From: an uncultured Gemmatimonadales bacterium
Lineage (GTDB): Bacteria; Gemmatimonadota; Gemmatimonadetes; JACCXV01; JAHWKZ01
DNA length: 64,000 nt
NCBI GenBank assembly: GCA_964619975.1
Contig: CAZUIY010000042.1
Location: 278 to 64,277 of the forward strand
Direction of reading: 5' to 3'
Made by a program: the position numbers and the translations under genes. Positions 1 to 64,000 of the stretch are shown here, one piece after another (within the stretch, counting starts at the first letter, position 1; every line of letters begins with the position of its first letter). The notes under the pieces were generated by a model. The model was not told the DNA's origin. It saw only the letters and a list, made by a program, of their open reading frames with translations, and searched no databases.

Positions 1-1
1 A

Positions 2-3000
2 TCACCCCAGCAAGTCAACGTCGAATCGGTAATCAAGGCGATTACCAAAAGGTGGAAGAACGCGCCTGATGTGGTCATCGTTCAAGACATGAACGACAAG
101 GCTATTCCTGAAGCAGTCCGGGCGGAGAATCAGCGCCAGCTATCGCAAGGGGCAATCGGGGAACCTGAAGGCTTCATTGCCGGGAACAAGGTTTATCTCG
201 TCGCATCACAGCTAAAGACTCCCGGCGATGTGACTCGGGTACTCCTGCATGAATCGCTTGGACACTTCGGCCTTCGCGGAGTATTCGGCCAGGAACTAAA
301 CACCGTATTGAAACAGGTCGCCGCGCTGCGACGCAGTGACATAGAAGCCAAGGCCAAGCAGTACGGGCTTGATGTTTCCAAGGAAACGGACCGGCTGATA
401 GCGGCAGAAGAAGTGCTAGCTGAGTTATCTCAAAATCAACCAAGGAATAACTTGGTTCAACGCGCCATAGCTGTAATACGCGCATGGCTGCGTAACAACA
501 TTCCAGGCTTTGAAAACCTGAAGCTATCCGACGCGGAAATAATAGAAGGAATCCTGAACCCCGCAAGGCGGTTCGTGCAGAAAGGAAGGGTGATAAACGC
601 GCGAGCTAAAGAGGCGGCATTTTCCCGAAATCAAACGACGACGACAGCGTTTAAGAAGTGGTTTGAGGATAGCAAGGTGGTTGATGCGAACGGGAAGCCC
701 ATGATTATGTACCATGGCACAAGTTCCGACTTTGCCAAGTTCGATAACGATGTTGATACCAAGGGCTCCATGGGTAACAGCGTCGGGTTCTATTTCTCAG
801 CCTCGATAGAAGCCGCGAACGACTACGGCAGCGAAGGGCAAGTAATGCCTGTTTATCTGAGAATTAAAAACCCCCTACGTATTGATAGTCGCATGGTCAA
901 CCACGATGCGATTGGAGATATGATCGGACTCAACTTGAGTAAAGTTTACGGAGCACCAGAGCGAGCGGAGGTGTATTGGTTCTTTAAGAACGGTGGGGCG
1001 TACGACGGAAGGAAGGAGGCGCGTGTTGGGGATGCAGTAGTTGCCGCAGCTAAAGCAAAAGGTTACGACGGCGCTATTTTCAAAGAGCGCATTGGCGGCA
1101 AGACAGTAGACGTTTATCTTGCCTTCGATGCGGAACAAATCAAGTCCGCAACCGGCAATCAAGGCACGTTCGACCCAAACAATCCCGATATTCGCTTTTC
1201 CCGTACGACACCCTCATCAACCCCCACCCCTTTCCGCGAACGCTTCGACAAAATCGCAGACTCCCTGATCTATAACTTTCAAGACCGCTTCAAGCCCTTA
1301 AAGGACATTCAAAAGCGCGCTGGTCCCGTATCCGAGGACGCGGACGCCGCCCTTGCCGAAGAACGCTATTCCGGCACGGTACGCGCTCGCCTCGATACCT
1401 TTAACGACTCCATGCGTGATCCTCTCCTGAAGGCCATCCATGACTCGGGGGTGGAATACGAGAAAGTCGAGGAATATCTCCATGCCCTGCACGCGCCCAG
1501 CCGCAACCGGGCAATGCAGGAAATCAATCCGACCGAATCCGAACTCAAGGCACAAGTAGCTGCACTGGAAAAGCAGCGCGATACGCTGACCAATGATCCG
1601 GGCGTGAAGCGCTTCCTCGATCAACGCAGAAAACTGCGGCAGGCCGAGGCCGACATTGAGGACGGCATAGCGGACGAATCGCTGGCGTCCGTCATCAGAA
1701 ACGAGATAGCCAGATTGAGGAAAGAGCGCAGCGTCAAGGACTACGCCGATACGATAGACCGGCTCAAAGCCTTGCGCCTCGTCAAACCCTTTGAAGGTGA
1801 CAACACAGCCCTGTCGGGCATGAGCGATGCGAAAGCAAGGCAGGTGATTGCCGAGGCTGAGAAGAGCGGCAAACGTGCGGCTCTGGATAAAATCTCCGGG
1901 ATCATCAACCAGATCACGGCCAGGACACGGGAAATCTACGTGGAAGGCGGACTGGAAAAGGCGGACGCTATCGAAGCATGGAACCGCAAATATGAAAACT
2001 ATGTGCCGCTGCACCGGGAGGAAGTCTCCGGAAACGGCATGCCAAGAGTGGGGCAGGGCTTCAACATCAAGGGCAAAGAGTCCAAACGGGCGACCGGATC
2101 AACCAGGGAAGTTCAGAACATTCTTGCGCATGTGGTGGCGCAGCATGAAGCCGCAATCGTCCGGTCTGAAAAGGCAAGGGTGGATCGCGCCTTGTTCCAG
2201 TTCGCCACACTGAATCCAGACCCGTCGCTTTGGACACTGGACAATGCGCCGATGCTGAGAACAGTCGATCCTGTCTCAGGATTCGTGGTGGAGCGAGTCG
2301 ATCCCACATACAAGAACCGGGATGAAGTGCTGACGCTCAAGATCGACGGTGAAGAGCATACCATCACCTTCAACGAGCAGAATCAGGAAGCGATGAGGCT
2401 TGCCGCTTCCATGAAGAACCTCTCATCGACCGACATGGGCGAAGTCACCCAAATGGTGGGGCGCTTCACCCGGTTCCTTGCCACGATGAACACCACGGCC
2501 AATCCGGTATTCGTGGCGCGGAACTTCATGCGTGACTTGCAAACCGCCTACGTCAACCTGTCCGATACCGAGATTGCCGGGAAGAAGCGGGAAGTGTTCC
2601 GGAACATTCCGGACGCCATCCGGGGCATGTGGAATCTGTCCCGAGGAAAGAAGAGTTCCAAATGGGCCAAGTACGCGCAGGAGTTCAAGGCCGCAGGTGG
2701 ACAAACCGGATGGATGGAACATTACAAGGACATTGGCACTCGCGCAGATGCTTTGAAGAAGGAACTTGCCACCATGCAACCAGGCAAGCTCAACGCATCG
2801 CGCCGTGCGCTAAAGTCGTGGTGGGGAATCATCGAGGACGCCAACAACGCAGTCGAGAACGGGGCGCGGCTGTCTGCCTATGTCGCTGCCAGGCAGTCTG
2901 GACTATCAGAAGGCAAGGCCGCATCGATTGCCAAGAACTTGACCGTCAACTTCAATGCCCGTGGGGCCAAGTCTGTCGAACTCAATGCCTGGTTCATGTT

Positions 3001-4078
3001 CATGAACGCTTCCATTCAGGGAAGTGCTCGACTCATAAAGGCCATGAACAGCCGTCAGGTGCGGAAGATCGTGGCTGGGGTGGTGCTGTCCGGTTTCCTG
3101 ATGGATATACTCGCCCGGGCAATGGCAGGGGATGACGATGAGGACGGAGAGAACGATTACGACCAACTGCCAGAACACACCAAGGCCATGAACTTTGTTT
3201 TCATGGTGGACGGGCAACCAGTCACAATCCCGATGCCCTATGGCTACAACTTCTTTGCCAGCGCGGGACGCAAAATGTCGGAAATGATTTTCCGCGAGAA
3301 CTACAGCCCGGTCAGGAGTGCTGTGGATCTGGCTGCTGTATTCGTGGATGCCTTCAGCCCGACCGGACAGGCGGGATCGGCGCTTCAATTCGTGGCCCCA
3401 ACAATTGCCGACCCTGCTGTTCAATGGGCGGAAAACAAGAACTTCGCGGGCAACCCACTGAGGCGCGAACAGCATCCTTTCGGTGTGCCGAATCCCGAAT
3501 ACCAGATGGGATTCAAATCGACCAGCGCTCCGGCGAAATGGCTGGCCGAATCGTTGAACACCGCATCGGGTGGGAACGAGGTTCGGCCGGGATTCGTCAA
3601 CGTCAATCCTGCATTCTTTGACTTCGCAGTATCGAGCATTGCCGGAGGCGCGGGAAGAACCTATCTGCAAGTGGCAAGCGGCCCCTTGAAAGCTACCGGG
3701 GATGACAAGATACAGGCGCGTGAGGTTCCATTCCTCAATATCTTCGTGGGCGCCCGTCCTGAATATCAGACGGAACGCAAATACTTCGAGGCCGTGCGCG
3801 AAGTCGAAATGGCACAGAAGGAACTGAAGACCTACCGGGAAAAGGGCGACATTGACATGGTGCGCCGCATCCGGGAAGAACACCGGGCAGCGCTGCGGCT
3901 CATCGAAGCGGAGAAGGAAGCCAAGCGCATTCTGTCAAACCTTCGACGCCGTGACCTGGCGCTTGACAAGGTGGGACTTGAAAACAAGGGACAGTTGAGG
4001 CGGGAGATAGAAGAGAAGCGCCGGGAAGTCATGGCGCGGTTCAACAGGCAATACCGGGAAGCAATGAACGTACAGTAG
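2..4078 (+). CDS. 3' part (at least 1358 codons) of a giant multidomain polyvalent-type protein; 5' end outside the window
   Basis: Frame 2 is open from nt 2, with no stop before the tabulated M at 71. It carries the motif VLLHESLGHFGLRGVFG (HEx3H, metallopeptidase-like). An ART-like block follows: MIMYHGTSSDFAKFD..SVGFYFSASIEAANDYG..PVYLRIKNPL. After that come about 950 aa of helical sequence with hydrophobic segments and a basic coiled-coil tail. All overlapping antisense ORFs are much shorter. Confidence 0.8.
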   Translation, partial: SPQQVNVESVIKAITKRWKNAPDVVIVQDMNDKAIPEAVRAENQRQLSQGAIGEPEGFIAGNKVYLVASQLKTPGDVTRVLLHESLGHFGLRGVFGQELNTVLKQVAALRRSDIEAKAKQYGLDVSKETDRLIAAEEVLAELSQNQPRNNLVQRAIAVIRAWLRNNIPGFENLKLSDAEIIEGILNPARRFVQKGRVINARAKEAAFSRNQTTTTAFKKWFEDSKVVDANGKPMIMYHGTSSDFAKFDNDVDTKGSMGNSVGFYFSASIEAANDYGSEGQVMPVYLRIKNPLRIDSRMVNHDAIGDMIGLNLSKVYGAPERAEVYWFFKNGGAYDGRKEARVGDAVVAAAKAKGYDGAIFKERIGGKTVDVYLAFDAEQIKSATGNQGTFDPNNPDIRFSRTTPSSTPTPFRERFDKIADSLIYNFQDRFKPLKDIQKRAGPVSEDADAALAEERYSGTVRARLDTFNDSMRDPLLKAIHDSGVEYEKVEEYLHALHAPSRNRAMQEINPTESELKAQVAALEKQRDTLTNDPGVKRFLDQRRKLRQAEADIEDGIADESLASVIRNEIARLRKERSVKDYADTIDRLKALRLVKPFEGDNTALSGMSDAKARQVIAEAEKSGKRAALDKISGIINQITARTREIYVEGGLEKADAIEAWNRKYENYVPLHREEVSGNGMPRVGQGFNIKGKESKRATGSTREVQNILAHVVAQHEAAIVRSEKARVDRALFQFATLNPDPSLWTLDNAPMLRTVDPVSGFVVERVDPTYKNRDEVLTLKIDGEEHTITFNEQNQEAMRLAASMKNLSSTDMGEVTQMVGRFTRFLATMNTTANPVFVARNFMRDLQTAYVNLSDTEIAGKKREVFRNIPDAIRGMWNLSRGKKSSKWAKYAQEFKAAGGQTGWMEHYKDIGTRADALKKELATMQPGKLNASRRALKSWWGIIEDANNAVENGARLSAYVAARQSGLSEGKAASIAKNLTVNFNARGAKSVELNAWFMFMNASIQGSARLIKAMNSRQVRKIVAGVVLSGFLMDILARAMAGDDDEDGENDYDQLPEHTKAMNFVFMVDGQPVTIPMPYGYNFFASAGRKMSEMIFRENYSPVRSAVDLAAVFVDAFSPTGQAGSALQFVAPTIADPAVQWAENKNFAGNPLRREQHPFGVPNPEYQMGFKSTSAPAKWLAESLNTASGGNEVRPGFVNVNPAFFDFAVSSIAGGAGRTYLQVASGPLKATGDDKIQAREVPFLNIFVGARPEYQTERKYFEAVREVEMAQKELKTYREKGDIDMVRRIREEHRAALRLIEAEKEAKRILSNLRRRDLALDKVGLENKGQLRREIEEKRREVMARFNRQYREAMNVQ

Positions 4079-4082
4079 AAGC

Positions 4083-4161
4083 AAGGCAAGTTATCCACCG
4101 GCTCCGATATTTTGCGTCCTTTTCACTTGACGCCTATCTTCGCCCGAGGATAACTTGCCTT
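4083..4161. repeat. Perfect 14-bp inverted repeat (AAGGCAAGTTATCC at 4083-4096, GGATAACTTGCCTT at 4148-4161) in the convergent gap between the giant gene and traM
   Basis: Read directly from the sequence. The 51-bp spacer contains a smaller GCGTC..GACGC hairpin. Confidence 0.9.
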
Positions 4162-4212
4162 TGAAGACTGACTTGAACGAGATTGCCCACACCACAAGGG
4201 CGTGGACAACTC

Positions 4213-4632
4213 TCAGATGATTGCAAGCGCTGCGCCAAGAGTCACCACGGCGCAGACTGCCGATACCGACGCGGCAACCATGGTCCCGCGATACGCCTTC
4301 ACGATCCGGTTTGCCACCGGGTCGAGTTCCCTCAGAAGATTCGCCTGGGCTTCTTCCATTGCAGCTGTCACAGCAAAGTTCACCTGCTCTGCAACATAAT
4401 CCGCAGCATCCGTAATCACCCTTCCGGCGGTTTCCTTTGCCGTCACCGAACTCTTCTGAAGCGCATTCTCTACGCGCTTGAAATGCGTTTCACTGATCGA
4501 TTCCAGGTTCCTTATCATCTGTTCCAGAACAATATCGTTCACCCGCATGGAGTCCAGGAGAGGATCGTCATCTTCAATAACTCTTCCGTACTTTACGGAC
4601 GCCTCTTTCTTCACTTCCTCAAGATCAAGCAT
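4213..4632 (-). CDS. traM: TraM-like conjugal transfer protein (last gene of the traK-L-M leader operon)
   Basis: It sits directly downstream of traL. It is 139 aa, helical, with a C-terminal TM segment (VSAVCAVVTLGAALAII). The call rests on synteny and architecture only. Confidence 0.55.
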   Translation of the reverse strand: MLDLEEVKKEASVKYGRVIEDDDPLLDSMRVNDIVLEQMIRNLESISETHFKRVENALQKSSVTAKETAGRVITDAADYVAEQVNFAVTAAMEEAQANLLRELDPVANRIVKAYRGTMVAASVSAVCAVVTLGAALAII

Positions 4633-4641
4633 GGCATCCTC

Positions 4642-5367
4642 CTATTTGATCACTTCATCAAGCTGCTTGAAGATGGAATCACGAACCCTGAATAGGCGTG
4701 ATCGAATCATCTGATTGAAATCTGGAGAAGACAATGCTTCCTCGAACGTGAGCCACGAACCAAGCATTTTCTTCATGGCGTCACCGTGCATGGTCCCGGC
4801 TTCATGTTCCAGGCGAACGATCCCGTGAACGCGCTCTTTGTTTTTTTTATACGCCTTCATTTCCTCGAAATGTTTTCCATCAGAGGTAATCTGGCCCGCA
4901 TGGGCGTTAAGCCACACGACGATCCTGGCTGATGCCGGCATGTGGTTTGCCACGGCATTGAATCCTGAGAGGGTAGGGACCAAATCTTGGTCACCTTTTA
5001 TGATCGTGTGGATATAAACTTGCTTTCCGCTTTGCTGGATCATGTTGATAATGTCGTTCTCTATGATGTACGACGTGAGCGCTACGAAACTGGATGCGCC
5101 GTTATCAATCACGAAGTTTGAATCCTCATCAATGATCTGCATGATCATTTCGTCAAACCTCTCTGGATCAATCTTGTGATCACTTCCAACCACTTCCAAC
5201 CGGCGGGCTTTGAGCGCTTTGTATCCTGCAAGAGTGGCATTGATCGGATCAATATCAATTGGCACAACCGGCCTTGTGTTGCTCATCAAATATTGGACGA
5301 CCAAGGACGAAAGCAAAGACTTTCCAACCCCTCCTTTTCCTTGCAGCGTGAAATGTGCCTGTTTCAT
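4642..5367 (-). CDS. traL: TraL-like P-loop ATPase (ParA/MinD fold)
   Basis: An internal start MKQAHFTLQGKGGVGKS carries a deviant Walker A and is preceded by an AGGAG SD at 5371-5375. The tabulated 358-aa form would overlap traK. Confidence 0.85.
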   Translation of the reverse strand: MKQAHFTLQGKGGVGKSLLSSLVVQYLMSNTRPVVPIDIDPINATLAGYKALKARRLEVVGSDHKIDPERFDEMIMQIIDEDSNFVIDNGASSFVALTSYIIENDIINMIQQSGKQVYIHTIIKGDQDLVPTLSGFNAVANHMPASARIVVWLNAHAGQITSDGKHFEEMKAYKKNKERVHGIVRLEHEAGTMHGDAMKKMLGSWLTFEEALSSPDFNQMIRSRLFRVRDSIFKQLDEVIK

Positions 5368-5392
5368 TTTCTCCTTACTCCTTGTGGTGGTT

Positions 5393-5761
5393 TCACAATA
5401 AATCGTTGTCATCTTCAGACAGGGATTCTTCAAACCTGCTTCCCCGTTTCTTTCCTTCTGATTCTTCTCCCCTGCCGCTGTAAGTTTCAACTGGTTTCTT
5501 CGGTACGGCAACATCAACTTTCTCGGTTTCGACGGCAACAGGTTCTCTCTCAGCTGGCTCAACGCCTGCCTTGCTCCGGATGTATTTATTAACGTAGTTA
5601 ACGAACTGGCTGTAACCGATACCAAGTTCCTTCTGATAATCCTCATATATCGCTGCCATTGTATATCCAGCATTGAACCTCTCCTTGATGGCGTCCTGAC
5701 GTGCCAGGAACGCCACACGTCCGGAGCCGATACGCTTATTTTTTGGTGGCTTCATCGACAA
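5393..5761 (-). CDS. traK: TraK-like oriT-binding relaxosome protein
   Basis: It is the first gene diverging from the oriT region. The N-terminal block RVAFLARQDAIKERFNAGYTMAAIYEDY..FVNYVNKYIRSK resembles IncP TraK, and the C-terminal tail is acidic. Confidence 0.65.
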   Translation of the reverse strand: MSMKPPKNKRIGSGRVAFLARQDAIKERFNAGYTMAAIYEDYQKELGIGYSQFVNYVNKYIRSKAGVEPAEREPVAVETEKVDVAVPKKPVETYSGRGEESEGKKRGSRFEESLSEDDNDLL

Positions 5762-6048
5762 TATTCCTCCGAAATTTCCTCAGACTGCCAACTCATTATA
5801 TTGCATAATTCTGTTCATTTCTATGGAATACAGTGGAAGAGTAAAAAAAAGAGTATAAAACTGTGTATTGCATGGCAGGATTTCATAATTCTGTATATAA
5901 TTACAGTGATTTCTACTGAAATCTTTTTTAGTTCGTAACAGATAGTAAGGCAAGATGTGTATTGTGGGCCTACGCGCTACGCGCTTCTGCCACAATACGA
6001 GAAAATCGGTCACTTATTCGCCTTTCGTCTCAACGGAGGAAACCGACT
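5762..6048. promoter_or_regulatory. oriT: Putative oriT and divergent promoter region
   Basis: This AT-rich non-coding gap lies between the divergent traK and traJ-side operons. The minus strand reads GAAATCCTG/CCATG (rc of 5875-5881), matching the IncP nick core ATCCTG/C. An 11-bp direct repeat CATAATTCTGT occurs at 5804-5814 and 5884-5894, exactly 80 bp apart. TACAGTG occurs at 5829-5835 and 5902-5908. A 9-bp-arm inverted repeat GTATTGTGG/CCACAATAC lies at 5959-5967 and 5990-5998. Confidence 0.55.
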
Positions 6049-6180
6049 ATGAACAACCAAGCCATCTATGAATATGAACTTGAGCAGGCACAATTCCTGA
6101 TGCAACAGTACGAGGGTGGTGTGCCGGAACCAACCGAAGAAACCAAGCCGATACTTGAACAATACGAGGAGGAAGAATGA
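6049..6180 (+). CDS. Small acidic hypothetical protein (43 aa)
   Basis: ATG at 6049 is preceded by GGAGGAAA. The product ends in YEEEE-stop, with an ATGA overlap onto the next ORF. Confidence 0.4.
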   Translation: MNNQAIYEYELEQAQFLMQQYEGGVPEPTEETKPILEQYEEEE

Positions 6181-6383
6181 GAGACAGGGAAGAAGACGCG
6201 CCCGAACCCTCAGTAGCCGATGAACCAATCGTTCGATTAAGGGTTGAGGGTGGGCATGTGTACGCTGACTTTCTCCGACTCAATAATCTTCCTGATGGAA
6301 CTCTGCTTTACGCTCGGAATGGGACAAAGGAAAAGGACGCTTTCGAGAAATTTAAGGCAATGAAGAGGGCGGCAAAACCATGA
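6177..6383 (+). CDS. Hypothetical protein (68 aa)
   Basis: It is translationally coupled (ATGA) at both ends. Confidence 0.5.
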   Translation: MRDREEDAPEPSVADEPIVRLRVEGGHVYADFLRLNNLPDGTLLYARNGTKEKDAFEKFKAMKRAAKP

Positions 6384-6544
6384 AACAGTTCACGGTAAAG
6401 ATGAAATGCCTGGTTTACAAAACGGCAACATTTGAATGCGAAAGCATAGAAGATGCCGAGGGATTTGCTTTGGAGTACGCCACCCGCGTAACGAAATCCG
6501 AAATGTCAGATTGGGAAGTCTTGAGCGTGGAGGAAAACAAATGA
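6380..6544 (+). CDS. Hypothetical protein (54 aa, below the ORF-table cutoff)
   Basis: Read by hand as MKQFTVKMKCLVYKTATFECESIEDAEGFALEYATRVTKSEMSDWEVLSVEENK. It has ATGA overlaps at both ends. Confidence 0.45.
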   Translation: MKQFTVKMKCLVYKTATFECESIEDAEGFALEYATRVTKSEMSDWEVLSVEENK

Positions 6545-6837
6545 GCCACACAGAAGGAAAATTGAAGGCAGACGGTGCGTTGATCAAAAATCAAAATGGG
6601 GAAATGGTGGCGGCCACGGAGGGGAGCCAGAGTAATCACGAAGCCAACGCCCGCCGCCTTGTGGCTTGCTGGAATGCGCTTCTGCCATTCACCACTGAGC
6701 AGGTCGAGAATGGAATTGATCTAGTGAAGTTGATGCAAGAACGTGACGAACTACTGGCGACTTTGCGCGATTTGTATCTGAACGGGAATGCGGAAAACGT
6801 TGAATCCATTCTCGCCAAATACGAGGAAGAAGAATGA
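6541..6837 (+). CDS. Hypothetical small phage-type protein (98 aa)
   Basis: Internal start MSHTEGKLKADG. The motif HEANARRLVACWNALLPF is reminiscent of common small phage proteins. The product ends in YEEEE-stop with an ATGA overlap. Confidence 0.5.
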   Translation: MSHTEGKLKADGALIKNQNGEMVAATEGSQSNHEANARRLVACWNALLPFTTEQVENGIDLVKLMQERDELLATLRDLYLNGNAENVESILAKYEEEE

Positions 6838-7277
6838 ACGACAAAGAAAAACCAGAGATTGATGCGCTCAAGGAGGAAATTGAGCTATGCCACAAAAAGC
6901 TAGAAGGACTGGATGAGCTTATTGATGCGCTCAAGGCAGAACTGCATGGAATGGAGGAGCTGTATCGGAAAAAAGTAGACGACTGCGCGGAAATGGAAGT
7001 GAGCATGCACCGCCAGATCGAGAAGATCAAGGCCGAGAACAAAAAACTCTGCGAAGTAAAACTCGCAGCCGCCCCGACACCGCCGGCGCAGGATGAGGCG
7101 ACTATTTACCAAGTTCGTCTTGTAGGAGAAACTGGAAACAAAGGGCCGTGGACAGATGCGGATAAAGAAATGTACGAGCAGTGCGATTGGAGCGGGTGGG
7201 AGAGAAGGGCGCTCTACACCCGCCCCCAATCCGACAAACTACGGAAGGCGTCGGGAAGTGGCCCGTCCTCGCGGTAA
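6834..7277 (+). CDS. Coiled-coil hypothetical protein (147 aa)
   Basis: The N-terminal half is heptad-rich. It overlaps the predicted traJ start by 20 nt. Confidence 0.5.
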   Translation: MNDKEKPEIDALKEEIELCHKKLEGLDELIDALKAELHGMEELYRKKVDDCAEMEVSMHRQIEKIKAENKKLCEVKLAAAPTPPAQDEATIYQVRLVGETGNKGPWTDADKEMYEQCDWSGWERRALYTRPQSDKLRKASGSGPSSR

Positions 7278-7536
7278 ACCCATCAAGGTTTTCGTGACCG
7301 AGGAAGAGAAGGCCGAGATTGTCCGCCGGGCTGATTCAGCAAATCTCTCCCTTTCTTCCTACCTTCGCGCAGCCGGGATGAATCACTCTGTCCGCTCCGT
7401 CATGGACGTTTGCGCCGTCACCGAACTTGCCCGGATACACAGCGAACTCGGGCGGATCGCGGAAGAGAAGACCATGGAAGAACTGCGGGACATTCAAACG
7501 ATGATCCATGGGTTGATGGGAAGAGCAATAAGGTGA
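7258..7536 (+). CDS. traJ: TraJ-like (MobC family) ribbon-helix-helix relaxosome accessory protein
   Basis: GTG start at 7258. The block PIKVFVTEEEKAEIVRRADSANLSLSSYLRAAG..VTELARIHSELGRIA parallels RP4 TraJ. Its stop overlaps the relaxase start (GTGA). Confidence 0.75.
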   Translation: MARPRGKPIKVFVTEEEKAEIVRRADSANLSLSSYLRAAGMNHSVRSVMDVCAVTELARIHSELGRIAEEKTMEELRDIQTMIHGLMGRAIR

Positions 7537-9161
7537 TAGCCAAGCGCATTACTTCCAAAGCCGCAACTTCCCGCGTAGCTCGACTGGTGCGGTATGTGGT
7601 AGCGGCAGAAGGCAGTATTGACCCTAGAAGCTGGACCCGCACCGCGGATTATGTTCTCGCCAGCAAGACGAACGAGCGCGGGGAAAAGGTCGGGGGCGTG
7701 AGGGTGACAAACTGCAACACTGACGATCCCGCCGTTGCCACTACCCTGATTGAAGCAACACAGGCGGCGAACACCAGATCAAAGACGGACAAGACCTATC
7801 ACCTTGTTTTTTCCTTTCCTCCCGGCGAAGAGCCGGACATAAAGATCCTCCACAAGATCGAAGATGAACTTGTCGCATCTATCGGCTATTCCGAACACCA
7901 GCGTATCAGCGCAGTTCACATCGACACGGATCACCTTCATGTCCACGTCGCTATCAACAAGATACACCCCAAAGGGTTCCAGAATATTGAACCATACTTC
8001 GACAAGCTGAAGCTCATGGAAGCATGCGAGCGGATTGAGATTGAATACGGGCTGACTCGCACGAATCACGGCTTGACCGGCGAGAGAACCAAGGCAGAGA
8101 GGTTATCCGAGAAGCAGGCGAATGCCGAGATACATTCCGGGATTGAGTCGCTTGCCGGGTTTGTCGCCCGCAACCTGGCCGACTCCATGCGGAAATCTGA
8201 ATCATGGGAAGCGCTTCATGAAGTGCTGGGACATGAAGGATTGAGCATAAGGAAGCGCGGGGCGGGGCTTGTCATCGGCAGCGGGGAGCAATGGGTACGT
8301 GCCAGCCAATGCGGTCGCGAGTTTTCCCTGAAGGCACTCACCGACAGGCTGGGCGAATACCAGGCGCCAGCAAAGAAAACCCGCAAGCGGTATAAGAACA
8401 GGCCGATTCAGGGAACCGAGTTCCTCAACGCCACCGTTCTTTATGAGCGCTACCAGGCAGACAGGCAGGGGCGAGTCCAGGCAAGGCAAAACGGCATGAA
8501 CCAGATCAGGAATGAGACCGCGCACTTGAATGCCCAACTTCAACGTTGGCGCATCGCACAGCGAATGCTTGTCAAGGCAACCATGAAAGGGGCAGCAAGA
8601 CGCACTGCGCTCAAGATGATCCGGTTGCAAACGACCGTGGCCCGGAACAACAACCGTAGCGCCATGAACCGGAAACGCCAGAATCTTGTAGCTGCAACGG
8701 CCACGGGTTCATGGCTGCAATGGCTGTCCATTCAGGCGCAGGCAGGCAACACGGAAGCACTCGAAGTGCTGCGGCATAGGGTGCGCAAGGAACAGGTGGG
8801 CGACACCTTGACCGCCGAAGGCAAGGCGGCAACCGAAATACTGAAAGACGCCATCATCAACCGGCACGGACACGCCACATACCGGGCAAACGATGGCGGC
8901 GTGGTAATCGACCGGGCAAACCAGATTCAATCTCTGCGGACGACACGGGGAGCAGCCGAGATTGCATTGGAACTTGCATCGAAGCGGTTCACGGGGAAAG
9001 CGCTAATCGTGGAAGGGCAAGAGACATTCAAGCGGGAAGTGGCGATGCTGGCTGGCGCACAAGGACTTAAGGTTCGATTCTCGGATAAAGGAATGGAGCA
9101 AATAAGGCAGGCATCTATGAAGCCAAGGACGCGCGACAGATCAAAAGGAATGGAGCTATGA
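7533..9161 (+). CDS. traI: MOBP-type relaxase (TraI-like)
   Basis: GTG start VIAKRI. VRVTNC, KTYHLVFSF and the histidine triad HIDTDHLHVHVAINKIHP are present. The N-terminal 250 aa run collinear with RP4 TraI as I recall it. Confidence 0.9.
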   Translation: MIAKRITSKAATSRVARLVRYVVAAEGSIDPRSWTRTADYVLASKTNERGEKVGGVRVTNCNTDDPAVATTLIEATQAANTRSKTDKTYHLVFSFPPGEEPDIKILHKIEDELVASIGYSEHQRISAVHIDTDHLHVHVAINKIHPKGFQNIEPYFDKLKLMEACERIEIEYGLTRTNHGLTGERTKAERLSEKQANAEIHSGIESLAGFVARNLADSMRKSESWEALHEVLGHEGLSIRKRGAGLVIGSGEQWVRASQCGREFSLKALTDRLGEYQAPAKKTRKRYKNRPIQGTEFLNATVLYERYQADRQGRVQARQNGMNQIRNETAHLNAQLQRWRIAQRMLVKATMKGAARRTALKMIRLQTTVARNNNRSAMNRKRQNLVAATATGSWLQWLSIQAQAGNTEALEVLRHRVRKEQVGDTLTAEGKAATEILKDAIINRHGHATYRANDGGVVIDRANQIQSLRTTRGAAEIALELASKRFTGKALIVEGQETFKREVAMLAGAQGLKVRFSDKGMEQIRQASMKPRTRDRSKGMEL

Positions 9162-11029
9162 GCAAGAACGTTTCACCCGTGAAGGCCAGGATGATTTCCG
9201 CCGGGATTATGGGACTGATGATTGTTTCTGTAAGCTCGTACTGTACTCAGTATGTTGCCGAGAAATTTGCCTATCACCCTGCGCTCGGGGGGCCGCTGTC
9301 CGGGCAGTTCTATAACCCGTTTGCCTGGTGGGGATGGTCTCTCCGATATCACAATCAGGCAACGGAAGTTTTCCAGAACGTCTTTTTGATGTTTTTGGCG
9401 GGAGTGATCTTCGCTCTTATTACTGGAAGCCTTGTATTTGGTTTCATTGCTCGATCCAGCCGGAAACATCACGGCATCCACGGCACGGCTCATTTCGCCA
9501 CGGCCGAAGAGGTTGGTGGAACTGGACTGCTGGATGCGGGCAAGGGAGTCTATGTTGGTGGCTACGACATGGACGGCAAGACGCATTACCTTCGCCACGA
9601 TGGGCCGGAACACGTTTGCGCCATTGCGCCGACTCGCTCGGGGAAAGGTGTGGGGCTTGTCATTCCGACATTGCTTTCATGGCCGGAAAGCGTATTTGTC
9701 CTTGACCCGAAGGGGGAAAACTACGCGACGACTTCCGGGTGGAGGCAAAAGAGCGGTAACGTGATCCTGCGCTTCGATCCCGCGCAGCCAGAAATAAGCT
9801 GCTCATGGAATCCGCTGGGGGAAATCCGGTTCGGGACACGCTACCAGATAGGGGATGCTCAAAGTATCGCGCTCATGGTCATAGACGACGATGGAAAAGG
9901 AATCTCAGGAAGCCACTGGCGCACGGCGGCGCATGATCTGCTCGTGGGCGTGATCACTCATGCGCTCTACAAGGCCGAAACCGTGGGGCGCGCGCCATCC
10001 CTTCAGGACTGCGCCATGATGCTCTCTGGCGTGGGTGACTTTGCCGCGCCGGTCGATGAAAACGAGGATACGGAACGGCAGCTGGCGGCACTGTTTGAAG
10101 AAATGGAAGCCGTCACCCTTGGCAATGACACGGCGGCGCGTGAAGCGCAACTGAACATTCGCGCCACCGGCAGGAGGTTCCGCGAAACGGCATCGAAGGA
10201 ACTGGCAAGCATCATTTCCACCGCGCACAATGCCTTGGCGCTCTACCGTGATCCCATTGTGGGCGAGAACACGTCACGCAACGATTTCCGGGTAGCCGAC
10301 CTGATGAACCACGGCCAGCCGGTATCCCTGTACTTCATCACGACCTTTCAGGACAAGGATCGCATGCGTCCGCTGGCGCGGCTCCTGCTCTCGCGGATAT
10401 TGCTCGGGCTGTCCGGGCAGATGGAATTCGAGGACGGCAGATCGAAACCCACGTACAAGCACCGGCTGCTGCTCATGCTCGACGAGTTCCCGACATTGGG
10501 CAAACTGGAAGTTCTACAAAGCGCGCTGGCCTATATCGCAGGCTACGGCATGAAAGCGTATCTCATCACTCAGGATGTGCAACAGCTTTACCACGCATAC
10601 ACCATTTACGAAAGCATTATCTCGAACTGCCATGTTCGGGCGGCATACGCTCCGACCAAGCAGGAGACAGCGGAATGGCTATCGAAAATGACGGGACAGT
10701 CGACCGTCATCAAGGAACAAGTGTCCACTTCAGGCAAACGGTTCGGGGCGGTACTCGAACAGGTTTCCCGCAGTTATCAGGAGGTACAGCGTCCATTGAT
10801 GACTCCGGACGAAATAGCCCGGTTGCCTGCCGCCGTGAAGGACCGGAACGGAAACATACTGGAAGCGGGAGAGATGCTTGTGTTCGTCGCGGGGCATCCG
10901 GTTATCCGGGGGCGGCAGATTCTCTACTTCCTTGATCCGGTATTCTCAAAGCGATCGAAAATCATTCCTCCTTCCAAATCGGACACGATAAGAACCGCCG
11001 ACAAAAAAAGAGTGTTCAAAGTCGCATGA
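9158..11029 (+). CDS. traG: Type IV coupling protein (TraG/VirD4 family)
   Basis: N-terminal TM segments are present. Walker A reads APTRSGKGVGLVIPTLL and Walker B reads LLLMLDEFPTLG. It is 623 aa. Confidence 0.92.
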   Translation: MSKNVSPVKARMISAGIMGLMIVSVSSYCTQYVAEKFAYHPALGGPLSGQFYNPFAWWGWSLRYHNQATEVFQNVFLMFLAGVIFALITGSLVFGFIARSSRKHHGIHGTAHFATAEEVGGTGLLDAGKGVYVGGYDMDGKTHYLRHDGPEHVCAIAPTRSGKGVGLVIPTLLSWPESVFVLDPKGENYATTSGWRQKSGNVILRFDPAQPEISCSWNPLGEIRFGTRYQIGDAQSIALMVIDDDGKGISGSHWRTAAHDLLVGVITHALYKAETVGRAPSLQDCAMMLSGVGDFAAPVDENEDTERQLAALFEEMEAVTLGNDTAAREAQLNIRATGRRFRETASKELASIISTAHNALALYRDPIVGENTSRNDFRVADLMNHGQPVSLYFITTFQDKDRMRPLARLLLSRILLGLSGQMEFEDGRSKPTYKHRLLLMLDEFPTLGKLEVLQSALAYIAGYGMKAYLITQDVQQLYHAYTIYESIISNCHVRAAYAPTKQETAEWLSKMTGQSTVIKEQVSTSGKRFGAVLEQVSRSYQEVQRPLMTPDEIARLPAAVKDRNGNILEAGEMLVFVAGHPVIRGRQILYFLDPVFSKRSKIIPPSKSDTIRTADKKRVFKVA

Positions 11030-11580
11030 ACAATGCAAAGAAATTGCTGGTTGTCTTTGGATTCATCGCGGCCATGGTTGTGCTGATCCATGTCGCGAAG
11101 GAAGCGGGGATCGGGGTCAACACAAGCGGCTCTGCTCCTGTCGGAATATGGCACAAGCAAAAACTCGACAGGATCGAACGAGGAGCGCTCATAGCCTTCT
11201 GCCCGCCAGCTAACCCGATTATCAAGACTCTCGTATCCATGCGGCCGACGCTGCGTGGCAGCTGCGAAGGCAATGGATCAATAGAGTTCATCAAACCGGT
11301 GGGCGCCTTACCGGGCGACATGGTAACGCTCCGGAAAAACGGGAACGTTCTTGTCAATGGCGTTGAAATACCGAATACCAAGGCATCACCCGAGATTGCA
11401 TTCCCGGCTGGTGAATACCGCGTCAATCCGAATGAGGTCTGGACATTCTCGACCTACGACCAGGATAGCTACGACAGTCGCTATTTTGGGCCAGTTCCCA
11501 TATCCAGGATCAAGGGAGAAGCGAAACCGATCCTTGTGTCGGGAGACACATCAAATATGACCAGAGGCTTTGAAAAATGA
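11026..11580 (+). CDS. traF: TraF-like S26-family peptidase (pilin maturation/cyclase)
   Basis: It has an N-terminal TM segment and NTSGSAPVGIWH and DSYDSRYFGP motifs. It sits after traG, as in RP4. Confidence 0.8.
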   Translation: MNNAKKLLVVFGFIAAMVVLIHVAKEAGIGVNTSGSAPVGIWHKQKLDRIERGALIAFCPPANPIIKTLVSMRPTLRGSCEGNGSIEFIKPVGALPGDMVTLRKNGNVLVNGVEIPNTKASPEIAFPAGEYRVNPNEVWTFSTYDQDSYDSRYFGPVPISRIKGEAKPILVSGDTSNMTRGFEK

Positions 11581-12086
11581 TTGACTTGGCACTGATTGAA
11601 GCCTGCGCTCCAAACGTTCATTCATCCACCATCCAGGCAATCATACAGGTGGAAAGCGCGGGTGATCCGCTGGCGGTGAATGTAAACAAAAAGAACGGGG
11701 TGGCCTACCCCTTGCCCAAAAAATTTGAATTGACTGACGAGGCTGTGAGAGGGGCAAAAAAAGCCATTTCTGCCGGATATACGGTTGACCTCGGGCTTAT
11801 GCAGATCAACAGCGTCAATCTGGCACGATTAGGGTATTCCGTGGAGGATATGTTCAATCCATGCAAGAACATGGCAGCGGGAGCACGAATCCTGGAAGAG
11901 AATTATATGCGGGCGCTGCCGTTACACCGTAACGAACAGGCCGCGCTGAGGGCGGCTTTATCTGCCTACAACACAGGAAGCTTCAGTCGGGGCTTTACTA
12001 ACGGATACGTCCAACGGTACGTGCCACACACAGCAAAAACCGCCGTGGAGTTCTCCAAACGGCGGCCAAAAGTTACTCAGGAATAA
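11577..12086 (+). CDS. Lytic transglycosylase (VirB1/TrbN-like)
   Basis: The SLT catalytic region IIQVESAGDPLAVNVN and GLMQINS are present. Confidence 0.85.
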   Translation: MIDLALIEACAPNVHSSTIQAIIQVESAGDPLAVNVNKKNGVAYPLPKKFELTDEAVRGAKKAISAGYTVDLGLMQINSVNLARLGYSVEDMFNPCKNMAAGARILEENYMRALPLHRNEQAALRAALSAYNTGSFSRGFTNGYVQRYVPHTAKTAVEFSKRRPKVTQE

Positions 12087-12153
12087 CGTGGATATTGCTG
12101 TGGGTAACTAGCGAAAGCGTCTGTTTATCCTTACCTCTTCTTGATGCACGGTT

Positions 12154-13251
12154 TTACCGCTGCCATACCCGATCAAACACTATTGCTTGAGATACCGCAA
12201 CGTTGAATTTCGTGCCAAAGGGAATCTCAATCGTAGGCTGAATGTTCAACTCTCTTTGCAGGAACATCCTTCCTGTCATGCTGATTTCCCGCCCCATCGA
12301 TGCAGCAAGAATCTGCTGTGCATTGTAACCTCCATAAACGCTTGCTCCTCGCGGCTGGGTCAGTTGACTGGCAGCCGAGAACAGGGACAACAGAACCGCG
12401 CTGCCAGCTATGCGCCAGTAATGGTTATTAACATGGCCTGACACTCCGGCGGCTCCACTAGCATCCGAACCAGGCATGCGATCGAGCAGAAGGAACGATC
12501 CATCAGGAAACTCTATTTCCTGCCATGCGATGAGCAGTCGGTCCTGACCGAAAGAGACCATGCTGTCGTATATTCCATGCAGTTTCGCGCCTGCCGGTAT
12601 AAGCAGGTTCCGACCGGTGGAACTGTCATACACATTCTCAGCCACCTGCGCCCTCAACTGTCCCGGCAGATCAGAGGTTGTTCTCTGAATCATTACCCCT
12701 GGTATAACACTGCCGCGCGTAAGCTCCATGCCCGGCGCTATCGGGTCCATCCTGGAATGACTTGAATACCTTGGTTCCGTTGTTGCTGCCGCAAGAAACG
12801 CCTGCTTGTGATCTTGTGTTGAATCGTCTTTTCCTTCCGCATCACGCGGCCGCTCCGTTGGCGGCGTCTGCTGACTGTGAATGCTGCCAGAAACCTGCAC
12901 GGCGGATGGGGCTTCACGTGCGGACCTCTCCAACTCCATCCACTGTTTCATACGCTCAGGGATAGGTTGGGGGCCTGCCGCAGAAGGAGGCGAGACATAG
13001 GGAGCAGCAACAGGAGGAGCCTTTGGAATGTCCTCATGCTTGACCGGCGGAATTGCTGACCTGATGACTTCCGGGCGGTCTTCTTCCTTTTCCTTTCGTT
13101 CGGCGAACGGGCCATCCATTCTCTGAAAAACTCCAAGCGTCATCAGCATGCCAGCGAGAATGAATAAAATCACCCCAAGAATTAGCGGACGGCGGTTTAC
13201 CCGCTTCATTTCCGGCGCGGAAGAATCCAGGTAATCAGGAGATGTCATCAT
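12154..13251 (-). CDS. trbI: TrbI/VirB10 family protein
   Basis: It has an N-terminal TM segment, a Pro-rich linker and a conserved C-terminal beta-barrel region (GSVIPGVMIQ..DSSTGRNLLIPAGAKL). Confidence 0.9.
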   Translation of the reverse strand: MMTSPDYLDSSAPEMKRVNRRPLILGVILFILAGMLMTLGVFQRMDGPFAERKEKEEDRPEVIRSAIPPVKHEDIPKAPPVAAPYVSPPSAAGPQPIPERMKQWMELERSAREAPSAVQVSGSIHSQQTPPTERPRDAEGKDDSTQDHKQAFLAAATTEPRYSSHSRMDPIAPGMELTRGSVIPGVMIQRTTSDLPGQLRAQVAENVYDSSTGRNLLIPAGAKLHGIYDSMVSFGQDRLLIAWQEIEFPDGSFLLLDRMPGSDASGAAGVSGHVNNHYWRIAGSAVLLSLFSAASQLTQPRGASVYGGYNAQQILAASMGREISMTGRMFLQRELNIQPTIEIPFGTKFNVAVSQAIVFDRVWQR

Positions 13252-13682
13252 TTCAACGCTCCACGGATGGCAACGCTTCCAGATGACAATCCGTTCTCCG
13301 TGCGAGCGTGATACCGGCTCGCAACCTGGCCTTGATACTTGACTCGAACCAGAATGCCGTTGCCAAGAACGGTCACGTAGTATTTGATCGGGATCGCATC
13401 AGCCGGGGCCTCTCCCGTAGCAATGCCGTATCCTTTGCGCGAAAGCTCGTCAAGGAGTATTTCCTGGAACAGGGTCAACTCCGGCTTGAATGCAAGGATG
13501 GTCTTCGCGGGGGGAAACTGCCGGGAAAGAAAGACGGAAAGATCGACAGCGATTTTCTCTGTCTCGTAGGTGCTTATTCCAGCCTCGACATAGGAGGAAT
13601 CCTGGCCGCGCTGAAACTCCTGTAGCACGGCGCAGCCGCCAAACTGCATCATGATCGCAGCTGCAAGAATCGTCTTCTTCAT
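13248..13682 (-). CDS. trbH: TrbH-like lipoprotein (VirB7 analogue)
   Basis: Signal peptide with lipobox QFGGC. It lies between trbG and trbI. Confidence 0.6.
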   Translation of the reverse strand: MKKTILAAAIMMQFGGCAVLQEFQRGQDSSYVEAGISTYETEKIAVDLSVFLSRQFPPAKTILAFKPELTLFQEILLDELSRKGYGIATGEAPADAIPIKYYVTVLGNGILVRVKYQGQVASRYHARTENGLSSGSVAIRGALK

Positions 13683-14647
13683 TTTCCGTTTCCCCCAATA
13701 TATTCAATATCGACTCGCACCTGATTCTTTCCTGCGCCAGAAACCAGCACGGCATGATCCAGCAGCTTGTCAACTATGTAGGTATCACCGTCAGGGCCGG
13801 GCCGATAGTTCACGACCTCGTAAGAAGGATCTGAGAAAACCCCTCCGGGATCTCCGAGACCGGCAAGAGCCGGCGCCCCGTGCTCGAAATGAGCAGACGG
13901 GAATTGGATGGTCATTTGCCGACCATCGGAATAAACCCTGATCGGCTTCCATCGCGGGTTGTCGCCACTGATGCGGTAATTAAAATCAAGTTTGTCCAGG
14001 CGCTGGCCGTTCGGCAGGATTTTATTGCGCTCGCCAGTCGCTATGGCTGCGTGATACTTATCCAGTACACGATTCATATTCTCCGGGTAGACGAACTCGA
14101 TATACGGGATGTATTCGTTCTTTGTTCCTTTGGCCTGGATCGTATAGCTCCTCCGGTCTGTGTTGATGATGATGTTGGATGTAATGCCGGTTTGCGTGAT
14201 CTTCACGACGATCACATCCCTGTTACCCATCTTTGACAAATCAAGAATCACACGTTTTGGATCACCGACATGCAGACCATTCTTCACTATGGTTTCCCCA
14301 GGCTCCAACCAGATAGCGCACACTTTGCCGGGGGCGCAGAGGATAGTTGGAAGGGTGGCGCCAAAGGTATATACAACCCCGCCGTCTTCTGCCGGCGCCG
14401 GCTTGTCCGGATTGTTCCTCCATCTCCTGACATGCTTCAAGGCTTCTTGTTCGGCACCGGTCAGAGTGACGGGCAAGTCCATCAACACGCCTGTCATCAC
14501 GTCCGCTTCATACGCAACCGGCTCGATGGCAGGGACCATCTGCGCGTGGACTGCCTGACTGACGAGAAGAGGGAGCAATGAAAGCGCCCCAATAAATTTT
14601 GTGGTGGTGTTCATCATTGCCTCGTTTGTTAAAGTCTTTTTGACCAA
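13679..14647 (-). CDS. trbG: TrbG/VirB9 family protein
   Basis: It has a signal peptide and VirB9/CagX-like length and position. Confidence 0.88.
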   Translation of the reverse strand: MVKKTLTNEAMMNTTTKFIGALSLLPLLVSQAVHAQMVPAIEPVAYEADVMTGVLMDLPVTLTGAEQEALKHVRRWRNNPDKPAPAEDGGVVYTFGATLPTILCAPGKVCAIWLEPGETIVKNGLHVGDPKRVILDLSKMGNRDVIVVKITQTGITSNIIINTDRRSYTIQAKGTKNEYIPYIEFVYPENMNRVLDKYHAAIATGERNKILPNGQRLDKLDFNYRISGDNPRWKPIRVYSDGRQMTIQFPSAHFEHGAPALAGLGDPGGVFSDPSYEVVNYRPGPDGDTYIVDKLLDHAVLVSGAGKNQVRVDIEYIGGNGK

Positions 14648-15303
14648 TCAAGGGTTTTCACGAAAACCCCAACGGGATTTTTCATAATCTGCTCTTCTGT
14701 TGATGGCGCGGAAATCACCGTTCCTACGGCGGCTTGCCATTGCTCCTTGCTCTCGACACTTCCTGATTGCGACTTCTTTACTTCCGTCCATTCAACTCGC
14801 CATGTATCCTGGCTTATTCTTGTTACTGAATTGACCGCCACTTCAATCGTGAACCTCTCTGAAATCACGTAGGGATTGTTCGCAGAGTGGTACTCGTGAA
14901 GCGATCCATATGCGGCACTGGATGGCAGGGTCATCATGTAGCTTTGCTCAAGCATTTCTTTTTGCGCTTGAGGGTCCGCATATACAGCGCGGACACCCAT
15001 CAGCCATGTGCGAATGGCTGCTCGAATCTGGTTCGTCGTTGGCTCATTGGGAGTTTCAGCGCGGATAATTCGTACTGGCTCGGAATACTGATCGAACTCG
15101 ACAAGAAACGGGACAACCTTGTGCTGAGACGACACATAAGCCAATCCTCCCGAACTTAAGGCCGCTACTGTAATAGCTCCCACAGCCACCAGGCGCCACG
15201 TATGCAGAGCCTGAAGCAGATTGAAGTGGCGGTCTTCCCACTCAATCCGGCCAGCCAGATACACGCTGTTCGGCTTTCCCTTTGCTGTTTCTTCCTTCTT
15301 CAT
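14629..15303 (-). CDS. trbF: TrbF/VirB8 family protein
   Basis: It has a single N-terminal TM segment (WRLVAVGAITVAAL), is 224 aa, and matches by position. Confidence 0.85.
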   Translation of the reverse strand: MKKEETAKGKPNSVYLAGRIEWEDRHFNLLQALHTWRLVAVGAITVAALSSGGLAYVSSQHKVVPFLVEFDQYSEPVRIIRAETPNEPTTNQIRAAIRTWLMGVRAVYADPQAQKEMLEQSYMMTLPSSAAYGSLHEYHSANNPYVISERFTIEVAVNSVTRISQDTWRVEWTEVKKSQSGSVESKEQWQAAVGTVISAPSTEEQIMKNPVGVFVKTLDWSKRL

Positions 15304-16691
15304 TTTTTGTCCCTGCTGTCAGTTGGATTTTCGGTCTCATCTGGACGGATGATGTTTGCTGGCGTCTCCGGTGGGCTTGGTGCTTCATGGGAAGACACTG
15401 TGCCGCCCAAATCTGGCGGTACAGGAGATGGCCCCATTGAATAATTCGTCGCCCCACTCATGCCTGGCACTGCCAACTCACTGATAAAGGCGGTCGACTT
15501 TGCAGCTGCTGCGGTTGCTGTGTGTGCGACACCCATGGCCTTCGCCATTGGGCTGGGACTCGGTGCTGCACCCGACATGCCGCCGCCACCACCGCGTGAT
15601 CCCACTGGCGACGCTCCGCTGCCACCACCTGAACCTGATGGAGAGGAGGGGGGTGATGGCGGGGTTCCTCCACCGCTGGAAAAACCGGAAGACGAGCCAC
15701 CTCCACCGGACAAACTGGAACTGATTGCGCTAGCTATCCCGCCACCGTCGCCGCCAGCACCGCCAAACATTGAAGACGAGGCAAGCTTTGATGAAATGGC
15801 GGCGCTCGCCGCTGCGCCAAATGCCATGCCCGCCATTGCCATGCCGCCCATAACAGCACCACTGCCGCCCGAAGAAACGCCGAGGATCAGGCTCTGGACA
15901 ACGTTCACGATCTTGTGAGTAAAGATACAGAGCAGGAAAGCCAAGCCCACGAGCACCAGCGTGGACGTATTGTTATGCCGGTAAGCAGCCTGCCACTCCG
16001 TGGCCGAATGCGTGATAAGACCAACTATGAGCGTCAGCACAAACAATTCCGCGCCGACAGCAATGCTGTATTTGATAAATGCCGATGCATATTCCCGCGT
16101 GAACTGAGCACCACCAAAGCCCAGGAACAGAACGGCGGCATTCACGACGAAATATGATTCAAGAAGTGCCACTCCCATCAAGGCGGCGATATAGGTGAAC
16201 GAAACGAGAATGACAATCGATGAAAACACAATCCCGATTCCCTCAACGGGGTTGATTGTGCTCACGCTTGAAACGGTATCCGCGAACCTGACTGCAAGCT
16301 CGAACATGTGTCCCGGTTCCAGCATGTAATTCGTTCCAGCTGCCCTTCCGCCTGCAATACGGAAGCTGTCTATTACTGCCTGCCCCCACACCACGGAGTA
16401 AGTAAGTACCGAGAAAAAGAAGATAGTCCTCATCAGGAAAAGCAGGAACTCGACAAAAATATCCGGGCCGGGGGCTTGTCTGGCAACCATTGGGGCCATC
16501 GTCAAGACAAGCTGGATTGTCGCCAAGCTCCAAAACAGCCACGTCGCGTAATCCCTGAGCGCCATACTCCATCGGTTTGCGCTGTCCCGAACCAGAACCA
16601 GCAAATCCATGTAGGAATCATCTGGATTCGTCAGGTCAGCGGCTCCCGCCGGGACAGCAAGCAGCAATGCCATAAATAAAAACAGGCGCAT
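15300..16691 (-). CDS. trbL: TrbL/VirB6 family polytopic membrane protein with a Gly/Ser/Pro-rich C-terminal tail
   Basis: The ATG at 16691 gives MRLFLFMALLLAVPAGA (signal peptide). It has multiple TM segments and a low-complexity tail (GGGGSSSGFSSGGGTPPSPPSSPSG). Confidence 0.85.
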   Translation of the reverse strand: MRLFLFMALLLAVPAGAADLTNPDDSYMDLLVLVRDSANRWSMALRDYATWLFWSLATIQLVLTMAPMVARQAPGPDIFVEFLLFLMRTIFFFSVLTYSVVWGQAVIDSFRIAGGRAAGTNYMLEPGHMFELAVRFADTVSSVSTINPVEGIGIVFSSIVILVSFTYIAALMGVALLESYFVVNAAVLFLGFGGAQFTREYASAFIKYSIAVGAELFVLTLIVGLITHSATEWQAAYRHNNTSTLVLVGLAFLLCIFTHKIVNVVQSLILGVSSGGSGAVMGGMAMAGMAFGAAASAAISSKLASSSMFGGAGGDGGGIASAISSSLSGGGGSSSGFSSGGGTPPSPPSSPSGSGGGSGASPVGSRGGGGGMSGAAPSPSPMAKAMGVAHTATAAAAKSTAFISELAVPGMSGATNYSMGPSPVPPDLGGTVSSHEAPSPPETPANIIRPDETENPTDSRDKK

Positions 16692-16693
16692 GA

Positions 16694-16906
16694 TCAAAGC
16701 CCTCTCCTGCGGCCTTCCTTGATCGGCGCTTGGTTCATGACCGGCGCACAGTGCCTCTTCAGTTCTTCTATCTCGATCTTCGCTTCCAGGAGTTGGCGCT
16801 CAAGGGCGGCATGGTCTGACGGAAGCGCCATGTATGCCGCGCCAAATCCGCCAGCACCGGATAAAAGAATAAGCATGTAAAGCCACAGATATTTAATCGT
16901 TAACAT
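16694..16906 (-). CDS. Small membrane protein at the TrbK (entry exclusion) position
   Basis: It is 70 aa, lies between trbJ and trbL, and has one TM segment. It has no lipobox Cys, unlike RP4 TrbK. Confidence 0.4.
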   Translation of the reverse strand: MLTIKYLWLYMLILLSGAGGFGAAYMALPSDHAALERQLLEAKIEIEELKRHCAPVMNQAPIKEGRRRGL

Positions 16907-17661
16907 TAGAGCCCTCTCCTGCTGCCCGCCTGAACGGGGGCTTGTCTGTAGTACGTGCTGAATGCGTCGGCATGGGTTTGCCGTTCGACCTGATAGGCCA
17001 TGAACTCTGCTTGTAAACGAAGGTTTTGTGCGGCGATCTGGCTCAGTCCCTCCATCTGGCGGGATAGATTCCCCGCGATCTGATTCCCGGCTTGCATCGC
17101 TTCAAGATGACCGCCTGCATTGTTCGACTGCGCTATCAGTCGCCGGAGCATCTGCTCTTCAGTATCGGAACGATTGACTACCATCCCGGCCATTTGCAAT
17201 GCGCTTTTGGTGTTCTCGTACCCCTTGTTCGACCATTGCTCATACCGCTCGCGCATGGCTTCTTTTGTCGGGCGGCCTTGCCCCATCGTGGACAGATAGG
17301 TGTAATAGGTGGGGTTCATCGTATAAAACATGGAATCCACGTTCTCCAAGCGGTAGCGGAGACTCTGCCCCTGCATATAGAGCGAATACAGGGATCTGAA
17401 AGAGTCGCCTACAGGCTTGAATACCGGATCAGCCAATGAGACGGCATCACGAACCATCCTTTCATACTGAGATATTTCAAGCTGAATCTGACGTGCCGCG
17501 TCCGCTGCCCTCGCTACTTCAGCGGCCACGGTCTGACCCATGTGAAGTGGATCGTTGACAATATCCCCCATCCCGAAAAAGGCTCTCGCCGGAGTTGCAG
17601 ACAACACCCACACCAGAACCAAGACAACAATACGCTTACCGTACATATTTTTCATAATCAA
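16906..17661 (-). CDS. trbJ: TrbJ/VirB5 family protein
   Basis: It has a signal peptide (VLVWVLSATPARA), is helical, and is 251 aa. Confidence 0.8.
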   Translation of the reverse strand: MIMKNMYGKRIVVLVLVWVLSATPARAFFGMGDIVNDPLHMGQTVAAEVARAADAARQIQLEISQYERMVRDAVSLADPVFKPVGDSFRSLYSLYMQGQSLRYRLENVDSMFYTMNPTYYTYLSTMGQGRPTKEAMRERYEQWSNKGYENTKSALQMAGMVVNRSDTEEQMLRRLIAQSNNAGGHLEAMQAGNQIAGNLSRQMEGLSQIAAQNLRLQAEFMAYQVERQTHADAFSTYYRQAPVQAGSRRGL

Positions 17662-20143
17662 CCCCTCTGCTTTTCATCCAGTGAAGCGGCCAGTTCGCCC
17701 CGTGCTTCTTCTCGAATTCCCGAACCAGGTTTACATCATCGATCCCGCTCACGCCCGCGAAACTCAAGGCAACGTCGCCCAGTTTCAAATCGAACATCCG
17801 ACGACCAAGCGGAGAACGGTAGTAATACTGCCGCTTGTATTGCGCCCGCTTGAGATTCATGATTTCCCCTTGGCTCAAGCCGAACTTTTCATACAGATCA
17901 GCCGGGCCGGGATTTTCGCCAGACCCCCTGGAATCAGCTTCCTTGTTCGGCAAGAAAATCTTTGTCGGACAGTTCTCAAGAATCACATCGAGCAGCCCTG
18001 AATGGGAAAGATCGGACAGGCTTTGCGTGGCAAGCCATAATCCGGCGTTGAGCTTCCGAAGCTCCTTGAACCATTTGCGGAGATTTTCCCGGGCAACCTC
18101 GGTTGTGAACATGACCCATGCTTCGTCCATCAAGATGATCGTCGGCTGACCTTTGAGTCTTTTTTCGGTGCGACGGAACAAGTACGAGAGAACCGGAACC
18201 GCATTCTTTGGCCCGAGGCTCATCAGGGTGTCAATCTCGTACACAATCAGGTGAGACTCACTCAGCACGTCATGGGTCCCGTTCAGGAGGGTTCCCAACC
18301 CGCCACCTGGGTTTGCATAGCCTTTCATCGCGTCGTGAATGCCGCTGTCTTGCACTGTGTAAAGGAATGACTCAATGCTGCGGGTTTCTTTCGGGGCGCG
18401 ACTCATCAGTGCCAGCGCTTCGCTAACCAAGCCTCTCTGGCGCACGGTCATGGGGTGTCCTGTCTGCAACTCAAAGCACAGTTCCAGCCATTCTGAAGCC
18501 CACAGCCTGTCTGAAGCCGCATCTATCTCCGCCAGCGGAGCAAGCTGCAAGTCAGAACCGTCTGCGCCGATGTCGTAATGATTGCCTCCTGTCGCCGTGC
18601 ACATTGCATACATGGAATAGCGCTTGTCGAAACAGACAACGTTTGCGTGTTCCACTGTTCCATCGGGCCGGGGCTTGGATGCATATCTCAGGAATTGAGC
18701 GGCAAACATGCCAAACAACGTGGACTTGCCAGCACCCGTGGGGCCAAGCACGACACCGTGGCCCACGTCTTCGACGTGGGTGTTCACCCTGAATGGGGTG
18801 CTGCCAGAAGCAATTGCGTACATCAGCGGAGGCGAATTCTCGGGGAAGAAGGAGCATGGACTCGACTTCAGTCCGGGCCACATGCTGGACAGTGGCATTA
18901 AATCCGCCAGGTTCATCGAATTGATGAATGGCTGGCGAACGTTTTCCCGCATGTGTCCGGGCAGGCTCCCGCGCCAAGCTTCGGCGGCGTTCTCCGTCTC
19001 TATCATGGCGTGAAACCCGATGGACTCCACCTGTGCATGAACGTAATCGGCAACACGAGAGAGATACCCTCGATCCTCATTCATCAGAATGATCACCGAT
19101 GTATAGTAGCCCCCGGATATTTCGCCGCTTTTCATGTCCTTGATTGCTTGCGCTGTATCAAGGCTCATGGCCTGAGCGTCCAGGTCATCGCGGCCTTCTC
19201 CGCCCCTTGCGCGGCTCGACTGCGAAAAAACATCTCCTTTGGCCCATTGGTTCCAGTGTTTGAAACGCTTGTCCATGACCGCAAGGCTTGTCTGCTGATC
19301 GAGAAAGATAAAGCGCGTAGACCAGCGATATTCAAGCGGCAAATGCTCGAACAGCGCCAGAACGCCGGGCGCGGATGCAGATGGCAAGCCGGTAATGGTG
19401 ACGGCCGCTATGTATTTTTTCCCAAGCTTCGGGGTATCTCCGATCCAGAGATCCTCATTCCCGATCCACGTATCCATGTACATCGGGCAACCGGGAAGGC
19501 GAACCTTTATTTCCTTGCCTGTCAGGCAGCGGCTCAGGTGGTTTACCAGTTCGTCGCTCACGTAGGAGTCATTGCCCACGGATACCGTTATTTTCCCCAT
19601 CCGGTGAAGCAACAGTTCGTTTCGCAATCCTTGATAGAACGTATTTATTTTCTGCTTGAACTCTTCAAGAGATGTATTAAGGTAGGCGTTCTCTCCCTCA
19701 TGCCCCCCACCGGAATGAAACAAGGCGGCGAATCTCGTTGCCGAACTGGATGGGGGGCGATAGTTGAAAACTATTGCGTATTCTGTTTCAAAGCAGGCGC
19801 CAATCGATCCGAACATCTCCCTGCGTTCGGCATCGATAAGTGCGGAGACAGGGTCAGGAAAGTAGCACTCGGACGGGTCGGGGTAGTTTGGTGACGTTAC
19901 TCTGATTGCGTCTATCCAGACTGCCCAGCCAGTGCCGAAGCGGTGCAGGTAGTTGTTGACCATTGCCGTTAGATAATTCTTGTCCTCGTCCGAGGAACTG
20001 TCTGGATCATTTCCCTGAAAGTAGAAGCCAGCCAAAAGGGAGCCGTCCTTGCACAGCACGATCCCTTCATCAATAGGCACGGCATAATTCAGCAGATCAG
20101 AGAAGCCCGCTTCTTCTTTCTTCCGAGAAAACAGCATCATCAA
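17636..20143 (-). CDS. trbE: TrbE/VirB4 ATPase
   Basis: It is 835 aa. Walker A reads GPTGAGKST and Walker B reads IILMDEAW. Confidence 0.95.
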   Translation of the reverse strand: MMMLFSRKKEEAGFSDLLNYAVPIDEGIVLCKDGSLLAGFYFQGNDPDSSSDEDKNYLTAMVNNYLHRFGTGWAVWIDAIRVTSPNYPDPSECYFPDPVSALIDAERREMFGSIGACFETEYAIVFNYRPPSSSATRFAALFHSGGGHEGENAYLNTSLEEFKQKINTFYQGLRNELLLHRMGKITVSVGNDSYVSDELVNHLSRCLTGKEIKVRLPGCPMYMDTWIGNEDLWIGDTPKLGKKYIAAVTITGLPSASAPGVLALFEHLPLEYRWSTRFIFLDQQTSLAVMDKRFKHWNQWAKGDVFSQSSRARGGEGRDDLDAQAMSLDTAQAIKDMKSGEISGGYYTSVIILMNEDRGYLSRVADYVHAQVESIGFHAMIETENAAEAWRGSLPGHMRENVRQPFINSMNLADLMPLSSMWPGLKSSPCSFFPENSPPLMYAIASGSTPFRVNTHVEDVGHGVVLGPTGAGKSTLFGMFAAQFLRYASKPRPDGTVEHANVVCFDKRYSMYAMCTATGGNHYDIGADGSDLQLAPLAEIDAASDRLWASEWLELCFELQTGHPMTVRQRGLVSEALALMSRAPKETRSIESFLYTVQDSGIHDAMKGYANPGGGLGTLLNGTHDVLSESHLIVYEIDTLMSLGPKNAVPVLSYLFRRTEKRLKGQPTIILMDEAWVMFTTEVARENLRKWFKELRKLNAGLWLATQSLSDLSHSGLLDVILENCPTKIFLPNKEADSRGSGENPGPADLYEKFGLSQGEIMNLKRAQYKRQYYYRSPLGRRMFDLKLGDVALSFAGVSGIDDVNLVREFEKKHGANWPLHWMKSRGVDYEKYVR

Positions 20144-20442
20144 TATTCCTCTTTCCCTTTTTTCGTCCTGTGTAGCACGGAGGTAGCCGGATAGTGATCC
20201 TTATATGCGATGTGGCGAAAATAGACTTCCTTGATCATCGGGTCACGTTTCGTGGCGCGGCGAAGCAGGAAAATCACCACAAGGAAAAAGAGCGCCCCCA
20301 AGCCAACACCCATTGGCTGCTTGACCATCAACCCTATGAAGATAGAGATAAGGCCAACAAAGATGACGGTATCCCTGTCACAGCCAAGCAGCAGTTGTAC
20401 CCTGGTCAAGGATTTGTACATGTTTGTTTTACGCAGGCTCAT
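20140..20442 (-). CDS. trbD: TrbD/VirB3 family protein
   Basis: It is 100 aa with two TM segments and is coupled to trbE. Confidence 0.85.
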   Translation of the reverse strand: MSLRKTNMYKSLTRVQLLLGCDRDTVIFVGLISIFIGLMVKQPMGVGLGALFFLVVIFLLRRATKRDPMIKEVYFRHIAYKDHYPATSVLHRTKKGKEEY

Positions 20443-20795
20443 GGGCGGAGGGTGGCGGCAATCACTTCAATTTCTTCGGGAGAAATAACAGCACCACCGA
20501 AAAGAAGCGTCATCACCTGGGGGGCGGCAATGAACAGACCGATACCGGACAGGATCGTGATAGCGCCTGTTGTCAGGTTTCCAAGGTTCCCGGTGATCCA
20601 CTGATACCCAAGATACAGAATCGCGCATACGCCAAGGCCCAGCGCGAACGGGCCGGTTGCGAAGCGAATGAACGTGTCAATCGCTCCTTCCCCCGGCAAG
20701 CCGGTTCTCGCGTTGTTGATGAAGGCCGACGCATCGGATACGGCAAGTAGAAGCGGAAGAGCCAGAAAGAACCATCTTTGAGTAAAAATTTTCAT
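20439..20795 (-). CDS. trbC: TrbC/VirB2 pilin precursor
   Basis: It has a long signal peptide and two hydrophobic segments, and is 118 aa. Confidence 0.8.
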   Translation of the reverse strand: MKIFTQRWFFLALPLLLAVSDASAFINNARTGLPGEGAIDTFIRFATGPFALGLGVCAILYLGYQWITGNLGNLTTGAITILSGIGLFIAAPQVMTLLFGGAVISPEEIEVIAATLRP

Positions 20796-20810
20796 GAAAA
20801 ACGCTCCTGT

Positions 20811-21023
20811 TTATAGTAAGGAAAACACTGCAAAAGCCACCGTCAAGACGGTCAAGCCGTACCTGATCAGAGTAAGAAGCCCTCGCTTGATACCGTCGCG
20901 CATGAAGATGAAACCCAGGAACAACAAAACACCCCACAACCATGACTTCATGCCCTTGTCGTTGACCCAGGTCGCAGGCTCCAATGTCCCGATGAAATCG
21001 ACCATAAAAATTAACTTGTCCAC
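20811..21023 (-). CDS. Small hypothetical membrane protein between trbB and trbC
   Basis: It is 70 aa with two TM segments. Its start overlaps the trbB stop by 13 nt. Confidence 0.4.
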   Translation of the reverse strand: MDKLIFMVDFIGTLEPATWVNDKGMKSWLWGVLLFLGFIFMRDGIKRGLLTLIRYGLTVLTVAFAVFSLL

Positions 21024-21991
21024 TTAACCCCCGCTTCCTCGATCAAATAATGTCCGTTGCTGTGCCCTTTCACATTCACGACCTCCCGTACCGAGGGCTT
21101 CCCTGCCACCCGCGCAACGAAGATAATCGTATCGATAACACTCGCCACCAAATCTTTTTGGGAGGATGAACTAACCACGGATACCAGTTTTTCAACTCGC
21201 ATCAAAGCATCAATGGCCGAATTTGCGTGAATCGTCGCAACCCCCCCGGGGTGCCCCGTATTCCAGGCCATGAGCATCGTCAACGTGGGCTTCGGATCGC
21301 GCACTTCTCCGACAATGATCCTGTCCGGGTTATATCTCAGTGTGTCCGTCAGCAACTCATCAAGATCGATCACGCCCTTAATTGCCTTTAAAGACACGTG
21401 ATTCTTGGAGCGGCACCTGATTTCCCTCGTGTCCTCCAGAATCATCAGCCTGTCAGATGGCGTGGCCTCCGAGATATGCCCTATGACCGCATTCGCCAAA
21501 GTCGTTTTGCCGCTTCCAGTGCCGCCAGCAATAAGAATGTTTTTCTTCGGTTTGTGAGCGTCATTCGGATCAAACACAGCTTGCTCTATCGCCTCGCGCT
21601 GAAACTTGCTCATGACACCCTGAGTAATGTAATCAGCCAAGGATAGCGGTTGAATCATGTGCTTCCGAATCGAAAACACAGGTGCGGCCGATACCGGCGG
21701 AATCGCTGCCTGAAACCTCGAACCATCAATCGGCAATTCGCACGAAAGGGTGGGCTTCAAGTCATTTATAACCGTTCCGGTCATTACCGCGACAGTTCCG
21801 ATAAATGCCTTTGCCCTCCACGCATCCATGGAACCTGCCTCTTTTGCTGGCGCACCGAAACTCTCCGCCCACAGAATTCCATCTTCATTCAGCATAATTT
21901 CGATCACCGCAGGATCATCCAGCAAGCCCTTGATGACCGGCCCCATGTCAAGGTTCAGCTTGCCGAGACCGCCCGTTGATTTGGAATCCAT
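21011..21991 (-). CDS. trbB: TrbB/VirB11 secretion ATPase
   Basis: Walker A reads AGGTGSGKTT. The RIIVGEVR and His-box regions are present. Confidence 0.92.
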   Translation of the reverse strand: MDSKSTGGLGKLNLDMGPVIKGLLDDPAVIEIMLNEDGILWAESFGAPAKEAGSMDAWRAKAFIGTVAVMTGTVINDLKPTLSCELPIDGSRFQAAIPPVSAAPVFSIRKHMIQPLSLADYITQGVMSKFQREAIEQAVFDPNDAHKPKKNILIAGGTGSGKTTLANAVIGHISEATPSDRLMILEDTREIRCRSKNHVSLKAIKGVIDLDELLTDTLRYNPDRIIVGEVRDPKPTLTMLMAWNTGHPGGVATIHANSAIDALMRVEKLVSVVSSSSQKDLVASVIDTIIFVARVAGKPSVREVVNVKGHSNGHYLIEEAGVKWTS

Positions 21992-22046
21992 TTTTGCCGC
22001 GTATCCTTTTGAATTTCCTTAATGCATATATGTATCATAGCACATA

Positions 22047-22065
22047 TTATGTATGATAATACATA
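22047..22065. promoter_or_regulatory. Operator copy 1 (TTATGTATGATAATACATA) in the trbB promoter region
   Basis: It matches 22386-22404 at 18 of 19 positions and contains the dyad ATGTAT-GATA-ATACAT. It overlaps a candidate minus-strand promoter (TTGAAT-16-TATTAT). Confidence 0.5.
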
Positions 22066-22106
22066 TTCCAGAGAATAATTCAAGCAAAAATTGCCAATTT
22101 CAGACG

Positions 22107-22352
22107 CTATTCTTTGGGGGTGAGAAGCTTGCAGAGCGGTTGCCGGACTACTTCCGCAAGGACAATTGCGTTATCCAGGCTGATGTTGCTTTTTGCTGTT
22201 TCGATGCGTGACAGGAATGATTGCGTGAGACCGGTAAGTTTAACCACGTCTTCCTGAGTAAGCCCGGCTTCGGTTCGGGCTTGCCGCAGGTTTCTGGCGA
22301 ACACTCGTCTTTTTTTGTGAATTATCTCTTTCTTGCCGGGGTGCTCTGCCAT
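22107..22352 (-). CDS. XRE-family HTH transcriptional regulator (candidate transfer-gene repressor)
   Basis: HTH reads LTQEDVVKLTGLTQSFLSRIETAKSNISLDN. It lies immediately upstream of trbB. Confidence 0.8.
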   Translation of the reverse strand: MAEHPGKKEIIHKKRRVFARNLRQARTEAGLTQEDVVKLTGLTQSFLSRIETAKSNISLDNAIVLAEVVRQPLCKLLTPKE

Positions 22353-22385
22353 GATGATCCAGGAAATATTGCCTCATTATTGATC

Positions 22386-22404
22386 TTATGAATGATAATA
22401 CATA
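22386..22404. promoter_or_regulatory. Operator copy 2 (TTATGAATGATAATACATA) upstream of the XRE regulator gene
   Basis: It shares an identical 13-mer ATGATAATACATA with copy 1 and lies 34-52 nt upstream of the regulator start codon. Confidence 0.5.
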
Positions 22405-22441
22405 ATTCACAATACAACCGGCAACTTTCATGTCTCCCCCG

Positions 22442-22750
22442 TTACTGCCGCATTTTATGCATCAACACACCGGGGGCTGGGCGGGAGATGGTTCCGGTTC
22501 GCGTTTCCTCGATACCTCCGGCTTCTTCGGATGCTTCAGGCTTCTGCTCAACGATAAAACCAGATCCACGGCCGCCTGTCACGCGCATGTGGTCTATCTC
22601 CACTTTCGCAACGTTGATCATGACCTGAGCTACGTCCGCAATGGCTTTTGCGCGATCAAGCTCAATCGGATTTTCCTTGTCCAGCAACCCCTCGATGGTC
22701 TCTCCAAGCCGTTGACGCAACGATTCGCTGGTATATTTTTCACGTGCCAC
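22442..22750 (-). CDS. Hypothetical protein (102 aa)
   Basis: It is an intact ORF that overlaps the upstream HNH gene stop by 11 nt. Confidence 0.5.
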   Translation of the reverse strand: MAREKYTSESLRQRLGETIEGLLDKENPIELDRAKAIADVAQVMINVAKVEIDHMRVTGGRGSGFIVEQKPEASEEAGGIEETRTGTISRPAPGVLMHKMRQ

Positions 22751-23252
22751 TGTTTTTCTCCCTTCTGTTTATATGTTTGACGATCCTGATCCGAAGATGA
22801 ATCAGTTCCTTTATTTCTTCGGGCAGATTGTGAATCGAATTCTGCGTCAGCAACTCAGATCGGTGGATCAGTGCAAGATTATTTATCGCACAGTTTGTGC
22901 GATCACCGTCCTTGAATTTGAGTGCCATGCCAGGCGGGACCGGTCCGTTCGCCTCTTCCCAATTCCTGATATGCAACTGCATCCATTTGCGCGGCTCACC
23001 GTGCTTGACCCACAGGTACCCGTTCTTGCGTAGTTGCACCGCGCCAACTCTGAGAGTATTCGCAGGCTTCTGATCATCTCTTCTGATAATTGCGCCAGAA
23101 TCTTTCTTGACCCCCATTCTCCATGCTACCAACGCCAGCTGCTTGAGCGTCAGGCCGAAGCGATGCGATAGCTCATCGTTGCTCGTGCAGGGATAAAGCC
23201 GTGAGAATTCGGCTTTTTCCTCTTTTGTCAGGATTCGGTACTTTCGCGGCAT
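22740..23252 (-). CDS. HNH homing-type endonuclease
   Basis: The block HIRNWEEANGPVPPGMALKFKDGDRTNCAINNLALIHRSE fits the HNH_3 pattern. Confidence 0.75.
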   Translation of the reverse strand: MPRKYRILTKEEKAEFSRLYPCTSNDELSHRFGLTLKQLALVAWRMGVKKDSGAIIRRDDQKPANTLRVGAVQLRKNGYLWVKHGEPRKWMQLHIRNWEEANGPVPPGMALKFKDGDRTNCAINNLALIHRSELLTQNSIHNLPEEIKELIHLRIRIVKHINRREKNSGT

Positions 23253-23755
23253 TCCAGCACCTTCCGGCGGATCGTGTAACGATTGATCCCGACTTTCTGC
23301 GCAATCTGAGCGTAAGAGGCGCCCTGGTCGTGCATTTCCACAAGACGGCGCGGCATGATCCCGTACCGCGTCGCAAAATCTTTGTCCGTCTGCTTGGTAC
23401 TCCTGGGGCGCATGTTCGACATCCGTACCCGCGTCGCTCTTTCGTCCGAGAGTTGTTTCAATTCCTCGTCATTAGAGATGTAGATCTGCGCCATCTTCCT
23501 CGATACTCCAATTTGTGTTCCGATGATCTGATTCGACAGTCCGTTTTTGATCATCTCGGCGATACGGTCATGATTCTTCTCGCATCGGCGCCATGACATT
23601 GCTGCTTTTGGCGTTTTTGGTTCCGGGCCTGTTGGCTCGGATATCTGTGGTAGCGGAGCGGGAAAAGTCACCCCATATAGAAGCGCCGCGGTCGAATAGG
23701 ATGGAATCGGTTCGCCTGGCTTGCGTTTCCGAACGATATGAACGTGCTCGGTCAC
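23228..23755 (-). CDS. DNA-binding protein with two HTH-like segments
   Basis: The two segments are NGLSNQIIGTQIGVSRKMAQIY and QGASYAQIAQKVGINRYTIRRK. The true start is uncertain. Confidence 0.45.
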   Translation of the reverse strand: MTEHVHIVRKRKPGEPIPSYSTAALLYGVTFPAPLPQISEPTGPEPKTPKAAMSWRRCEKNHDRIAEMIKNGLSNQIIGTQIGVSRKMAQIYISNDEELKQLSDERATRVRMSNMRPRSTKQTDKDFATRYGIMPRRLVEMHDQGASYAQIAQKVGINRYTIRRKVLECRESTES

Positions 23756-23958
23756 AACGAAACCCTCTCTATCTCGATGGGTATATCCATTTCCATGGCT
23801 GCTTCTTCCGACAGCATGATCTGCCGGGCCATCTCCTGCTCATAAATCCACCGGTTAACCTCGGCATTGCGATTACCCAGGATCGCCAACAGGCAAATGA
23901 AGGAGAAAACGTACATCAGGTTTAAGAATGTTTTCATGTTGCCCTCCAATCCCGGCAA
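23752..23958 (-). CDS. Small membrane protein (68 aa)
   Basis: It has one TM segment (VFSFICLLAILG) and is coupled to the downstream gene. Confidence 0.4.
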   Translation of the reverse strand: MPGLEGNMKTFLNLMYVFSFICLLAILGNRNAEVNRWIYEQEMARQIMLSEEAAMEMDIPIEIERVSL

Positions 23959-23990
23959 GCAAACGCCTGCCGGGAAGAATAAAATATATT

Positions 23991-24401
23991 TTAGAAAGGG
24001 ATGTCGTCATCCAGCGAATTCTCTGCCGATTTCGCGGCAGTCTTGCCCTGGCTGGCGCTCTTTTGCTTGCTGCCAAGCATTTGCATCTTGTCCACAACTA
24101 CCTTTGTCGCGTACTTTTCGACCCCGGACTTATCCGTGTATTTCTCGGTTCTGAGCGCACCCTCGACAAATATGGACTCGCCTTTTTTAAGATGCTCTCC
24201 GACCGCTTCGGCCAGCTTGCGAAAGAACGTGAGGTTGACGTACTCGACACGCTCCTTTTTCTCGCCATTCTTGTCCTTCCAGGTTTCGTTGCAGGCGATT
24301 GACACGTTTGTTACCGCGTCGCCATTGGGCATGTAGCGAGTTTCAGGGTCTTTCGTGAGGTTGCCGATACCGCTCCATCTGTTCAGTGAGGCCATAATCA
24401 T
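23991..24401 (-). CDS. ssb: Single-stranded DNA-binding protein
   Basis: It has an OB-fold N-terminus (GNLTKDPETRYMPNGDAVTNVSIA) and an acidic tip DDDIPF. Confidence 0.92.
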   Translation of the reverse strand: MIMASLNRWSGIGNLTKDPETRYMPNGDAVTNVSIACNETWKDKNGEKKERVEYVNLTFFRKLAEAVGEHLKKGESIFVEGALRTEKYTDKSGVEKYATKVVVDKMQMLGSKQKSASQGKTAAKSAENSLDDDIPF

Positions 24402-25312
24402 TCTCCTTTCGATTCGTTGATTTCACGCTGACGGATTGCTTCTTTCTCTTCGGGCGTGGGTTCCCAGTCCGACGAAACCTGTTCTTGTATTTCTCCGGTT
24501 TCGGTGTCAACAGATTTGGTTTCCTCTTCCGGCACGGGCGCCCAGGTTCCTTCTATGGCGTCCTTGACGGTCAAGTTCTGGCTACCAATTTCCGCCGCAT
24601 CATTCAGGGCTATGGCTGCGGCCATTTCCGCGCTGGCAGGCATGTATTTAAGCACTTGCAGGAGCACAACCTTACGAGCGTACATTTCCATGTTTTCATG
24701 GGCGTAATGGCGCTTGCCGACCTTGTTGTAACGCGCAAGGTGCTTCTTCACGCGGCCTATGGTCCACACTTCGATAACCGGCCATTCCGCGCCCTTGACG
24801 CGACCTATGGCGTAAACGTGGGTCAAGCGGTCAACGTCGAATTCCTCCCCGGGTTTGTGGCTCACGAAAGGCCGGTCCCCAAGGGCATAGTCGAACTCGT
24901 CGCCTTCGAACACGGCTCCCGTCCATGTGGTGGCATTGCCTGAACGGTTAGTCAGGTCAACCAGTCCTTTCCAACCTGGAACAAACTGGCATTCGACATC
25001 GACAACCTTCCACTCTCCGTTGATGTTTTTCTTTTTCTCATAGGGAATCAGATATGATCGACCGAGGGTGTCCGGCTCCAATCCAAGCTGGCTTGCCTGG
25101 ATGACTGCGGCAAACACGCTGCGCGGATCGCATTCCGCGAGCTTTGGGGTGCGTCGGAAAGCGGTGAGGGCAATCCGAGACATCCGATCCGGGCTCAAGT
25201 GGCGGGGCAGTGCGCGTGCAATCTCATTCTTGAATTGCTCAAGCATTGCCGGGAAGTTCTTTGGTTTCTTCGATTCGCCGTTTACTGCGGCTTTCAGTGC
25301 GGTGGCGCTCAT
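24398..25312 (-). CDS. recT: RecT-family single-strand annealing recombinase
   Basis: FAAVIQASQLGLEPDTLGRSYLIPY and the overall RecT layout are present. It is coupled to ssb. Confidence 0.85.
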   Translation of the reverse strand: MSATALKAAVNGESKKPKNFPAMLEQFKNEIARALPRHLSPDRMSRIALTAFRRTPKLAECDPRSVFAAVIQASQLGLEPDTLGRSYLIPYEKKKNINGEWKVVDVECQFVPGWKGLVDLTNRSGNATTWTGAVFEGDEFDYALGDRPFVSHKPGEEFDVDRLTHVYAIGRVKGAEWPVIEVWTIGRVKKHLARYNKVGKRHYAHENMEMYARKVVLLQVLKYMPASAEMAAAIALNDAAEIGSQNLTVKDAIEGTWAPVPEEETKSVDTETGEIQEQVSSDWEPTPEEKEAIRQREINESKGE

Positions 25313-25325
25313 CTTTTTTATCTCC

Positions 25326-26255
25326 TTATCTGAGTCTCAGGACTCTGTACTCTTTGGTTTTGCGGAATGCTGAAACTATCTCGGGGTGTGTTTCTTCGAT
25401 GGCTTTAACGTCTAATCGCGTCGTGGCCTGGGTCTTCCATGTTGCAATAGGTCGGTCCCGGTAAAGCAGGGTTGCAGCTTCTCCCATCCGGGCTTTCAGT
25501 GTCGTTTCCAGTGTTTCTATTTCCTTCTCAAGCATCCGGGCCTGGGCTTTCCGGTCCTTTAATTCCTGGCAGACAAGAACAAGCTCGTCGTCCGCTTCAG
25601 CCACGGTCCCGCCGTCTTTCGCGTACAACCATTTCACATCGGACGGCTCTTTTGGTTCCGGGGGGTTCCTTGTTTGTACTCGGTTCCAGAATGCGATTTC
25701 CTTTTCCCGAATCATGGCAATGAGTTCATCATCCCGGGCCATTTCGTGAATCCTCAGATCATCCGCGCCTATCAGGGCGGCGATGATCATTCTCTTGCGC
25801 GGCTTGATCATCAGGCCGTGCATCCCCTGGGCGACGTAGTAGATTGGAATCTCGTCGGTTCCTTCCTCTCCCCAATCCTTGGCTGCGAACGGATGGACGG
25901 TCTTGATTTCCGAGGGAATGTCCTCGCCGTCCACCATCAACTCAATGTCGATTTCGCATTGAAGAAAGGGATGTTCCGGATCGTGGTAACGGGCATTCCT
26001 GGCAATCACCTCAACTTCATGGCCGCGTCCAAGTAATTCATCCACAAGCATTTCAACCACAACCGGCTCCCAGCGTTTACCACGGTTAAGTACCTTGTCG
26101 CGGGCCTTGTTCGATTCCTCTACAAAAGCTCCAATCTTTTCCTGGTACAACTGGAACTCAGTCTTCCAGCGCGATACCCCAAGAATCGCAGCAACATCGC
26201 TGCCTCCTATAAACTTGGTTCTGTCCGGTTTTACTTGAATGATTGGTGCGTTCAT
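25326..26255 (-). CDS. YqaJ/lambda-Exo-like 5'-3' exonuclease
   Basis: KFIGGSDVAAILGVSRWKTEFQLYQEK and PD-(D/E)XK-type blocks are present. It lies upstream of recT. Confidence 0.85.
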   Translation of the reverse strand: MNAPIIQVKPDRTKFIGGSDVAAILGVSRWKTEFQLYQEKIGAFVEESNKARDKVLNRGKRWEPVVVEMLVDELLGRGHEVEVIARNARYHDPEHPFLQCEIDIELMVDGEDIPSEIKTVHPFAAKDWGEEGTDEIPIYYVAQGMHGLMIKPRKRMIIAALIGADDLRIHEMARDDELIAMIREKEIAFWNRVQTRNPPEPKEPSDVKWLYAKDGGTVAEADDELVLVCQELKDRKAQARMLEKEIETLETTLKARMGEAATLLYRDRPIATWKTQATTRLDVKAIEETHPEIVSAFRKTKEYRVLRLR

Positions 26256-26314
26256 GTCTTCATCCCTCTGAATTGGTCCCGGCTTTTGTCCAGTGCCGGG
26301 GAACTGGGAGGGGG

Positions 26315-26650
26315 TTAATCGTTCGCTTCAAGCTGTGCCGCTGCCTGTTGCACGGCTTCTCTCAAGGTCTTTCCGATTACCGCAAACGGAAGATCGTCGC
26401 TATGCAATGTCCAGTGGCCCACTTTCAAATCCGTCCCTCTGTGCCAGGTCAGTTGCGCGGCGTTCTCGGCAACCCAGTCAATAATTTCCTTGTCCGTCAT
26501 GTCCAGAGGCGCGGGGATGCTTTGCGTCCATGCTTCCCGATACCACTTTTCCCATGCTGCTGCTGACGTTCTCATCGTCATTTCTCCTGAAAAGAACGCG
26601 GACACGAATCGAACGTGTTTTGGTGTGATCCCGCTACCAGCACCTAGCAC
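26315..26650 (-). CDS. Hypothetical protein (111 aa)
   Basis: It is an intact ORF in the leftward early operon. Confidence 0.5.
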   Translation of the reverse strand: MLGAGSGITPKHVRFVSAFFSGEMTMRTSAAAWEKWYREAWTQSIPAPLDMTDKEIIDWVAENAAQLTWHRGTDLKVGHWTLHSDDLPFAVIGKTLREAVQQAAAQLEAND

Positions 26651-26661
26651 CGCGTAACCAT

Positions 26662-26787
26662 TTAATCCAGCGCACCAAGAAGAATCTTGTCGTCTTCCTT
26701 GTCCCTCGGGGAATCGGCGCGCCAGAGCTTGATAAACATTGGAACCATCACAGCCAGGCCAATCAGCATCCCGATAATCCAGTCCAT
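26662..26787 (-). CDS. Possible 41-aa membrane peptide (below the ORF-table cutoff)
   Basis: Read by hand as MDWIIGMLIGLAVMVPMFIKLWRADSPRDKEDDKILLGALD, with a GAGGGA SD upstream. Confidence 0.3.
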   Translation of the reverse strand: MDWIIGMLIGLAVMVPMFIKLWRADSPRDKEDDKILLGALD

Positions 26788-26903
26788 GATTTATCCCTCG
26801 AAAAAGTGCGCCTGTCTTTCCAGGCTGTCAGCTTGCTTAAGGCGGTTACTTATACCCTTACAGGCTTTTTAACGAGGCCGAGCCCTCGAAGCGTGCTGCT
26901 CTC

Positions 26904-27140
26904 TTATGCTGGAAGTTGCTCTTCCGCTGCCGGGTCTGGCTGAATGGTTTCCACTGTTACCGGCTTATCAGAAAAACACACCACTTTGAATTCGGACCCG
27001 TCCTTCCCGGTAATCGTCAACTCCGTTGTGTTGAGAAATACGGCGCCGAATTGCAACGGCTCTACCTTTTGCTGGATCGACTGAACGCCGTGGATATTCA
27101 TCGATGCGAACTGCATTTTTCCCTCCGTTTGTTGTTGCAT
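26904..27140 (-). CDS. Hypothetical protein (78 aa)
   Basis: It is an intact ORF. Confidence 0.45.
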   Translation of the reverse strand: MQQQTEGKMQFASMNIHGVQSIQQKVEPLQFGAVFLNTTELTITGKDGSEFKVVCFSDKPVTVETIQPDPAAEEQLPA

Positions 27141-27254
27141 ATGGAGGTTTGATTGTTGCGCAATCGCACATATATGTCAACAACTATTTGTTATGTTTTT
27201 GCGCGACTCTGCGGACAAAATTTTTTGCCGCGAACGCGACAAGAGAAGAGGGGG

Positions 27255-27617
27255 TTATTCTTCGGATTCGACGTGGCGCATGATTCGCCACTTGAGAATT
27301 TCCAGGGGGGTGATCGCAGAACGGGGATTCAGAAAATACGAGCCTTCCATTCCGGCTTCGTAGTCATGCTCATATTCCGCACAGCCCACTATCCCTTTCA
27401 ACGTGCCATTTCTTGCATTCTCGGCCAGTTGTTCGGTATATGCGATCAGGCTTTCCCGCAGGCCGTCCGGGAGATCGTTTTGTTGTTTTTTTGATACCAC
27501 AAGGCTAATGAGGTTTTTCGGGTGCTGAGAGGCCGGGGTGTTGTCGTTACCCCGTGACTGGACATGTTCAAGCTCTTTGATGCGGCTTTTGCTGGTTCGC
27601 TCGATAATCCGAGGCAT
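27255..27617 (-). CDS. Hypothetical protein (120 aa)
   Basis: It is an intact ORF that overlaps the CI-like gene end by 50 nt. Confidence 0.45.
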   Translation of the reverse strand: MPRIIERTSKSRIKELEHVQSRGNDNTPASQHPKNLISLVVSKKQQNDLPDGLRESLIAYTEQLAENARNGTLKGIVGCAEYEHDYEAGMEGSYFLNPRSAITPLEILKWRIMRHVESEE

Positions 27618-28098
27618 CAGGGGAGGGTCTGCGTCGCTTTATTGGTTGGTTTTGATGACGGGATTCGCCAAGTCTAAGTTGCGGATTGGGGTAGATATCC
27701 GTCTGACGGCGGTCAGATTCATCGCGTGAATCTTCGTAATAGGCTTCCGGCTCGGACAGCCGTTCCGCCATTTTGTAGATGATACCACGATCTTCGCGGG
27801 GCATAGCCTTGATATTGTTGATGAGTCTGTACTCGTCCAGCGTCAGCAATTCCTTCAGCGTCAAATCCTCGCGCGGCATTTCCATGCCTTCGATGGGAAC
27901 GTCACCGCGCAGCTGGCTTTCCGTGATCCGGTACAACCGGGCGATACAGCGGACGGTATCCGGTTTCAGGTCTCCGCGAGGATTGCCCAGGAAACGGTAA
28001 ATCGTGGATGGATGCACGCCTGTTTCCTTGAATATCGAGTGCGGATTATGGCCTGACTGCTCCATCAGGTTCCGCAAAATTGTGTGCATCTTGGACAT
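27568..28098 (-). CDS. CI-like HTH repressor without a recognisable S24 peptidase domain
   Basis: An internal start gives MSKMHTILRNLMEQSGHNPHSIFKETGVHPSTIYRFL (HTH). It diverges from a Cro-like gene. The 289-aa tabulated form would cross the promoter region. Confidence 0.65.
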   Translation of the reverse strand: MSKMHTILRNLMEQSGHNPHSIFKETGVHPSTIYRFLGNPRGDLKPDTVRCIARLYRITESQLRGDVPIEGMEMPREDLTLKELLTLDEYRLINNIKAMPREDRGIIYKMAERLSEPEAYYEDSRDESDRRQTDIYPNPQLRLGESRHQNQPIKRRRPSPDASDYRANQQKPHQRA

Positions 28099-28210
28099 GC
28101 TGCGTATTGTTTCGTGCGCGAAACACTTTGTCAAGCGAAATGTGGCGTGTATGCTTTCGCGCATGATATTATTGACATCTGTGATTTTACGCAACATAAT
28201 CTTGGACACG
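28099..28210. promoter_or_regulatory. Divergent immunity switch region (promoters and operator-like dyads)
   Basis: The plus-strand promoter is TTGACA (28172-28177), 17 nt, CATAAT (28195-28200). The minus-strand promoter is TTGACA (rc 28129-28134), 17 nt, AACAAT. An 8-bp inverted repeat GCGCGAAA/TTTCGCGC lies at 28116-28123 and 28155-28162. The dyad TTTCG-TGCG-CGAAA lies at 28110-28123. Confidence 0.55.
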
Positions 28211-28447
28211 ATGATTATTCCAATAATTCCACCCAAAAAATATATCGACGACCTGCGGGAGAAAGCAGGGTTGTCCGATGCCGAAATCGCGAAAGCGGCG
28301 GGGCTTACGAGAACAACAGTCTGGCGGATCAGGCATGGGAAGCACAAAACCACGTCGGTCGAGCCAGGAAACAGAATTGCCAATCTGCATGCCATGGTTT
28401 TCAAGAAACGGGCAGTAGCAGAAAGGCGTGCGAGCAAATGCTCATGA
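28211..28447 (+). CDS. Cro-like HTH regulator (78 aa)
   Basis: Internal ATG at 28211. HTH reads LSDAEIAKAAGLTRTTVWRIRHGK. Confidence 0.65.
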   Translation: MIIPIIPPKKYIDDLREKAGLSDAEIAKAAGLTRTTVWRIRHGKHKTTSVEPGNRIANLHAMVFKKRAVAERRASKCS

Positions 28448-28574
28448 GCGCACTAGGGACTGCAAGCCCGAACGGTGGAAATGCCTCATCCACCAACGTG
28501 CGCTCACCCTATCAACGAGGCACCGCTCTTGCAGGCGGTTTTGTAGGAGGCAGCAAAATGGAAGAGGTGTCGGG

Positions 28575-29507
28575 ATGAAAAACGATGAGCAAGTACATCC
28601 GTTCGCAATAGTTCCTGCTGAAGTCGTAATGGACACTAGGTTAACTCTCGAAACAATGCGGGTTCTTGTTACTCTCTTTTCATTCAGAAACAAGGTAACT
28701 GGACTTACATTCCCCAGCAGGGAAGCCATTTCAGAGCGATGCGGGATGCATCCTTCAAATATAAGCGAGGCCACAAAGAAACTTGTTGATCTTGGATGGC
28801 TTTCCAAGGATGGAAAGGGTGGTTACAGCAAAACAACGAAATACACCATAACCATACCCGAAGAAGTCTCTGAAATGGCTGAAAAGCATAAGGCAAGAAG
28901 TGATGCAAGGAAGGCAAAAGTAGCCGAACAAACTACCGTAGCCCAATCGGCTACGGTAGCCGAACAGGCTACACGCAAAGGTAGCCCAGTCGGCTATTCA
29001 TCGGTAGCCGAACAGGCTACACGCAAAGGTAGCCCAGTCGGCTACACGCAAGTAACAGATCATTTAACAGATCAACTAACAGACAAAAAAGCAACAGAGT
29101 TGTCTGCGCCGAAAAAATCCGGCGCCCCCAAAGAAAAATCTGAGGCTGTTACGAACGAGGCATGGGCGGCTTACAACACGGCTTATTTCAATCGGTATGG
29201 AACCGAAATGATAGAAACCGGGAAAACAAGAGGCCAGATGATGACTTTTCTAAAGCGGGTCGGGAGAGAAGAAGCTCCTCACATTGCCGCCTTCTACGTT
29301 TCCCTTAACAACAAGTATTACGTCCAGAACCAACACACCCTTGGCGCACTTGTTTCAGACGCTGAAGCTCTCCGCACTCAATGGATCACTGGCCGCACCA
29401 TGACTTCCCGCCGTGCTTCCGAGATTGATGACACGGCCACCAACGTGAACGCGGTTAATGAAGCAATCGCAATGCTGAGAAGGAGGGAAAAAAATGCAGC
29501 GCTCTGA
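28575..29507 (+). CDS. Replication initiator (lambda O-like winged-helix N-terminus) containing the origin
   Basis: The start gives MKNDEQVHPFAIVPAEVVMDTRLTLETMRVLVTLFSFRN..FPSREAISERCGMHPSNISEATKKLVDLGWL. An iteron array lies inside the coding sequence. Confidence 0.7.
   Translation: MKNDEQVHPFAIVPAEVVMDTRLTLETMRVLVTLFSFRNKVTGLTFPSREAISERCGMHPSNISEATKKLVDLGWLSKDGKGGYSKTTKYTITIPEEVSEMAEKHKARSDARKAKVAEQTTVAQSATVAEQATRKGSPVGYSSVAEQATRKGSPVGYTQVTDHLTDQLTDKKATELSAPKKSGAPKEKSEAVTNEAWAAYNTAYFNRYGTEMIETGKTRGQMMTFLKRVGREEAPHIAAFYVSLNNKYYVQNQHTLGALVSDAEALRTQWITGRTMTSRRASEIDDTATNVNAVNEAIAMLRRREKNAAL
28920..29100. repeat. ori: Origin-like iteron array: six 17-bp dyads GTAGCC-N5-GGCTAC followed by 12-bp-spaced TAACAGA repeats in an A-rich tract
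   Basis: The dyads lie at 28920-28936, 28938-28954, 28956-28972, 28981-28997, 29004-29020 and 29029-29045. TAACAGA occurs at 29053, 29065 and 29077, and AACAGA at 29093. Confidence 0.75.
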
Positions 29508-30192
29508 TTTGGAAACGGCGGTACAGGTAATCGGCGCAACTGCTGAAGTCATGGGAACGAGGTTGCAGCCAATGGCGCTAACACTGATGGCAGAGGATTT
29601 ATCGGAATATCCGCTCGAAGAACTCAAGGCCGCTCTCAAGCGTTGCAGGCGGGAAGTATCCGGGCGTTTGACGCTGGCTGCGATCATCGACCGGATTCAC
29701 TCTGCGGATGGTTTCCCTGGCGCGGACGAGGCATGGGCTCTGATGAGCAGGCCGGAGGATGAAACGGTTGTAATCATTAGTGAAATGGCCGCTGCGATGC
29801 AGGTGGCAAGGCCATTACTCGCTGAGGGCGATAACGTAGCGGCGCGGATGGCTTTCCGCGAAACCTATACGCGCATAGTCAACGAGGCCAGAGACAAGCA
29901 CCTGAAGCCCGCATGGTTCGTATCCCTTGGTCATGATCCGGCAGGCAGGGTCCAGCCGATAGCTGACGCGATCCGGGCAGGCAAGCTCCATCTGGATCAT
30001 TCCCTTGGCCTGCTCGGTCCTGATTCAAAGGCTGAACTCCTGAAGCTCACAGGAAACACGAATCACCCTTTCCTGATCGAGTACAAGCAAGCGCGGATCG
30101 AGGCGCAAAAACCCCTGGACAGGGATTCAGGGCTGAAGCATATCGCCGCGCTCAGGGGCATATTCCGGCAGCCGGAAAAGGAGGAATCATGA
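29494..30192 (+). CDS. Hypothetical protein, possibly replication-associated (helicase-loader position)
   Basis: It overlaps the initiator stop. The suggestion rests on position only. Confidence 0.4.
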   Translation: MQRSDLETAVQVIGATAEVMGTRLQPMALTLMAEDLSEYPLEELKAALKRCRREVSGRLTLAAIIDRIHSADGFPGADEAWALMSRPEDETVVIISEMAAAMQVARPLLAEGDNVAARMAFRETYTRIVNEARDKHLKPAWFVSLGHDPAGRVQPIADAIRAGKLHLDHSLGLLGPDSKAELLKLTGNTNHPFLIEYKQARIEAQKPLDRDSGLKHIAALRGIFRQPEKEES

Positions 30193-30404
30193 AGTTCACA
30201 GATTGCTCGAAACTAAACGCAGACGAGCGAACAGATATGTTCGGAAAAGGATTTGCAGATGTCTTGGTGACAGGGTTTTGTGTTGAAGACGGGCAGATGT
30301 ACACAAGGATTGTCCTTGACGGAAATACGGCGACTCTGATCGGGGACCCGGAGCAAGCGCTACACAATTACCTGCTAGGCAAGAATCTAGGGAGGGCGCA
30401 GTAA
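30189..30404 (+). CDS. Hypothetical protein (71 aa)
   Basis: It has an ATGA-coupled start. Confidence 0.5.
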   Translation: MKFTDCSKLNADERTDMFGKGFADVLVTGFCVEDGQMYTRIVLDGNTATLIGDPEQALHNYLLGKNLGRAQ

Positions 30405-30607
30405 TGAAAACCTCTCCGACCTATACCGAGCAATTCCGAAAAGAATGCGAGGCGCGCCACGTATTGACCATGAGCCGTCAGCGCCGCAAAGCTTACTACC
30501 AGGGCGTCAAAGAGAAGTGCGGGGCAGCTGCCGAAAAGGAACTGATTGCCGAGGTCAGGCGGCAGTACAAGATGCGGGAGAAAGCGCAAGGCTTGGAGTT
30601 GGCATGA
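30404..30607 (+). CDS. Hypothetical protein (67 aa)
   Basis: It is coupled at both ends. Confidence 0.5.
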   Translation: MKTSPTYTEQFRKECEARHVLTMSRQRRKAYYQGVKEKCGAAAEKELIAEVRRQYKMREKAQGLELA

Positions 30608-30978
30608 TCAAAACCCGCCAGGCACCCGAGTTCCAGCAGCAATGTGCTTTGTTTAATTGGAGTGCGCTATTTTCCCGGACATATCCAGAGTTAAAGCTCC
30701 TGCGTGGATCCATGAACGGGGTCAAGCTGACTGCCGCTCAAGCTGGCAAGGCAAAAGCGGCGGGGATGCTGAAGGGCGAACACGACGTGACACTGCCGGT
30801 GCGTCGTGGGCGATACATCGGGCTATCCATCGAACTCAAGCACGGTGACAACCGGCCAACGAAAGAGCAGCTGGACTACGGGGCCGCGCTTGAAGAAGAG
30901 GGCTGGTTCGTTACCTATTGCTGGTCATGGACGGAAGCAGCGGACGTGATCCAGAAATATTTGAAGGGGGAACTGTGA
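30604..30978 (+). CDS. VRR-NUC domain nuclease
   Basis: Internal start MIKTRQAPEFQQQCALFNW. The PD-(D/E)XK-type block reads GEHDVTLPVRRGRYIGLSIELKHGDNRPTKEQ. Confidence 0.8.
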   Translation: MIKTRQAPEFQQQCALFNWSALFSRTYPELKLLRGSMNGVKLTAAQAGKAKAAGMLKGEHDVTLPVRRGRYIGLSIELKHGDNRPTKEQLDYGAALEEEGWFVTYCWSWTEAADVIQKYLKGEL

Positions 30979-31382
30979 GCGACGAACTGCCCGAGGGCAT
31001 CAGCGCGACTCTCAGGACGTACCACATGATGAGGGATGGAACCCTTCGCGTGGTGGCAGACGTAGACCCGCGATTCAAAGCGAATTTCCACAAATTATTC
31101 CCGGATATTGACACCCCTATCGCGCTTGCCCCTCTCAGACTGGATTTCGAGCGCATCGAACTCAAGCAGCAAGGGCCGCTCTGCAAACTAGCCGCTATTT
31201 GGTGCAAGGACAGGGATTTTCAGGAGTGGATAGAGAGAGAGGACGAACAAGAGGCGGCGGAGTGGATCCGGAAAACCTGCGAAGTCGAATCAAGGCGTGA
31301 TCTGGACAGCGACCATGGCGCCGCGCTGCGCTTCCAGCAATTTGTGCGAGAACCGTTCATGGACTGGATGAAGGGCCGATGA
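30975..31382 (+). CDS. Hypothetical protein
   Basis: The GTG start overlaps the VRR-NUC stop (GTGA). Confidence 0.45.
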   Translation: MSDELPEGISATLRTYHMMRDGTLRVVADVDPRFKANFHKLFPDIDTPIALAPLRLDFERIELKQQGPLCKLAAIWCKDRDFQEWIEREDEQEAAEWIRKTCEVESRRDLDSDHGAALRFQQFVREPFMDWMKGR

Positions 31383-31660
31383 CCCGCGACGAGCAGCGTC
31401 ACCATGACATTCTGCGTTGCCTGGGGTGCGTGATCTGCCGGAAATTTTTCGGCAAACACACGCCCCCGTCCATACATCACATTGCAGAAGGCTCAGGACT
31501 CCGTAGCGAGTGGATGACGGCTCCATTGTGTCATAGCCATCACCAAGGACCGGAAGGCTTCCACAGCGCCCCAAAACGATTCTTGGCGGCATATAACCTT
31601 CCTACCGAGTATCACCTGCTGCTGTACGTTGCAAAATTCAGGGCGGAGGACCGGATTTGA
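31379..31660 (+). CDS. Small Cys/His-rich putative HNH-type nuclease
   Basis: CLGCVIC..IHHIAEGSG..PLCHSHHQGPEGFH resembles a zinc-finger/HNH pattern. The assignment is tentative. Confidence 0.4.
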   Translation: MTRDEQRHHDILRCLGCVICRKFFGKHTPPSIHHIAEGSGLRSEWMTAPLCHSHHQGPEGFHSAPKRFLAAYNLPTEYHLLLYVAKFRAEDRI

Positions 31661-31923
31661 TCATCCGGCACGACAGGGAATGGCGCAAATTCGCCCATGA
31701 GTGGCACCTGAACCTGAAGCGCATTCCGGGGTTGAGCTTTATCGAGTACGAATATGCCATCACACGCACTGCCTGGGCAGCGTGGGATCGTAGATCGGAA
31801 CTGGCGGCAAGCGCGGCTGAAGCACGCGCAATGTACAACGCAGGGCTTCAACATGCGTCAGAAGTGATCTATCAGATTCACGGCAAAGAGTCGGCCAAAG
31901 CTATCCAGAAACTGAAAATCTGA
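31657..31923 (+). CDS. Hypothetical protein (88 aa)
   Basis: It has an ATGA-coupled start. Confidence 0.5.
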   Translation: MIIRHDREWRKFAHEWHLNLKRIPGLSFIEYEYAITRTAWAAWDRRSELAASAAEARAMYNAGLQHASEVIYQIHGKESAKAIQKLKI

Positions 31924-31932
31924 GGGCAATTC

Positions 31933-32442
31933 ATGTTCCACAGCTGCGAATCTGCGCTTCATTGGGCCTATAACATCTCGGAGCGGCCAATCGTCAAGAT
32001 GGCGGCAATAAACACGATGCGAGGTGCATCGACAGGTATGGCAAACGAACTGCTCGACAACCTCACTGCCCAGGATCGGCACGGACAGGCGGCCATGATT
32101 ATCGGAATGGTGGACCAGTTGCATGATCCGGTGGCGCGGGAATTCGTAAAAGCGAGGTTTGGCAGAAGGTTGAGTCAAGAGGAACTGCGGTTGCTCGTAT
32201 TCCGTTGCTGCGGGTGGGTTGGGGTAGGGGAGGAAAAGCATGATGCGGTCTACAGGATAGTGCGGGGATATTTCGGGCCGGGGAATATCTCGTTACGAAC
32301 GATCAGGCGGTCCATCGGATGTAGGCACAGGTCCGCAATCGTGACAAAGCGGGAGTTGTTCGACGGATTGGAATCGATAAACAAAAATGCCCTGGCAGAG
32401 TTGTCAGGGCAAATGGAAAGGAAGGGGCTGATTAGCCCCTGA
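31933..32442 (+). CDS. Hypothetical protein; last gene of the rightward early operon, a candidate late-gene regulator by position only
   Basis: It is 169 aa. I recognised no diagnostic motif. Confidence 0.5.
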   Translation: MFHSCESALHWAYNISERPIVKMAAINTMRGASTGMANELLDNLTAQDRHGQAAMIIGMVDQLHDPVAREFVKARFGRRLSQEELRLLVFRCCGWVGVGEEKHDAVYRIVRGYFGPGNISLRTIRRSIGCRHRSAIVTKRELFDGLESINKNALAELSGQMERKGLISP

Positions 32443-32463
32443 TATGAAGGGCTAAATGATGGG

Positions 32464-32793
32464 TCAATCTATCACCGAGCAAAACGGTGACTCCATAAGA
32501 TGGAGTTTCTTTGCGTAAAACTGGGGTTTTTCGCCTTCAGGCGAACGATTGGCATTCTCAAAGACTCCAACTGCGAACCCTTGATTTGCCAGCTTTAAAG
32601 CCAGCCAGGGGTGGACACAAGCAACCGCCTGAAATGGTCCGGCGGGGTGCGAATCAACAACGCCCCATGCCATTGGGGCGAATGCGTCCACGTCGCCAAC
32701 GTGGATCAGATCAAACCCTTGCTCGGCGGCAAGGGCGGTCTGTTCAGCTGTTGGTGTGTGGCGGCTGATAAATGCCATTTTTGCCATTTTCAT
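32464..32793 (-). CDS. Hypothetical protein (109 aa)
   Basis: It is an intact ORF with an AAGGA SD. Confidence 0.5.
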   Translation of the reverse strand: MKMAKMAFISRHTPTAEQTALAAEQGFDLIHVGDVDAFAPMAWGVVDSHPAGPFQAVACVHPWLALKLANQGFAVGVFENANRSPEGEKPQFYAKKLHLMESPFCSVID

Positions 32794-32866
32794 TTTTTCC
32801 TTTTGGGTTGTTTGTTGCCCCGATTGAGTTACAAACCTCGGGGCGGGGTTCGACGAAGAGCATTAC

Positions 32867-33046
32867 TCAGCTAGAGTAGTGCTCTACAGCCGCGAAGAGG
32901 TCTTCGACAGCCGCCTTGGCATTGTCGAAGAAATTCTCTTCTAGCTGTTGGCCGTAGTAGCCTTTCACTACTACAGCCCATATGCGTCCGGCGCGGTATT
33001 CAACCACGCCAGAGCAAAGCCGCTCTCTAATATCCAACAATTTCAT
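32867..33046 (-). CDS. Hypothetical protein (59 aa, below the ORF-table cutoff)
   Basis: Read by hand as MKLLDIRERLCSGVVEYRAGRIWAVVVKGYYGQQLEENFFDNAKAAVEDLFAAVEHYSS, with an AGGAG SD upstream. Confidence 0.45.
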   Translation of the reverse strand: MKLLDIRERLCSGVVEYRAGRIWAVVVKGYYGQQLEENFFDNAKAAVEDLFAAVEHYSS

Positions 33047-33128
33047 TTTTTTAACTCCTGTGGTGGTTTATTGAATTCTGAATGAATCAAGGGTGATTTT
33101 GTTATCCGGCAAGCTTGCGGGTCATGAG

Positions 33129-33392
33129 TTACCCACACCCTCCTAGATGCTCGGTTGCCTCATTGCATGGATTTCTAGGCACACTCCCCACTGATTCCTC
33201 CCCATCGTAATTGAGAGGGAAATAAACCCTGTTTCTAGTCCAGAGGGTAAACGGCGTGCCTTCTGGTTGCCCATAAGAAGAATCGAAGTCGCGGTCCAGT
33301 TCTCCGTTTTGCAATGTGCAGTGCTCTACATCTTCCCAGGACTCATCTTCAAGAATCATTTCCTGCTGTATCAATTCACGCCAGCTTGTCAT
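33129..33392 (-). CDS. Hypothetical protein (87 aa)
   Basis: It has an AGGAGA SD. Confidence 0.5.
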   Translation of the reverse strand: MTSWRELIQQEMILEDESWEDVEHCTLQNGELDRDFDSSYGQPEGTPFTLWTRNRVYFPLNYDGEESVGSVPRNPCNEATEHLGGCG

Positions 33393-33457
33393 TTTTTCAT
33401 GTCTCCTACAATTCGCGGCAAATTTGTCGTCATCAGTATGCGGTGATGACGCGGCAA

Positions 33458-33661
33458 TCAGAGAAGTTTAGAAAGGGTGTATCCAAGCACGACAAGAAGC
33501 GGAATCGTCAGGATTCGGGAGCGCAGTAATTTTCTGTTTTCCCGATGGATCACCTTTTCATACTTTTTACCGAAGGTCAGGCGGTGCGCGGCATACCCGG
33601 CAAGCTCAATCAACCATAAAAAGATGATTATTTGCAGGATCAGCAATAAGTCTGGATTCAT
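33458..33661 (-). CDS. Small membrane protein (67 aa)
   Basis: It has two hydrophobic segments and a weak SD. Confidence 0.4.
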   Translation of the reverse strand: MNPDLLLILQIIIFLWLIELAGYAAHRLTFGKKYEKVIHRENRKLLRSRILTIPLLVVLGYTLSKLL

Positions 33662-33768
33662 GGTGTCCGGGCAGTGATTGACTTACCCACCCCTTCCGCC
33701 CCTCTTGCCCTTGTCACTCGGCTGGGGCTTCAGGCGTGGATAACTCCGTTCGGGGAGGTCGGCGGGGG

Positions 33769-33996
33769 TCATCTTCTGCTCCTGAACTCAGGGGGAATAT
33801 GATCCATGACTTTTTGTGGGCCAAAAATCACATATGGCCCGCCCACATTTAATGCTATTTCCATGGCGTATGCCGCGGCTGCGGCGGGATCGCTTCCAGC
33901 TTCCCCTGATCGCGGCCTGCCTGTGCCAGTTTTGTGGGAACAGGTGAATCGTCCTGGCATGCTGGAACTCTCTGTTACTGTGATTATTGTTGCCAT
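33769..33996 (-). CDS. Hypothetical protein (75 aa)
   Basis: A perfect AAGGAG SD lies 5 nt upstream of the ATG at 33996. Confidence 0.5.
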   Translation of the reverse strand: MATIITVTESSSMPGRFTCSHKTGTGRPRSGEAGSDPAAAAAYAMEIALNVGGPYVIFGPQKVMDHIPPEFRSRR

Positions 33997-34223
33997 TGTG
34001 ACTCCTTAATCTCATTTATCCAGAAATCAACACTGTGCGCATAACGCCCAGCTGCAATATGAGGATAACGCTCCTTCATGACTTTGACTGCTGCCGAATA
34101 TCCGGCCACAGGGCCGATTTTACCAATTGGAATTGGATCAAAAGCAAACGACTCTGCCTCTTCCTGAGTTTTAAACTCAGCAACTATCTCGTCATCAAAT
34201 AATGATCCCAGCACTTCAAACAT
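33984..34223 (-). CDS. Hypothetical protein (79 aa)
   Basis: It has an AAGGAGA SD. Confidence 0.5.
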   Translation of the reverse strand: MFEVLGSLFDDEIVAEFKTQEEAESFAFDPIPIGKIGPVAGYSAAVKVMKERYPHIAAGRYAHSVDFWINEIKESQWQQ

Positions 34224-34440
34224 TTTGTTCTCCTTTCTTTATGTTGAATAGCTCCCACGATGCAGCTGGCATTCTCCGTTCCCCTGATTCGTACTTTCTC
34301 CACGCAGACAACGTCACGTGGATTAGTCTGCATGCCTCTGCCTGGGTGAGTCCTGTTTCGGCTCTGGCAGCAATGATTTCGACCGGAAGGGGATTTCGCC
34401 CCTCTCGGGGCGATTTGGAACGGTTTGGGTGTGAGGTCAA
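34216..34440 (-). CDS. XRE-type HTH protein (74 aa)
   Basis: It has a TTG start with a GGAGG SD. HTH reads LTQAEACRLIHVTLSAWRKYESGERRMP. Confidence 0.6.
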   Translation of the reverse strand: MTSHPNRSKSPREGRNPLPVEIIAARAETGLTQAEACRLIHVTLSAWRKYESGERRMPAASWELFNIKKGEQNV

Positions 34441-34474
34441 TTTGAAAATCCTCCGTTCTGGGTTGATGGTGTAA

Positions 34475-34642
34475 CTATGCGTGAGTTAAATAAGCTTTGC
34501 TGACATCGTAAACCCTCCATCCCTGAGGGCATTTAGCGTCGGCTTGATTGCAAGCTTGGACGATGCTTCCGCTGCGTCCAAGCTTCAACACTTTTCTTTC
34601 GCCAGTTTGTTTATTAATGATAATGGCGCGGTAGGTGAGCAT
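34475..34642 (-). CDS. Hypothetical protein (55 aa, below the ORF-table cutoff)
   Basis: Read by hand as MLTYRAIIINKQTGERKVLKLGRSGSIVQACNQADAKCPQGWRVYDVSKAYLTHA, with an AAGGAGA SD. Confidence 0.4.
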   Translation of the reverse strand: MLTYRAIIINKQTGERKVLKLGRSGSIVQACNQADAKCPQGWRVYDVSKAYLTHA

Positions 34643-34656
34643 TTATTTGTTTCTCC

Positions 34657-34935
34657 TTACTTTTTAAGTAAACGGTCGTATTCAACGTAATATTCTGCGC
34701 CGGTTATATCTATCACCTCCCTGCTGTAGTCTTTGAGACGGTTGCTGGCTTTTATTGCAGCGGACGCCGTCTTGTGTGTGGTGTATCCCTTTCCGCCGTA
34801 GTAAGCGGCCAGGATGACCGCATACTTGCAGCCAGGCGCAAATACAATATTGCGGTCATACATATCACTCGCCAGATCATGGATTGATCCTGTTCCAGAC
34901 ATTTTTTTATGGATGGTGATAGTCACGCTTGCCAT
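34657..34935 (-). CDS. Hypothetical protein (92 aa)
   Basis: It has an AAGGAGA SD. Confidence 0.5.
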   Translation of the reverse strand: MASVTITIHKKMSGTGSIHDLASDMYDRNIVFAPGCKYAVILAAYYGGKGYTTHKTASAAIKASNRLKDYSREVIDITGAEYYVEYDRLLKK

Positions 34936-34961
34936 TTTCGTTCTCCTTGGTTGTGGTTGTT

Positions 34962-35135
34962 TTAGAGTCTGGTCAGACTGGCAACCGTGTTGACCCCATC
35001 TACGTTCCAGTTGTTATTCACGGCGTCCATCGCACTTTTCTCTTCTATTCCGTCTTCCATAAGTAGGCGAACGGCCCTGTTCATCAGGTCAATGTCGCGC
35101 TGGGTGAATCCATTTGTGTTGTCTAGGGTAAACAT
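34962..35135 (-). CDS. Hypothetical protein (57 aa, below the ORF-table cutoff)
   Basis: Read by hand as MFTLDNTNGFTQRDIDLMNRAVRLLMEDGIEEKSAMDAVNNNWNVDGVNTVASLTRL, with an AAGGAGA SD. Confidence 0.4.
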   Translation of the reverse strand: MFTLDNTNGFTQRDIDLMNRAVRLLMEDGIEEKSAMDAVNNNWNVDGVNTVASLTRL

Positions 35136-35204
35136 TTATTTCTCCTTTCAGTGGTTGTTAATCCGTCCACCCATGCCCGGTTAAGAGCATGAGTTGAAGG
35201 ACTA

Positions 35205-37211
35205 TCAGAAACAGAGGTCAAACTGACCGACAGGGGTTTCAGCCAAAACAGGAAAAACAAGGCTCATTAGAACCGTGTTTACGCTGGTTCCTGACTCCTT
35301 GAACGTATCGGCTGGTAACACTTCCCAGCTTCCGCCTGCTGCCTCAACTATGGGCCGCAGCTGCGCGTTCTGGCGCGGCCCATTGGCGCATATTGCAACC
35401 AGTCGGCCTCCAGGCTTGAGCATGTCTATGGCTTTCGTGATGTGCTTTATGTCCACTGCGTTTTCAAAGGGCGGGTTCATGATTACCGCATCGAACTTGC
35501 CCAAATCGCCATTGCATTCCAGAAAGTCTGCCTGCTTTACCTCTCCTGCCAATCCTGACTTTTCGATGAGCGAAACGAGGGAATGATTTATTTCCACGGC
35601 CACAACATCAAGCGCGGTTTGACGTGCCGGGACGAAAGGGACCACTCCGGGCAAGGCTTCAAGAATCCGGCCTGTTCCAGCGCTTGGCTCCAGTACTCTG
35701 TTCCCTATTTCAAGCTGTGCCATGTCAACCATCCGGGCGGCAAGGTCAACCGGAGTAGGAAACAATTGAGGAGCGGAAACAACCTTAACGCCTCCGTTCT
35801 TTAGCTGGTCTTTCATTGCCTTGAATGCTGCCTCCTCGTGATCTGGTTCGCGCATCTTTACGGGTGCCGGGGCGGGAATTTCCTTTTTCACTTCAAACTT
35901 GACTGGCTCCGTTGCTTCTGGCGCGGGACGGTTAACCAATTTTGCATCTGTGATGAAAATCTGCGCTTGTTTGTAGCTTCCACCAGGCACAAATCCGATC
36001 CGATAACGATAGGCTCCATGTTCCTCTGTAGCCTGGACTCTCCTGATTACCTTGTAATCTGAATGTTTCCGTTTCCATTCTTCAGAAGTCATTTCTATGA
36101 ATCCTTCGCCGGGGATATTGACGATAGGGGCGAGCTTCGTAACTTTCTCCACCTTTGCGGCTTCTTCCTCGGTGGGGGCGCGGTAGTCTTTTACCTCTTC
36201 AATCCCGCGAACAGGGACATATCTGCAATTTGTTGTGACGCTGTTAACCTTTCCTCCGGTCTTGTTTACGCGTATAACAACCATCCATTCACCACGAACC
36301 AAAACACGGCCACCGGGTTTAATGTCAAATTTGGAATCCGCTAATCCGCCTTGCTCGACGAGCATTGCTTTTTCATACGCAATACGGTTGTTAAAATGGT
36401 TTAGCCAGCGTTCATGATGGGCTATGATGCGCGGATAGTATTTCTTTGCGTGCTCCACTACTTCTTCAACGGTACGTGGCGCATATGAGTTAGGGTATGA
36501 TCCGCTTAGGACGTCATAAGCGGATGGGGACATAATTAAGTCTTTCCGGTCCCCTTCTTTTCTAGGCAATGGGAGCCGCGAATATCCGGCAATAGCTAAC
36601 GCTTGCTCATGCGTCAAGTTCTCTCTGCTCCATAGCTTCAGATCCCGCTCTGCTTCTTTTATGTATTTTTCCTGCTTGCGCTTATCGGATTCCAAGCCCT
36701 TGATCCGGCGTGCGCGAACGTCCGGGCGCTCCTTGTACTTGGCGGCGCGGATTGCACCAGCTGCGCGGTATGTCCAATACTTGGACGTTTCCCACATCTT
36801 GACGGCTTTTTTCATGCCGTTTTCAATGCGTTCTGCGTCTTTTCTGGCGCGTTTCTCGCTGTGGTGGCCTACCAGGATAGGCTGACCGAGGGGGATATTG
36901 TCTGCGATGCCTGAGACAGCTTCGCGTACGCGGGTGGCGTCAGTGGCGCGTTTCTCGCTGTATTCCTCGAAACGGTCTGAGCGTTCTTCGGCGCGTTCGA
37001 CTAGGCTTTTGTCCTCGTCTTCGATTTCTCCGCACAATTCAATCAGGAGGTCTTCGCGGGCCGGGGTCCACATGGGGGCTACAAACAATTCTTGCTTTGG
37101 TGCCCACTTGAAACCAGCAGCTTTTACGCGGTCATATGTTTCGCGGTCAAGCCTGTTTGTTGAATAAAGCCGCAGCTTGTTGTCATCCGGCGAATATGTT
37201 GCGTTCATCAT
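35205..37211 (-). CDS. Large fusion protein: DUF3560-like N-terminal region plus a C-terminal gamma-class N6-adenine DNA methyltransferase
   Basis: The start MMNATY follows an AAGGAGA SD. Motif I reads VLEPSAGTGRIL and motif IV reads IMNPPFE. The N-terminus YSPDDNKLRLYSTNRLDRETYDRVKAAGFKWAP resembles plasmid and phage DUF3560 proteins. Confidence 0.8.
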   Translation of the reverse strand: MMNATYSPDDNKLRLYSTNRLDRETYDRVKAAGFKWAPKQELFVAPMWTPAREDLLIELCGEIEDEDKSLVERAEERSDRFEEYSEKRATDATRVREAVSGIADNIPLGQPILVGHHSEKRARKDAERIENGMKKAVKMWETSKYWTYRAAGAIRAAKYKERPDVRARRIKGLESDKRKQEKYIKEAERDLKLWSRENLTHEQALAIAGYSRLPLPRKEGDRKDLIMSPSAYDVLSGSYPNSYAPRTVEEVVEHAKKYYPRIIAHHERWLNHFNNRIAYEKAMLVEQGGLADSKFDIKPGGRVLVRGEWMVVIRVNKTGGKVNSVTTNCRYVPVRGIEEVKDYRAPTEEEAAKVEKVTKLAPIVNIPGEGFIEMTSEEWKRKHSDYKVIRRVQATEEHGAYRYRIGFVPGGSYKQAQIFITDAKLVNRPAPEATEPVKFEVKKEIPAPAPVKMREPDHEEAAFKAMKDQLKNGGVKVVSAPQLFPTPVDLAARMVDMAQLEIGNRVLEPSAGTGRILEALPGVVPFVPARQTALDVVAVEINHSLVSLIEKSGLAGEVKQADFLECNGDLGKFDAVIMNPPFENAVDIKHITKAIDMLKPGGRLVAICANGPRQNAQLRPIVEAAGGSWEVLPADTFKESGTSVNTVLMSLVFPVLAETPVGQFDLCF

Positions 37212-37484
37212 TTTTGATTCTCCTTGTGGTTTAGCTACATGAAGCACACTCTTTGGAATGCGCTTTAGGTAACTCGTACCTTGTTACATCTGCCAGCCTG
37301 AAGCGGCAGTTCCCCGCAAGCCCATTAGTGCGCTTGCTCCCTTGGACCTAGTAGGGTTGTCAACCCAGGCTTAACCCTGGTAGACCCTTTAAGGGACCGA
37401 CTAGCAATCCCCGACTAGGTATCGACTTTTGCGTTATTTCGCGCCCGGCTCGCATCAACCGTGTTTCGTTACTGCATGGTTCAC

Positions 37485-37513
37485 ATTGTGACACCAGCGA
37501 GACATTGTGTCAA
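37485..37513 (-). promoter_or_regulatory. Candidate sigma70 promoter for the methyltransferase operon (TTGACA-17-CACAAT)
   Basis: The -35 element is the reverse complement of 37508-37513 and the -10 element is the reverse complement of 37485-37490. ACATTGTG is repeated at 37483-37490 and 37502-37509. Confidence 0.4.
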
Positions 37514-37587
37514 GGGATGTTTATACAAGAATGCAACAAGAATGAAAAAATACTCACAAGTTTTTCTTGTTACTTGTGAATAAACCC

Positions 37588-37616
37588 TTGATTTTTACGG
37601 GGACCGCTTTTATAAT
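37588..37616 (+). promoter_or_regulatory. Near-consensus sigma70 promoter (TTGATT-17-TATAAT), candidate late promoter
   Basis: It was read directly. A -10-like TGTAAT lies at 37623-37628, just downstream. Confidence 0.6.
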
Positions 37617-37644
37617 GAAATTTGTAATGTCGAGAAATCACCCC

Positions 37645-37668
37645 AAAGCCGCCAACGCGGCTTTTTTT
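37645..37668 (+). terminator. Intrinsic terminator about 30-45 nt downstream of the candidate late promoter
   Basis: The stem is AAAGCCGC (37645-37652) paired with GCGGCTTT (37657-37664), with loop CAAC. A T7 run lies at 37662-37668. Confidence 0.7.
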
Positions 37669-37681
37669 GCGCCTATCGGAA

Positions 37682-38071
37682 ATGAATCCCTTGCTGCTTA
37701 AACCGGCAGTCATGGCTGCAATCCTCGCGGGCGTGGCGGTGGTGGCGTTTGTTGTCGGGTGGGCTGTGGAGAACTGGCGCAAGTCAGGCGCAATCGAGAA
37801 ACTGCGGGGAGAGAACGCTCTACTGGTCGCAGCTGGCGGAAAGTGCGCGATAGACGTAAAAAATACCCGGGCGGCGATGGAGGCGCTTGCGGATGCGGCG
37901 AACAGGCGGATACAGGAAGCCGAGGAAGCTATGCGCCAAGCTGAACCAGCGGCTCAGGAACGTTCTCAGACAATTCTGAGGATCAAAGCGTTGCCTCCGG
38001 TGCCGATAGATAAACAGTGTGAGGCGATCCAGGCGGAACAGGCTGCATATGTGGCAGAGAGGCGCAAGTGA
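37682..38071 (+). CDS. i-spanin-like protein (N-terminal TM segment plus periplasmic coiled coil)
   Basis: The ATG at 37682 gives MNPLLLKPAVMAAILAGVAVVAFVVGW. It is helical and charged, and is coupled to a lipoprotein gene. Confidence 0.45.
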   Translation: MNPLLLKPAVMAAILAGVAVVAFVVGWAVENWRKSGAIEKLRGENALLVAAGGKCAIDVKNTRAAMEALADAANRRIQEAEEAMRQAEPAAQERSQTILRIKALPPVPIDKQCEAIQAEQAAYVAERRK

Positions 38072-38340
38072 GACAGACGTGGATTATCCCGCTGGCTCTC
38101 GCCGGGTGCGCTCAGGCACCTGTGCAAACACAGGTGATCGAGAAACCGGTGCCGATTTACTGCCAAGTGCCAGTGCCCAAGGAATGCAAAGACAGTTACG
38201 CGGTTGACCGCGTGAGTCCAGCGGATGATCCGCTGGTTATCAATAGAGCAATGCGTATAGAGATCGAGGAGCGCGCACAGTGCGAAATCAAACTGCGGGC
38301 GGCATTGAAAGGTTGCAATACGACACACAAGGGCAGCTAG
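38068..38340 (+). CDS. o-spanin-like outer-membrane lipoprotein
   Basis: The GTG start overlaps the upstream stop. The lipobox reads LALAGC. It is 90 aa with several Cys residues. Confidence 0.45.
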   Translation: MRQTWIIPLALAGCAQAPVQTQVIEKPVPIYCQVPVPKECKDSYAVDRVSPADDPLVINRAMRIEIEERAQCEIKLRAALKGCNTTHKGS

Positions 38341-38489
38341 TGGCGCGACTGGTTAAAACCGGCTTCGGTGCCTGGGTACTATTGCCTGAACCTGATTTTC
38401 TGCCAGTGCGCGATGGGAAAGGCAAATTCGGATTGTGGGATTGCAAACAGAGGAAACAAGTGGAGTTTGCAAAGGCTGAAAACACATGA
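38340..38489 (+). CDS. Small hypothetical protein (49 aa from GTG 38340; the tabulated alternative starts at 38280)
   Basis: It is coupled to terS by an ATGA overlap. The start is uncertain. Confidence 0.35.
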   Translation: MARLVKTGFGAWVLLPEPDFLPVRDGKGKFGLWDCKQRKQVEFAKAENT

Positions 38490-38920
38490 GCAAACGGATT
38501 GCATACTCGGTTGAGTTGGCGGCGGAAATATGCGCACGTGTCGCAGGAGGCGAACCGCTGACCGCAATAACCAGAGATAAGGATATGCCGAGTTATGCAG
38601 CTGTGTGCAAATGGTTACTGGAACACAATGAATTCGTAGAGATATACGCGCGCGCGAAGGAAGATTGCGCTGACTACCTGGCTGATGATTTGGTGCGCAT
38701 ATCTGATGAGTATCCTGTTCTTGATCCTAATGGAAAACTGGATTCCGCCTGGGTCCAATGGCAGCGAAACCGAATCGATGTGCGTAAATGGACGGCGGCA
38801 AAACTCAAGCCGAGAAAATACGGTGATCGGATCACGAACACACACGAAGGCGGCGATCCTGACAAGCCGATCCTACAGAATATTACCGTGTCATTTATTG
38901 GCACAAATGAGACAAAATAG
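38486..38920 (+). CDS. terS: Terminase small subunit
   Basis: The N-terminal HTH-like block reads ELAAEICARVAGGEPLTAITRDKDMPSYAAVCKWL. EIYARAKEDCADYLADDL is typical of this TerS family. It lies upstream of terL. Confidence 0.7.
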   Translation: MSKRIAYSVELAAEICARVAGGEPLTAITRDKDMPSYAAVCKWLLEHNEFVEIYARAKEDCADYLADDLVRISDEYPVLDPNGKLDSAWVQWQRNRIDVRKWTAAKLKPRKYGDRITNTHEGGDPDKPILQNITVSFIGTNETK

Positions 38921-38967
38921 GGCGATTGCCTAAATATCGGGCGATTCTAAGGCGTTCTAAGCGATTA
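38921..38967. repeat. Direct repeats GGCGATTGCCTAA / GGCGATTCTAA / GGCGTTCTAA / GCGATTA immediately after terS
   Basis: They were read directly at 38921-38933, 38940-38950, 38951-38960 and 38961-38967. Confidence 0.6.
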
Positions 38968-39175
38968 TTTTTACCGGGTCAAGGGGATAGTGTGGGGCGA
39001 ATGTAGTTTATTCGTCTTTTTTATTGCCTGAGTGGGAGAAAGTCTCACTCTGCCGCCGAGACGATTAAACCGAAGTGGGAAACGAGGGATAAATCATGGG
39101 CTGGTTCCCGATACTGAAAAACGCGGTTCCACCGAGACGCTATAAGTAACCTGTCTATTTTGGGTACTCCCTAAC

Positions 39176-39261
39176 TTACACTGTTATTTGTGTAACAATA
39201 GTATTCTTTTTGGTCTTTTATTGACACTTTTGTTTTTAAGCGTAAGATGTAAATCTTACAC
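39176..39261. promoter_or_regulatory. res-like recombinase binding sites overlapping the recombinase promoter
   Basis: The dyad TTACAC-N8-GTGTAA lies at 39176-39195 and the dyad GTAAGAT-GTAA-ATCTTAC at 39242-39259. They share the half-site CTTACAC. The promoter TTGACA (39221-39226), 17 nt, TAAGAT (39244-39249) overlaps the second dyad. Confidence 0.5.
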
Positions 39262-39278
39262 AACAACAGGAGAAAGCA

Positions 39279-39866
39279 ATGAAAGGCCAAAAAGTGGGTT
39301 ACAAGCGGGTGAGTACGGTAGATCAGAGTGTGGAAAGGCAACTTGAGGGGATCGAACTTGACAGAGTATTTGTTGATAGCGCGAGTGGCAAGGATACAAA
39401 TAGGCCGGGACTGCAAGATGCGGTCAAGTACGTGCGCGAAGGCGATACTCTCATCGTCCATTCGATGGATAGGTTAGCCAGGAACGTCGAGGACATGCTT
39501 CGTCTGGTGCGTGAAATGAACGGGAAGGGCGTAACGGTGCAATTCATCAAAGAGAATATGAGTTTTGCCGCTGGCAAAGATGACCCACGGGCGCATTTGA
39601 TGTTTGCCATGCTGGGCGCATTTGCACAGTTTGAGCGAGCCTTGATTCGTGAGCGGCAGAGGGAAGGCATTGCTATAGCCAAGACCAAGGGAAAGTACAA
39701 GGGGCGTCCACCATCATTAAAAGCGGAACATATAGCAGGAATTCGGGAGCGGGTAGCTACGGGCGTGGCGAAATCCAAGGTTGCGAGGGAATTTAAGATA
39801 AGCCGGGAAACCGTTTACCGAATACTCAGGGCAGATGACAACAACACAAGCGCAATTCCCGGCTAA
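39279..39866 (+). CDS. Small serine recombinase (resolvase/invertase family, 195 aa)
   Basis: The catalytic N-terminus reads VGYKRVSTVDQSVERQ. DRLARN, FAQFERALIRERQREGI and a C-terminal HTH (KVAREFKISRETVYRIL) are present. Confidence 0.92.
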   Translation: MKGQKVGYKRVSTVDQSVERQLEGIELDRVFVDSASGKDTNRPGLQDAVKYVREGDTLIVHSMDRLARNVEDMLRLVREMNGKGVTVQFIKENMSFAAGKDDPRAHLMFAMLGAFAQFERALIRERQREGIAIAKTKGKYKGRPPSLKAEHIAGIRERVATGVAKSKVAREFKISRETVYRILRADDNNTSAIPG

Positions 39867-41088
39867 GCTCCAATTCCTTTTCGAGCCGCACCGCTATAAA
39901 GTTTTGTACGGCGGAAGAGGTGGAGCAAAGAGTTGGGGAGTAGCAAGAGCATTGTTGATCCAGGGGGCTTCGCGCCCCCTTCGCATTTTGTGCGCCCGGG
40001 AATTGCAGAACTCCATCGCGGAGTCCGTCCACCATCTGCTTCAGGATCAGATCGGCCAACTCGGGCTGGATGGATTCTACGAGATCCAGAACCAGTTGAT
40101 TACCGGGAAAAACGGGACTGAGTTCATATTCGCCGGGCTGCGGAACAACGTCACGCGCATCAAATCGTTCGAGGGCGTCGATGTGGTGTGGGTCGAGGAG
40201 GCGCAGACAGTCAGCAAGTCAAGCTGGGAGACCCTGATACCTACCATACGCCGGGAAGGCTCCGAAATCTGGATCACGTTCAACCCGGAACTTGAGACGG
40301 ACGAGACCTACCAGCGTTTTGTCGTCAAGCCACCCGAGAAAGCCAGGGTGGAAAAGGTCAACTGGGACGACAATCCATGGTTTCCGGAAATCCTGCGGCG
40401 AGAGAAGGACGAACTCAAAGAGCGCGATCCTGACTCGTACCGCAATATCTGGCTGGGTGAGTGCCGCTCATCGCTGGAAGGAGCCATCTACGCCAAGGAG
40501 TTGCGCCAGGCAGCAGACGATGGCCGGATCATGAATGTCCCATACGATGCGCTCAAGCCCGTCCACACGTTTTGGGACCTGGGCTGGGCCGACAATACCA
40601 GCATATGGTTCGCGCAGGCGGTGGGGCAGGAACTGCGGCTCATCGACTACTATGCAAACAGTCTGGAACCGCTACAGCACTATATCCAGGTGCTACAGAG
40701 CAAGGGGTATATCTATGGTATCGACTGGCTTCCGCACGATGCAAAGGCAAAATCTCTCAGTACGGGCAAATCGATCGAGGAGATTATGTTGGCACTGGGG
40801 CGAAAGGTGCAGATTTGCGCGAACTTGTCCTTGTACGACGGTATCCAGGCGGTTCGCTCCGTATTCGGACGCTGTTATTTTGACGAAACCCGATGCGCCG
40901 AAGGACTCCAAAGCTTGAGGCACTACCGCTATGACGTGGACCCTGAGAGCAAACAATTGTCTGGCCGCCCATTGCACGATATCCACAGCCATGCAGCCGA
41001 CGCATTCCGCTACTTTGCCATCTCGATTGGAGAGGACACGCCGAACATGACAGCGCGAGGTATCAAGATGGTCGGGTGGCGGGCGTGA
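39835..41088 (+). CDS. terL: Terminase large subunit
   Basis: The Walker A-like motif reads YGGRGGAKSWGVA. VVWVEEAQ is Walker B, and a C-terminal nuclease region is present. Its start overlaps the recombinase 3' end by 32 nt. Confidence 0.9.
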   Translation: MTTTQAQFPAKLQFLFEPHRYKVLYGGRGGAKSWGVARALLIQGASRPLRILCARELQNSIAESVHHLLQDQIGQLGLDGFYEIQNQLITGKNGTEFIFAGLRNNVTRIKSFEGVDVVWVEEAQTVSKSSWETLIPTIRREGSEIWITFNPELETDETYQRFVVKPPEKARVEKVNWDDNPWFPEILRREKDELKERDPDSYRNIWLGECRSSLEGAIYAKELRQAADDGRIMNVPYDALKPVHTFWDLGWADNTSIWFAQAVGQELRLIDYYANSLEPLQHYIQVLQSKGYIYGIDWLPHDAKAKSLSTGKSIEEIMLALGRKVQICANLSLYDGIQAVRSVFGRCYFDETRCAEGLQSLRHYRYDVDPESKQLSGRPLHDIHSHAADAFRYFAISIGEDTPNMTARGIKMVGWRA

Positions 41089-41714
41089 AGATAATGAACG
41101 CAACTCTCTTGCACATCGACTGCATGGAGTACATGGCAGGGTTACCGGACAAGGCGTTTGATTTGGCTATAGTTGACCCGCCTTATGGGATAGGCGCTGC
41201 GCTGGTAGTTGGTGGCACGTGGTCAGTTAAATACCAGAAAAAGGGTGTGGCGTGGGATGTTGCGCCCGATAAGTCTTATTTCATGGAGCTTCGACGGGTT
41301 AGCAAGAATCAGGTCGTATGGGGCGGCAATTACTTCGTTGAAAATATGCTGTCTTCGCGCGGTTTTATATGTTGGGTTAAGCCAAATATGTCCGGTATGC
41401 ACACGATGGCAGGCTGCGAGTTGGCGTTAACTTCATTCGATAAAAACGCCAAGGTGTACAACATTTCCAGCCAATCAAATGAACCTCGAATCCACGTAAC
41501 CCAGAAACCCATAAAACTGTATGAGCGGACGTTGGTGGATTTCGCCAAGCCCGGGCAGCGCATTCTTGACACTCATCTAGGCTCAGGTTCCAGCGCGATA
41601 GCTTGCAATAACCTTGGCTTTGAAATGGTGGGTTGTGAGTTGGATGATGATTACTACAGTGCGGCTTGCGCTCGCGTAGAGCAAGCAACCAGACAAGAAA
41701 GGTTGTTTGCTTGA
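41076..41714 (+). CDS. Beta-class DNA methyltransferase (N6A/N4C; DPPY before FxGxG)
   Basis: Motif IV reads IVDPPYGIG, followed by motif I DTHLGSGSSAIAC. The alternative start is the ATG at 41094. Confidence 0.88.
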   Translation: MAGVKIMNATLLHIDCMEYMAGLPDKAFDLAIVDPPYGIGAALVVGGTWSVKYQKKGVAWDVAPDKSYFMELRRVSKNQVVWGGNYFVENMLSSRGFICWVKPNMSGMHTMAGCELALTSFDKNAKVYNISSQSNEPRIHVTQKPIKLYERTLVDFAKPGQRILDTHLGSGSSAIACNNLGFEMVGCELDDDYYSAACARVEQATRQERLFA

Positions 41715-41772
41715 TGGAGCGCATTGCTGGTAATCGGGTATCCGCATACCCGGATGGCGGGCTGCATAGATA

Positions 41773-43995
41773 ATGGAGAACGCACCGAACAGGCGTGTGC
41801 CCCCAATTGGCAAAGACATAGCGTTTGAAACCTATGACCGTATCTGCCGGGATATAAGGAATCAGCCGAAATGGCGGCTGGACTCAGATACTGACGCGGA
41901 CTACTACGATGGATCGCAGATCAGCCAGGAAGTCGAGGCAAGGTTGAGACGTGCCGGAATCCCCCCGCAGGATTCGAATCTCATCAAGCCTACGATCAAC
42001 GCCGTCCTGGGGCTGGAAGCTCGCAGCCGTACCGATTACAAGGTGACGGCAGACGACGAGAGCCAGGAAGAGATCGCGGAAGGGCTATCGGCCAAGATCA
42101 AAGAAATGGAAAGCGAGAGCCGCGCCGACCGGGCCATGTCGGATGCCTACTCGTCAATGATGAGGACCGGCATAGGCTGGATCGAGGTATCACGCGAGAT
42201 TGATCCGAATAAATACCCTTATCGCGTAAGGGAAATTCACCGCAACGAAATATTCTGGGACTGGTCTGCTCGCGAACCTGACCTGTCGGATGCCAGGTAT
42301 CTGAGACGGGATAAGTGGATCGACGTGCCCTACGCCGTCAGCGCATTCCCAAAACACAAGGACCTGATCGAGAACTCCTGGGCTGGCTGGAACACGGTGG
42401 ATGTGTACGACGGCGACAATACCGGGATGGTGCGGGCATATGAGATAGAGCAGCAATGGAGCCACATGCAAGAGGACTATCTCAATCGCCAAGGCGGGAT
42501 GGTCAAACTCTCGGAACTCTGGTACCGATACTTCGAGAACGTGCATGTGTTGTACCTGCCGACAGGTCAGGCCGTTGAATTCAACGAACAGAATCCGTAT
42601 CACCACCAGGCGATAGCCGCAGGACTGGTGCAGGTGCAAAAGGCCATGATGCCGAGGGTGCGGGTATCGATCTGGCTGGGGCCGCACAAGTTGATGGACG
42701 TGCCCACGCCATTGCCGCACGCGAGCTTCCCCTATATCCCCTTCTGGTGCTTCAGGAAGGATCGCAGCCGATCCCCCTATGGCCTGGTGCGCGACATGAG
42801 GGGGCCGCAGGATCAGATCATCGATCTGGATATCCTGCTCTATGAAGTCATGAATTCGGTCAAGGTGGAAGTGGACAATGACGCGCTGGACCTTGCGCAA
42901 AACACTTATCAGGAGATGGCTGAGAACATCAACAGTTTGAGGTCGATCACCATCCTGAATTCGATGAGGCGCAATCCCAACGGCTTCAAGGTCACTCGGG
43001 AATACACGCTTGCAAACCAGATATTCCAGCTAGTGCAGGAACGCAAGCGCAGGATCGAGGAAGTTGCGGGTGTTTACCGCGCCATGCTGGGCGATGCGAC
43101 ACAAGCAAAAAGCGGGGTGGCGATCAATAACCTGGTAGAGCAGGGATCGACCGTACTGGCAGAGCCGAACGACAACTTCCGCTATGCCAGGCGTCAATGC
43201 GGGCAACAATTGCTGGCTTTTGCAATATCCGACATGATCGGCAAGCCTACACAGATTGCGGTGCAGGAAGGGGCGCGGCAACGGATGATCTACTTCAACC
43301 GCGAAGTGATGACGCCGGATGGCCCCGTGGTTGAAAACGACATTGCAATGGCGCAAGTGAAAGTGGTGCTGGAAGACATCCCGGCAACACCTACCTATCG
43401 CGCGCAGCAGTTGCAGGCGTTCACGCAGATTGTGCAGGCAGCGCCCCCTGCGTACCAGGCAGCACTCTATCCGGTCATGCTCGAACTCTCCGATGTTCCG
43501 AACCGCCATGAATTGGCTGACCAGTTGCGCAAGATCGGTAACGTGCCTGGGCGGATGACGCCGGAACAGGAGCAGATCGAGGCGCAGAAAGCCGCACAAG
43601 CCGAACAGATACAGCAACAAATCATCATGCTGGAAATGCAGTTCAAGCAGGCGCAGATAGCGAAGGAACAGGCAAGCGCGATGAAGCTACAGGCAGAAGC
43701 GCAGAGGCTGGGAGCGCCAGAGTCAGGAGGCGATGAAGGGCAACACAACATGCTCAAGATGCAGGCAATGGAGCAGGAGCTTAAATCCCTGCAACAGATG
43801 CAGCAATTGCAGGAGCAGATCGGTCGATTGAAGCTGCAACTGGCGGACAAGTCGGGCGAATTGCAGTTGAAATCCAGGGCGCTCGACATTGAGGAAGAGA
43901 AGGTGCGGGTGGATGCAACCGTCAAGGGCGAGCAGTTGGTGCTTCAGCACGTAGCAGCCAACCGGCCGCAACCACAACCGGGAGCCAAGGCATGA
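41773..43995 (+). CDS. Portal protein with a long C-terminal coiled-coil (barrel-like) extension
   Basis: It is 740 aa and follows terL. DADYYDGSQISQE and a Q/E-rich helical tail (aa about 600-720) recall P22-type portals. Confidence 0.78.
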   Translation: MENAPNRRVPPIGKDIAFETYDRICRDIRNQPKWRLDSDTDADYYDGSQISQEVEARLRRAGIPPQDSNLIKPTINAVLGLEARSRTDYKVTADDESQEEIAEGLSAKIKEMESESRADRAMSDAYSSMMRTGIGWIEVSREIDPNKYPYRVREIHRNEIFWDWSAREPDLSDARYLRRDKWIDVPYAVSAFPKHKDLIENSWAGWNTVDVYDGDNTGMVRAYEIEQQWSHMQEDYLNRQGGMVKLSELWYRYFENVHVLYLPTGQAVEFNEQNPYHHQAIAAGLVQVQKAMMPRVRVSIWLGPHKLMDVPTPLPHASFPYIPFWCFRKDRSRSPYGLVRDMRGPQDQIIDLDILLYEVMNSVKVEVDNDALDLAQNTYQEMAENINSLRSITILNSMRRNPNGFKVTREYTLANQIFQLVQERKRRIEEVAGVYRAMLGDATQAKSGVAINNLVEQGSTVLAEPNDNFRYARRQCGQQLLAFAISDMIGKPTQIAVQEGARQRMIYFNREVMTPDGPVVENDIAMAQVKVVLEDIPATPTYRAQQLQAFTQIVQAAPPAYQAALYPVMLELSDVPNRHELADQLRKIGNVPGRMTPEQEQIEAQKAAQAEQIQQQIIMLEMQFKQAQIAKEQASAMKLQAEAQRLGAPESGGDEGQHNMLKMQAMEQELKSLQQMQQLQEQIGRLKLQLADKSGELQLKSRALDIEEEKVRVDATVKGEQLVLQHVAANRPQPQPGAKA

Positions 43996-44020
43996 CATTC
44001 GAGGAAGAGGCGACAGGCCC

Positions 44021-45289
44021 ATGATCAGATTCATAGACAAGGCATTCATCGGCGGGACGCTTTTTGACCGGGGGATGATCGCGCAATTCGACGCCAAGAC
44101 GGAAGCGGACCTGATCGCGGATGGTGACGCGCTTGAATACGTCATCGAAGTCAGCGGAGTCATTGAAACGGCCAATCATGCGCTGACCGCTGATAGTGCC
44201 ACGACCGCCGTCAATGCAACGAACGCCACCAACGCAAACTATGCCACCAACGCAAACTATGCGACGAGCGCCGGGACCGCGCTGACTGCAAACACGGCCG
44301 GGAGTGCTACCAGCGCGCAAACTGCGCAAACGGCCAATTCCGCGAATGTCGCAAACACGGCCGGGAGTGCCGCGACCGCCGAGACAGCTGCGTCGGCAAG
44401 CCATGCAACCACGGCGGACACGGCAACGACAGCAGAACACGCAACGACCGCGACGACGGCAACGAACGCGACACTGGCAGCGAACGCCACGAATGCGGAG
44501 CGGGCGACACTGGCAGACAGCGCGACCGTGGCGCTCATTACGCCGATCCATCCGTACTACCACTTTCACGGCTACGCGGGGAGACAGTATGCCGGGGACG
44601 GAAAATTTTTCGATATATCAGGGATCAATCACGGCGCAAGGGGAGTGCATCTCTCTGATGCCGCGATGTTCGCAAACCCGGGATATGTCTCGACCGTTGA
44701 CCCGGTTTCTGGTTCGACAGATTCCGTTATCCGGATGCCTGCCGTCAATTTCGATTACGAAGGCGGGGAAACGCTCCTTGTCTGGTGGCTGGGGATGGCA
44801 ACGTCAGAAGGATCGCAGCAATACATTGTGGGCGATGGATACTCAACGACTGTAAAAGGCTGGGGGGCCACAGCCACGTCAACACAGAAGCTTCAGATCA
44901 TTACAAACGGCGCGACTCAGGGATACGGAGGGATGAGCAACAACACAATCTTCGATGGAACGCTGCATGATTTCGCGTTCGTGCTGGACGGCCAGAACAA
45001 AAAATACTCGATGTGGACGGACGGGTCGCTTGATTTGAGTTTTGCCGCTTCAGGCTACCGGGATTTCAACCTGGGGAGCGACTACGACACGAAGACAGCC
45101 AACACGGTCAACATCGGGGCGGGAAGTCCGGCTCCTGGTGGTACGTCCGGAATCGCGGTCAAGACCCGGGCGCTGGTCATCATGCGTTTGCCGGTAGGCT
45201 ATCCCGTTCCATCGGCGGCGGTACTCACCAATATTTTTCGGCAACTGCGCGCCAATCCCGACAAACTGGTACTTGCGAGCGCATTCTGA
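44021..45289 (+). CDS. Fibre-like protein: Ala/Thr/Asn repeat tract plus a ConA/LamG-like jelly-roll C-terminal domain
   Basis: The repeat tract lies at aa about 50-170 (ATNATNANYATNANYATSAGTALTANTAGSA...). The LamG-like block reads DGTLHDFAFVLDGQNKKYSMWTDGSLD. Confidence 0.55.
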   Translation: MIRFIDKAFIGGTLFDRGMIAQFDAKTEADLIADGDALEYVIEVSGVIETANHALTADSATTAVNATNATNANYATNANYATSAGTALTANTAGSATSAQTAQTANSANVANTAGSAATAETAASASHATTADTATTAEHATTATTATNATLAANATNAERATLADSATVALITPIHPYYHFHGYAGRQYAGDGKFFDISGINHGARGVHLSDAAMFANPGYVSTVDPVSGSTDSVIRMPAVNFDYEGGETLLVWWLGMATSEGSQQYIVGDGYSTTVKGWGATATSTQKLQIITNGATQGYGGMSNNTIFDGTLHDFAFVLDGQNKKYSMWTDGSLDLSFAASGYRDFNLGSDYDTKTANTVNIGAGSPAPGGTSGIAVKTRALVIMRLPVGYPVPSAAVLTNIFRQLRANPDKLVLASAF

Positions 45290-46032
45290 TGACACAGATA
45301 CTCAACCTACCTTTTCAAAGCGCGGCTGATTTTTCAAACTGCCGCTGGCTTGCCGCCAATGGCATTTTCCAGGCAGGCAGTACGCTTCCGAACGGCATTA
45401 CAGATCATATTTTCATCGAGAACAACGCCTGCAAGCTCTTGCTGAATACAGTGACGGACGCACCGGACTCGTCAGGCTGGATGCGTACCGAAGTCGATTT
45501 TGGGGATTTTCCAACTGCATTTGGTGAAGTCTGGTCAACATTTGAGTTCAAGTACGACTGGACATTTACAAACTACATCGTAATCGGAAGCTGGTCTGTC
45601 ATGATCAGCGGGGCGTCCGGAACGACATACGTTCCGATAGGCTTCAGAATTCGGGACAACTGCCTTGTGATACAGGCCCCCCTCGATCTCGGGGTGATAG
45701 GATTCAGCAACCAGGATTTGGCCGTGATCCCGATTCAACCGGGAACGTGGTATCAAGTATGCGCACATTCAAACCTTCAGTCAGGCGCGACCGGTTTCCG
45801 TGAAATCCTGCTCGATGGTGTGCCGATCTTCCGGCAATGGAACGCGCCTACCACCTATGTCGATGCAACGGCGCATTACTTCAAAGTGGGACCATACGAC
45901 GGGTTGCATACAAAAATGTTCACCGAAGCAATCATGCATATCCGCAATGTGACCATGTGGACCGGCAATGACGGATACCAGGCCGTGATAGGAGGCGTCC
46001 CCAGGACACCCCGCAGGCTGGTGCAAGGGTAA
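45289..46032 (+). CDS. Jelly-roll protein resembling polysaccharide lyases (possible depolymerase)
   Basis: The motif AHYFKVGPYDG resembles the YFKAGxY motif of PL7-type lyases. The rest is beta-rich. The call is tentative. Confidence 0.4.
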   Translation: MTQILNLPFQSAADFSNCRWLAANGIFQAGSTLPNGITDHIFIENNACKLLLNTVTDAPDSSGWMRTEVDFGDFPTAFGEVWSTFEFKYDWTFTNYIVIGSWSVMISGASGTTYVPIGFRIRDNCLVIQAPLDLGVIGFSNQDLAVIPIQPGTWYQVCAHSNLQSGATGFREILLDGVPIFRQWNAPTTYVDATAHYFKVGPYDGLHTKMFTEAIMHIRNVTMWTGNDGYQAVIGGVPRTPRRLVQG

Positions 46033-46051
46033 AGACACACAAGTTTTCACG

Positions 46052-46076
46052 AAAGCCGCTTCCGGGCGGCTTTTTT
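46052..46076 (+). terminator. Intrinsic terminator after the jelly-roll gene pair
   Basis: The stem-loop is AAAGCCGC-TTCCGG-GCGGCTTT, followed by a T6 run. Confidence 0.65.
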
Positions 46077-46176
46077 ATTGCCCGCAAGGGCCGCGCTCAC
46101 GGCGATACCGTAGTTTTTTTCAACCATTTCCGCGCAGGCGGAACCCGCTCACTGGGTCAAGCAGTTGGAGACAGGC

Positions 46177-47169
46177 ATGGAACTCAACGACGAACAGATA
46201 GCAAAGCTCACACCGGAGCAGATTACGGAGTACGAGGACAACCCCGAAGCACGGGAGAAAATCCTGGCAAGTCTCAAATCAGACGAGGAAACCGAAGACA
46301 CGCCCGAACAGGAAGAGGAAGACGCGGCTAACGGCGAGGGTGAAGAGGAAGAATCGGAAGAAGAGGAACAGGCCGAACCTGAACAGGAGGATGAGCCGGT
46401 CGTTCTGACCAAGAGTGGCAAGGGCATCATCCCTTATGAAAAGCACAAGGAACTGAGGATGGAAGTCGCCACCCTGCGGGACAAGCTCGCCGGGATGGAA
46501 AAGACGAAAGCCGAACTGGAAACGCTCAAGGCAAAAATCAGAGAAGCAGGTACGCCGGGGCGAAGAGCCGATATCCAGAAGAAGCTGGAAGAGCGGATTG
46601 CAACGATGAAGGAGGATTTCCCCGACATAGGCAATTCGATGGACGACTTCAACCAGATGTTCTCCGACCTGGTACAGCAGATCGAATCGGACAAGGCCGA
46701 AGCCAAGGCCAAGGCCGAGGAGGAAGCGCAACTGCGGGTGCGGACTGTGCAGGAACAGGTTCAGGAAGCCAAGGAAAACAACCCCGATCTGATGCATTGG
46801 GAGGCACACGACGAGGACGCATGGAATGAGGCCATGATGCAGGATGAAATCCTGCGCAATCAACCGAAGTGGGCGAGAAAGTCGTACGAAGAGCGCTTTG
46901 CTGAAGTCGTCAAACGGGTTCGCGCAATCATGCCGGACGCTTCCGAACCCAAACGTGCAGAGCCACCGGAAAAAACCAGGGAAAAGGCAAAGGCCAAACT
47001 GGAAAAGGCGGTGGAGAAAAAACCCACAACCCTGTCCGACATTCAGGGCGGCGGAACACCCATGTCTGAGCGGGACCAGATTGAGAACCTGTCGCCACAT
47101 GAGCTGGCGGCAAAACTCATGAGGATGCCCGCGCAGCAGCAAGCCGCGCTGAGGGCGGAACTCGATTAA
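46177..47169 (+). CDS. Scaffolding protein
   Basis: The ATG at 46177 follows GGAGA. The protein is highly acidic with coiled coils and lies directly upstream of the capsid gene. Confidence 0.65.
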   Translation: MELNDEQIAKLTPEQITEYEDNPEAREKILASLKSDEETEDTPEQEEEDAANGEGEEEESEEEEQAEPEQEDEPVVLTKSGKGIIPYEKHKELRMEVATLRDKLAGMEKTKAELETLKAKIREAGTPGRRADIQKKLEERIATMKEDFPDIGNSMDDFNQMFSDLVQQIESDKAEAKAKAEEEAQLRVRTVQEQVQEAKENNPDLMHWEAHDEDAWNEAMMQDEILRNQPKWARKSYEERFAEVVKRVRAIMPDASEPKRAEPPEKTREKAKAKLEKAVEKKPTTLSDIQGGGTPMSERDQIENLSPHELAAKLMRMPAQQQAALRAELD

Positions 47170-47182
47170 ATAGGAAAAGGAA

Positions 47183-48454
47183 ATGGCTGAGACAAACGTA
47201 CCGAGCGGAAGCTCGATTGCAATAAAGCACTATTCGGCGGCACTGTTCGCCAATACGCTCCGTGGCACGACTGCCATGGAAAACCTCATGGGGCCGGTCA
47301 ATCCGTCCGCTGCCATGGAAAAAGTGGCAGGCCAGACCGATCCGGGCGTGCCTATCGTGAGAATCGACAATCTCATGAAGAACCCCGGTGATGTGGTATC
47401 GCTGGACCTCATTGACACGATCAGCGGGGAGCCGTTGATAGGAGACGTGAATCGTGAAGGCAAGGGCGTGCCGCTGTCGTTCACGAGTCAGGAAATCCGG
47501 ATCGATCTTGCATCCAAAGTGGTGGACGCTGGCGGCTCCATGAGCCAGCAGCGCACCAAGCACAACCTGCGCGAGATTGCCCTGGCGCAACTGTCGGGCT
47601 ACTTTCCACGGCTCGACACGCAGGAATCGCTGGTGCATCTGGCAGGTGCGCGGGGTTCTCAAGCCGGGGTAGACTGGACGATCCCGCTTCAATCTGCCGC
47701 GAACTTCAACACGGTCATGATCAACCCGGTCAAGGCTCCGACCTATAACCGGCATTATGTCGTCAACGGCGCGAACCTCACGCAAGGCGGACAGCAATTG
47801 GGGTCGATCACTTCGACCGATCTGTTCAAACTCACGCACCTGGATCAACTGCGCAAGCGGCTGGACGACATGGATCAGCCGATCCAGTCCGTGAAGCTCG
47901 CGGGCGACCGGGCTGCGCAGACTTCCAAGATGTGGGTATTCCTGGCTACTCCGAACCAGTATTCAATATTGCTCACGGAAGGAAGCCTGAGAGCGTTCCA
48001 GCAGCACGCAGTAAACCGGGCGAGTTATTTCGATACGCGCCATCCACTCTTCGCTGGCGAAGTGGGTATGTGGAACGGGATTCTTGTCATCAAGAACGAA
48101 CGCGCCATCCGTTTCCTGCCTTCCGAGTCTACCAAGATCGTTACGGCGGCAAACGCCGCAACTGCAACGGAGACGGATCAGGCTGTGAACGCATCCCTTG
48201 GCGCAGGCTACGCGGTAGAGCGTGGATTGCTTCTCGGAGCGCAGGCGCTGGGGGTTGCCTACGGGAAAACCAAGGTGTCAGGCATGCAGTACGGATGGAA
48301 GGAACACTGGTACAACTTCGAGAGCAACCTTGAAGTCATGGGCGAAAAGGTGTGCGGGAAAGCCAAGATTCGGCTCAATATTGCCGATGGTACCGGCGCA
48401 AAAATCCCCACGGACTTCGGTGTCATCGCCGTGGATTCCGCCGTACCGCTCTAA
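47183..48454 (+). CDS. Major capsid protein
   Basis: It is 423 aa, follows the scaffold gene, and is followed by stem-loops. Its N-terminal region recalls the N4 gp56-type capsid family; this is from memory and unverified. Confidence 0.8.
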   Translation: MAETNVPSGSSIAIKHYSAALFANTLRGTTAMENLMGPVNPSAAMEKVAGQTDPGVPIVRIDNLMKNPGDVVSLDLIDTISGEPLIGDVNREGKGVPLSFTSQEIRIDLASKVVDAGGSMSQQRTKHNLREIALAQLSGYFPRLDTQESLVHLAGARGSQAGVDWTIPLQSAANFNTVMINPVKAPTYNRHYVVNGANLTQGGQQLGSITSTDLFKLTHLDQLRKRLDDMDQPIQSVKLAGDRAAQTSKMWVFLATPNQYSILLTEGSLRAFQQHAVNRASYFDTRHPLFAGEVGMWNGILVIKNERAIRFLPSESTKIVTAANAATATETDQAVNASLGAGYAVERGLLLGAQALGVAYGKTKVSGMQYGWKEHWYNFESNLEVMGEKVCGKAKIRLNIADGTGAKIPTDFGVIAVDSAVPL

Positions 48455-48463
48455 TGAATTGCA

Positions 48464-48491
48464 GAATCCTCTAGCTTATTTCAGAGGATTC
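48464..48491 (+). other. Perfect 9-bp-stem hairpin immediately after the capsid gene
   Basis: GAATCCTCT (48464-48472) pairs with AGAGGATTC (48483-48491). There is no clear T-run. Confidence 0.6.
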
Positions 48492-48533
48492 CAGTTCATT
48501 CCAATGGATTTTAATTAATTTCAGGAGTTTTCA

Positions 48534-48977
48534 ATGGCAACTTTCGACGCAGCCGACCTCGGCACGAAACCCCGGCACCTGGGGCGATATGGAAATGGCA
48601 CTGTGGTTTGGGGGTCAGTCTCTCCGACGGCAGGCGCACTCAACGATGTTTACCGCCCACTAATCATTCCGGGCGGACTGGAAGTAACCGAAATCCGGAT
48701 CAATTTTCCGGATATGGATACAGGCGGAACGACCTTCGCCGTCAAGATTGGATATGCGCCAGTCGATGCGGATGCAGGGCCGACGGCAGACGATGATTAC
48801 TTCTCTGCCGCGACTACTGTGCTTACCGGCACAACTGGAAGCCTGTGGCTTACGTTCGATCCCATCAAGTTCGAAAAGCCTGTGTTCCTGACATTCACCG
48901 TCTCCGTCGCTGCCACTGCCTTCGCTACCGGCAAGATCGTTGCGAAAGTCTACGGAGACGGGCTGGGTATCAAATAA
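48534..48977 (+). CDS. Hypothetical virion protein (possible decoration protein)
   Basis: It has a strong SD, is beta-rich, and lies between the capsid gene and a strong terminator. Confidence 0.45.
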   Translation: MATFDAADLGTKPRHLGRYGNGTVVWGSVSPTAGALNDVYRPLIIPGGLEVTEIRINFPDMDTGGTTFAVKIGYAPVDADAGPTADDDYFSAATTVLTGTTGSLWLTFDPIKFEKPVFLTFTVSVAATAFATGKIVAKVYGDGLGIK

Positions 48978-48996
48978 GTTCTCCTTGCTGGGCATG

Positions 48997-49031
48997 TGGG
49001 CGCTCTTGTGGTGGGGGCGCCCATTTTTTTT
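48997..49031 (+). terminator. Intrinsic terminator
   Basis: The stem TGGGCGC (48997-49003) pairs with GCGCCCA (49017-49023), followed by a T8 run at 49024-49031. Confidence 0.7.
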
Positions 49032-49041
49032 GGAGCCAATA

Positions 49042-49419
49042 ATGCGTATCAAATACATAGGCAATTGCGTCAAGACCGACAGCATCACTGGCGTGGGGCT
49101 GCAATGGGAACCCGGTCAGGAACGGGAAGTCACCGGCACGGTGGGAGCGCATCTTCTGCAATTCCCCGACACATGGCGCGAAGTCAAGACCCAGAAGGAT
49201 GATGACGAAAAGGAAGAAGCCCAAGAAGCCATAGGGATCATGGAAACCGACACGCCAAAAGAGGAACCGCTCGAAATGATCGATTTCCATGGCATGACGA
49301 AGGATCAGCTCATCGAATTTTCCATGGACAGGTGGGGCGAGAAAATCGACAAGCGCAAAAACCTGGGCGATATACGGCAGCGTGTGATTGAACGGCATAC
49401 GCAGGAGCAGAATCCCTGA
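49042..49419 (+). CDS. Hypothetical protein (125 aa)
   Basis: Internal start MRIKYIGN after the terminator. Confidence 0.45.
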   Translation: MRIKYIGNCVKTDSITGVGLQWEPGQEREVTGTVGAHLLQFPDTWREVKTQKDDDEKEEAQEAIGIMETDTPKEEPLEMIDFHGMTKDQLIEFSMDRWGEKIDKRKNLGDIRQRVIERHTQEQNP

Positions 49420-49751
49420 TGCCGTTTACCTACCAGTCTGTCGTTGATCTGGCCCGAGCGCCCTTGAACGACTCGGACAAGACGCGGTATTCCGATGACG
49501 ATCTGCTCATGTTCGCCAACCACGGGATGCTGGCACTCACGAAACGGCGACCTGATCTCTTCATTGGCCAGTTCTCAAGCCTGCCGACAGGGGAAGAAAC
49601 ACTGACAGATCCTTTCCCCATTGGCGCGGAATACGTGCAACTGCTGGCTGATTGGGTAACGGCACGGGCGGAAATGACAGATGACGAACACGCCAACTCG
49701 GGACGTGCTGCCGCATTCGTCAACCTGTTCGGCTCGGAGGCTCAGCTATGA
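49419..49751 (+). CDS. Possible head-tail connector/adaptor protein
   Basis: It is 110 aa. The call rests on position and a gp6-like pattern (DLARAPLNDSDKTRYSDDDLLMFANHG). It is tentative. Confidence 0.4.
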   Translation: MPFTYQSVVDLARAPLNDSDKTRYSDDDLLMFANHGMLALTKRRPDLFIGQFSSLPTGEETLTDPFPIGAEYVQLLADWVTARAEMTDDEHANSGRAAAFVNLFGSEAQL

Positions 49752-50371
49752 CTCCATGGAGCGCATTCTTCGATCTATTGGCAACCGAAGTGCCGGGATG
49801 CCCGCAGGAGGCACAGACAAACGCGCTACGACAGTCTGCCATCACGTTCTGCGAATGCTCCATGGTGTGGGAATACGATCATCCGGATGTGCCCATCGTA
49901 AACGGTACGGCGCGATACCTGTTTGACCCGCCGGATGATGCCGTGGTGCACCTTGTCACTCACGCGGAGTTCAACGAACGCGAACTGGAAGTGAACGTGA
50001 TGGAGCACGATATTCGCATCTGGAACTGGCGCAATAAGACCGGGTTTCCCGAATACGTGCTGGGCGGGCCGCTTGCCTTTACGCTGGCTCCAAAGCCTGA
50101 CATCGATGGCACACTCACACTCGACGTGATCCTGAAGCCATCGCACATCGCCACCGGGATTGAGGACTTCATCTTCAACGAGTACGCGGAACCTATCGTT
50201 CACGGTGCCAAGGCGCGGCTCATGCGAAGCCCCAAGAAGCCATATACCGACATGGGTCTGTCCACTTACTACGAGAGCATGTTCCGCATAGAGACTGCGC
50301 GGGCGGGACTTCGGGCGTCGCGGGATCACTCGCGTGCGCCGGTTGAAACCAGGTTGATGAAGAGGCGATAG
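49748..50371 (+). CDS. Hypothetical virion protein (207 aa)
   Basis: It is coupled within the structural operon. Confidence 0.45.
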   Translation: MTPWSAFFDLLATEVPGCPQEAQTNALRQSAITFCECSMVWEYDHPDVPIVNGTARYLFDPPDDAVVHLVTHAEFNERELEVNVMEHDIRIWNWRNKTGFPEYVLGGPLAFTLAPKPDIDGTLTLDVILKPSHIATGIEDFIFNEYAEPIVHGAKARLMRSPKKPYTDMGLSTYYESMFRIETARAGLRASRDHSRAPVETRLMKRR

Positions 50372-51292
50372 ATGGGGCTTAAATTCACCAATTTCGGGCG
50401 CGCTGTAATAAGCTCAGCGCCTTCCGGGACCACTGGCCTGAGTTTCACCGTGGAAGCCGGGAAGGGCTTGCTGTTTCCGGTGCTGGCTCCGGGGGATTAC
50501 TTCTACGGAATCTTCAAGGACGCATCCGGCAACCATGAGATCGTCAAGGTCGAGACGCGAACAACCGACACGATGACCATAGCAGCGGGCGGACGTGGAC
50601 TGGATGGCACGAATGCCCGTACGTGGGTGGCTGGGGATTACTTTGTCGCCGGACTCACAAACGCCGCGCTTCAGGAATCGCTCACGAATGACAATCTGGT
50701 GGCGCTGGCCGCGCTTTCATCCAGCGCAGACAAGCTTCCGTATTTTTCCAGCGTGGCAGAGGCTGCGCTCACATCGTTCACGCCGTTTGCCCGCCAGTTG
50801 CTCGATGATGCGGACGCTGCAACGATGCGCAATACGCTGGGGGTTACTTCCGCCATAACTGCGGCAATCAATGCCGCAGTTATCCCATCCGGCACGAAAA
50901 TGCTGTTCTGTCAGGCCAATGCGCCTACCGGGTGGGTTAAAGACACGTCTGCCTATAATCACGCGATCCGGATTGTCGGGACCGCTGGCGGAACGACTGG
51001 CGGAACCGTGGCGTTTACCGATGCATTCCGGAACCAGGGCGTATATGGATCGGTGTCAAATACCACTTTGGCGGAATGGCAAATGCCAGTTCACGCCCAT
51101 TCCGTCCCCCTCCAAAGTTGGGCAATGCACGCTGGAAATAGCGGCCCTTGGGATACCCCGCTCTACAACGGGACTTCTTCGGCATGGACAAATTACAGCG
51201 GAGGCGGTGGGGCGCACAACCACGGGTTCACTGGCACGGCAATAAACATGAATGTTTATTACGTCACCATGATCCTTGCGACTAAAAGCTGA
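50372..51292 (+). CDS. Tail fibre protein with a tail-collar-like C-terminal domain
   Basis: GTKMLFCQANAPTGWVKD, MPVHAHSV and GGGGAHNHGFTG resemble the phage tail collar (MdpB-like) domain. Confidence 0.6.
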   Translation: MGLKFTNFGRAVISSAPSGTTGLSFTVEAGKGLLFPVLAPGDYFYGIFKDASGNHEIVKVETRTTDTMTIAAGGRGLDGTNARTWVAGDYFVAGLTNAALQESLTNDNLVALAALSSSADKLPYFSSVAEAALTSFTPFARQLLDDADAATMRNTLGVTSAITAAINAAVIPSGTKMLFCQANAPTGWVKDTSAYNHAIRIVGTAGGTTGGTVAFTDAFRNQGVYGSVSNTTLAEWQMPVHAHSVPLQSWAMHAGNSGPWDTPLYNGTSSAWTNYSGGGGAHNHGFTGTAINMNVYYVTMILATKS

Positions 51293-51636
51293 TGGAAACG
51301 CGAGTTGCTGAATGTCCCCTCGGGGCGAAATGCGAAGAATTGAAGGAAGAGAACGGCAAGCCTGTTCTTTACCGCTGCCCGTGGTACATCAAGATCATGG
51401 GGCGCGATCCGAATACCGGAAAAGAGATTGATAACTGGGGCTGCGCGATTGCATGGATGCCCGCTCTCATGATCAACACGGCAAACGAAGCGCGCCAGGG
51501 GGCGGCTGCAACCGAATCCTTCCGGAATGAAATGGTCAAGCAGGGAGAAACAACTCAAAAGGTCATGCTGCTGGCCGCGCAAATGCGCACCCGGCGCGAT
51601 GACGATCTATTGGAGCAACGCGAAATATGCGAATGA
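51292..51636 (+). CDS. Hypothetical protein (114 aa)
   Basis: It has a coupled start. Confidence 0.45.
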   Translation: METRVAECPLGAKCEELKEENGKPVLYRCPWYIKIMGRDPNTGKEIDNWGCAIAWMPALMINTANEARQGAAATESFRNEMVKQGETTQKVMLLAAQMRTRRDDDLLEQREICE

Positions 51637-52205
51637 CGATCATACGGGATGACAACGTGGTCGGGATTAACGGCCAATTCAGAAAGGTGGACCTGACCGG
51701 ATTCCCTCCGGATGTGCGGGCCGTCCAGTGGAACGAGACAACCGGCCATATCGAATACGACGACGGATCGAATGTCGAGATTGACGGCATATCCGGTTTT
51801 CAGCCGTTCATAGACCAATGGACCCGGAACGCGCCGCCCATGCCACGGCCGCCGACCACGCAGGAACGGGTGGCTGCGGCTCATGCCAGGATAAACGCAT
51901 CGTATGAATCCGCAATACTACAGATTGTAGGCAGTTATCCGGCTCATGAAATTTCGAGTTGGGACAAGCAGGAAACCGAAGCACGAGCATGGGTGGCGGA
52001 CAACACGGCGGCTACGCCCTGGCTGGATGGCGCGGCAACTGCAAGGGGGATCCCCAAGGCTGAACTGGTGGCCAAGGTTATCGCGCAGGCCGATGCGCTC
52101 GCGCCGGTACATGGCGCGCTTTCCGGCAAGCGGCAATACCTCCGCGACCGGATCAACGCGCTCGTTAACCCGACACAGGAACAATTGAACGCAATCCAGT
52201 GGTAG
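51627..52205 (+). CDS. Possible tail-fibre assembly/chaperone-like protein
   Basis: It follows the fibre gene. The C-terminal ISSWDKQETEARAWVAD pattern is typical of DUF4376-like proteins. The call is tentative. Confidence 0.35.
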   Translation: MRMTIIRDDNVVGINGQFRKVDLTGFPPDVRAVQWNETTGHIEYDDGSNVEIDGISGFQPFIDQWTRNAPPMPRPPTTQERVAAAHARINASYESAILQIVGSYPAHEISSWDKQETEARAWVADNTAATPWLDGAATARGIPKAELVAKVIAQADALAPVHGALSGKRQYLRDRINALVNPTQEQLNAIQW

Positions 52206-52234
52206 TCGATTTCAAACAGAAGAGGGAGCAACAA

Positions 52235-52390
52235 ATGGGCAAGTGGTCGGAAGAGAAAGAGCAATACAAGAAACTGGAAGCCGAGGCAGACGAACTCACT
52301 GAGAAAATAAAACGGTCGAATTACACGGCGGCAATATTGCTTGCCGTCGCTGTCGTGGTGATTGCGGGCGGGATTTATCTTCTGCTCTGA
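52235..52390 (+). CDS. Small protein with a C-terminal TM segment (holin/antiholin candidate)
   Basis: The ATG at 52235 follows GAGGGAG. It is 51 aa, with TM segment AAILLAVAVVVIAGGIYLLL. Confidence 0.35.
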   Translation: MGKWSEEKEQYKKLEAEADELTEKIKRSNYTAAILLAVAVVVIAGGIYLLL

Positions 52391-52722
52391 TGAATGAGCC
52401 AAAGGAAGAAAAGAAGGTCTTTCACGTACCCGAATGGGTACGTGAATGGATCGTAAAGATTGTTCCGTGGGCGCTCATGGCGGTAATCGCTGCGTTTGTC
52501 GGACTGTTCATGGACAACATCGGCAACAAGAAGGATATATCCAGAAACCACTGGCGCAATGACCAGCAGGACATACGCCAGGATAGGCTCGAAATCAGGC
52601 AGGATCGGATCGAGGAGGCAATTGATCAGCTGCGTGATACGCAAAATGAATTTCAGGGCCAGGCGTTGCACCGGCTGGATATCCTCATCGAGAAGAACGA
52701 GCGCAGGCGACGGGAACGATGA
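52390..52722 (+). CDS. Single-TM coiled-coil protein (holin or i-spanin candidate)
   Basis: The TM segment reads IVPWALMAVIAAFVGLF, followed by a charged heptad region. Confidence 0.4.
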   Translation: MNEPKEEKKVFHVPEWVREWIVKIVPWALMAVIAAFVGLFMDNIGNKKDISRNHWRNDQQDIRQDRLEIRQDRIEEAIDQLRDTQNEFQGQALHRLDILIEKNERRRRER

Positions 52723-52976
52723 AATCCTTCCTGCCGTTCATGGTGGCCCTTGCGGGCTGCTCCATGCCTCCACATGCCGAGGAAAGGACTGAGCCGCCCG
52801 TGATCGTCCACGAAGAAGCAATTCGCCCTGATCCGCAGCCACGGCAGAGACAAAGGGCTGTTAAAGAGAAATCCGAACCGATGCCAAAGGCAGACGATCT
52901 TTGTCCGCCAAAAAAAGGTGAGACGGATCAGGAGCGGATCATCAGGAAACTAGACTGCCTGCTGGAGCGTGACTGA
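52719..52976 (+). CDS. Small lipoprotein (o-spanin candidate)
   Basis: The lipobox reads VALAGC. It is Pro-rich, 85 aa, with an ATGA overlap upstream. Confidence 0.45.
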   Translation: MKSFLPFMVALAGCSMPPHAEERTEPPVIVHEEAIRPDPQPRQRQRAVKEKSEPMPKADDLCPPKKGETDQERIIRKLDCLLERD

Positions 52977-53518
52977 TGGCGCTTGAATCGCAAAATGTAG
53001 CTGTCCGCACGGCTGTTGCGGCCATTACGGTTACTCTGTCCATGGTAGCCGGTATAGCAGGATTCGAGGGGTTGCGCACGACGGCCTATATTCCTGTTCC
53101 GGGAGACGTTCCAACACTTGGCTATGGCACAACGGAGGGAGTCAAGCTGGGCGATACGATCACGCCGGAGCGCGCCATGCACCGGCTGCGGGATGAAGTG
53201 GATTCCGTTTACGCGCAAGGGGTGCGCCGCTGCGTGCTGGTGCCGCTGACTGATTACGAGTTCGGCGCTTTTCTGTCTCTTGCCTATAACGTAGGAGTGC
53301 CTACTTTCTGCCGCAAGGCAGCAAAGGGAAAGCCGCCCAACCTGATAGACCTCATCAACAGCAAGCAATACAAGGCGGCTTGCCGCCGGATAGAGGCGTT
53401 CGTGTATGGACCGGACGGGCGCGGCGGCAAGAAGATACTCCGGGGTTTGGTCAAGCGCAGGGCGGAAGAGCGGGCGATATGCGAAGGACGACGCGCAAAT
53501 CAGAGCCCAGCCGCGTAA
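52976..53518 (+). CDS. GH24-type lysozyme with a SAR-like N-terminal segment (endolysin)
   Basis: FEGLRTTAYIPVPGDVPTLGYGTT and SLAYNVG blocks are present. The N-terminus VAVRTAVAAITVTLSMVAGIAGF is weakly hydrophobic. Confidence 0.85.
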   Translation: MALESQNVAVRTAVAAITVTLSMVAGIAGFEGLRTTAYIPVPGDVPTLGYGTTEGVKLGDTITPERAMHRLRDEVDSVYAQGVRRCVLVPLTDYEFGAFLSLAYNVGVPTFCRKAAKGKPPNLIDLINSKQYKAACRRIEAFVYGPDGRGGKKILRGLVKRRAEERAICEGRRANQSPAA

Positions 53519-53532
53519 TCGCGCCAACGCGC

Positions 53533-53766
53533 ATGCGCGTTGGGCCGGACCTCGAACTGATATGGCATCAGAACGAAGTGGGAACAGGGGCAGGCGGAGT
53601 ATGGCATGCGATGCAGGCCGACGTTTGCACCGAGGACGGCCAGCAACTTGCAAAGCTTGACGTGTGTAACGGGCGCTATCGCATCTTTGCCTGCGGCCTG
53701 TCCGATTGGGACAGGAGAAGGCTTACGTCCAAGCTTGCCGCTTTTGACTTGGAGGAATACCAGTGA
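53533..53766 (+). CDS. Hypothetical protein (77 aa)
   Basis: It has an internal ATG, and its stop overlaps the next GTG start. Confidence 0.35.
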   Translation: MRVGPDLELIWHQNEVGTGAGGVWHAMQADVCTEDGQQLAKLDVCNGRYRIFACGLSDWDRRRLTSKLAAFDLEEYQ

Positions 53767-55799
53767 CGGGCTTCAGGATTGCCGGTTTTTCTGGCCTTGT
53801 GCCAAGGATGGCGCGGCAACTGCTCGCGCCGAATCAAGCGCAGGTCGCAACCAACTGCAACCTCACTTCCGGCGACTTGCGCTCAAGGAACGGGCCTCGG
53901 CTGGTGTTCAAGCCGGTAGTCGATGGCGATATCCAGTCAATGTTCCGGATGGAAAAGGACGGCCAGGAAAAATGGCTGGCATGGAACCGGGACGTGGACG
54001 TGGCGCGCTCGCCCATTGCAGATAACGTGGACAGGCGATTCTATTACACCGGCGATGGTGAGCCTCGGGTATCGAACTTCGATGTATCGACACAGGGCAG
54101 CGGCCCCTATCCGTCCGGCTGCTACGTGCTGGGCGTATCCCCTCCCATCGTCAAGCCAACTGTCTCTGCTTCGGGCGGGGCCAGCGCCACGACGGTGACA
54201 AGGGTGTACGCCTATACGTTCGTTACCCCGTGGGATGAGGAATCCGCGCCTTCGCCGCCTTCTACCCCAACAAGTGGGAAGATCGACGCCACATGGAGCC
54301 TGTCCGGGCTGGCCGTGCCGCCGGTCAACAGCGGGACAATTTCCGGGGCGCTGCGGAACATGCCGACGGCGGGCTACGTGACAATCACGATGGATACGGT
54401 CTACGGCCTGCGAGAGCATGAGGAAATCCGCTTTGCCGGAATCGTTGGCATGACGGATCTGAATGGCGCATTCCCGATTCACAGTGTGGACACAACCGCC
54501 AAGACGATCACGGTCAACCTCTTCACCGCGCAGATTTACACCTCTGGCGGTACGTGGGAGCGGACCGCGCCCCACAACACGGGCGGGATGACAAAGCGCG
54601 TGTACCGCCTGGCGACTTCGGAATCCGGAGACGAATACCATTATGTCGTCACCCTGTCGGATTCCGTGACAACCTTCAGCGACACGGTGACGGACGCAAA
54701 CCTGGGGGGCGTCATGCCCTCGACAAAGTGGCTTATGCCGCCTGCCGACCTTCGCGGAATCGTCATCCTGCCAAACGGCATAGCGGCTGGGTTCACCAAT
54801 AACAATATCCATTTCTCTGAACCGTTCAAGCCCTACGCATGGCCTGAAGGATATATCCAGGCATACGACCAGGACATTGTTGCCATAGGCGTGACGGGTA
54901 CTACGCTCGTGGGCCTCACGGAAGGCAACCCGTTCACCATCACGGGCGTGGAACCTCTGACGATGGGCGGCGGCATGGAAAAGCTCGCCGTCGCATGGCC
55001 GTGCATGGCAAAGCGTTCGGTGGCCAGTTTCGCCTTTGGCGTGGCTTATGCCGCGCCGCAAGGGTTGGTCATCATCGGCGCCCAGAATGACGTGGTGACC
55101 AAAGACCTGTTCACGCAGAAGGAATGGAGTGACCTGACGCCGACAAACTTCATCGCGGCAACCGCTGACAACCGCTATTACGCGGGCTATTCGGCCAACC
55201 AAAGTTCGATGATGTTTGTGATCGACAAGACCGAAGCCGCGAGTTTCGTCACCATCAACCAGAAAATATCCGCAATCTGGACGGACCCGGCAACGGGCAA
55301 GCTCTATGTCGCCATTGATGGCGACATTTACGAGTGGGAAGGCGATGCGGGTGTGCGGATCCCGTACGAATGGAAAAGCAAGCTTTTCCTGCTGCCCTCG
55401 CCGGTCAACTACGGGGCGGCGAAGATCGATGTGGACTTTGGAATATTCGGAACCGGATCGACGGTGACGAGCCAGGAATCCCTGGATGCAATCATTGCTG
55501 GCAATGAAGCAATCATTACGGCGGGAGAAACAAATGACGCGATGGCCGAACCCATGATTGCGGAATACGAGATAGGCGGGGATGCCATGCAACCGCTGCC
55601 CGGGCTATCTGCCGATACGCTGCAATTCCAGTTATGGGCCGGGGGGACTCTCAAGCACTCGCAGAAGATCACCAGCTCACGCGCTTTCCGCCTGCCGTCA
55701 GGTTACAAGACCGACAACGTGGAAGTAATCCTTGCCGGGAACGTGCGGGTATCGGGCGTCGTGCTGGCTGAAACGATGGATGGACTGAAGCAACTTTAA
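53763..55799 (+). CDS. Large virion structural (tail) protein, 678 aa
   Basis: The call rests on size and position. A 551-aa antisense ORF is judged a shadow. Confidence 0.55.
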   Translation: MTGFRIAGFSGLVPRMARQLLAPNQAQVATNCNLTSGDLRSRNGPRLVFKPVVDGDIQSMFRMEKDGQEKWLAWNRDVDVARSPIADNVDRRFYYTGDGEPRVSNFDVSTQGSGPYPSGCYVLGVSPPIVKPTVSASGGASATTVTRVYAYTFVTPWDEESAPSPPSTPTSGKIDATWSLSGLAVPPVNSGTISGALRNMPTAGYVTITMDTVYGLREHEEIRFAGIVGMTDLNGAFPIHSVDTTAKTITVNLFTAQIYTSGGTWERTAPHNTGGMTKRVYRLATSESGDEYHYVVTLSDSVTTFSDTVTDANLGGVMPSTKWLMPPADLRGIVILPNGIAAGFTNNNIHFSEPFKPYAWPEGYIQAYDQDIVAIGVTGTTLVGLTEGNPFTITGVEPLTMGGGMEKLAVAWPCMAKRSVASFAFGVAYAAPQGLVIIGAQNDVVTKDLFTQKEWSDLTPTNFIAATADNRYYAGYSANQSSMMFVIDKTEAASFVTINQKISAIWTDPATGKLYVAIDGDIYEWEGDAGVRIPYEWKSKLFLLPSPVNYGAAKIDVDFGIFGTGSTVTSQESLDAIIAGNEAIITAGETNDAMAEPMIAEYEIGGDAMQPLPGLSADTLQFQLWAGGTLKHSQKITSSRAFRLPSGYKTDNVEVILAGNVRVSGVVLAETMDGLKQL

Positions 55800-55813
55800 T
55801 ATGGAGACATGGA

Positions 55814-56197
55814 ATGGCTAAATACGCTCACGCCGATGTGCTGGACAACGGCCTGAATCAACTCAAGAACAGCGCAATCAGGATGCTGTTGATCAAGGCA
55901 TACGCTGCGGCGGACAACTACGCAACCGTTATCGGAAACGCAATCTGCACGGTAACGGTTGCCTCCGCTGACTTCACCCTGTCAGGCGCGGACGGGGCGG
56001 CGCGTGTCGTCACAATCGCCGCGAAAAGCGGGACCGCATCCGCTGGCTCCGGGGCGTCGCCTGATCTACACATTGCATTCACCGACAACGTGAGCAAGGT
56101 GCTGCTGGTCACGGATGAAACCACGAATCAGGTCATCACCAGCGGGAACACCGTCAACTTCCCCAGCCTGACATATACCAGCAGTCAACCTGTATAA
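55814..56197 (+). CDS. Hypothetical virion protein (127 aa)
   Basis: It has a GGAGA SD. Confidence 0.5.
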   Translation: MAKYAHADVLDNGLNQLKNSAIRMLLIKAYAAADNYATVIGNAICTVTVASADFTLSGADGAARVVTIAAKSGTASAGSGASPDLHIAFTDNVSKVLLVTDETTNQVITSGNTVNFPSLTYTSSQPV

Positions 56198-56204
56198 GGA
56201 GGAT

Positions 56205-56630
56205 TTGAAAGTGGCGAAAAGATACTACATTTGCGACATCATAGGCGACGGCACGGACTCCATGCCAACCCCCACGACAGGCCCATATCGACCATCTATT
56301 GCAGATCTCGGGGTGTCCTGGGTCGGGAGCATTCCATCCGATCCGGAAACCGGGAGTCCGCTCCATAGCTGGACGCTCGTGTTAGTCAACACGGACAACC
56401 ACACCAGGGTTCTGTCCGCAAAAGGGGTTGATGCTCTGCCCGATTTTCCACTGGACGGAAAAATCAACGCAATTAACAACGTAACCCGGAATGCCATGCT
56501 CGGGAAACTCGGGGCAAGAGGAATTGACACGTCATTTATCGGGAACGCGGATGGATACCGCGAGGTTATCCGTGGCATCGGCAAAAAGCTGGACGTCGCA
56601 TTCGACGAGAATAACTTCGACGTAGCCTGA
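56205..56630 (+). CDS. Hypothetical virion protein (141 aa)
   Basis: It has a GTG start after GGAGGA. Confidence 0.45.
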   Translation: MKVAKRYYICDIIGDGTDSMPTPTTGPYRPSIADLGVSWVGSIPSDPETGSPLHSWTLVLVNTDNHTRVLSAKGVDALPDFPLDGKINAINNVTRNAMLGKLGARGIDTSFIGNADGYREVIRGIGKKLDVAFDENNFDVA

Positions 56631-58285
56631 TGGCACAGTTTGCGTCGGACACGTTCACCGGAACCGACGGCACCGCACTTCAAGCCTATAGCGCGGACTG
56701 GACGCGTCACACCAGCTACTCCGTTAACAGCGTCATCATCGGCAACCGTGCGATATGTCTCGCTAGCGGTGGCAGTGCATACTGGCATTCAGGCTCCCCC
56801 GCGTCTGCGGACTACAGCGTATCGTGTGACATATACGTTGCTGAATATTCGCCGAGTTTTTCGTATGCTGGCGTAATTGGTCGATCCAGCACTGCGGCGA
56901 ATACGTTCTATCACGCCAGGCACGGCGTAGGCGCGGGCTGGCAACTCTATCGTGCCGTTGCTGGCGCTTTTACCCTGCTCGGGAGTGCGGCAGGGCCGCT
57001 CACGGCAGGGAGCACGTACGCCCTCAAGCTCGACATGTCGGGCAGTACTATCAAGATGTTCGTCGATGGTGTGGCTCTCGCGACAGCGAATGATACACAG
57101 ATCACGGCAGCGGGGAAACCGGGAATACGGTTTTCTAACAACAGCGCGATCCTCGGAACTGATGGGCTGCATCTTGACAACTTCAGCGCGGATGAAGCGG
57201 GGGCGGGGGCGCATGATTTAACCATTGCCAATGCCTCTCAAGGCAACGTTGTTGCAAACGGCACTGTAACCCAAACCCATGCGCTGACCATTTCCAGTGC
57301 GGCACAAGGCAATTCCGTGTCAACCGGATCACTGGTTCAGGTTCACGCACTGGCAATCGCCAATACGACACAAGCCAACCTTGTCGATGACGTTGCAATC
57401 GGGGTAGGGGCAGCGTCCGATCTTGATATTGCCAATGCGACGCAAACCAACACCGCTGGCGCTGGTGGGGTAACACAGGAACACATACTTTCCTGGGAAA
57501 GCAGCACGCAGCAGAACGCTGCCAGCACACCGGCAATCAGCCAGACACATGCGCTGACTGTCCCGAATCTCACGCAACCGAATAGCGCATCGGACGGGGC
57601 AATAACACAGTCTCATGCGCTTGTCGGTGCAAACGCAGTGCAAGCGAATCCAGCAAGCCCCGGATCAGTTGCGGTTGGCGGTTCTGGCGACCTGATCGTA
57701 TCGGCCTCGATCCAGGCCAACACGTCAAGTACCGGGGCGATTGAACAGACTCACATTCTGGTCATATCCGCGACGGTACAGGACAACGCCGGCGAGTCTG
57801 TCACCGTCACACAGGTTCATCCCCTCACGGCTGAAGACCTCGCGCAAGGCAATGTTCTCAGCGACGGGGAAGTAATCAGTTTCGGGGATCTGGTAGCAGG
57901 CAACCCGGTACAGCAAAACAGCCTTTCAAACTCGTACGTCACCACGACGCAGACGCTCGCGATTGCCAGCGCGGAACAGGACAATCGCGCAAGCAGCGGG
58001 GCAATCATCCCGGGGGAGATATTCGAGGAATCGGTATCCGCTTCTTCATCTGCGGCGACCCTTGGCGCAATCAAGAAGCCGGGGATTCCAGGCGACACGG
58101 CGAAGTGGCTGCGGACCATGCTTGAAATCATCATCGGGCGCAGGAACAACAAGATCACGGTCCCAAAACGGCAAACCCTGACGTTCTCATCACCGCCGAC
58201 AAAGGCGGAATGCGAGGCGCTTTACAGCTACGTCAACGCCGTGCGGGAATCCCATGAACAGATAGTAAACAGACTGGATTCATGA
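56630..58285 (+). CDS. Tail fibre/spike-like protein: N-terminal ConA/LamG-like domain plus about twelve ~22-aa tandem repeats
   Basis: The LamG-like block reads YALKLDMSGSTIKMFVDGV. The repeat consensus is roughly H-A-L-x-I-x-x-A-x-Q-x-N-x(6-8)-T-Q-x, spanning aa 195 to about 460. Confidence 0.6.
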   Translation: MAQFASDTFTGTDGTALQAYSADWTRHTSYSVNSVIIGNRAICLASGGSAYWHSGSPASADYSVSCDIYVAEYSPSFSYAGVIGRSSTAANTFYHARHGVGAGWQLYRAVAGAFTLLGSAAGPLTAGSTYALKLDMSGSTIKMFVDGVALATANDTQITAAGKPGIRFSNNSAILGTDGLHLDNFSADEAGAGAHDLTIANASQGNVVANGTVTQTHALTISSAAQGNSVSTGSLVQVHALAIANTTQANLVDDVAIGVGAASDLDIANATQTNTAGAGGVTQEHILSWESSTQQNAASTPAISQTHALTVPNLTQPNSASDGAITQSHALVGANAVQANPASPGSVAVGGSGDLIVSASIQANTSSTGAIEQTHILVISATVQDNAGESVTVTQVHPLTAEDLAQGNVLSDGEVISFGDLVAGNPVQQNSLSNSYVTTTQTLAIASAEQDNRASSGAIIPGEIFEESVSASSSAATLGAIKKPGIPGDTAKWLRTMLEIIIGRRNNKITVPKRQTLTFSSPPTKAECEALYSYVNAVRESHEQIVNRLDS

Positions 58286-58917
58286 CAAACAGATACCTGT
58301 ACAAACTCCTTGATGCAAATATCGGATACCCGCTTACGCACGAGTTGGCGCTCAGTATCATGCGGGTGGCGTCCATGCTTGAGCCGCTTGTGGAGCCTGA
58401 AAACATCGGGCAAATCATCCCGGCAGAGCATGAGGGATTCGTTTTTGCCGTGGAACGCATGGATGCCATAGAAGGCGAGATGCGGCCCCTGCATCTGGCG
58501 CACTGGGGGGAAACGGAAGAACACCGGCATGGCCTGCCATTCAATCCGGATTACACCACGTTCATCCGGTATGAGGCGGCGGGGCGATACGTCCTTTTCA
58601 CGATACGGGAGAAGGGGCGGCTCGTGGGCAACTGTGCCATGTATCTTGATAGAAGCACACACACGCAAACGCTGATTGCCACCGAGGATACGCTGTACCT
58701 GTTGCCACAAGCCCGGAGGGGAACGGTCGCAAAAAGGTTTATCGAATACTGCGAGGCGGCATTGAAAAGCCTGGGCGTGAAGGAAATAAGCGTAAGCGTG
58801 AAGACGGTCAACCGGGCCGGACTGTTCTTCCAGAGGATGGGTTATCGCCATGTGGAAAACGGATTAACGAAAGTATTGGAGGAAAAAAATGTGCGCACCG
58901 AAAGCTCCGAAGCCTGA
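58282..58917 (+). CDS. GNAT-family N-acetyltransferase
   Basis: The acetyl-CoA motif-A-like block reads LLPQARRGTVAKRFIEYCEAALKSLGVKEISVS. The C-terminal part reads FFQRMGY. Confidence 0.7.
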   Translation: MTNRYLYKLLDANIGYPLTHELALSIMRVASMLEPLVEPENIGQIIPAEHEGFVFAVERMDAIEGEMRPLHLAHWGETEEHRHGLPFNPDYTTFIRYEAAGRYVLFTIREKGRLVGNCAMYLDRSTHTQTLIATEDTLYLLPQARRGTVAKRFIEYCEAALKSLGVKEISVSVKTVNRAGLFFQRMGYRHVENGLTKVLEEKNVRTESSEA

Positions 58918-59713
58918 TCCCGCGATTGGTCAGGCGGCATTATCCAATGCCGAACTTGCAAAGGAACAAACTGCTGTAGCTCGGGAACAGTTGGCCTGGG
59001 AGAAGGAGAGGGCCAACCGGCAGGACCCGCTGGTCGAGAAGATCGTCAACCAGCAAATTGCATCTGGTGACGAGAATGCCGCTCGCGCTGCGGAACAGTG
59101 GAACATCTACCAGAACCTTTTCCGTCCTGTCGAGGAAAGGATGGTATCCGACGCGATGGGCTTTGACTCCGAAGAACGCAAAGAGCGCATGGCGGCGGAA
59201 GCTGCATTGGACGTAACCCGGGGATATGCCGCTGCACAGGACCAGAATGCGCGCACCCTGGGAGCGATGGGCATAAACCCCAACTCCGGGCGGTTCGCGG
59301 GGCTTGCCAATGAGACGGCATTGATGCAGGCAAAGGACACGGCGGGTGCCATGAACCGGGCAAGGCGCGGCACAGAAATGCAGGGCATAGCCTTGAGGAC
59401 TGGGGCTGCGCAATTCGGGCGGAACATGCCCAACACGGGGATCGCGGCGGACAGCCTGGTACTCAACTCGGGTAATTCCGCCGTAGGAAACCTTGCCACA
59501 AACTCGCAAATGCACAACGCCAACAATGCGGCGGCTGCGCAATGGTTCGGGGGCGCAATGCAGGGCAACCAGTCGGCCGGGGGGTTGCTTAACAACCTGT
59601 ACGGAAATCAACTGGCGGGATACCAGACCCAGGCGGGGATCACGAGTGGGGCCATGCAGGGAATTGGAAGCCTTGTCGGTGGGCTTGGTACTGCCGGAAT
59701 ACTGGCTTTCTGA
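58889..59713 (+). CDS. Gly/Ala/Asn/Gln-rich putative internal virion (ejection) protein
   Basis: It has a strong SD, is 274 aa, and has a low-complexity C-terminus ending in a hydrophobic segment. Confidence 0.4.
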   Translation: MCAPKAPKPDPAIGQAALSNAELAKEQTAVAREQLAWEKERANRQDPLVEKIVNQQIASGDENAARAAEQWNIYQNLFRPVEERMVSDAMGFDSEERKERMAAEAALDVTRGYAAAQDQNARTLGAMGINPNSGRFAGLANETALMQAKDTAGAMNRARRGTEMQGIALRTGAAQFGRNMPNTGIAADSLVLNSGNSAVGNLATNSQMHNANNAAAAQWFGGAMQGNQSAGGLLNNLYGNQLAGYQTQAGITSGAMQGIGSLVGGLGTAGILAF

Positions 59714-60402
59714 TGCGCGTACTCGCATTCTCCGGCGGCAAGGATTCCATGGCATGCCTTCATCTCTGCAAGCGCAGCATCGACTGTGCAATCTATGTTG
59801 ACACCGGCAAATCCTATCCAGAAACGCAAATGATGGTGAAGTACGCGGAAACAATCGTGCCGTTCGTAATCGTTCATAGCGATCAAGAAGAACAAAACAG
59901 AGTCAACGGACTGCCATCCGATGTTGTTCCAATCGATTACACAGCATTGGGTCAAGTGATAAGCGGCGCAAAGCCTGTCATGATCCAGAGTTATCTGGAT
60001 TGCCACTTCCAAAACATCAGTTATCCCCTGTTTACCAAGGCCAAAGAACTCGGGGCGACTCATATTCTATACGGACAAAGGAGCAGTGATTCGCATCAGG
60101 CACCAGCCAGGAATGGCGACATAATCGACGAGATTGTGAGACTGCATCCGGTCGAAGGCTGGTCGGATCAGGACGTGCTTGACTACCTGCAAACCGTGAT
60201 GGACGTGCCAGAGCATTACTACCTCGGGCATTCATCAATGGACTGTTACGACTGCACGGCATTCAGGAATGAAACGCAGGATCGGATGGAATACACGAAG
60301 GAAAGATATCCGAATTTCCACAGAAAATATCAGGAACGAATGGACATGATCAGGCAGGCGCTTGAGATGAGCGGATACTTGGAGAAAAGACATGGCACTT
60401 AA
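59713..60402 (+). CDS. PAPS-reductase-family PP-loop ATP pyrophosphatase
   Basis: The N-terminal PP-loop reads LAFSGGKDSMACLHL. It is 229 aa. Confidence 0.78.
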   Translation: MRVLAFSGGKDSMACLHLCKRSIDCAIYVDTGKSYPETQMMVKYAETIVPFVIVHSDQEEQNRVNGLPSDVVPIDYTALGQVISGAKPVMIQSYLDCHFQNISYPLFTKAKELGATHILYGQRSSDSHQAPARNGDIIDEIVRLHPVEGWSDQDVLDYLQTVMDVPEHYYLGHSSMDCYDCTAFRNETQDRMEYTKERYPNFHRKYQERMDMIRQALEMSGYLEKRHGT

Positions 60403-62278
60403 CGCGGTTGGCGGTCTCGCGCAGGGATTGGCGCAAGGAATCGACATGGGCATGCGCTGGCACGGACTGAACCAGAGTATCGGGCTTCAAAAACAGCGGC
60501 AGGAACGGCTTGAGAAACGAGATGAGCGCGACGCCGAAATCCATGAAATGAAGAAAGATCAGTTTGCGTCGGAGAAGGAAATCAGGGATCGCAGGAACAA
60601 CGCGCTCAATGAAATTGCTCAATATACTCAGTCGATCATGGGCGGAGGCCCGCAGCCACAACAGCAGCCGAATATCAACGTGGCCGGACCCATTCCCGCT
60701 GGAGGGATTGGTGGCGCAACACAAATGACACCCGACAGCGGGAGTCTTGCGCCTGCCGCGTCACAAGCGGCACAGGCCCAGGCTCCACAAGCGCAGGAAC
60801 AATCCATTCCGCCTGGAAAGGTACTGGAACGCGGCATGGTAACGGGCATGTACTCCCCGAAAATGCTGACCGATATTGCCAGCATATGGGCCAAGCACGG
60901 CTTGCAGGAAGAGGGCATCAAATACATGAACCAGGCATATGAGGCCGAGAAGCGCGGCGGGGTTCGCGCATCAATGGCACTCATGCAGAACAACCCAGCC
61001 GCGGCTGCCAAAGCGTTGCAGGAAGGCGGAGTGGAGCTCGAAGGCGTGCCGGTCAAGGTCAATGATGATCCGAATGACTTTCGCTGGAAGCTCAACATCG
61101 CGGGACAGGGCGAGACAACGGCGGACGTGCGGCAATGGCTACGCTCCACCATGGACCCGGAAGAATTCTTCAGGGCTGAAGACAGAAGGATCAAGGACGA
61201 GCGGGAAGCGGCCATGGACGAGCGCAAGCAATCGTTCGCGGAACAGAAAGGCCGAGCGGAACTCGGTCTTGATGCGGCAAAGACGCAGGCGCAGATCGGA
61301 TACCTGAGAAGCCGCAGCCAGCTTGCAGAGGCCAACGCGGACAAGGCTGACCGCTGGGAGCCGGGGGCGCTGCGGCCAACCCGATCAAGCGAATCCCAGA
61401 TCAATACCGCGCTGACACGCCGGGAAAAGGCGTTCGACCGGGTGAGCATGGTAAAGGACGAATTTGGCGGCAAGCCCGAGGTCGACCCCATGAGGCGGCA
61501 AGTGCTGGACAGCGCAGCCAACCAGTATCAGGCATTCCTTGAGGATTTACGCGGGGAAGAACTGGACGCGCGGGATCACCACAAGTTTACTGACGTGATG
61601 GTGAGTTTTCCCGTGAACGGTACGCCGCAGCAGATAGCGAAATGGGAAGAGTCGCAACTGTTCCCTCGCTTCGGGCTGAAGAGAAAAGCAAAGGCGGCAA
61701 CCAAGGAAGATACTCCGCGCCAAGTCACTGCACCAGCTGGCGGACTCGCGCCTGCTTCAACACGCGCACCGGCTCCAAGAACAGGAGCGCTCTCATCCCT
61801 TGACCGTGACCGTGCAAGCGCGGCACTGAACAAGGAAATGGAAGGCGTACAGCGTGCGCTGAAAACACCTAACCTCAGCACCGAACAGCGCAAGACACTC
61901 TCATTGCAGGCGCAGGAAATCGCCAAGCGGCGGGATGCGCTGAAGAGAAAGAGAGGCCAATCATCTGACCCAGAATCAGAGCCTGTCCCTGATTACGGAT
62001 TACGACGAGATGGCAGCAAAAAAGGTACTGGATGGCTTGGCATCCAAAAAACCAAATCTGGTAGCGACATGACGGAATACACCGTTGGTTTGGAGATAAA
62101 CGGAAATGAGGTGGATGTTCCTACACTGGTGCCAACTTTGAATCAAAAAGAAATTGACTATCTGAAAACAGAGCCAGACCTGCGAGAAAGGAGCCAAATC
62201 AACGATTCAATCATAAGAAAAGCAAAAGAACATGCAGAGAAACGAATGCGAGAAGGAAAAAGCGTTTTCGCAGATTAA
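60392..62278 (+). CDS. Coiled-coil putative internal virion (ejection) protein, 628 aa
   Basis: It is charged and helical, with a Q/A/P-rich linker. It lies immediately before the giant ORF. Confidence 0.45.
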   Translation: MALNAVGGLAQGLAQGIDMGMRWHGLNQSIGLQKQRQERLEKRDERDAEIHEMKKDQFASEKEIRDRRNNALNEIAQYTQSIMGGGPQPQQQPNINVAGPIPAGGIGGATQMTPDSGSLAPAASQAAQAQAPQAQEQSIPPGKVLERGMVTGMYSPKMLTDIASIWAKHGLQEEGIKYMNQAYEAEKRGGVRASMALMQNNPAAAAKALQEGGVELEGVPVKVNDDPNDFRWKLNIAGQGETTADVRQWLRSTMDPEEFFRAEDRRIKDEREAAMDERKQSFAEQKGRAELGLDAAKTQAQIGYLRSRSQLAEANADKADRWEPGALRPTRSSESQINTALTRREKAFDRVSMVKDEFGGKPEVDPMRRQVLDSAANQYQAFLEDLRGEELDARDHHKFTDVMVSFPVNGTPQQIAKWEESQLFPRFGLKRKAKAATKEDTPRQVTAPAGGLAPASTRAPAPRTGALSSLDRDRASAALNKEMEGVQRALKTPNLSTEQRKTLSLQAQEIAKRRDALKRKRGQSSDPESEPVPDYGLRRDGSKKGTGWLGIQKTKSGSDMTEYTVGLEINGNEVDVPTLVPTLNQKEIDYLKTEPDLRERSQINDSIIRKAKEHAEKRMREGKSVFAD

Positions 62279-62287
62279 AGACACAGA

Positions 62288-64000
62288 ATGGATGAATTAA
62301 CCCTCGAAGAAGATGCTGGCGAACTTGTCGCCCCTCGTCCAAGACGCCAGAGGATGGACGCGCCCATGCCGCGCTCTCGGCCGCGCATGATCGAACTGGA
62401 CGACGACGCTGAAATGCGGCTGCGAGAGATAGCGCAGTCGATGCAGTCCTTCCAGCAGACTGCTCCTGCGGAAACCGCGCAGCCCGAGAAACCTCTCGGC
62501 CTCATGGGAACGATCCGGGAGGGCGCGAAAGGAACATTACGGGCGTTGGGCGCTACCGTGGACACGGCGCAAGGAGATGCGCAGGAAGTGGTGCGCGCCG
62601 CGCAGGATCAGGCAGACGCACCCAAAGACCCTGACCTTGAACGCTTCTATGCGCACATCGAGGAACGCAAGGCAGCGTTGGGAGAAGACCCGTCGCTTTG
62701 GGAAGGCATCAAGGCCGTAGGCGGGGCGGCAATAGATAACCCCCGCGGATTCGGCCTGATGATCGCGGAACAGTTGCCGAACTCGGGCGCAGCGCTGGGA
62801 GCGGCGGGGGCTGGCGCTTTGGCCGGATCATTCGCCGGACCCGTTGGCTCTGCTATCGGTGGATTGGCGGGGCTGGCGGCTGCGAACATCGGCTTGGAAA
62901 CCGGTCACAAGGCGCTGGAAGCGGCCGCCGATGGAGACTTCACGCCGAAAGAACAAAGCCGGGTGCGGCGCGAGGGATTAATCAAGGGCGGCGTCATTAC
63001 CGGGGTGGATGCGGCAACGTTGGGCGTGACCAAGTTCATCACCAACACCAGCCGCCGTGCCGTGGAACGCGCCACGATGAAGACGCTGGCCGATAACGGC
63101 GTGGACGTGACCAATGCGGCAGCACGTCGGGCTGCAATGGAAACACCAGAGATTGCCGAAGCCGTCACAGCAGCGCAAAGCATGGCACGTTCGGGAGCGG
63201 AAAGGCTTGGCAACCGGATAGCGCAGACCGGCGGGGCGATAGCGCTTGAAACCATCGGGGAGGGCGCGGGGGAATATCTCGGGGAACTAGCGGCGACCGG
63301 GCGCGCAAATGCGGTAGACGCCGTAATCGAGGGTTTCGCCGGATTCGGTACCAGCATCGGGGAAATAGCAACAGTCGGAGCGTTGAACCGGCGCGGATTG
63401 AACCGATTGCTGGACAGCCAGGAAGAAGCGCAGACACAGGCCGAAAAACAGACGCAGGACACCGGGGTGGAGCATGAGGCCATGCCATCTCCTACCGAGC
63501 CGGAAAAGTTCGTGGCCGTGCCGAAAGCGCGCTCTGTCTCCGGAATAGAGTTAACACGCGACGAGGAAGGAAACCTCAAGCCGGTCACGCCCGGCTCCAC
63601 GCAGACGGAGTTCAACCTTGCCAACCGGCCGGGTTTTCAGCAGGACGCTGAAACACGCAGGAGGGCGCGGGAAGAGGAACGCACGCGGGAGGAAGCGTAC
63701 AGGAAGAACCCCATAGTCGTGTCAAAGGACATGCCGCGCTCCATTGCTGGCCGTCCCGCAGCTGATCTCACGAATGAAGCGCTGGAATACACGGCGAAGA
63801 ACGGCGGCGCACGCGCCCGCCAGATCGCCATGGACGAGATTGCACGACGCAAGGCGCAAGGCACTCCTGTAGTCACGCCAGAGAAACCGGCGGAAAAGGT
63901 AAAAAGAATCATTGCTACCGGCGCGGAGAAGGCTCAGGAGGACGCCAGGAAGAATTCGATACTTCCATCCGTCCCGACTGCTCCGATTCAACCAGCGACT
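62288..64000 (+). CDS. 5' part (571 codons, open at the window edge) of a giant virion/polyvalent-type protein; not in the supplied ORF table
   Basis: I translated it by hand from the ATG at 62288 and found no stop through 64000, where the last codon ends. It has a Gly/Ala-rich hydrophobic segment (GAALGAAGAGALAGSFAGPVGSAIGGLAGLAAANIG). The antisense ORFs listed here are shadows. Confidence 0.7.
   Translation, partial: MDELTLEEDAGELVAPRPRRQRMDAPMPRSRPRMIELDDDAEMRLREIAQSMQSFQQTAPAETAQPEKPLGLMGTIREGAKGTLRALGATVDTAQGDAQEVVRAAQDQADAPKDPDLERFYAHIEERKAALGEDPSLWEGIKAVGGAAIDNPRGFGLMIAEQLPNSGAALGAAGAGALAGSFAGPVGSAIGGLAGLAAANIGLETGHKALEAAADGDFTPKEQSRVRREGLIKGGVITGVDAATLGVTKFITNTSRRAVERATMKTLADNGVDVTNAAARRAAMETPEIAEAVTAAQSMARSGAERLGNRIAQTGGAIALETIGEGAGEYLGELAATGRANAVDAVIEGFAGFGTSIGEIATVGALNRRGLNRLLDSQEEAQTQAEKQTQDTGVEHEAMPSPTEPEKFVAVPKARSVSGIELTRDEEGNLKPVTPGSTQTEFNLANRPGFQQDAETRRRAREEERTREEAYRKNPIVVSKDMPRSIAGRPAADLTNEALEYTAKNGGARARQIAMDEIARRKAQGTPVVTPEKPAEKVKRIIATGAEKAQEDARKNSILPSVPTAPIQPAT

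What the first reader, a model, noticed from the sequence alone, without database searches (positions are those of the whole stretch)
38921..39866. Autoregulated resolvase cassette wedged between terS and terL, with its 3' end overlapping the terL start
**Seen.**
- terS ends at 38920 and terL starts at 39835. Between them lie about 360 bp of non-coding DNA and a 195-aa serine recombinase gene.
- The last 32 nt of the recombinase gene overlap terL.
- Two dyads upstream share the half-site CTTACAC: TTACAC-N8-GTGTAA at 39176-39195 and GTAAGAT-N4-ATCTTAC at 39242-39259.
- The second dyad overlaps a TTGACA-17-TAAGAT promoter. This is the arrangement seen at res sites of Tn3/gamma-delta-type resolvases.

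**Established knowledge.**
- Small serine recombinases resolve plasmid multimers or invert DNA segments. They are not typical phage integrases.
- terS and terL are normally adjacent.

**Inference.**
- This may be a multimer-resolution system that supports plasmid-style maintenance.
- It sits where its expression or DNA rearrangement could also influence terminase expression.
Basis: partly seen in the sequence, partly recalled or inferred. Interest (0 to 1): 0.6.

Follow-up and report, generated by a model that had tools for sequence, protein, structure and literature searches.

The report
Plasmid-type resolvase cassette in conjugative phage-plasmid
The small recombinase gene between the two DNA-packaging genes is an ordinary transposon/plasmid-type "resolvase" with its complete three-part target site. 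It most likely keeps this circular phage, which also carries a full conjugation machine, as single plasmid copies; nothing suggests that it flips or rearranges the packaging genes.

Summary
The coordinates are right: terS 38486-38920, a 195-aa serine recombinase 39279-39866, terL from 39835, with a 32-nt overlap.

The upstream region is a complete Tn21/Tn1721-type res site. Site II is 39191-39226 and its right end is the -35 box. Site III is 39241-39260 and holds the -10 box. The promoter spacer is 16 nt, not 17.

There is only one res in the replicon, so inversion is excluded.

The contig is a 65.5-kb circle. It carries a full phage, an RP4-like relaxase and type IV secretion (T4SS) set, and no integrase.

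Two related lineages carry the same cassette in the same slot:
- One also has the T4SS, which IMG/VR had trimmed off as "host".
- The other shows at least the TraK/L/M-like module.

Two cassette-less relatives carry tyrosine integrases instead.

Best reading: an autoregulated multimer-resolution system for the plasmid state, sitting in a mosaic accessory slot. A very stable RNA fold-back (z = -6.9) would hide the recombinase ribosome-binding site on late read-through transcripts; this is inferred.

It is a known kind of system in a new setting.

The parts
38486..38920 (+). terS (small terminase, Sf6 type); left border of the slot
   Evidence: Pfam PF20901, E 2.6e-34
38994..39018 (+). Terminator-like hairpin followed by a T-run, between terS and res. 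It is not conserved in relatives.
   Evidence: Consensus scan; fold energy -13.2 kcal/mol; relatives compared
39096..39149 (+). Mini-ORF MGWFPILKNAVPPRRYK with a GAGGGA Shine-Dalgarno-like sequence. It ends 2 nt before site I. It belongs to the slot backbone, not to the res cassette.
   Evidence: Read from the sequence. L003, which lacks rec, encodes ...MGFYRILKNAVP... and L011 encodes MGWYRVYPLPK at the same relative place.
39152..39180 (+). res site I, the inferred crossover site: TGTCTATTTTGGGTA|CTCCCTAACTTACA. The outer ends are TGT/ACA and the core is GGGTACTCCCT.
   Evidence: Aligns with site I of a Tn21-type res (CGTCAGGTTGAGGCA|TACCCTAACTTGATG in L128) and with 8 other homologues. It is the only such site in the replicon.
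39191..39226 (+). res site II (inferred accessory site), TGTAAC...TTGACA. Its right end is the -35 box.
   Evidence: Alignment to Tn21-type CGTCAG...TTGACA. The distance from site I differs from homologues by whole helical turns.
39221..39248 (+). rec promoter: TTGACA, 16-nt spacer, TAAGAT. The transcription start is expected near 39254-39257.
   Evidence: Promoter scan, 10 of 12 matches. The same -35/-10 placement is seen in 7 homologous res regions.
39241..39260 (+). res site III (inferred), CGTAAG-N8-CTTACA. It overlaps the -10 box and is the basis for autoregulation.
Evidence: Its right end lies a fixed 34-35 bp from the -35 end in all 7 homologues.
39206..39294 (+). RNA fold-back. 39206-39223 pairs with 39277-39294 (rec AUG). 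39227-39234 pairs with 39265-39272 (Shine-Dalgarno AGGAG). The 5' arm lies upstream of the rec transcription start.
   Evidence: RNAfold energy -36.9 kcal/mol, z = -6.91, 0 of 200 shuffles fold as well. Inverted repeat I2.
39279..39866 (+). rec: a 195-aa small serine recombinase of the TnpR type. All catalytic residues are present. About 10 aa of non-conserved tail run into terL.
   Evidence: Pfam. 56-60% identity to Tn21-type and other TnpR-like resolvases and 68-69% to Nitrosospira homologues. Tree. PDB alignments.
39835..41088 (+). terL (large terminase). Its first 32 nt overlap the rec tail.
   Evidence: Pfam PF04466, E 1.6e-42
39786..39881 (+). Long-range stem enclosing the terL start and the rec stop. 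Its significance is uncertain.
   Evidence: Inverted repeat I1, 22 nt, 82% complementary. Fold energy -31.7 kcal/mol, z = -3.44.

Best explanation
The cassette is a Tn21/Tn1721-type site-specific resolution module, made of a three-subsite res (39152-39260) and its TnpR-like serine resolvase (39279-39866). It is a stable component of a small family of roughly 65-70-kb circular elements that are both tailed phages and conjugative plasmids.

**Proposed mechanism**
- In the plasmid (lysogenic) state, homologous recombination, including the element's own RecT/YqaJ system, joins sister copies into dimers.
- Resolvase dimers bound to sites I, II and III of two directly repeated res sites form the interwound synapse. 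They exchange strands at the centre of site I and give back monomers, so the copies can segregate.
- The topological filter imposed by sites II and III restricts the reaction to supercoiled circles. Linear packaging concatemers would be untouched.
- The gene is autoregulated because its -35 box is the right end of site II and its -10 box lies inside site III.
- On late read-through transcripts, an 18+8-bp RNA fold-back would hide the rec Shine-Dalgarno sequence and AUG, which should limit resolvase synthesis during lytic growth.
- The position between terS and terL reflects a lineage-wide mosaic accessory slot, not a role in packaging.

**Shown here**
- Gene and site homology.
- A single res.
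- A circular, integrase-less, conjugative replicon.
- Conservation of the cassette in relatives.

**Inferred, not shown**
- Binding, catalysis, autoregulation and the fold-back effect.
For: **The gene**
- Resolvase plus HTH_7 domains, with every catalytic residue aligned to gamma-delta and Tn3 resolvases.
- 56-60% identity to a Tn21-type TnpR that sits next to a TnAs3-family tnpA.
- It clusters with that group, far from Gin, Tn3/gamma-delta and Sin.

**The site**
- The upstream 110 bp aligns with the Tn21-type res (CCCTAACTT, TGTGTAA and TTTATTGACA are shared).
- Across 7 homologues the distance from the -35 end to the right end of site III is fixed at 34-35 bp.
- The distance from the centre of site I to the -35 end is 59.5, 69.5-71.5 or 79.5 bp. 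These steps are whole helical turns, as expected for a res synaptosome (spacing rule in PMC12217951).
- No second site within 10 mismatches exists in the 65,544-bp circle.

**The replicon**
- The contig has a 141-bp terminal overlap.
- It encodes a MOBP relaxase, a VirD4-type coupling protein, TrbB/C/D/E/L/F/G/H/I, and TraL/TraM-like proteins.
- No PF00589 integrase lies on C42.
- Both phage/T4SS junctions are reproduced in an independent 40.7-kb Logan contig.

**The relatives**
- The same cassette sits in the same slot in L004/L005, L011-L013, L135 and L224.
- The L004 lineage lies on 68-kb contigs that carry the Trb genes after YqaJ-DUF1643.
- The L012 lineage has TraM/TraL/DUF5338.
- Close relatives without the cassette (L006, L007) have tyrosine integrases and no coupling protein.

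**The fold-back**
- z = -6.91.
Against:
- Site boundaries rest on homology only.
- Site I is 29 bp here against 30 bp in Tn21, and site III is 20 bp against 22 bp.
- No classical ParAB pair or plasmid Rep was identified. The only ParA-like protein is TraL-like, so stable plasmid lysogeny is itself inferred.
- A circular assembly is also what a circularly permuted headful phage gives.
- The integrase versus resolvase contrast rests on few lineages, and several records are fragments.
- In the wider survey of phage records carrying this type of recombinase, 9 of the 19 records estimated at least 90% complete do carry a tyrosine integrase. The gene is therefore not exclusive to non-integrating phages.
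- The fold-back is strong only in this sequence. Homologues show weaker analogues (z from -0.3 to -3.1), and no covariation test was possible.
Confidence: 0.7

Rival explanations
1. Cre/lox-like cyclisation. res lies about 230 bp downstream of terS, where pac sites of P22/Sf6-type phages usually lie. The first headful of a packaging series would then carry res in both terminally redundant ends. Resolvase would circularise the injected DNA, as Cre does for P1, possibly in addition to dimer resolution.
For: - The geometry fits: Sf6-type terS, P22-type portal, and res immediately after terS.
- Conserved short repeats lie directly after terS in three lineages.
- In the survey of other phage records, this type of recombinase lies 0.3-2.8 kb upstream of the packaging genes in four further lineages, none with an integrase.
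- P1 Cre as a multimer resolver is cited in PMC7969092. The pac/lox geometry of P1 is from my own knowledge.
Against: - Resolvases with accessory sites II and III need a supercoiled substrate (established for Tn3/gamma-delta; PMC12217951). An injected linear molecule is a poor substrate.
- The phage has its own RecT/YqaJ system for recombinational circularisation.
- In the other lineages the recombinase lies upstream of terS. With rightward packaging, res would then not be duplicated.
- The pac site and the packaging direction are unknown here.
Confidence: 0.1
2. Inert hitch-hiker. The cassette is a remnant of a Tn21-family transposon or plasmid module that landed in a permissive slot and does nothing useful for the phage.
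For: - The terS-terL slot is mosaic. Relatives hold unrelated small genes there, or nothing, with gaps of 68 to 1603 bp.
- The closest named homologues are chromosomal orphan resolvases in Nitrosospira.
- The tree does not resolve the window's rec as sister to the other phage copies.
Against: - No tnpA exists anywhere in the assembly.
- The ORF, all catalytic residues, all three subsites and the embedded promoter are intact in at least four lineages that have diverged to 64-76% protein identity.
- Helical phasing is preserved.
- The cassette co-occurs with the conjugative, integrase-less lifestyle.
Confidence: 0.1
3. Small serine integrase. The enzyme would integrate the phage into a host site resembling site I, as resolvase-like integrases of some filamentous phages do (from my own knowledge).
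For: - It is the only site-specific recombinase on the replicon.
- Several complete phage genomes carrying this type of recombinase lack any tyrosine integrase.
Against: - Accessory sites II and III impose intramolecular resolution.
- The locus is uninterrupted, with terS on one side and terL on the other, in every contig seen, including 68-kb ones.
- No site-I-like sequence occurs elsewhere in the assembly. However, the contig is probably mis-binned (53% against 68% G+C), so that test is weak.
Confidence: 0.05
4. Invertase or regulatory switch. Recombination would rearrange DNA around the terminase genes, or resolvase bound at res would gate terL expression.
For: - The rec promoter reads into terL with no terminator before it.
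- A 22-nt stem brackets the terL start.
Against: - There is a single res and no inverted partner.
- The protein is much nearer to resolvases than to Gin.
- The overlap and spacing with terL are not conserved. In L004 a strong terminator-like hairpin precedes terL.
Confidence: 0.03

Closest known systems
res/TnpR cointegrate-resolution system of Tn21/Tn1721-subgroup Tn3-family transposons
   Same: - The resolvase is 56-59% identical.
- res lies upstream of the gene in the order I-II-III, with III proximal.
- The site I core (..GG.A..CCCTAACTT..) is shared, and site II ends in TTGACA, which is the -35 box.
- The -10 box lies in site III, and the site II to site III spacing is identical.
   Different: - No transposase and no transposon ends.
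- The site I to site II spacing is one helical turn shorter.
- The half-sites read TTACAC rather than TGACA/TGTCAG.
- The protein carries a non-conserved C-terminal tail.
- The host replicon is a phage-plasmid, and the expected substrate is plasmid dimers rather than transposition cointegrates.
Plasmid multimer-resolution systems based on serine resolvases (for example RP4/RK2 ParA-res; SGI1 Res-res, PMC12217951)
   Same: - A single res plus an autoregulated small serine resolvase on a circular conjugative element.
- The proposed function is the same.
- The conjugation module here is RP4-like (TraI/MobP relaxase, TraL, Trb genes).
   Different: - Sequence identity to RP4 ParA was not measured.
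- Here the module lies inside a phage late operon, between terS and terL.
Cre/loxP of phage-plasmid P1
   Same: A site-specific recombinase of a plasmid prophage that resolves multimers (PMC7969092). The site lies near the packaging start (from my own knowledge).
   Different: Cre is a tyrosine recombinase with a simple 34-bp site and no topological filter. This is a serine resolvase with accessory sites.
DNA invertases Gin, Cin and Hin
   Same: The same protein superfamily and the same size. They are common in phages.
   Different: Only about 100 bits to Gin, against about 230 bits to TnpR-type proteins. There is no pair of inverted sites.

Membership tests
Small serine recombinases (resolvase/invertase family) | N-terminal catalytic domain with the Ser nucleophile and the conserved Arg, Asp and Glu residues | tested here: met
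   PF00239, E 3.5e-37. Y8, R10, S12, D64-R65...R68 and E125-R126 align with catalytic residues of gamma-delta and Tn3 resolvases. They are invariant among 8 homologues.
Small serine recombinases (resolvase/invertase family) | C-terminal helix-turn-helix DNA-binding domain; total length about 180-210 aa | tested here: met
   PF02796, E 5.8e-13, residues 142-185; 195 aa in total
Tn21/Tn1721-type res-resolvase resolution systems | Resolvase orthologous to Tn21-subgroup TnpR | tested here: met
   56-59% identity over the full length to the TnpR next to a TnAs3-family tnpA. Same cluster in the tree, though support is modest (83/82).
Tn21/Tn1721-type res-resolvase resolution systems | res of about 110-130 bp upstream of the gene with three dyad subsites, site III proximal, and helically phased | tested here: met
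   Alignment with a Tn21-type res and 8 other family members. Fixed II-III geometry and whole-turn steps between I and II. Protein binding was not tested.
Tn21/Tn1721-type res-resolvase resolution systems | Resolution of two directly repeated res sites on supercoiled DNA | not testable with these tools
   Needs an in vivo or in vitro recombination assay
Tn3-family transposon (as a mobile element) | DDE transposase TnpA and terminal inverted repeats flanking the module | tested here: not met
   tblastn with a Tn21-type TnpA finds nothing in the contig or in the whole assembly. The flanks are terS and terL. Terminal inverted repeats were not searched for.
DNA invertases (Gin/Cin/Hin/Pin) | Two crossover sites in inverted orientation bracketing an invertible segment | tested here: not met
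   No second site within 10 of 29 mismatches, and no other similarity to the res region, in the 65.5-kb circle
Phage-plasmid multimer-resolution function | The host replicon is an autonomously maintained circle without an integration module | tested here: inconclusive
   - Circular assembly, no integrase, conjugation genes.
- No classical ParAB or Rep was recognised.
- Circular assembly also fits a permuted virion genome.
Small serine integrases | Integrated copies split at the recombinase-proximal site | tested here: not met
   All contigs carrying the locus show it intact between terS and terL

The most novel reading that the evidence does not exclude
In this phage genus the res-resolvase cassette would be part of a lifestyle module. 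Lineages that carry it are conjugative plasmid-prophages, and sister lineages carry a tyrosine integrase instead. Its recurring place beside the packaging genes would not be an accident: res close to pac would fall in the terminal redundancy of first-headful virions. The same enzyme would then circularise incoming DNA, as Cre/lox does, and resolve plasmid dimers. An RNA fold-back would silence it on late transcripts.
Probability: 0.12. Interest if true: 0.7.

Novelty: new member of a known kind. Interest (0 to 1): 0.42.

Why it matters
Taken alone, the cassette is a textbook resolution module. Its value lies in what it marks and what it could be used to test.

- It is one of the few plasmid-maintenance functions recognisable on a replicon that is at once a complete tailed phage and a complete conjugative plasmid.
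- It is conserved in related 68-70-kb elements from several other metagenome samples.
- The contrast with integrase-bearing sister prophages gives a concrete case of a switch between integrative and plasmid/conjugative lifestyles within one phage lineage.
- The work also shows that provirus-trimming pipelines can cut the conjugation module off as "host". Such hybrids are then hidden in viral databases.
- The predicted fold-back that shields rec from late read-through is a simple, testable regulatory device, analogous to the protection of IS10 transposase from outside transcription (from my own knowledge).

Tried and rejected
- **Invertase idea.** I searched the whole circle for a partner of site I (up to 10 mismatches), for the core motif, and by short-word BLAST. 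Nothing was found. One 3-mismatch core match inside terL is at chance level, with about 5 expected.
- **Transposon remnant.** No TnpA homologue was found.
- **Chimeric assembly.** Rejected, because an independent 40.7-kb Logan contig spans both junctions and relatives share the layout.
- **Rfam.** Only one sub-threshold chance hit over 38800-40100.
- **Terminator inside terL as a rec-specific stop.** Rejected. The 39962-39981 hairpin is also present in relatives that lack rec.
- **T4SS in IMG/VR records.** The search was negative. This turned out to be a trimming artefact for at least the L004 lineage.
- **Tn21 footprinting paper (PMC554474).** Not held.
- **Metagenome records.** The genome search could not reach them.
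- **Covariation test of the fold-back.** Not possible. The closest relative (L224, 76%) has a different, shorter pairing.
- **Exact-protein look-ups** for the TraL-like and TrbB proteins failed, probably because of the start-codon choice.

Full report
**1. What is in the sequence**

- terS is 38486-38920 (Sf6_terminase, E 2.6e-34).
- The recombinase is a 195-aa ORF at 39279-39866 (Resolvase, E 3.5e-37, plus HTH_7, E 5.8e-13).
- terL is 39835-41088 (Terminase_3, E 1.6e-42).
- The recombinase and terL overlap by 32 nt.

Both dyads exist as described. CTTACAC occurs only twice in the 64 kb, both times here. Strict half-site matches number 4 within 110 bp against 0.12 expected, the densest cluster in the window. 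The promoter is TTGACA, 16 nt, TAAGAT, so the spacer is 16, not 17.

**2. The upstream region is a complete Tn21-type res**

The nearest annotated relatives of the protein are TnpR-type resolvases, at 56-60% identity. One of them sits directly upstream of a TnAs3-family tnpA and next to a class 1 integron, a Tn21-like layout. The closest homologues in named genomes are orphan resolvases in the Nitrosospira multiformis chromosome, at 68-69%.

I lined up the 150 bp upstream of ten family members and read the Tn21-type res from the plasmid locus. One architecture recurs:
- A palindromic core AGGGTAyACCCT with outer TGTC../..GACA ends.
- A site of about 35 bp that ends in TTGACA.
- A 16-17-nt spacer, a -10 box, and a short dyad ending in CTGACA.
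- The Shine-Dalgarno sequence and ATG.

The window shares CCCTAACTT, TGTGTAA and TTTATTGACA with the Tn21-type sequence. By homology the subsites are:
- Site I, the crossover site, at 39152-39180.
- Site II at 39191-39226. Its right end is the -35 box.
- Site III at 39241-39260. It holds the -10 box.

Two geometric regularities argue for function:
- The distance from the -35 end to the right end of site III is 34-35 bp in all seven sequences measured.
- The distance from the centre of site I to the -35 end is 59.5 bp (window), 69.5-71.5 bp (L011, L004, L085, Tn21 type) or 79.5 bp (Nitrosospira). These are steps of one helical turn.

All catalytic residues are present and invariant across homologues. 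In a tree the protein sits with the Tn21-type, Nitrosospira and phage copies. Gin, Tn3/gamma-delta and Sin lie on long branches.

**3. One site only**

No second sequence within 10 of 29 mismatches of site I exists in the 65,544-bp circle, and nothing else resembles the res region. No Tn3-family transposase exists in the assembly. Inversion and transposon membership are both excluded.

**4. The replicon**

- The contig has a 141-bp terminal direct overlap, so it is circular or circularly permuted.
- Window 4.2-22.4 kb encodes a TraI/MobA(P) relaxase, a NikA-like protein, and TraL- and TraM-like proteins. It also encodes a VirD4-type coupling protein, a TraF-type peptidase, a lytic transglycosylase and a full Trb/VirB set.
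- The rest is a phage:
  - RecT/YqaJ/SSB and an HTH_36 initiator.
  - The terminase genes and a P22-type portal.
  - A major head protein, tail fibre and internal virion proteins.
  - A 2,444-aa polyvalent protein.
- No tyrosine integrase lies on the contig, and this is its only serine recombinase.
- An independent assembler's 40.7-kb contig spans both phage/conjugation junctions, so the hybrid is not a chimera.
- The contig has 53% G+C against 68% for the bin. Its assignment to this bin is doubtful, and searches of the "own genome" say little about the true host.

**5. Relatives**

Among 80 viral contigs found through terL, the terS-terL gap ranges from 68 to 1603 bp. It is a mosaic slot holding zinc-ribbon ORFs, a 142-aa ORF and other small genes.

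The res-rec cassette occupies this slot in L004/L005, in L011-L013, and in L135 and L224. Protein identity to the window's recombinase is 64-76%, and every copy is intact.

IMG/VR lists two of these records as "proviruses" of 51 and 36 kb, but the source contigs are 68,072 and 70,148 bp. Walking out from the YqaJ-type gene of the L004 lineage shows the following order in three independent assemblies, one of 68,211 bp:
- DUF1643, DUF5131 and an XRE regulator.
- TrbB, TrbC, VirB3 and VirB4.
- TrbL, VirB8 and VirB9.

The conjugation module had been trimmed away as host DNA. The L012 lineage shows TraM, TraL-like and DUF5338 genes next to its giant protein and SSB.

Two close relatives without the cassette (L006, L007) are proviruses. 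Judging from their record numbers they come from isolate genomes. They carry tyrosine integrases at one end and no coupling protein.

The cassette therefore travels with the conjugative, integrase-less form of this phage lineage. The sample is small and several records are fragments.

**6. Mechanism**

The best-supported reading is an autoregulated multimer-resolution system for the plasmid state (confidence 0.7). Three points bear on it:
- The element's own RecT/YqaJ recombination would generate dimers.
- A three-subsite res confines the reaction to directly repeated sites on one supercoiled circle. Linear packaging concatemers would be spared, and integration or inversion disfavoured.
- Autoregulation follows from the promoter being built into sites II and III, as in the whole family.

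An additional, inferred layer is an RNA fold-back. RNA from 39196-39304 folds into one long hairpin (-36.9 kcal/mol, z = -6.91, 0 of 200 shuffles as stable). In it, 39206-39223 pairs with the AUG region and 39227-39234 pairs with the AGGAG. The 5' arm lies upstream of the expected start of the rec promoter, about 39255. Only read-through transcripts from the late operon would therefore be closed. Homologues show weaker pairings of the same kind (z from -0.3 to -3.1), and covariation could not be tested.

**7. Rivals**

- **Cre/lox-like cyclisation (0.10).** res lies next to the probable pac region, which would allow cyclisation of first-headful DNA. Against it stand the supercoiling requirement of such resolvases, the phage's own RecT system, and other lineages where the gene lies upstream of terS.
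- **Inert hitch-hiker (0.10).** This is unlikely given intact, phased, conserved copies in several lineages.
- **Integrase (0.05) and invertase or switch (0.03).** These are contradicted by the uninterrupted locus in all contigs and by the single site.

**8. Verdict**

Resolution and plasmid maintenance are supported. Rearrangement of the terminase region is not.
- This is a new member of a known kind. The element as a whole, a family of conjugative phage-plasmids, is the more remarkable object.

Noticed in passing
window 1-64000 (contig C42, 65,685 bp); loci L130, L131, L219-L222: - The element belongs to a family of circular conjugative phage-plasmids of about 65-70 kb.
- A relative at about 75% terL identity lies on 68-kb contigs from several samples and has the same Trb genes at the same place.
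- IMG/VR lists it as a 51-kb 'provirus' because the conjugation module was trimmed off as host DNA.
   Followed up: partly
contig C42 compared with the rest of the assembly: - C42 has about 53% G+C and the bin has 67.8%, so the contig is probably mis-binned.
- The nearest named homologues of the recombinase are in Nitrosospira multiformis (68-69%), which I recall as having about 54% G+C.
   Followed up: partly
window 39962-39981 (inside terL, about 130 nt after its start): - A G+C-rich hairpin GGGGGC-N5-GCCCCC is followed by TTCGCATTTTGTGCGC.
- It is conserved in many relatives, with and without rec (L003, L004, L011, L013, L016, L019). The loop sequences and the encoded residues differ among them.
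- It is absent in L006, L007, L008, L010 and L014.
- It could be an attenuator, a packaging signal, or neither.
   Followed up: partly
window 39096-39149: A 17-codon mini-ORF (MGWFPILKNAVPPRRYK) has its own Shine-Dalgarno-like sequence. The peptide ILKNAVP recurs in L003, which lacks the recombinase, so it belongs to the slot backbone.
   Followed up: partly
window 38921-38970; L004 2796-2850; L011 1690-1745: The first 50 nt or so after the terS stop share G(G/A)GCG(A/T)TYTAAGCGATT in three diverged lineages. L004 adds a perfect TTGCACAA-N3-TTGTGCAA dyad. This may be a terminase recognition site or a regulatory site.
   Followed up: no
window 39786-39881: A 22-nt stem (82% complementary) closes a 46-nt loop that contains the terL Shine-Dalgarno sequence and ATG and ends at the rec stop codon. 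The fold has z = -3.4. It might couple terL initiation to translation of rec, or it might be chance.
   Followed up: partly
G005 (record of L007) 453-563 and 1419-1841: A 35-residue fragment 75% identical to the recombinase lies next to the tyrosine integrase, at the edge of this cassette-less provirus.
   Followed up: no
L212 838-1086 (relative of the L004 lineage): A gene with a precomputed hit to the Acb2/Tad1 hairpin family (anti-defence sponge type) lies among the first genes upstream of terS in the relative. I did not look for a counterpart in the window.
   Followed up: no
loci L191, L200, L202, L208 (other viral lineages): Tn21-like small recombinases lie 0.3-2.8 kb upstream of the terS/terL genes in four further phage lineages. 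Three of these records are estimated complete and one 84% complete, and none has a tyrosine integrase. This placement near the packaging module is recurrent but unexplained.
   Followed up: partly

What the first reader, a model, noticed from the sequence alone, without database searches (positions are those of the whole stretch)
58282..60402. A GNAT acetyltransferase and a PAPS-reductase-family PP-loop enzyme are interleaved with ejection-protein-like genes
**Seen.**
- The fibre-like gene is followed, with overlapping stops and starts, by four genes before the giant ORF.
- These are a 211-aa GNAT (58282-58917), a Gly/Ala/Asn-rich 274-aa protein (58889-59713), a 229-aa SGGKDS PP-loop enzyme (59713-60402) and a 628-aa coiled-coil protein.

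**Established knowledge.**
- This genome position in podovirus-like phages is normally occupied by internal virion proteins that are ejected into the host.
- PAPS-reductase-family proteins in mobile elements are linked to sulfur or nucleotide-modification chemistry.
- GNATs can modify proteins, aminoglycosides or cell-wall and nucleotide-sugar substrates.

**Inference.**
- These enzymes may be packaged and co-injected, or may modify virion components or DNA.
- As a pair they could form a small, uncharacterised modification or anti-defence module.
Basis: partly seen in the sequence, partly recalled or inferred. Interest (0 to 1): 0.6.

Follow-up and report, generated by a model that had tools for sequence, protein, structure and literature searches.

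The report
Enzymes flanking a phage ejection protein
Both enzyme genes are real, and the arrangement is already annotated in Bcep22-like phages, but they are not a fixed pair: across relatives the acetyltransferase type tracks the first residues of the DNA-ejection protein between them, and the optional "PAPS reductase" gene tracks how that protein ends.

Summary
Five overlapping or closely spaced late-operon genes run GNAT, 274-aa virion/ejection protein, PP-loop enzyme, 628-aa protein and a giant ORF. The giant ORF wraps the ends of a circular 65.5-kb contig and encodes a 2,444-aa polyvalent protein.

The same gene order is annotated in Burkholderia Bcep22/JC1 and Ralstonia GP4. JC1 virion proteomics found the neighbouring proteins but neither enzyme.

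The enzymes are not an obligate pair.
- **PP-loop as anchor:** 80 of 89 relatives carrying the PP-loop gene have a GNAT two genes upstream.
- **GNAT as anchor:** only 26 of 52 (Bcep22-type GNAT) and 1 of 21 (window-type GNAT) carry the PP-loop gene.

Each enzyme co-varies with one end of the protein between them.
- **N-terminus:** Bcep22-type GNATs precede proteins starting MGK. The unrelated window-type GNAT precedes MC (here MCAPKAPKPDP). One natural swap replaces exactly the GNAT gene plus about 10 codons.
- **C-terminus:** where the PP-loop gene is present, the protein ends in a bare hydrophobic tail (111 of 111). Where it is absent, an auto-cleaving Peptidase_S74 domain or another ending usually follows.

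The PP-loop enzyme has a canonical ATP-binding loop and iron-sulfur cysteines but no catalytic cysteine tail, so it is probably not a sulfate reductase. The chemistry of both enzymes remains inferred.

The parts
53763..55799 (+). 678-aa internal virion protein, the counterpart of Bcep22 gp67. It marks the start of the ejection-gene block.
   Evidence: PHROG 511 'internal virion protein' at 1.2e-146. 31-34% identity to Bcep22 gp67 and its GP4 counterpart.
56630..58285 (+). 551-aa fibre-like protein whose stop overlaps the GNAT start (ATGA).
   Evidence: ORF, junction. No family hit. Close relatives have a protein of 507-568 aa in the same position.
58282..58917 (+). GNAT acyl/acetyl-transferase of the window type ('gnatB'). 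It has a conserved ~90-residue N-terminal extension.
   Evidence: - Pfam Acetyltransf_7/1/10 above cut-off; PHROG 1249.
- AlphaFold2 pLDDT 87.6. Foldseek finds a generic GNAT fold: AAC(3)-I, NatD, Ard1, RimI.
- CoA-binding motif RRGTVA is conserved.
- Not specifically related to Bcep22 gp69-type GNATs (hhalign probability 5.6%).
58878..58882 (+). Shine-Dalgarno GGAGG, 6 nt upstream of the ATG at 58889. It fixes the start of the ejection protein as Met-Cys.
   Evidence: Sequence read.
58889..59713 (+). 274-aa virion/ejection protein. The N-terminus is MCAPKAPKPDP. The C-terminus is an uncharged Gly/Ala-rich tail, ...GGLGTAGILAF.
   Evidence: - PHROG 8003 at 3.6e-86.
- 37-40% identity to Bcep22 gp70 and the GP4 virion-associated protein.
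- The JC1 homologue gp64 was detected in virions.
- Terminal sequences.
59713..60402 (+). 229-aa PP-loop enzyme of the PAPS-reductase family. It carries SGGKDS, DTG..PE, C97/H98 and C178xxC181, and has no C-terminal catalytic cysteine tail.
   Evidence: - Pfam PF01507 at 1.6e-12; PHROG 424.
- Alignments A1 and A4.
- AlphaFold2 pLDDT 95.1. Foldseek's best matches are CysH/APS reductases at TM about 0.5.
- Far below the NCBIfam cut-offs for CysH/APS reductase.
60392..62278 (+). 628-aa protein with no family match. It occupies the position of Bcep22 gp74 and JC1 gp68, which are virion-associated.
   Evidence: No Pfam, PHROG, NCBIfam or PADLOC hit. Position. Relatives have a 502-539-aa protein here.
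62288..64000 (+). N-terminal part of the 2,444-aa polyvalent giant protein, which continues across the circular contig junction.
   Evidence: 141-bp terminal overlap of the contig. Continuous reading frame. Domains ddrB-ParB, ART-PolyVal and LPD38.
2..4078 (+). C-terminal part of the same giant protein.
   Evidence: About 25% identity to the C-terminal part of the GP4 giant 'DarB-like' protein.

Best explanation
The window holds the ejection-protein block of a Bcep22-like short-tailed phage. Its core is a 274-aa virion/ejection protein flanked by two phage enzymes that are not themselves virion components.

**(1) GNAT acts on the N-terminus (inferred; about 0.6 on its own).**
- The upstream GNAT probably acts on the extreme N-terminus of the ejection protein during late infection.
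- After removal of the initiator methionine, this protein exposes Cys2. Relatives with the other GNAT type expose Gly2-Lys3.
- The GNAT would acetylate or acylate that end. Whether the group is acetyl or a longer acyl chain is unknown.

**(2) The PP-loop enzyme is optional and is not a sulfate reductase (about 0.85 for 'not a reductase').**
- It is an accessory gene placed directly after the ejection-protein gene.
- It keeps a canonical ATP-pyrophosphatase loop and iron-sulfur-type cysteines, and lacks the catalytic cysteine tail.
- It most likely adenylates some substrate with ATP.
- Its presence is tied to the ejection protein ending in a bare hydrophobic tail. Relatives without it usually carry an auto-cleaving Peptidase_S74 chaperone domain, or another ending, at that point. 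That association is shown.
- Whether the enzyme works on that C-terminus or its assembly (about 0.3), or on DNA or nucleotides (about 0.35), is not resolved.
For: **Cassette identity.** The gene order matches Bcep22 gp69/70/73/74/75 and GP4. Identity is 35-40% for the ejection protein and the PP-loop enzyme. Three independent ~65-kb relatives share the order.

**GNAT and N-terminus.**
- 130 of 143 proteins following a Bcep22-type GNAT start with MG, 126 of them MGK. The rest mostly start M[T/S/P/A]K.
- 39 of 48 proteins following a window-type GNAT start with MC; two more have MC at a second in-frame ATG.
- No mixed case was seen.
- The two GNAT types are not specifically related.
- On a tree of the ejection-protein body, GNAT type switches at least 4-5 times. 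Residue 2 follows in 4 of 4 independent contrasts.
- L015 and L016 are about 85% identical on both flanks. They differ by a block made of the GNAT gene plus the first ~10 codons of the next gene (MCFHSPKAPD against MGKNSPSPPP).
- A strong ribosome-binding site fixes the MC start in the window.

**PP-loop chemistry.** SGGKDS is invariant, the cysteines form CC...CxxC, and there is no cysteine tail. Scores are 24.8-26.8 bits against NCBIfam cut-offs of 154-235.

**PP-loop gene is optional.** It is present in 26 of 52 and 1 of 21 GNAT-anchored loci, as a clean insertion/deletion.

**C-terminal association.**
- 111 of 111 proteins followed by a PP-loop gene end in the tail.
- Of the 52 without it, 35 have a long extension and 8 a short charged end. 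One further row has a 13-residue end.
- 8 rows end in uncharged or tail-like residues.
- The extension is Peptidase_S74 in Parlo, PBC5, PEp14, CF418P1 and L209.
- PP-loop presence changes 16-22 times on the tree, and the C-terminal state follows in about 16 of 16 contrasts (p about 3e-5).

**Not packaged.** JC1 virion proteomics.

**Late-operon embedding.** Overlapping genes and no plus-strand promoter in a consensus scan.
Against: - No chemistry was observed. Every functional link rests on co-variation of physically adjacent DNA, so shared recombination cassettes could produce the pattern without any function.
- Only four independent GNAT-type contrasts exist, and their sign test cannot reach 0.05.
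- Bcep22 and Serratia phage Parlo keep a GNAT although their ejection proteins begin with a ~55-residue transmembrane extension instead of MGK.
- 8 of the 52 proteins without a PP-loop gene lack both a long extension and a charged end. L191, L248, L245 and L192 end in uncharged or tail-like residues (SSGFAT, FKGLFG, FKGLFG, GTFKF), and L252, L255, L261 and L259 in short Pro/Lys/Arg-containing ends. The PP-loop enzyme is therefore not a strict stand-in for the S74 domain.
- A late, facultative PP-loop/Fe-S enzyme related to DndC, SspD and BrxP fits a DNA-directed anti-defence role equally well.
- The window's enzyme has His in place of the second cluster cysteine.
Confidence: 0.55

Rival explanations
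1. The two enzymes are unrelated accessory genes sitting at recombination hot spots beside the ejection-protein gene. The PP-loop/Fe-S enzyme would be a DndC/SspD/BrxP-like, DNA- or nucleotide-directed modification or anti-defence enzyme that acts on progeny DNA late in infection. The GNAT would acetylate a host protein or small molecule.
For: - The PP-loop gene is present or absent among genomes that are otherwise about 85% identical, as is typical of accessory anti-defence genes.
- Its PP-loop region matches the PADLOC models BrxP (4.4e-6) and SspD.
- Phage PAPS reductases are reported in variable anti-defence regions, and one promotes evasion of host Dnd (PMC13551039 citing Piel 2022).
- Neither enzyme was found in JC1 virions.
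Against: - The PP-loop gene almost always occupies this one slot (80 of 89 loci) and tracks the C-terminal state of the neighbouring protein.
- The PADLOC matches cover only the first ~60 residues, and no DndC model matched.
- GNAT type and residue 2 of the next protein switch together, including a swap of the GNAT gene plus 10 codons. A host-directed GNAT does not explain that.
Confidence: 0.3
2. One reading: both enzymes are packed into the capsid and injected with the DNA, like the cargo of polyvalent or Dar-type proteins.
For: - They lie among genes for virion-associated and ejected proteins, next to a polyvalent protein with ddrB-ParB, ART and LPD38 domains.
- Iyer et al. 2017 note stand-alone GNATs among late structural genes and GNAT domains inside polyvalent proteins.
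Against: - JC1 virion proteomics detected the flanking proteins but not gp63 or gp65.
- The Bcep22 record marks the neighbours, but not these two, as virion-associated.
- Most relatives with the cassette have no giant protein at all.
Confidence: 0.1
3. The published reading: both are 'moron' or auxiliary metabolic genes that benefit the lysogen. The enzyme would be a true PAPS reductase for sulfate assimilation, and the GNAT a RimL-like acetyltransferase acting on host ribosomes or gene regulation.
For: Proposed in the JC1 and CSP3 papers from domain names.
Against: - The enzyme has no catalytic cysteine tail and a canonical ATP-binding loop, and falls far below the CysH/APS-reductase family cut-offs.
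- The genes are translationally coupled inside the late operon, with no promoter or terminator of their own in a consensus scan.
- Both co-vary with the neighbouring structural protein.
Confidence: 0.05

Closest known systems
Bcep22-like phage late cassette: Burkholderia Bcep22 gp69 (acyl-CoA N-acyltransferase), gp70 (virion protein), gp73 (PAPS reductase-like), gp74, gp75 (giant 'DarB-like'). Also JC1 gp63-gp69 and Ralstonia GP4.
   Same: - Same gene order, on one strand, after the tail genes.
- The ejection protein is 35-40% identical and the PP-loop enzyme 35-37% identical.
- The ejection protein ends in the same ...MAF-type tail.
- A giant polyvalent protein lies downstream.
   Different: - The GNAT here belongs to an unrelated clade (211 aa against about 145 aa; hhalign probability 5.6%).
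- The ejection protein starts MC instead of MGG (GP4) or a transmembrane extension (Bcep22).
- A fibre-like gene sits directly upstream.
- The giant protein is half the size.
- The element also carries conjugation genes.
Assimilatory APS/PAPS reductases (CysH) and the PAPS-reductase-like DNA phosphorothioation enzymes DndC, SspD and BrxP
   Same: - Pfam PF01507 fold.
- DTG..PE and GQR..E..S..R motifs.
- The CC...CxxC cysteine pattern of APS reductase.
- Best structural matches are CysH/APS reductases.
   Different: - No C-terminal ECG[LI]H-type catalytic cysteine.
- A canonical SGGKDS ATP loop. From my own knowledge, this loop is degenerate in CysH and canonical in DndC and CysD.
- Only 229 aa, with none of the extra domains of DndC, BrxP or SspD.
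- Far below the curated cut-offs.
N-terminal protein acyl/acetyl-transferases of the GNAT fold: RimI/RimJ/RimL, NatD, and N-myristoyltransferase acting on MG... viral entry proteins (picornavirus VP4, reovirus mu1). The viral examples are from my own knowledge.
   Same: - GNAT fold. NatD and Ard1/RimI are among the best structural matches.
- The putative substrate has a small residue 2 exposed after methionine removal, and sits in a protein thought to breach the host envelope.
   Different: - A single small GNAT domain, not the double domain of N-myristoyltransferase.
- Residue 2 is Cys here.
- No modification has been observed, and the acyl donor is unknown.
Peptidase_S74 C-terminal intramolecular chaperone domains of endosialidases and tail spikes or fibres
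   Same: In relatives without the PP-loop gene (Parlo, PBC5, PEp14, CF418P1, L209-type), this domain follows the hydrophobic tail directly. Its self-cleavage would leave the same ...MAF-type end that is the encoded end here.
   Different: The window's protein has no S74 domain. A separate PP-loop enzyme gene occupies the corresponding position.
Phage P1 Dar system and phage-type polyvalent proteins (Iyer et al. 2017)
   Same: The downstream giant protein has ddrB-ParB, ART-PolyVal and LPD38 domains, which are listed as specific to phage-type polyvalent proteins.
   Different: - The GNAT and PP-loop enzymes are separate genes.
- They were not detected in virions of a cultured relative.
- They occur in most relatives without any giant protein.

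Membership tests
GNAT acyl-CoA N-acyltransferase superfamily | Profile match above the curated cut-off | tested here: met
   Acetyltransf_7 32.1 bits (cut-off 27), Acetyltransf_1 28.5 (20.7), Acetyltransf_10 27.6 (23.6).
GNAT acyl-CoA N-acyltransferase superfamily | GNAT fold with the CoA pyrophosphate-binding motif R/Q-x-x-G-x-G/A | tested here: met
   AlphaFold2 pLDDT 87.6. 763 PDB matches at E<=0.001, and the top 50 listed are GNATs. R145, G147 and A150 (RRGTVA) are invariant or nearly so.
GNAT acyl-CoA N-acyltransferase superfamily | Acyl transfer from acyl-CoA to an amine | not testable with these tools
   Needs an enzyme assay or mass spectrometry.
Bcep22 gp69-type GNAT ('gnatA') | Specific sequence relationship to gp69 and its GP4 counterpart | tested here: not met
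   No tblastn hit. No overlap between the hits of the two HMMs. hhalign probability 5.6%.
Assimilatory (P)APS reductase (CysH) | PAPS_reduct domain | tested here: met
   PF01507, 48.2 bits against a cut-off of 22.5.
Assimilatory (P)APS reductase (CysH) | Catalytic cysteine in a flexible C-terminal ECG[LI]H-type tail (from my own knowledge of the family) | tested here: not met
   The last cysteine is C181. The C-terminus is ...ALEMSGYLEKRHGT. No conserved cysteine after the CxxC in 39 relatives.
Assimilatory (P)APS reductase (CysH) | Score above the curated equivalog or subfamily cut-offs | tested here: not met
   PRK02090 26.8 bits against 154. TIGR02055 24.8 against 235. TIGR00434 17.6 against 165.
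PP-loop ATP pyrophosphatases | SGGxDS motif at the N-terminus of a Rossmann-like fold | tested here: met
   SGGKDS at residues 7-12, invariant in 39 sequences. Strand-loop-helix in the model.
Fe-S PP-loop or APS-reductase-type cluster site | CC...CxxC or three conserved cysteines | tested here: inconclusive
   C97, C178 and C181 are invariant. Position 98 is Cys in at least 90% of relatives but His in the window. Cluster binding was not testable.
DndC / SspD / BrxP (DNA phosphorothioation) | Full-length profile match | tested here: not met
   Only residues 2-62 match BrxP (23.2 bits) and SspD (16.3 bits). No DndC hit.
DndC / SspD / BrxP (DNA phosphorothioation) | Partner genes (cysteine desulfurase, DndD/E or SspB/C) nearby | not tested
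   Only some ORFs of the element were scanned. None of the roughly 30 scanned is such a partner.
Bcep22-like ejection cassette | Order: modifier gene, PHROG 8003/6121 protein, (PP-loop gene), ~500-aa protein, large protein, on one strand after the tail genes | tested here: met
Virion-packaged (Dar/polyvalent-type) cargo | Protein detected in purified virions | not testable with these tools
   For homologues, JC1 mass spectrometry was negative for gp63 and gp65.

The most novel reading that the evidence does not exclude
A phage DNA-ejection protein has each of its two ends serviced by a dedicated phage enzyme.
- **N-terminus:** interchangeable enzymes would cap or lipidate the exposed Gly or Cys. 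The candidates are two unrelated GNAT clades, or PHROG 21390. This would be analogous to myristoylated entry proteins of animal viruses.
- **C-terminus:** an ATP-dependent iron-sulfur PP-loop enzyme would activate or process the free hydrophobic end, or assist its assembly. It would do in trans what an auto-cleaving S74 chaperone domain does in cis in sister phages.
Probability: 0.15. Interest if true: 0.85.

Novelty: new variant of a known kind. Interest (0 to 1): 0.55.

Why it matters
The GNAT and 'PAPS reductase' genes of Bcep22-like phages have been annotated since 2011 and are described in the literature as morons or metabolic genes.

The comparative data here argue against that. They show two regularities.
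- The type of the upstream enzyme predicts the first residues of the ejection protein.
- The presence of the PP-loop gene predicts how that protein ends.

If the enzymes really modify the ejection protein, this would be a post-translational maturation step for a protein that breaches the host envelope. I found no description of such a step for phage ejection proteins in the searched literature. Mass spectrometry on existing cultured phages (JC1, GP4, Parlo, PBC5) could test it directly.

If the links are only recombination-cassette linkage, the finding reduces to one more member of a known cassette. Either way, the name 'PAPS reductase' is probably wrong for this family.

Tried and rejected
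- **DNA similarity:** blastn of the 2.1-kb region against 50,697 phage records found nothing.
- **GNAT tblastn:** hit only distant Vibrio, Pseudomonas and metagenomic phage GNATs at 20-31% identity, in unrelated contexts. This led nowhere.
- **Gill et al. 2011 (PMC3187461):** the original Bcep22 paper is not held. Its virion data were taken only from the record's annotation and from the JC1 paper.
- **Dependence on the ddrB-ParB domain of the giant protein:** I considered that the PP-loop enzyme works with this domain, by analogy with ParB plus PAPS-reductase pairings. I rejected it because most relatives with the cassette have no giant ORF, and close relatives have giants without ddrB-ParB.
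- **Autonomous moron with its own promoter and terminator:** rejected.
- **Strict functional replacement of the S74 domain by the PP-loop enzyme:** weakened. Of the 52 proteins without a PP-loop gene, 17 have no long extension: nine end in a short charged end and eight in uncharged or tail-like residues.
- **Technical dead ends:**
  - The Bcep22-type GNAT alignment was too diverse for a collection scan, so I used a sub-alignment.
  - PADLOC gave only PP-loop-motif hits.
  - A literature search for acetyltransferases acting on ejection proteins found nothing relevant.

Full report
**What is there**

- Fibre-like protein, 551 aa: 56630-58285.
- GNAT, 211 aa: 58282-58917.
- 274-aa protein: 58889-59713.
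- PP-loop enzyme, 229 aa, SGGKDS at residues 7-12: 59713-60402.
- 628-aa protein: 60392-62278.
- Giant ORF from 62288.

The junctions are ATGA, a 29-nt overlap, TGATG, an 11-nt overlap and a 9-nt gap. A consensus scan finds no plus-strand promoter between 53 and 64 kb, and terminator-like sites occur at the chance level. These genes therefore read as part of one late operon.

Family assignments:
- The GNAT and PAPS_reduct Pfam matches pass their curated cut-offs.
- The 274-aa protein matches PHROG 8003, 'virion structural protein', at 3.6e-86.
- The 678-aa protein upstream matches PHROG 511, 'internal virion protein'.

The window is C42:278-64277 of a 72%-complete metagenome-assembled genome. 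C42 is 65,685 bp with a 141-bp terminal overlap, so it is a circular 65,544-bp element. The giant ORF runs across the junction to window 4078. It encodes 2,444 aa with ddrB-ParB, ART-PolyVal and LPD38 domains. That makes it a phage-type polyvalent protein in the sense of Iyer et al. 2017.

**The arrangement is already known**

The PP-loop protein is 35-37% identical to the 'PAPS reductase-like' proteins of Ralstonia GP4-like phages and Burkholderia Bcep22-like phages. In Bcep22 and GP4 the annotated order is:
1. acyl-CoA N-acyltransferase
2. virion-associated protein
3. PAPS reductase-like protein
4. virion-associated protein
5. giant 'DarB-like' protein

The 274-aa protein, the PP-loop enzyme, the 678-aa protein and the C-terminal part of the giant all have BLAST-level counterparts there. 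The GNAT and the 628-aa protein do not.

The JC1 paper calls the acetyltransferase and the PAPS reductase 'moron genes'. Its virion mass spectrometry detected gp64 (the protein between them), gp67, gp68 and gp69, but not gp63 or gp65 (PMC9144972). The CSP3 paper gives similar name-based guesses. Three independent ~65-kb metagenomic relatives have the same order as the window.

**Do the two enzymes co-occur?**

Co-occurrence is asymmetric.

*Anchoring on the PP-loop gene.* I analysed 89 loci: 80 viral contigs, 7 bacterial genome loci and 2 cultured phages.
- 80 have a GNAT on the same strand with exactly one gene between them. The gap is 725-2,874 bp.
- 3 of the 9 others lack upstream sequence.
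- L085 and L087 carry PHROG 21390 in that slot, and L083 carries PHROG 610.
- Of the 80 GNATs, 76 are of the Bcep22 gp69 type ('gnatA', about 135-190 aa, weak Acetyltransf_4/3 matches). Only 4 are of the window's type ('gnatB').
- The two types are not specifically related (hhalign probability 5.6%). Yet a prophage locus in Nitrosovibrio sp. Nv6 whose PP-loop enzyme is 60% identical to the window's has gnatA.

*Anchoring on the GNATs.*
- Of gnatA loci with at least 3.5 kb downstream, 26 of 52 have the PP-loop gene.
- Of gnatB loci, 1 of 21 has it.
- Between genomes about 75-88% identical, the PP-loop gene is a clean insertion/deletion.
- Most relatives with the cassette have no giant ORF.

The two enzymes are therefore not an obligate pair, and the PP-loop enzyme does not depend on a polyvalent giant.

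**GNAT type tracks the N-terminus of the next protein**

The ORF after a gnatA gene starts with MG in 130 of 143 cases, and 126 of those start MGK. The exceptions mostly start M[T/S/P/A]K. A few have an N-terminal extension.

The ORF after a gnatB gene starts with MC in 39 of 48 cases. Two more read MKTMC, where MC begins at a second ATG. No mixed case was seen. In the window the start MCAPKAPKPDP is fixed by a GGAGG 6 nt upstream.

All these second residues allow removal of the initiator methionine (from my own knowledge), which would expose Gly or Cys.

I checked whether this is more than shared descent.
- On a tree of the protein body (first 15 residues removed), GNAT type changes at least 4-5 times. 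Residue 2 follows in 4 of 4 independent contrasts. Four pairs cannot reach p<0.05.
- L015 (gnatB, MCFHSPKAPD...) and L016 (gnatA, MGKNSPSPPP...) are 85.7% and 83.3% identical over 3.3 kb upstream and 2.5 kb downstream. The replaced block is the GNAT gene plus the first ~10 codons of the next gene.

Cultured phages fit the pattern.
- Rhizobium RHph_TM3_14A has gnatA followed by MGKPKAPKPPDY.
- Sinorhizobium PBC5 has an unannotated gnatA ORF followed by MGKGSSKAPSPDP.
- GP4 has MGGKGGG.

Anomalies: the proteins of Bcep22, Parlo and PEp14 start with a ~55-residue transmembrane extension. Bcep22 and Parlo nevertheless keep gnatA.

The GNAT model is confident (pLDDT 87.6), but its fold matches are generic. 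They include N-terminal acetyltransferases (NatD, Ard1, RimI) and AAC(3) enzymes. The inference that the GNAT modifies the N-terminus of the ejection protein is thus supported only by co-variation.

I tested both points independently here.

**The PP-loop enzyme**

The alignment of 39 relatives shows:
- invariant SGGKDS;
- DTG..PE;
- a GQR..E..S..R loop;
- C97;
- C98 in at least 90% of relatives, but His in the window;
- C178xxC181.

There is no cysteine after the CxxC, and the protein ends ...LEKRHGT. The model is very confident (pLDDT 95.1). Its best structural neighbours are CysH/APS reductases at TM about 0.5, followed by TtuA, FAD synthase and LarE.

It falls far below the NCBIfam cut-offs for CysH/APS reductase. 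Only its first ~60 residues match the PADLOC BrxP and SspD models.

From my own knowledge of these families, sulfonucleotide reductases need a C-terminal catalytic cysteine and have a degenerate PP-loop. A canonical SGGxDS loop marks ATP pyrophosphatases that adenylate a substrate. Iron-sulfur clusters bound by three or four cysteines occur in the sulfur-inserting members. The name 'PAPS reductase' is therefore probably wrong. An ATP-dependent, possibly iron-sulfur-dependent activation reaction is the best chemical guess.

**PP-loop presence tracks the C-terminus of the same protein**

I classified 163 complete ejection proteins that had enough downstream sequence.

*With a PP-loop gene.* All 111 end within 3 residues of an uncharged Gly/Ala/Met-rich tail. 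Examples are ...AAMAYF and ...GIMAF. The window ends ...AGILAF.

*Without a PP-loop gene (52).*
- 35 continue into an extension of more than 20 residues; 33 of these exceed 60.
- 8 have a short charged end: ...MMMPK, ...IGRPR, ...IGRPK, ...IGRAR and ...FMRP.
- One more (L190) has a 13-residue end.
- 8 end in uncharged or tail-like residues. L191, L248, L245 and L192 end SSGFAT, FKGLFG, FKGLFG and GTFKF. L252, L255, L261 and L259 end in short Pro/Lys/Arg-containing stretches.

The long extension is a Peptidase_S74 domain ('chaperone of endosialidase') in the L209-type metagenomic phages and in Parlo, PBC5, PEp14 and CF418P1. In Parlo it begins directly after ...GMGLMAF. Its self-cleavage (family knowledge) would therefore leave the same end that is the encoded end in phages carrying the PP-loop gene.

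On a tree built only from residues 16-215, PP-loop presence changes 16 times on supported branches and 22 times on all branches. The C-terminal state follows in about 16 of 16 contrasts (sign test p about 3e-5).

Caveat: the PP-loop gene directly abuts that C-terminus. Each switch may be a single cassette exchange, so linkage rather than function could explain much of the signal. The PP-less proteins with short or bare ends show that the enzyme is not a strict substitute for the S74 domain.

**Verdict**

- The arrangement is a known, annotated cassette. The window holds a variant with a different GNAT clade and a Cys2 ejection protein.
- 'Packaged and co-injected' and 'a two-enzyme module' are not supported.
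- 'Modifies virion components' is the best-supported reading for the GNAT (about 0.6).
- For the PP-loop enzyme, a role at the ejection protein's C-terminus (about 0.3) and a DNA- or nucleotide-directed anti-defence role (about 0.35) remain open. The second is supported by its accessory behaviour and by literature on phage PAPS reductases and Dnd.
- A sulfate-assimilation role is unlikely.

Noticed in passing
window 4642-21991: The same circular 65.5-kb contig carries a full conjugation gene set next to a complete phage late module.
- ParA-like protein.
- MobA/VirD2 relaxase with TraI_middle and LPD7 domains.
- TraG/VirD4 coupling protein.
- VirB10, VirB9, VirB6, VirB4 and VirB11 homologues.

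It is either a candidate conjugative phage-plasmid or a chimeric assembly. It is already listed as a separate first-stage finding (e1-2780312).
   Followed up: partly
window 62288-64000 plus 2-4078; L268, L269: The giant polyvalent protein varies in domain content among ~65-kb relatives that share the rest of the cassette.
- This element: ddrB-ParB, ART-PolyVal and LPD38.
- L268: ddrB-ParB, RadC and LPD38.
- L269: ART-PolyVal and LPD38.
   Followed up: partly
L085:691-1239, L087:8021-8488, L266:3020-3493 (Achromobacter phage CF418P1): In some relatives the slot upstream of the ejection-protein gene holds PHROG 21390 instead of a GNAT. This is a ~155-aa protein with an H[FVA]WDD(L)xD[KR]D motif. 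In CF418P1 the ejection protein then starts MGC.
   Followed up: partly
L267:2989-3483 (Sinorhizobium phage PBC5, NC_003324 positions 13559-14053): The gap annotated as intergenic between gp18 and gp19 encodes an unannotated Bcep22-type GNAT. It lies directly upstream of gp19, which starts MGKGSSKAPSPDP.
   Followed up: partly
L001:10955-11950 (Bcep22 gp70), L265:3333-4589 (Parlo gp078), L264:3327-4640 (PEp14 gp24): These ejection-protein homologues begin with a ~55-residue extension containing a transmembrane helix, followed by ...FKKGSS/FKKDAG..APxPDP, instead of MGK. This hints that the N-terminus is membrane-associated. It does not fit the simple model of a GNAT acting on Gly2.
   Followed up: no
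window 58282-58560 (GNAT residues 1-93): The window-type GNAT has a conserved N-terminal extension with invariant H71, H74, W75, E77, T78, E79 and R82 (HxxHWxETExHRH). Its function is unknown. It might bind substrate or a metal.
   Followed up: no
window 60004-60006 (PP-loop residue 98): The window's PP-loop enzyme has His where at least 90% of relatives have the second cysteine of the CC pair. One ~65-kb relative (P0026) shares this.
   Followed up: no
L161 and other window-type-GNAT loci without a PP-loop gene; L263 (RHph_TM3_14A): A second kind of C-terminal extension follows the hydrophobic tail in these ejection proteins. It is about 100 aa, with the motif ...SNGEAVLNxEAVxLVGEDFIHRIN.... 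It has no Pfam match.
   Followed up: no
window 35205-37247 (minus strand): A 680-aa fusion of DUF3560 with a methyltransferase domain. It is the only DNA-modification-type gene I saw in the element.
   Followed up: no

What the first reader, a model, noticed from the sequence alone, without database searches (positions are those of the whole stretch)
62288..64000. Untabulated open ORF runs off the right edge and may be the N-terminus of the giant gene whose C-terminus enters at the left edge
**Seen.**
- The ATG at 62288 lies 10 nt after the 628-aa gene.
- The frame stays open to nt 64000, where the last codon ends exactly.
- It is missing from the ORF table only because it has no stop.
- The left-edge ORF is open from nt 2.
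- Joining 64000 directly to 1 is out of frame and gives a stop at 67-69.

**Inference.**
- If the replicon is circular and only slightly larger than the window, both fragments belong to one very large gene.
- The missing segment would then have length 3n+2.
- That would put the conjugation module strictly inside a phage genome, between the last virion gene and the early genes.
Basis: inference. Interest (0 to 1): 0.6.

Follow-up and report, generated by a model that had tools for sequence, protein, structure and literature searches.

The report
Giant injected-protein gene closing circular phage-plasmid
The two open reading frames at the window's edges are one 2,444-residue gene for a giant multi-enzyme phage protein on a 65.5-kb circular element, which places a complete conjugation machine inside a complete phage genome, a combination that a 2025 review says had not yet been found.

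Summary
The window is bases 278-64,277 of a 65,685-bp contig whose ends repeat 141 bp exactly, so the replicon is a 65,544-bp circle. The unseen segment is 1,544 nt (3n+2, as predicted). Reading from the ATG at 62288 gives one ORF of 2,444 codons that ends at window 4078. An independent assembly carries the same gene uninterrupted, 100% identical across the junction.

The protein is a phage-type large polyvalent protein. A conserved N-terminal helical domain and a conserved 960-residue C-terminal LPD38 module frame exchangeable cassettes: DdrB-ParB, an HEXXXH metallopeptidase and an H-Y-D ADP-ribosyltransferase. It is the last gene of the virion operon and is followed by a strong hairpin. I infer that it is packed in the capsid and ejected into the host; this is not shown.

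Directly downstream lie the partition genes, relaxase, coupling protein and a full Trb secretion system. The giant-partition-relaxase-coupling-protein order recurs in five further lineages (giant proteins 57-80% identical; contigs 65-72 kb), so this looks like a conserved family of candidate conjugative phage-plasmids.

The gene itself is a new member of a known kind. Its setting is the unusual part.

The parts
62288..64000 (+). 5' part of the giant gene (aa 1-571): disordered N-terminus, conserved N-terminal helical domain and linker.
   Evidence: Orthologues align from residue 1-7 onwards, which supports this start.
62480..63397 (+). Core of the conserved N-terminal domain (aa ~65-370). It is an all-alpha long-helix bundle with Gly/Ala-zipper hydrophobic helices at aa 152-212 and 345-363. 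No Pfam family covers it.
   Evidence: It sits at the N-termini of 259 cluster representatives, mostly proteins of 2,000-5,700 aa. AlphaFold model pLDDT 83.7. Hydrophobicity scan. No Pfam hit. No PDB analogue.
1..4078 (+). 3' part of the giant gene (third base of codon 1086, aa 1087-2444, stop at 4076-4078).
2..643 (+). Metallopeptidase-like cassette (giant aa ~1075-1300; its first ~12 residues lie outside the window). Motif HESLGH = HEXXXH at nt 248-265 (aa 1169-1174), with downstream AAEEVLAE.
   Evidence: The motif is kept in 64 of 66 homologous segments. It appears in the consensus of alignments A1 and A2. Iyer et al. 2017 describe an HEXXXH variant of polyvalent-protein MPTases. PHROG 873 hit, E 1e-7. 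No Pfam hit.
683..1171 (+). ART-PolyVal ADP-ribosyltransferase cassette (aa 1314-1476) with predicted triad H1324, Y1350, D1442.
   Evidence: Pfam PF18760, E 2.9e-31. H is kept in 52/53 and D in 52/53 homologues, with an aromatic residue at 1350. The cassette is precisely absent from the close relatives P0004, P0005 and P0008.
1190..4075 (+). Conserved C-terminal chassis (aa 1483-2444). It includes the one strong transmembrane-like helix (aa 2109-2127, nt 3068-3124), LPD38 (aa 2136-2331, nt 3149-3736) and a basic coiled-coil tail.
   Evidence: Pfam PF18857, E 1.5e-41. PHROGs 14770, 616 and 10691. 385 phage records by tblastn. Present in every relative. Model pLDDT 82. BFVD TM up to 0.77, 76 hits. 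No PDB analogue.
4083..4161 (.). Long, nearly perfect hairpin between the giant gene and the convergent partition operon; probably a bidirectional terminator.
   Evidence: Fold of 4070-4215: -54.1 kcal/mol, z = -5.75, 0 of 200 shuffles as stable.
60392..62278 (+). Upstream 628-aa gene of the virion-side operon, of unknown function. It precedes the giant gene by 9 nt.
   Evidence: The same neighbour, 0-10 nt upstream, occurs in the relatives.
38486..62278 (+). Packaging, virion and lysis module: TerS, serine invertase, TerL, MTase, portal, major head protein, structural proteins, tail fibre, endolysin, internal virion protein, acetyltransferase, PAPS reductase.
   Evidence: PHROG scans.
4213..5755 (-). 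Convergent plasmid-maintenance operon: 139-aa ORF at the position of the relatives' TraM-activator-like gene (4213-4632), ParA/CbiA (4642-5367) and DUF5338 (5393-5755).
   Evidence: Called genes with Pfam marks on L010 and the relatives. ParA hit.
7258..12086 (+). DNA-transfer operon: TraJ/NikA-like protein, MOBP-type relaxase carrying LPD7, TraG-type coupling protein, TraF S26 peptidase, SLT transglycosylase.
12154..21991 (-). Complete P-type (Trb) mating-pair-formation set: TrbI, H, G, F, L, J, E, D, C, B.
   Evidence: TrbJ equivalog scores above its cutoff.

Best explanation
**What it is (shown).** The two edge fragments are one gene on a 65,544-bp circular element. It encodes a 2,444-residue phage-type large polyvalent protein and is the last gene of the late (virion) operon.

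**How it is built (shown).** Two modules are invariant in close relatives. One is an N-terminal helical domain with glycine-zipper helices. The other is a roughly 960-residue C-terminal LPD38 module with one membrane-type helix. Between them sit exchangeable enzyme cassettes. Here these are a DdrB-type ParB domain, an HEXXXH metallopeptidase and an H-Y-D ADP-ribosyltransferase. Close relatives carry RadC instead, or lack one or more of these cassettes.

**How it most likely works (inferred).**
- The protein is made late and packed inside the capsid.
- It is ejected with the DNA at infection.
- The conserved ends serve packaging and passage through, or formation of, the envelope-spanning conduit.
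- The peptidase cuts the chain into working pieces.
- The ParB-like and ADP-ribosylating cassettes act on host nucleotides, DNA or proteins to blunt defence and help the incoming genome establish itself.

**Setting (shown).** The element carries a full podophage-like virion set, partition genes and a complete relaxase/T4CP/Trb conjugation system. The giant gene marks the phage-to-plasmid boundary.
For: **Continuity**
- 141-bp terminal repeat, and a single ORF on the rotated circle.
- The identical protein is encoded on an independent contig that is 100% identical across the junction.
- Full-length orthologues of 2,250-2,530 aa occur in other samples.

**Identity**
- Pfam ddrB-ParB, ART-PolyVal and LPD38.
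- HEXXXH kept in 64/66 homologous segments; ART H and D each kept in 52/53.
- Iyer et al. [quoted passage not shown]

**Virion link**
- The gene starts 9 nt after the virion-side genes on the same strand, and a hairpin follows it.
- The C-terminal module is homologous to giant proteins of 385 phage records, whose host spread mirrors that of this portal type.
- It has the same fold as the C-terminal chunks of giant phage proteins in BFVD, TM up to 0.77.
- The LPD38-bearing gp47 of phage phi24B is abundant in the virion proteome but invisible by cryo-EM, and its authors propose it is an ejection protein.
- P1 DdrB, homologous to aa 598-829, is reported to be packed into the phage head.

**Cassette exchange**
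- BLASTP map against 32 relatives.
Against: - No experiment or proteome exists for this element. Packaging, ejection, self-cleavage and both enzymatic activities are inferred.
- Neither conserved end has a solved structural analogue, so their role as conduit or packaging signal is a guess.
- The peptidase cassette has no Pfam match.
- No canonical Shine-Dalgarno sequence precedes the ATG.
- The gene borders the conjugation and partition genes, and relatives carry RadC, which the 2017 survey found only in conjugative-type polyvalent proteins. Delivery through the secretion system is therefore not excluded.
Confidence: 0.8

Rival explanations
1. The giant protein belongs functionally to the conjugation module. 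It would be an escort protein exported through the Trb secretion system with the transferred strand, like RP4 TraC primase or ArdC-type polyvalent proteins, and not a capsid-packed protein.
For: - The gene lies directly beside the partition and transfer genes.
- Relatives carry RadC cassettes, which the 2017 survey classed as conjugative-type only.
- The element's relaxase carries LPD7, a domain associated with polyvalent proteins.
Against: - Its hallmark domains, DdrB-ParB and LPD38, are reported only from phage-type proteins.
- It is co-oriented with and 9 nt behind the virion genes, and is separated from the convergent plasmid genes by a strong hairpin.
- The same chassis occurs in phages and prophages with no conjugation genes nearby: a Comamonas phage-plasmid, a Nitrosovibrio prophage, short-tailed Stx phages and integrating prophages.
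- An LPD38-bearing giant protein of phage phi24B is present in virions.
Confidence: 0.07
2. Dual use. The protein is packed into capsids and is also a substrate of the element's own secretion system, so the same anti-defence toolkit accompanies the DNA by either route.
For: - Both delivery machines are encoded on one replicon, with the gene at their boundary.
- In relatives, phage-type and conjugative-type cassettes are mixed within one protein.
- The C-terminal tail is basic.
Against: - The basic tail is conserved in non-conjugative phage homologues as well.
- I found nothing in the protein that is specific to the conjugative family.
- No secretion signal can be recognised with these tools.
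Confidence: 0.1
3. Assembly artefact. The circle, or the phage-conjugation adjacency, is a chimera created by a repeat, and the long ORF is an accident of the false join.
For: - The contig comes from a heterogeneous metagenome bin with contigs of 44-72% GC.
- Circularity rests on a k-mer-length (141 bp) overlap.
- The assembler's break point falls at a cassette boundary, near aa 995.
Against: - An independent assembly crosses the junction with 100% identity, and spans virion genes through the giant gene into the Trb genes.
- The same gene order recurs in other samples and lineages at 57-80% protein identity.
- Composition is uniform across modules: GC 52-59%, tetranucleotide r 0.75-0.89.
Confidence: 0.01

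Closest known systems
Phage-type large polyvalent proteins (Iyer, Burroughs, Anand, de Souza & Aravind 2017, J Bacteriol, PMC5512222)
   Same: - Many unrelated enzyme domains in one giant polypeptide.
- Encoded among late genes of a phage with a portal-terminase system.
- Contains DdrB-ParB, LPD38, an HEXXXH-type metallopeptidase and a HYD-type ART.
- Cassette content differs between close relatives.
   Different: - It sits in an element that also has a complete conjugation system.
- In sister lineages the same chassis carries RadC, which that survey found only in conjugative-type proteins.
- The roughly 300-residue N-terminal domain and residues 1483-2135 have no Pfam model.
gp47 of Stx phage phi24B (2,811 aa; LPD5, LPD1, LPD38 and a metallopeptidase domain; bioRxiv 10.64898/2026.04.10.717836) and the related giant ORFs of short-tailed Stx, Vibrio, Ralstonia and Burkholderia podophages
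   Same: - Both carry LPD38. The window's C-terminal ~940 residues match giant ORFs of short-tailed Stx phage records at 32% identity (E 2e-102); phi24B itself was not compared.
- A portal of the same family occurs in the same groups of phages.
- phi24B gp47 is abundant in the virion proteome but not seen by cryo-EM, and its authors propose it is an ejection protein.
   Different: - Different N-terminal and middle cassettes.
- No proteomic data exist for this element.
- Those phages integrate and have no relaxase or secretion system.
Phage P1 DdrB (darA operon, Dar anti-restriction system)
   Same: The DdrB-type ParB domain and the region after it are homologous (aa 598-829, 35% identity). DdrB is processed and packed into the P1 head.
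   Different: DdrB is a separate protein of roughly 1,000 residues in an operon with DarA and Hdf. Here the domain is one cassette of a 2,444-residue protein, and no Dar partners were identified.
Comamonas thiooxydans CSUSB4 plasmid unnamed2 (NZ_CP083940.1, 57.7 kb, typed non-mobilizable)
   Same: A circular element with terminase, tail and fibre genes. Its 3,832-aa LPD38 giant gene is the last virion-side gene and is followed directly by replication and ParA-type genes.
   Different: - No relaxase, coupling protein or secretion system.
- The giant protein is only 33-36% identical, over its C-terminal half.
Phage-plasmids as currently catalogued (Pfeifer et al. 2021, PMC7969092; review PMC12282955)
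   Same: A complete phage gene set plus partition genes on a circular extrachromosomal-type replicon.
   Different: [quoted passage not shown] - The only 'conjugative phage-plasmid' I found in the literature is E. coli p1002-1, described as a fusion of a conjugative plasmid with a phage-plasmid (bioRxiv 10.1101/2025.03.14.643293).

Membership tests
Phage-type large polyvalent proteins | Two or more unrelated effector or enzymatic domains in one polypeptide | tested here: met
   ddrB-ParB, ART-PolyVal and LPD38 by Pfam, plus a conserved HEXXXH peptidase motif.
Phage-type large polyvalent proteins | Encoded among late or virion genes of a phage with a portal-terminase system | tested here: met
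   Same strand as, and 9 nt after, the virion-side genes. TerS, TerL, portal and major head protein lie upstream.
Phage-type large polyvalent proteins | Domains reported only from the phage type (DdrB-ParB, LPD38) | tested here: met
   Both are present above the Pfam cutoffs. The phage-only assignment is from PMC5512222.
Phage-type large polyvalent proteins | Domain content varies between orthologues | tested here: met
   Cassettes B, C and D are present, absent or replaced by RadC among relatives whose N- and C-terminal modules are 57-80% identical.
Phage-type large polyvalent proteins | Packed in the capsid and delivered into the host with the DNA | not testable with these tools
   Supported only by analogy with phi24B gp47 and P1 DdrB.
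LPD38-chassis giant proteins of 933W/phi24B-like and related podophages | Homologous C-terminal module of ~950 residues ending in LPD38 | tested here: met
   PHROG 14770, E 8e-242. tblastn 32% identity, E 2e-102. BFVD TM 0.77, E 1e-52.
LPD38-chassis giant proteins of 933W/phi24B-like and related podophages | Co-occurrence with the same portal family | tested here: met
   Portal is PHROG 156. The portal hits (411 phage records) and the giant C-terminus hits (385 records) fall in the same groups: Vibrio, Stx phages, Escherichia, Ralstonia, Burkholderia.
P1 Dar system (DdrB) | DdrB-type ParB domain | tested here: met
   Pfam E 4.6e-28. tblastn to P1 ddrB 35% identity, E 5e-22.
P1 Dar system (DdrB) | Operon partners DarA, Hdf, DarB, Ulx | not tested
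   None appeared in the PHROG or Pfam scans of neighbouring genes, but I made no dedicated search. I do not file the gene as a Dar system.
Phage-plasmid | Complete packaging, virion and lysis gene set | tested here: met
   TerS, TerL, portal, major head protein, structural proteins, fibre, endolysin and internal virion protein.
Phage-plasmid | Plasmid partition and replication functions on a circular replicon, with no integration module | tested here: inconclusive
   Circular, with a ParA/CbiA plus DUF5338 operon. A replication initiator is only suggested, by a 359-aa HTH_36 protein. No tyrosine integrase was seen among the scanned ORFs, only a 195-aa serine invertase. Not every small ORF was scanned.
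Self-transmissible (conjugative) plasmid, MOBP / P-type Trb | Relaxase, coupling protein, VirB4-type ATPase and a full mating-pair-formation set | tested here: met
   Relaxase with TraI_middle, TraG-type T4CP, TraF, SLT, and TrbB, C, D, E, J, L, F, G, H, I.
Self-transmissible (conjugative) plasmid, MOBP / P-type Trb | Recognisable oriT | tested here: inconclusive
   The IncP-type nick motif YATCCTGY occurs at chance frequency: 7 observed against 7.3 expected.
Self-transmissible (conjugative) plasmid, MOBP / P-type Trb | Demonstrated transfer | not testable with these tools
   No culture or mating data exist.

The most novel reading that the evidence does not exclude
This is a conserved lineage of elements that really do spread both as virions and by conjugation. 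MAG labels place it partly in Nitrosomonadaceae. Its giant polyvalent protein would be a shared establishment and anti-defence escort, delivered with the DNA by either route: packed in the capsid, and also exported by the element's own Trb system. That would explain why phage-only (DdrB-ParB, LPD38) and conjugative-only (RadC) cassettes are fused on one chassis at the phage-plasmid boundary. The weaker claim alone, that the family is functional by both routes, I put at about 0.45.
Probability: 0.1. Interest if true: 0.9.

Novelty: new variant of a known kind. Interest (0 to 1): 0.68.

Why it matters
- **It settles the architecture.** Closing the circle through one intact gene shows that a full conjugation system sits inside a single phage replicon. 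It is not on a neighbouring element or a chimeric contig.
- **It recurs.** The same gene order appears in at least five further diverged lineages. [quoted passage not shown] It also gives concrete candidates for testing the trade-off between viral and conjugative transfer.
- **It is easily missed.** A related IMG/VR record is labelled 'provirus' and ends just before the relaxase on one side. On the other side it ends about 2.4 kb past RecT. It holds no Trb gene.
- **The protein itself is informative.** It documents a two-ended chassis with swappable enzyme cassettes. Both conserved ends give confident models but have no solved analogue and, apart from LPD38, no Pfam family.

Tried and rejected
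**Searches that found nothing useful**
- Search for an IncP-type oriT nick motif: chance level.
- Promoter and terminator consensus scan of 1-8,000: no more sites than in shuffles.
- Sequence search of the whole protein against PDB chains: nothing.
- Foldseek against PDB for both models: no hit below E 0.1. I therefore make no claim of likeness to T7- or P22-type ejection proteins or to pore-forming toxins.
- Pfam at E up to 5 on the N-terminal, peptidase and C-terminal sub-segments: nothing beyond the three known domains.
- NCBIfam on the giant protein and its unknown neighbours: nothing.
- tRNA and Rfam scans of the window: none.

**Searches that missed their target**
- The metagenome scan with the relaxase found only a differently arranged Trb/relaxase contig (L009, relaxase 67% identical). 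It did not find the parent scaffold of the IMG/VR relative.

**Ideas rejected**
- I first read HESLGH as a canonical HEXXH zincin. It is HEXXXH, a variant already described for polyvalent proteins.
- A conjugation-specific feature in the giant protein: none found. Both chassis modules also occur in non-conjugative phages.

- The first alignment for structure prediction was too large.
Full report
**1. The observation**

The ORF table with open ends shows a frame open from ATG 62288 to the last base of the window (571 codons). It also shows a frame open from nt 2 to the stop at 4076-4078. The 628-aa gene ends with TAA at 62276-62278, so nine bases separate it from the ATG. Base 1 read in frame 1 meets TGA at 67-69, so a direct join of the window's ends is indeed out of frame. 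All stated facts are correct. Open frames of this length are far beyond chance.

**2. Closing the gap**

- The window is positions 278-64,277 of contig C42 of the held assembly.
- The contig is 65,685 bp, contains no N, and its first and last 141 bases are identical. This is the signature of a circular molecule linearised by a k=141 assembler.
- Removing one repeat copy gives 65,544 bp.
- Translating the rotated circle from 62288 gives one ORF of 2,444 codons that ends at window 4078.

This does not rest on circularisation alone. The identical 2,444-aa protein is on record on a separately assembled 40,685-bp Logan contig of run SRR10083322. The 25,780 bases fetched from that contig match the circle at 100% identity without gaps, from window 53,843 through the junction to 14,078. 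The assembler's break point lies at about residue 995, at a boundary between cassettes.

**3. What the gene encodes**

Pfam finds three domains above their cutoffs:
- ddrB-ParB, aa 590-712. This domain lies in the 1,544 nt outside the window.
- ART-PolyVal, aa 1314-1476.
- LPD38, aa 2136-2331.

BLASTP against 32 relatives divides the protein into modules:

| Module | Residues | Content | Distribution in relatives |
|---|---|---|---|
| A | 1-570 | N-terminal helical domain | kept in the close relatives |
| B | ~580-1000 | DdrB-ParB plus extension | present or absent |
| C | ~1075-1300 | metallopeptidase-like | present or absent |
| D | 1315-1482 | ART | deleted exactly in P0004, P0005, P0008 |
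| E | 1483-2444 | C-terminal chassis with LPD38 | kept in all |

In several relatives, including the IMG/VR relative L003 (2,393 aa), a RadC/JAB cassette replaces C and D.

Module details:
- **Module C** carries HESLGH. This is HEXXXH, not the canonical HEXXH. It is kept in 64 of 66 homologous segments and corresponds to a variant metallopeptidase clade that Iyer et al. describe in polyvalent proteins.
- **The ART** keeps H1324 (52/53), an aromatic residue at 1350 (Y here) and D1442 (52/53). This matches the H-Y-D configuration given for this clade.
- **Module A's core** (aa ~65-370) is found at the N-termini of 259 cluster representatives, most of them proteins of 2,000-5,700 residues. It has no Pfam model. 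It folds with confidence (pLDDT 83.7) into a bundle of long helices that includes Gly/Ala-rich hydrophobic hairpins.
- **Module E** also folds with confidence (pLDDT 82, pTM 0.74).
- Neither model has a solved analogue in PDB.
- Module E superposes on the last chunks of giant phage proteins in BFVD, with TM up to 0.77 and 76 hits at E <= 1e-3, down to 12-30% identity.

**4. Why I read it as a capsid-packed, ejected protein**

Shown here:
- The gene is co-oriented with and 9 nt behind the virion-side genes. Relatives have the same spacing of 0-10 nt.
- It is followed by a very stable hairpin (z = -5.75). Beyond the hairpin the genes converge on the other strand.
- Its C-terminal module hits PHROGs made of giant phage proteins and 385 phage records: short-tailed Stx phages, Vibrio, Ralstonia and Burkholderia phages.
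- The portal of this element hits the same groups of phages.
- Residues 598-829 are homologous to P1 DdrB.

From the literature:
- A 2026 preprint finds the LPD38-bearing gp47 of phi24B abundant in the virion proteome but absent from the cryo-EM map, and proposes it is an ejection protein.

Inferred, not shown:
- packing and ejection of this protein;
- self-processing by the HEXXXH peptidase;
- action of the ParB-like and ART cassettes on host targets;
- a packaging or conduit role for the conserved ends.

**5. The setting**

The rest of the circle was annotated with Pfam, PHROGs and NCBIfam and with the called genes on L010. Going clockwise from the giant gene:
- a 139-aa ORF at the position of the relatives' TraM-activator-like gene, ParA and DUF5338 (minus strand);
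- TraJ/NikA-like protein, MOBP relaxase with LPD7, TraG-type coupling protein, TraF peptidase and SLT (plus strand);
- TrbI, H, G, F, L, J, E, D, C, B (minus strand);
- HNH, HTH, SSB, RecT and YqaJ exonuclease;
- a probable replication region;
- a DUF3560-methyltransferase;
- TerS, a serine invertase, TerL, a methyltransferase, portal, major head protein, structural proteins, fibre, endolysin, internal virion protein, acetyltransferase, PAPS reductase and the 628-aa gene.

GC content (52-59%) and tetranucleotide usage (r 0.75-0.89) are uniform across modules. Other contigs of the same bin range from 44 to 72% GC.

**6. Recurrence**

Close homologues of the giant protein lie on contigs of 65-72 kb from other samples.

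| Lineage | Record | Contig size | Context downstream of the giant gene |
|---|---|---|---|
| P0004 | ERZ28615080 | 66,939 bp | ParA, NikA, relaxase(LPD7), T4CP, TraF, SLT |
| P0019 | 'Devosia' MAG GCA_039938275.1; SRR26386581 | 65,381 and 65,268 bp | the SRR26386581 contig runs on through ParA, NikA and relaxase into T4CP (locus ends there); the MAG contig ends after ParA/DUF5338 |
| P0011 | 16 contigs, two shown | 66.8-68.3 kb (two shown) | same order, continuing into TrbI |
| P0008 | JGI 3300049580 | 70,148 bp | same order (through SLT) |
| P0016 | ERZ27321041 | 72,089 bp | same order into TraF; T4CP split in two |
| P0014 | SRR11844047 | 67,374 bp | same order as far as the partition genes, then the contig ends |

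- Relative to the window, relaxase and T4CP are 58-68% identical and virion proteins 65-80%. This fits an old association better than a recent fusion.
- A differently arranged Trb/relaxase contig has a somewhat closer T4CP (L009, 75%), so module exchange with ordinary plasmids is also possible.
- More distant LPD38 phages (33% identity) are integrating prophages without conjugation genes near the giant gene.
- So is a prophage of Nitrosovibrio sp. Nv4.
- A Comamonas phage-plasmid has the giant gene followed directly by Rep and ParA.
- MAG labels of close relatives are Nitrosomonas, Nitrosospira and Devosia. These are binning results, not host proof.

**7. Known or new**

- The gene is a new member of a described class, phage-type polyvalent proteins.
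- I found one fusion plasmid of E. coli that is called a conjugative phage-plasmid.
- I also found a passing mention of such hybrids in a single-cell study.
- I found no description of this family. Text search cannot prove absence.
- I therefore rate the whole as a new variant of a known kind. The interest lies mainly in the context that this finding secures.

**8. Limits**

- No read-level data could be examined.
- No function is demonstrated.
- The host is unknown.
- oriT was not identified.
- The replication initiator is only suggested.

Noticed in passing
G001 = IMGVR_UViG_3300027691_000041 (L003, L006-L008): This 51,003-bp IMG/VR record is labelled 'provirus' and is collinear with the window. 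One end stops in the TraJ-like gene just before the relaxase, and the other stops about 2.4 kb past RecT. It therefore holds no relaxase, T4CP or Trb gene, a stretch that measures about 14.5 kb in the window. The conjugation module was probably trimmed as 'host', which would hide such elements from virus catalogues.
   Followed up: partly
window 39279-39866 (+): A 195-aa serine invertase/resolvase gene sits between TerS and TerL. It is conserved at the same place in the IMG/VR relative (67% identity). Its role is open: multimer resolution, or an invertible segment.
   Followed up: no
window 62480-63397 (+), giant aa ~65-370: An N-terminal domain of about 300 residues with no Pfam family heads 259 cluster representatives of giant proteins (2,000-5,700 aa). 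It is a confident all-helical model with glycine-zipper helices and no PDB analogue.
   Followed up: partly
L018 22168-22530, L014 22840-23193, L022 23318-23650: In several relatives a phage NinX-like gene (PF10765) sits inside the transfer operon, between the NikA-like gene and the relaxase. The phage and conjugation modules are interleaved, not merely adjacent.
   Followed up: no
L022 25262-27474: In the 72-kb relative (ERZ27321041) the coupling-protein gene is called as two ORFs of 195 and 546 aa. This could be a frameshift, a pseudogene or an assembly error. Conjugation may be decaying in that lineage.
   Followed up: no
window 58282-60402 (+): An acetyltransferase and a PAPS-reductase-like gene are embedded among the virion-side genes just upstream of the giant gene. 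Most relatives conserve them, and the Comamonas phage-plasmid has a PAPS-reductase-like homologue at 30% identity. Their function in a virion operon is unexplained.
   Followed up: no
window 35205-37247 (-) and 41076-41714 (+): There are two DNA methyltransferase genes. One is a 680-aa DUF3560-methyltransferase fusion. The other is a 212-aa enzyme wedged between TerL and portal. Both are probably self-protection against restriction.
   Followed up: no
genome G000 (whole bin): The 'genome' that holds this contig is a mixed bin. Its large contigs range from 44 to 72% GC with unrelated tetranucleotide usage, and earlier notes describe phages of different host phyla in it. It gives no host information for this element.
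   Followed up: partly
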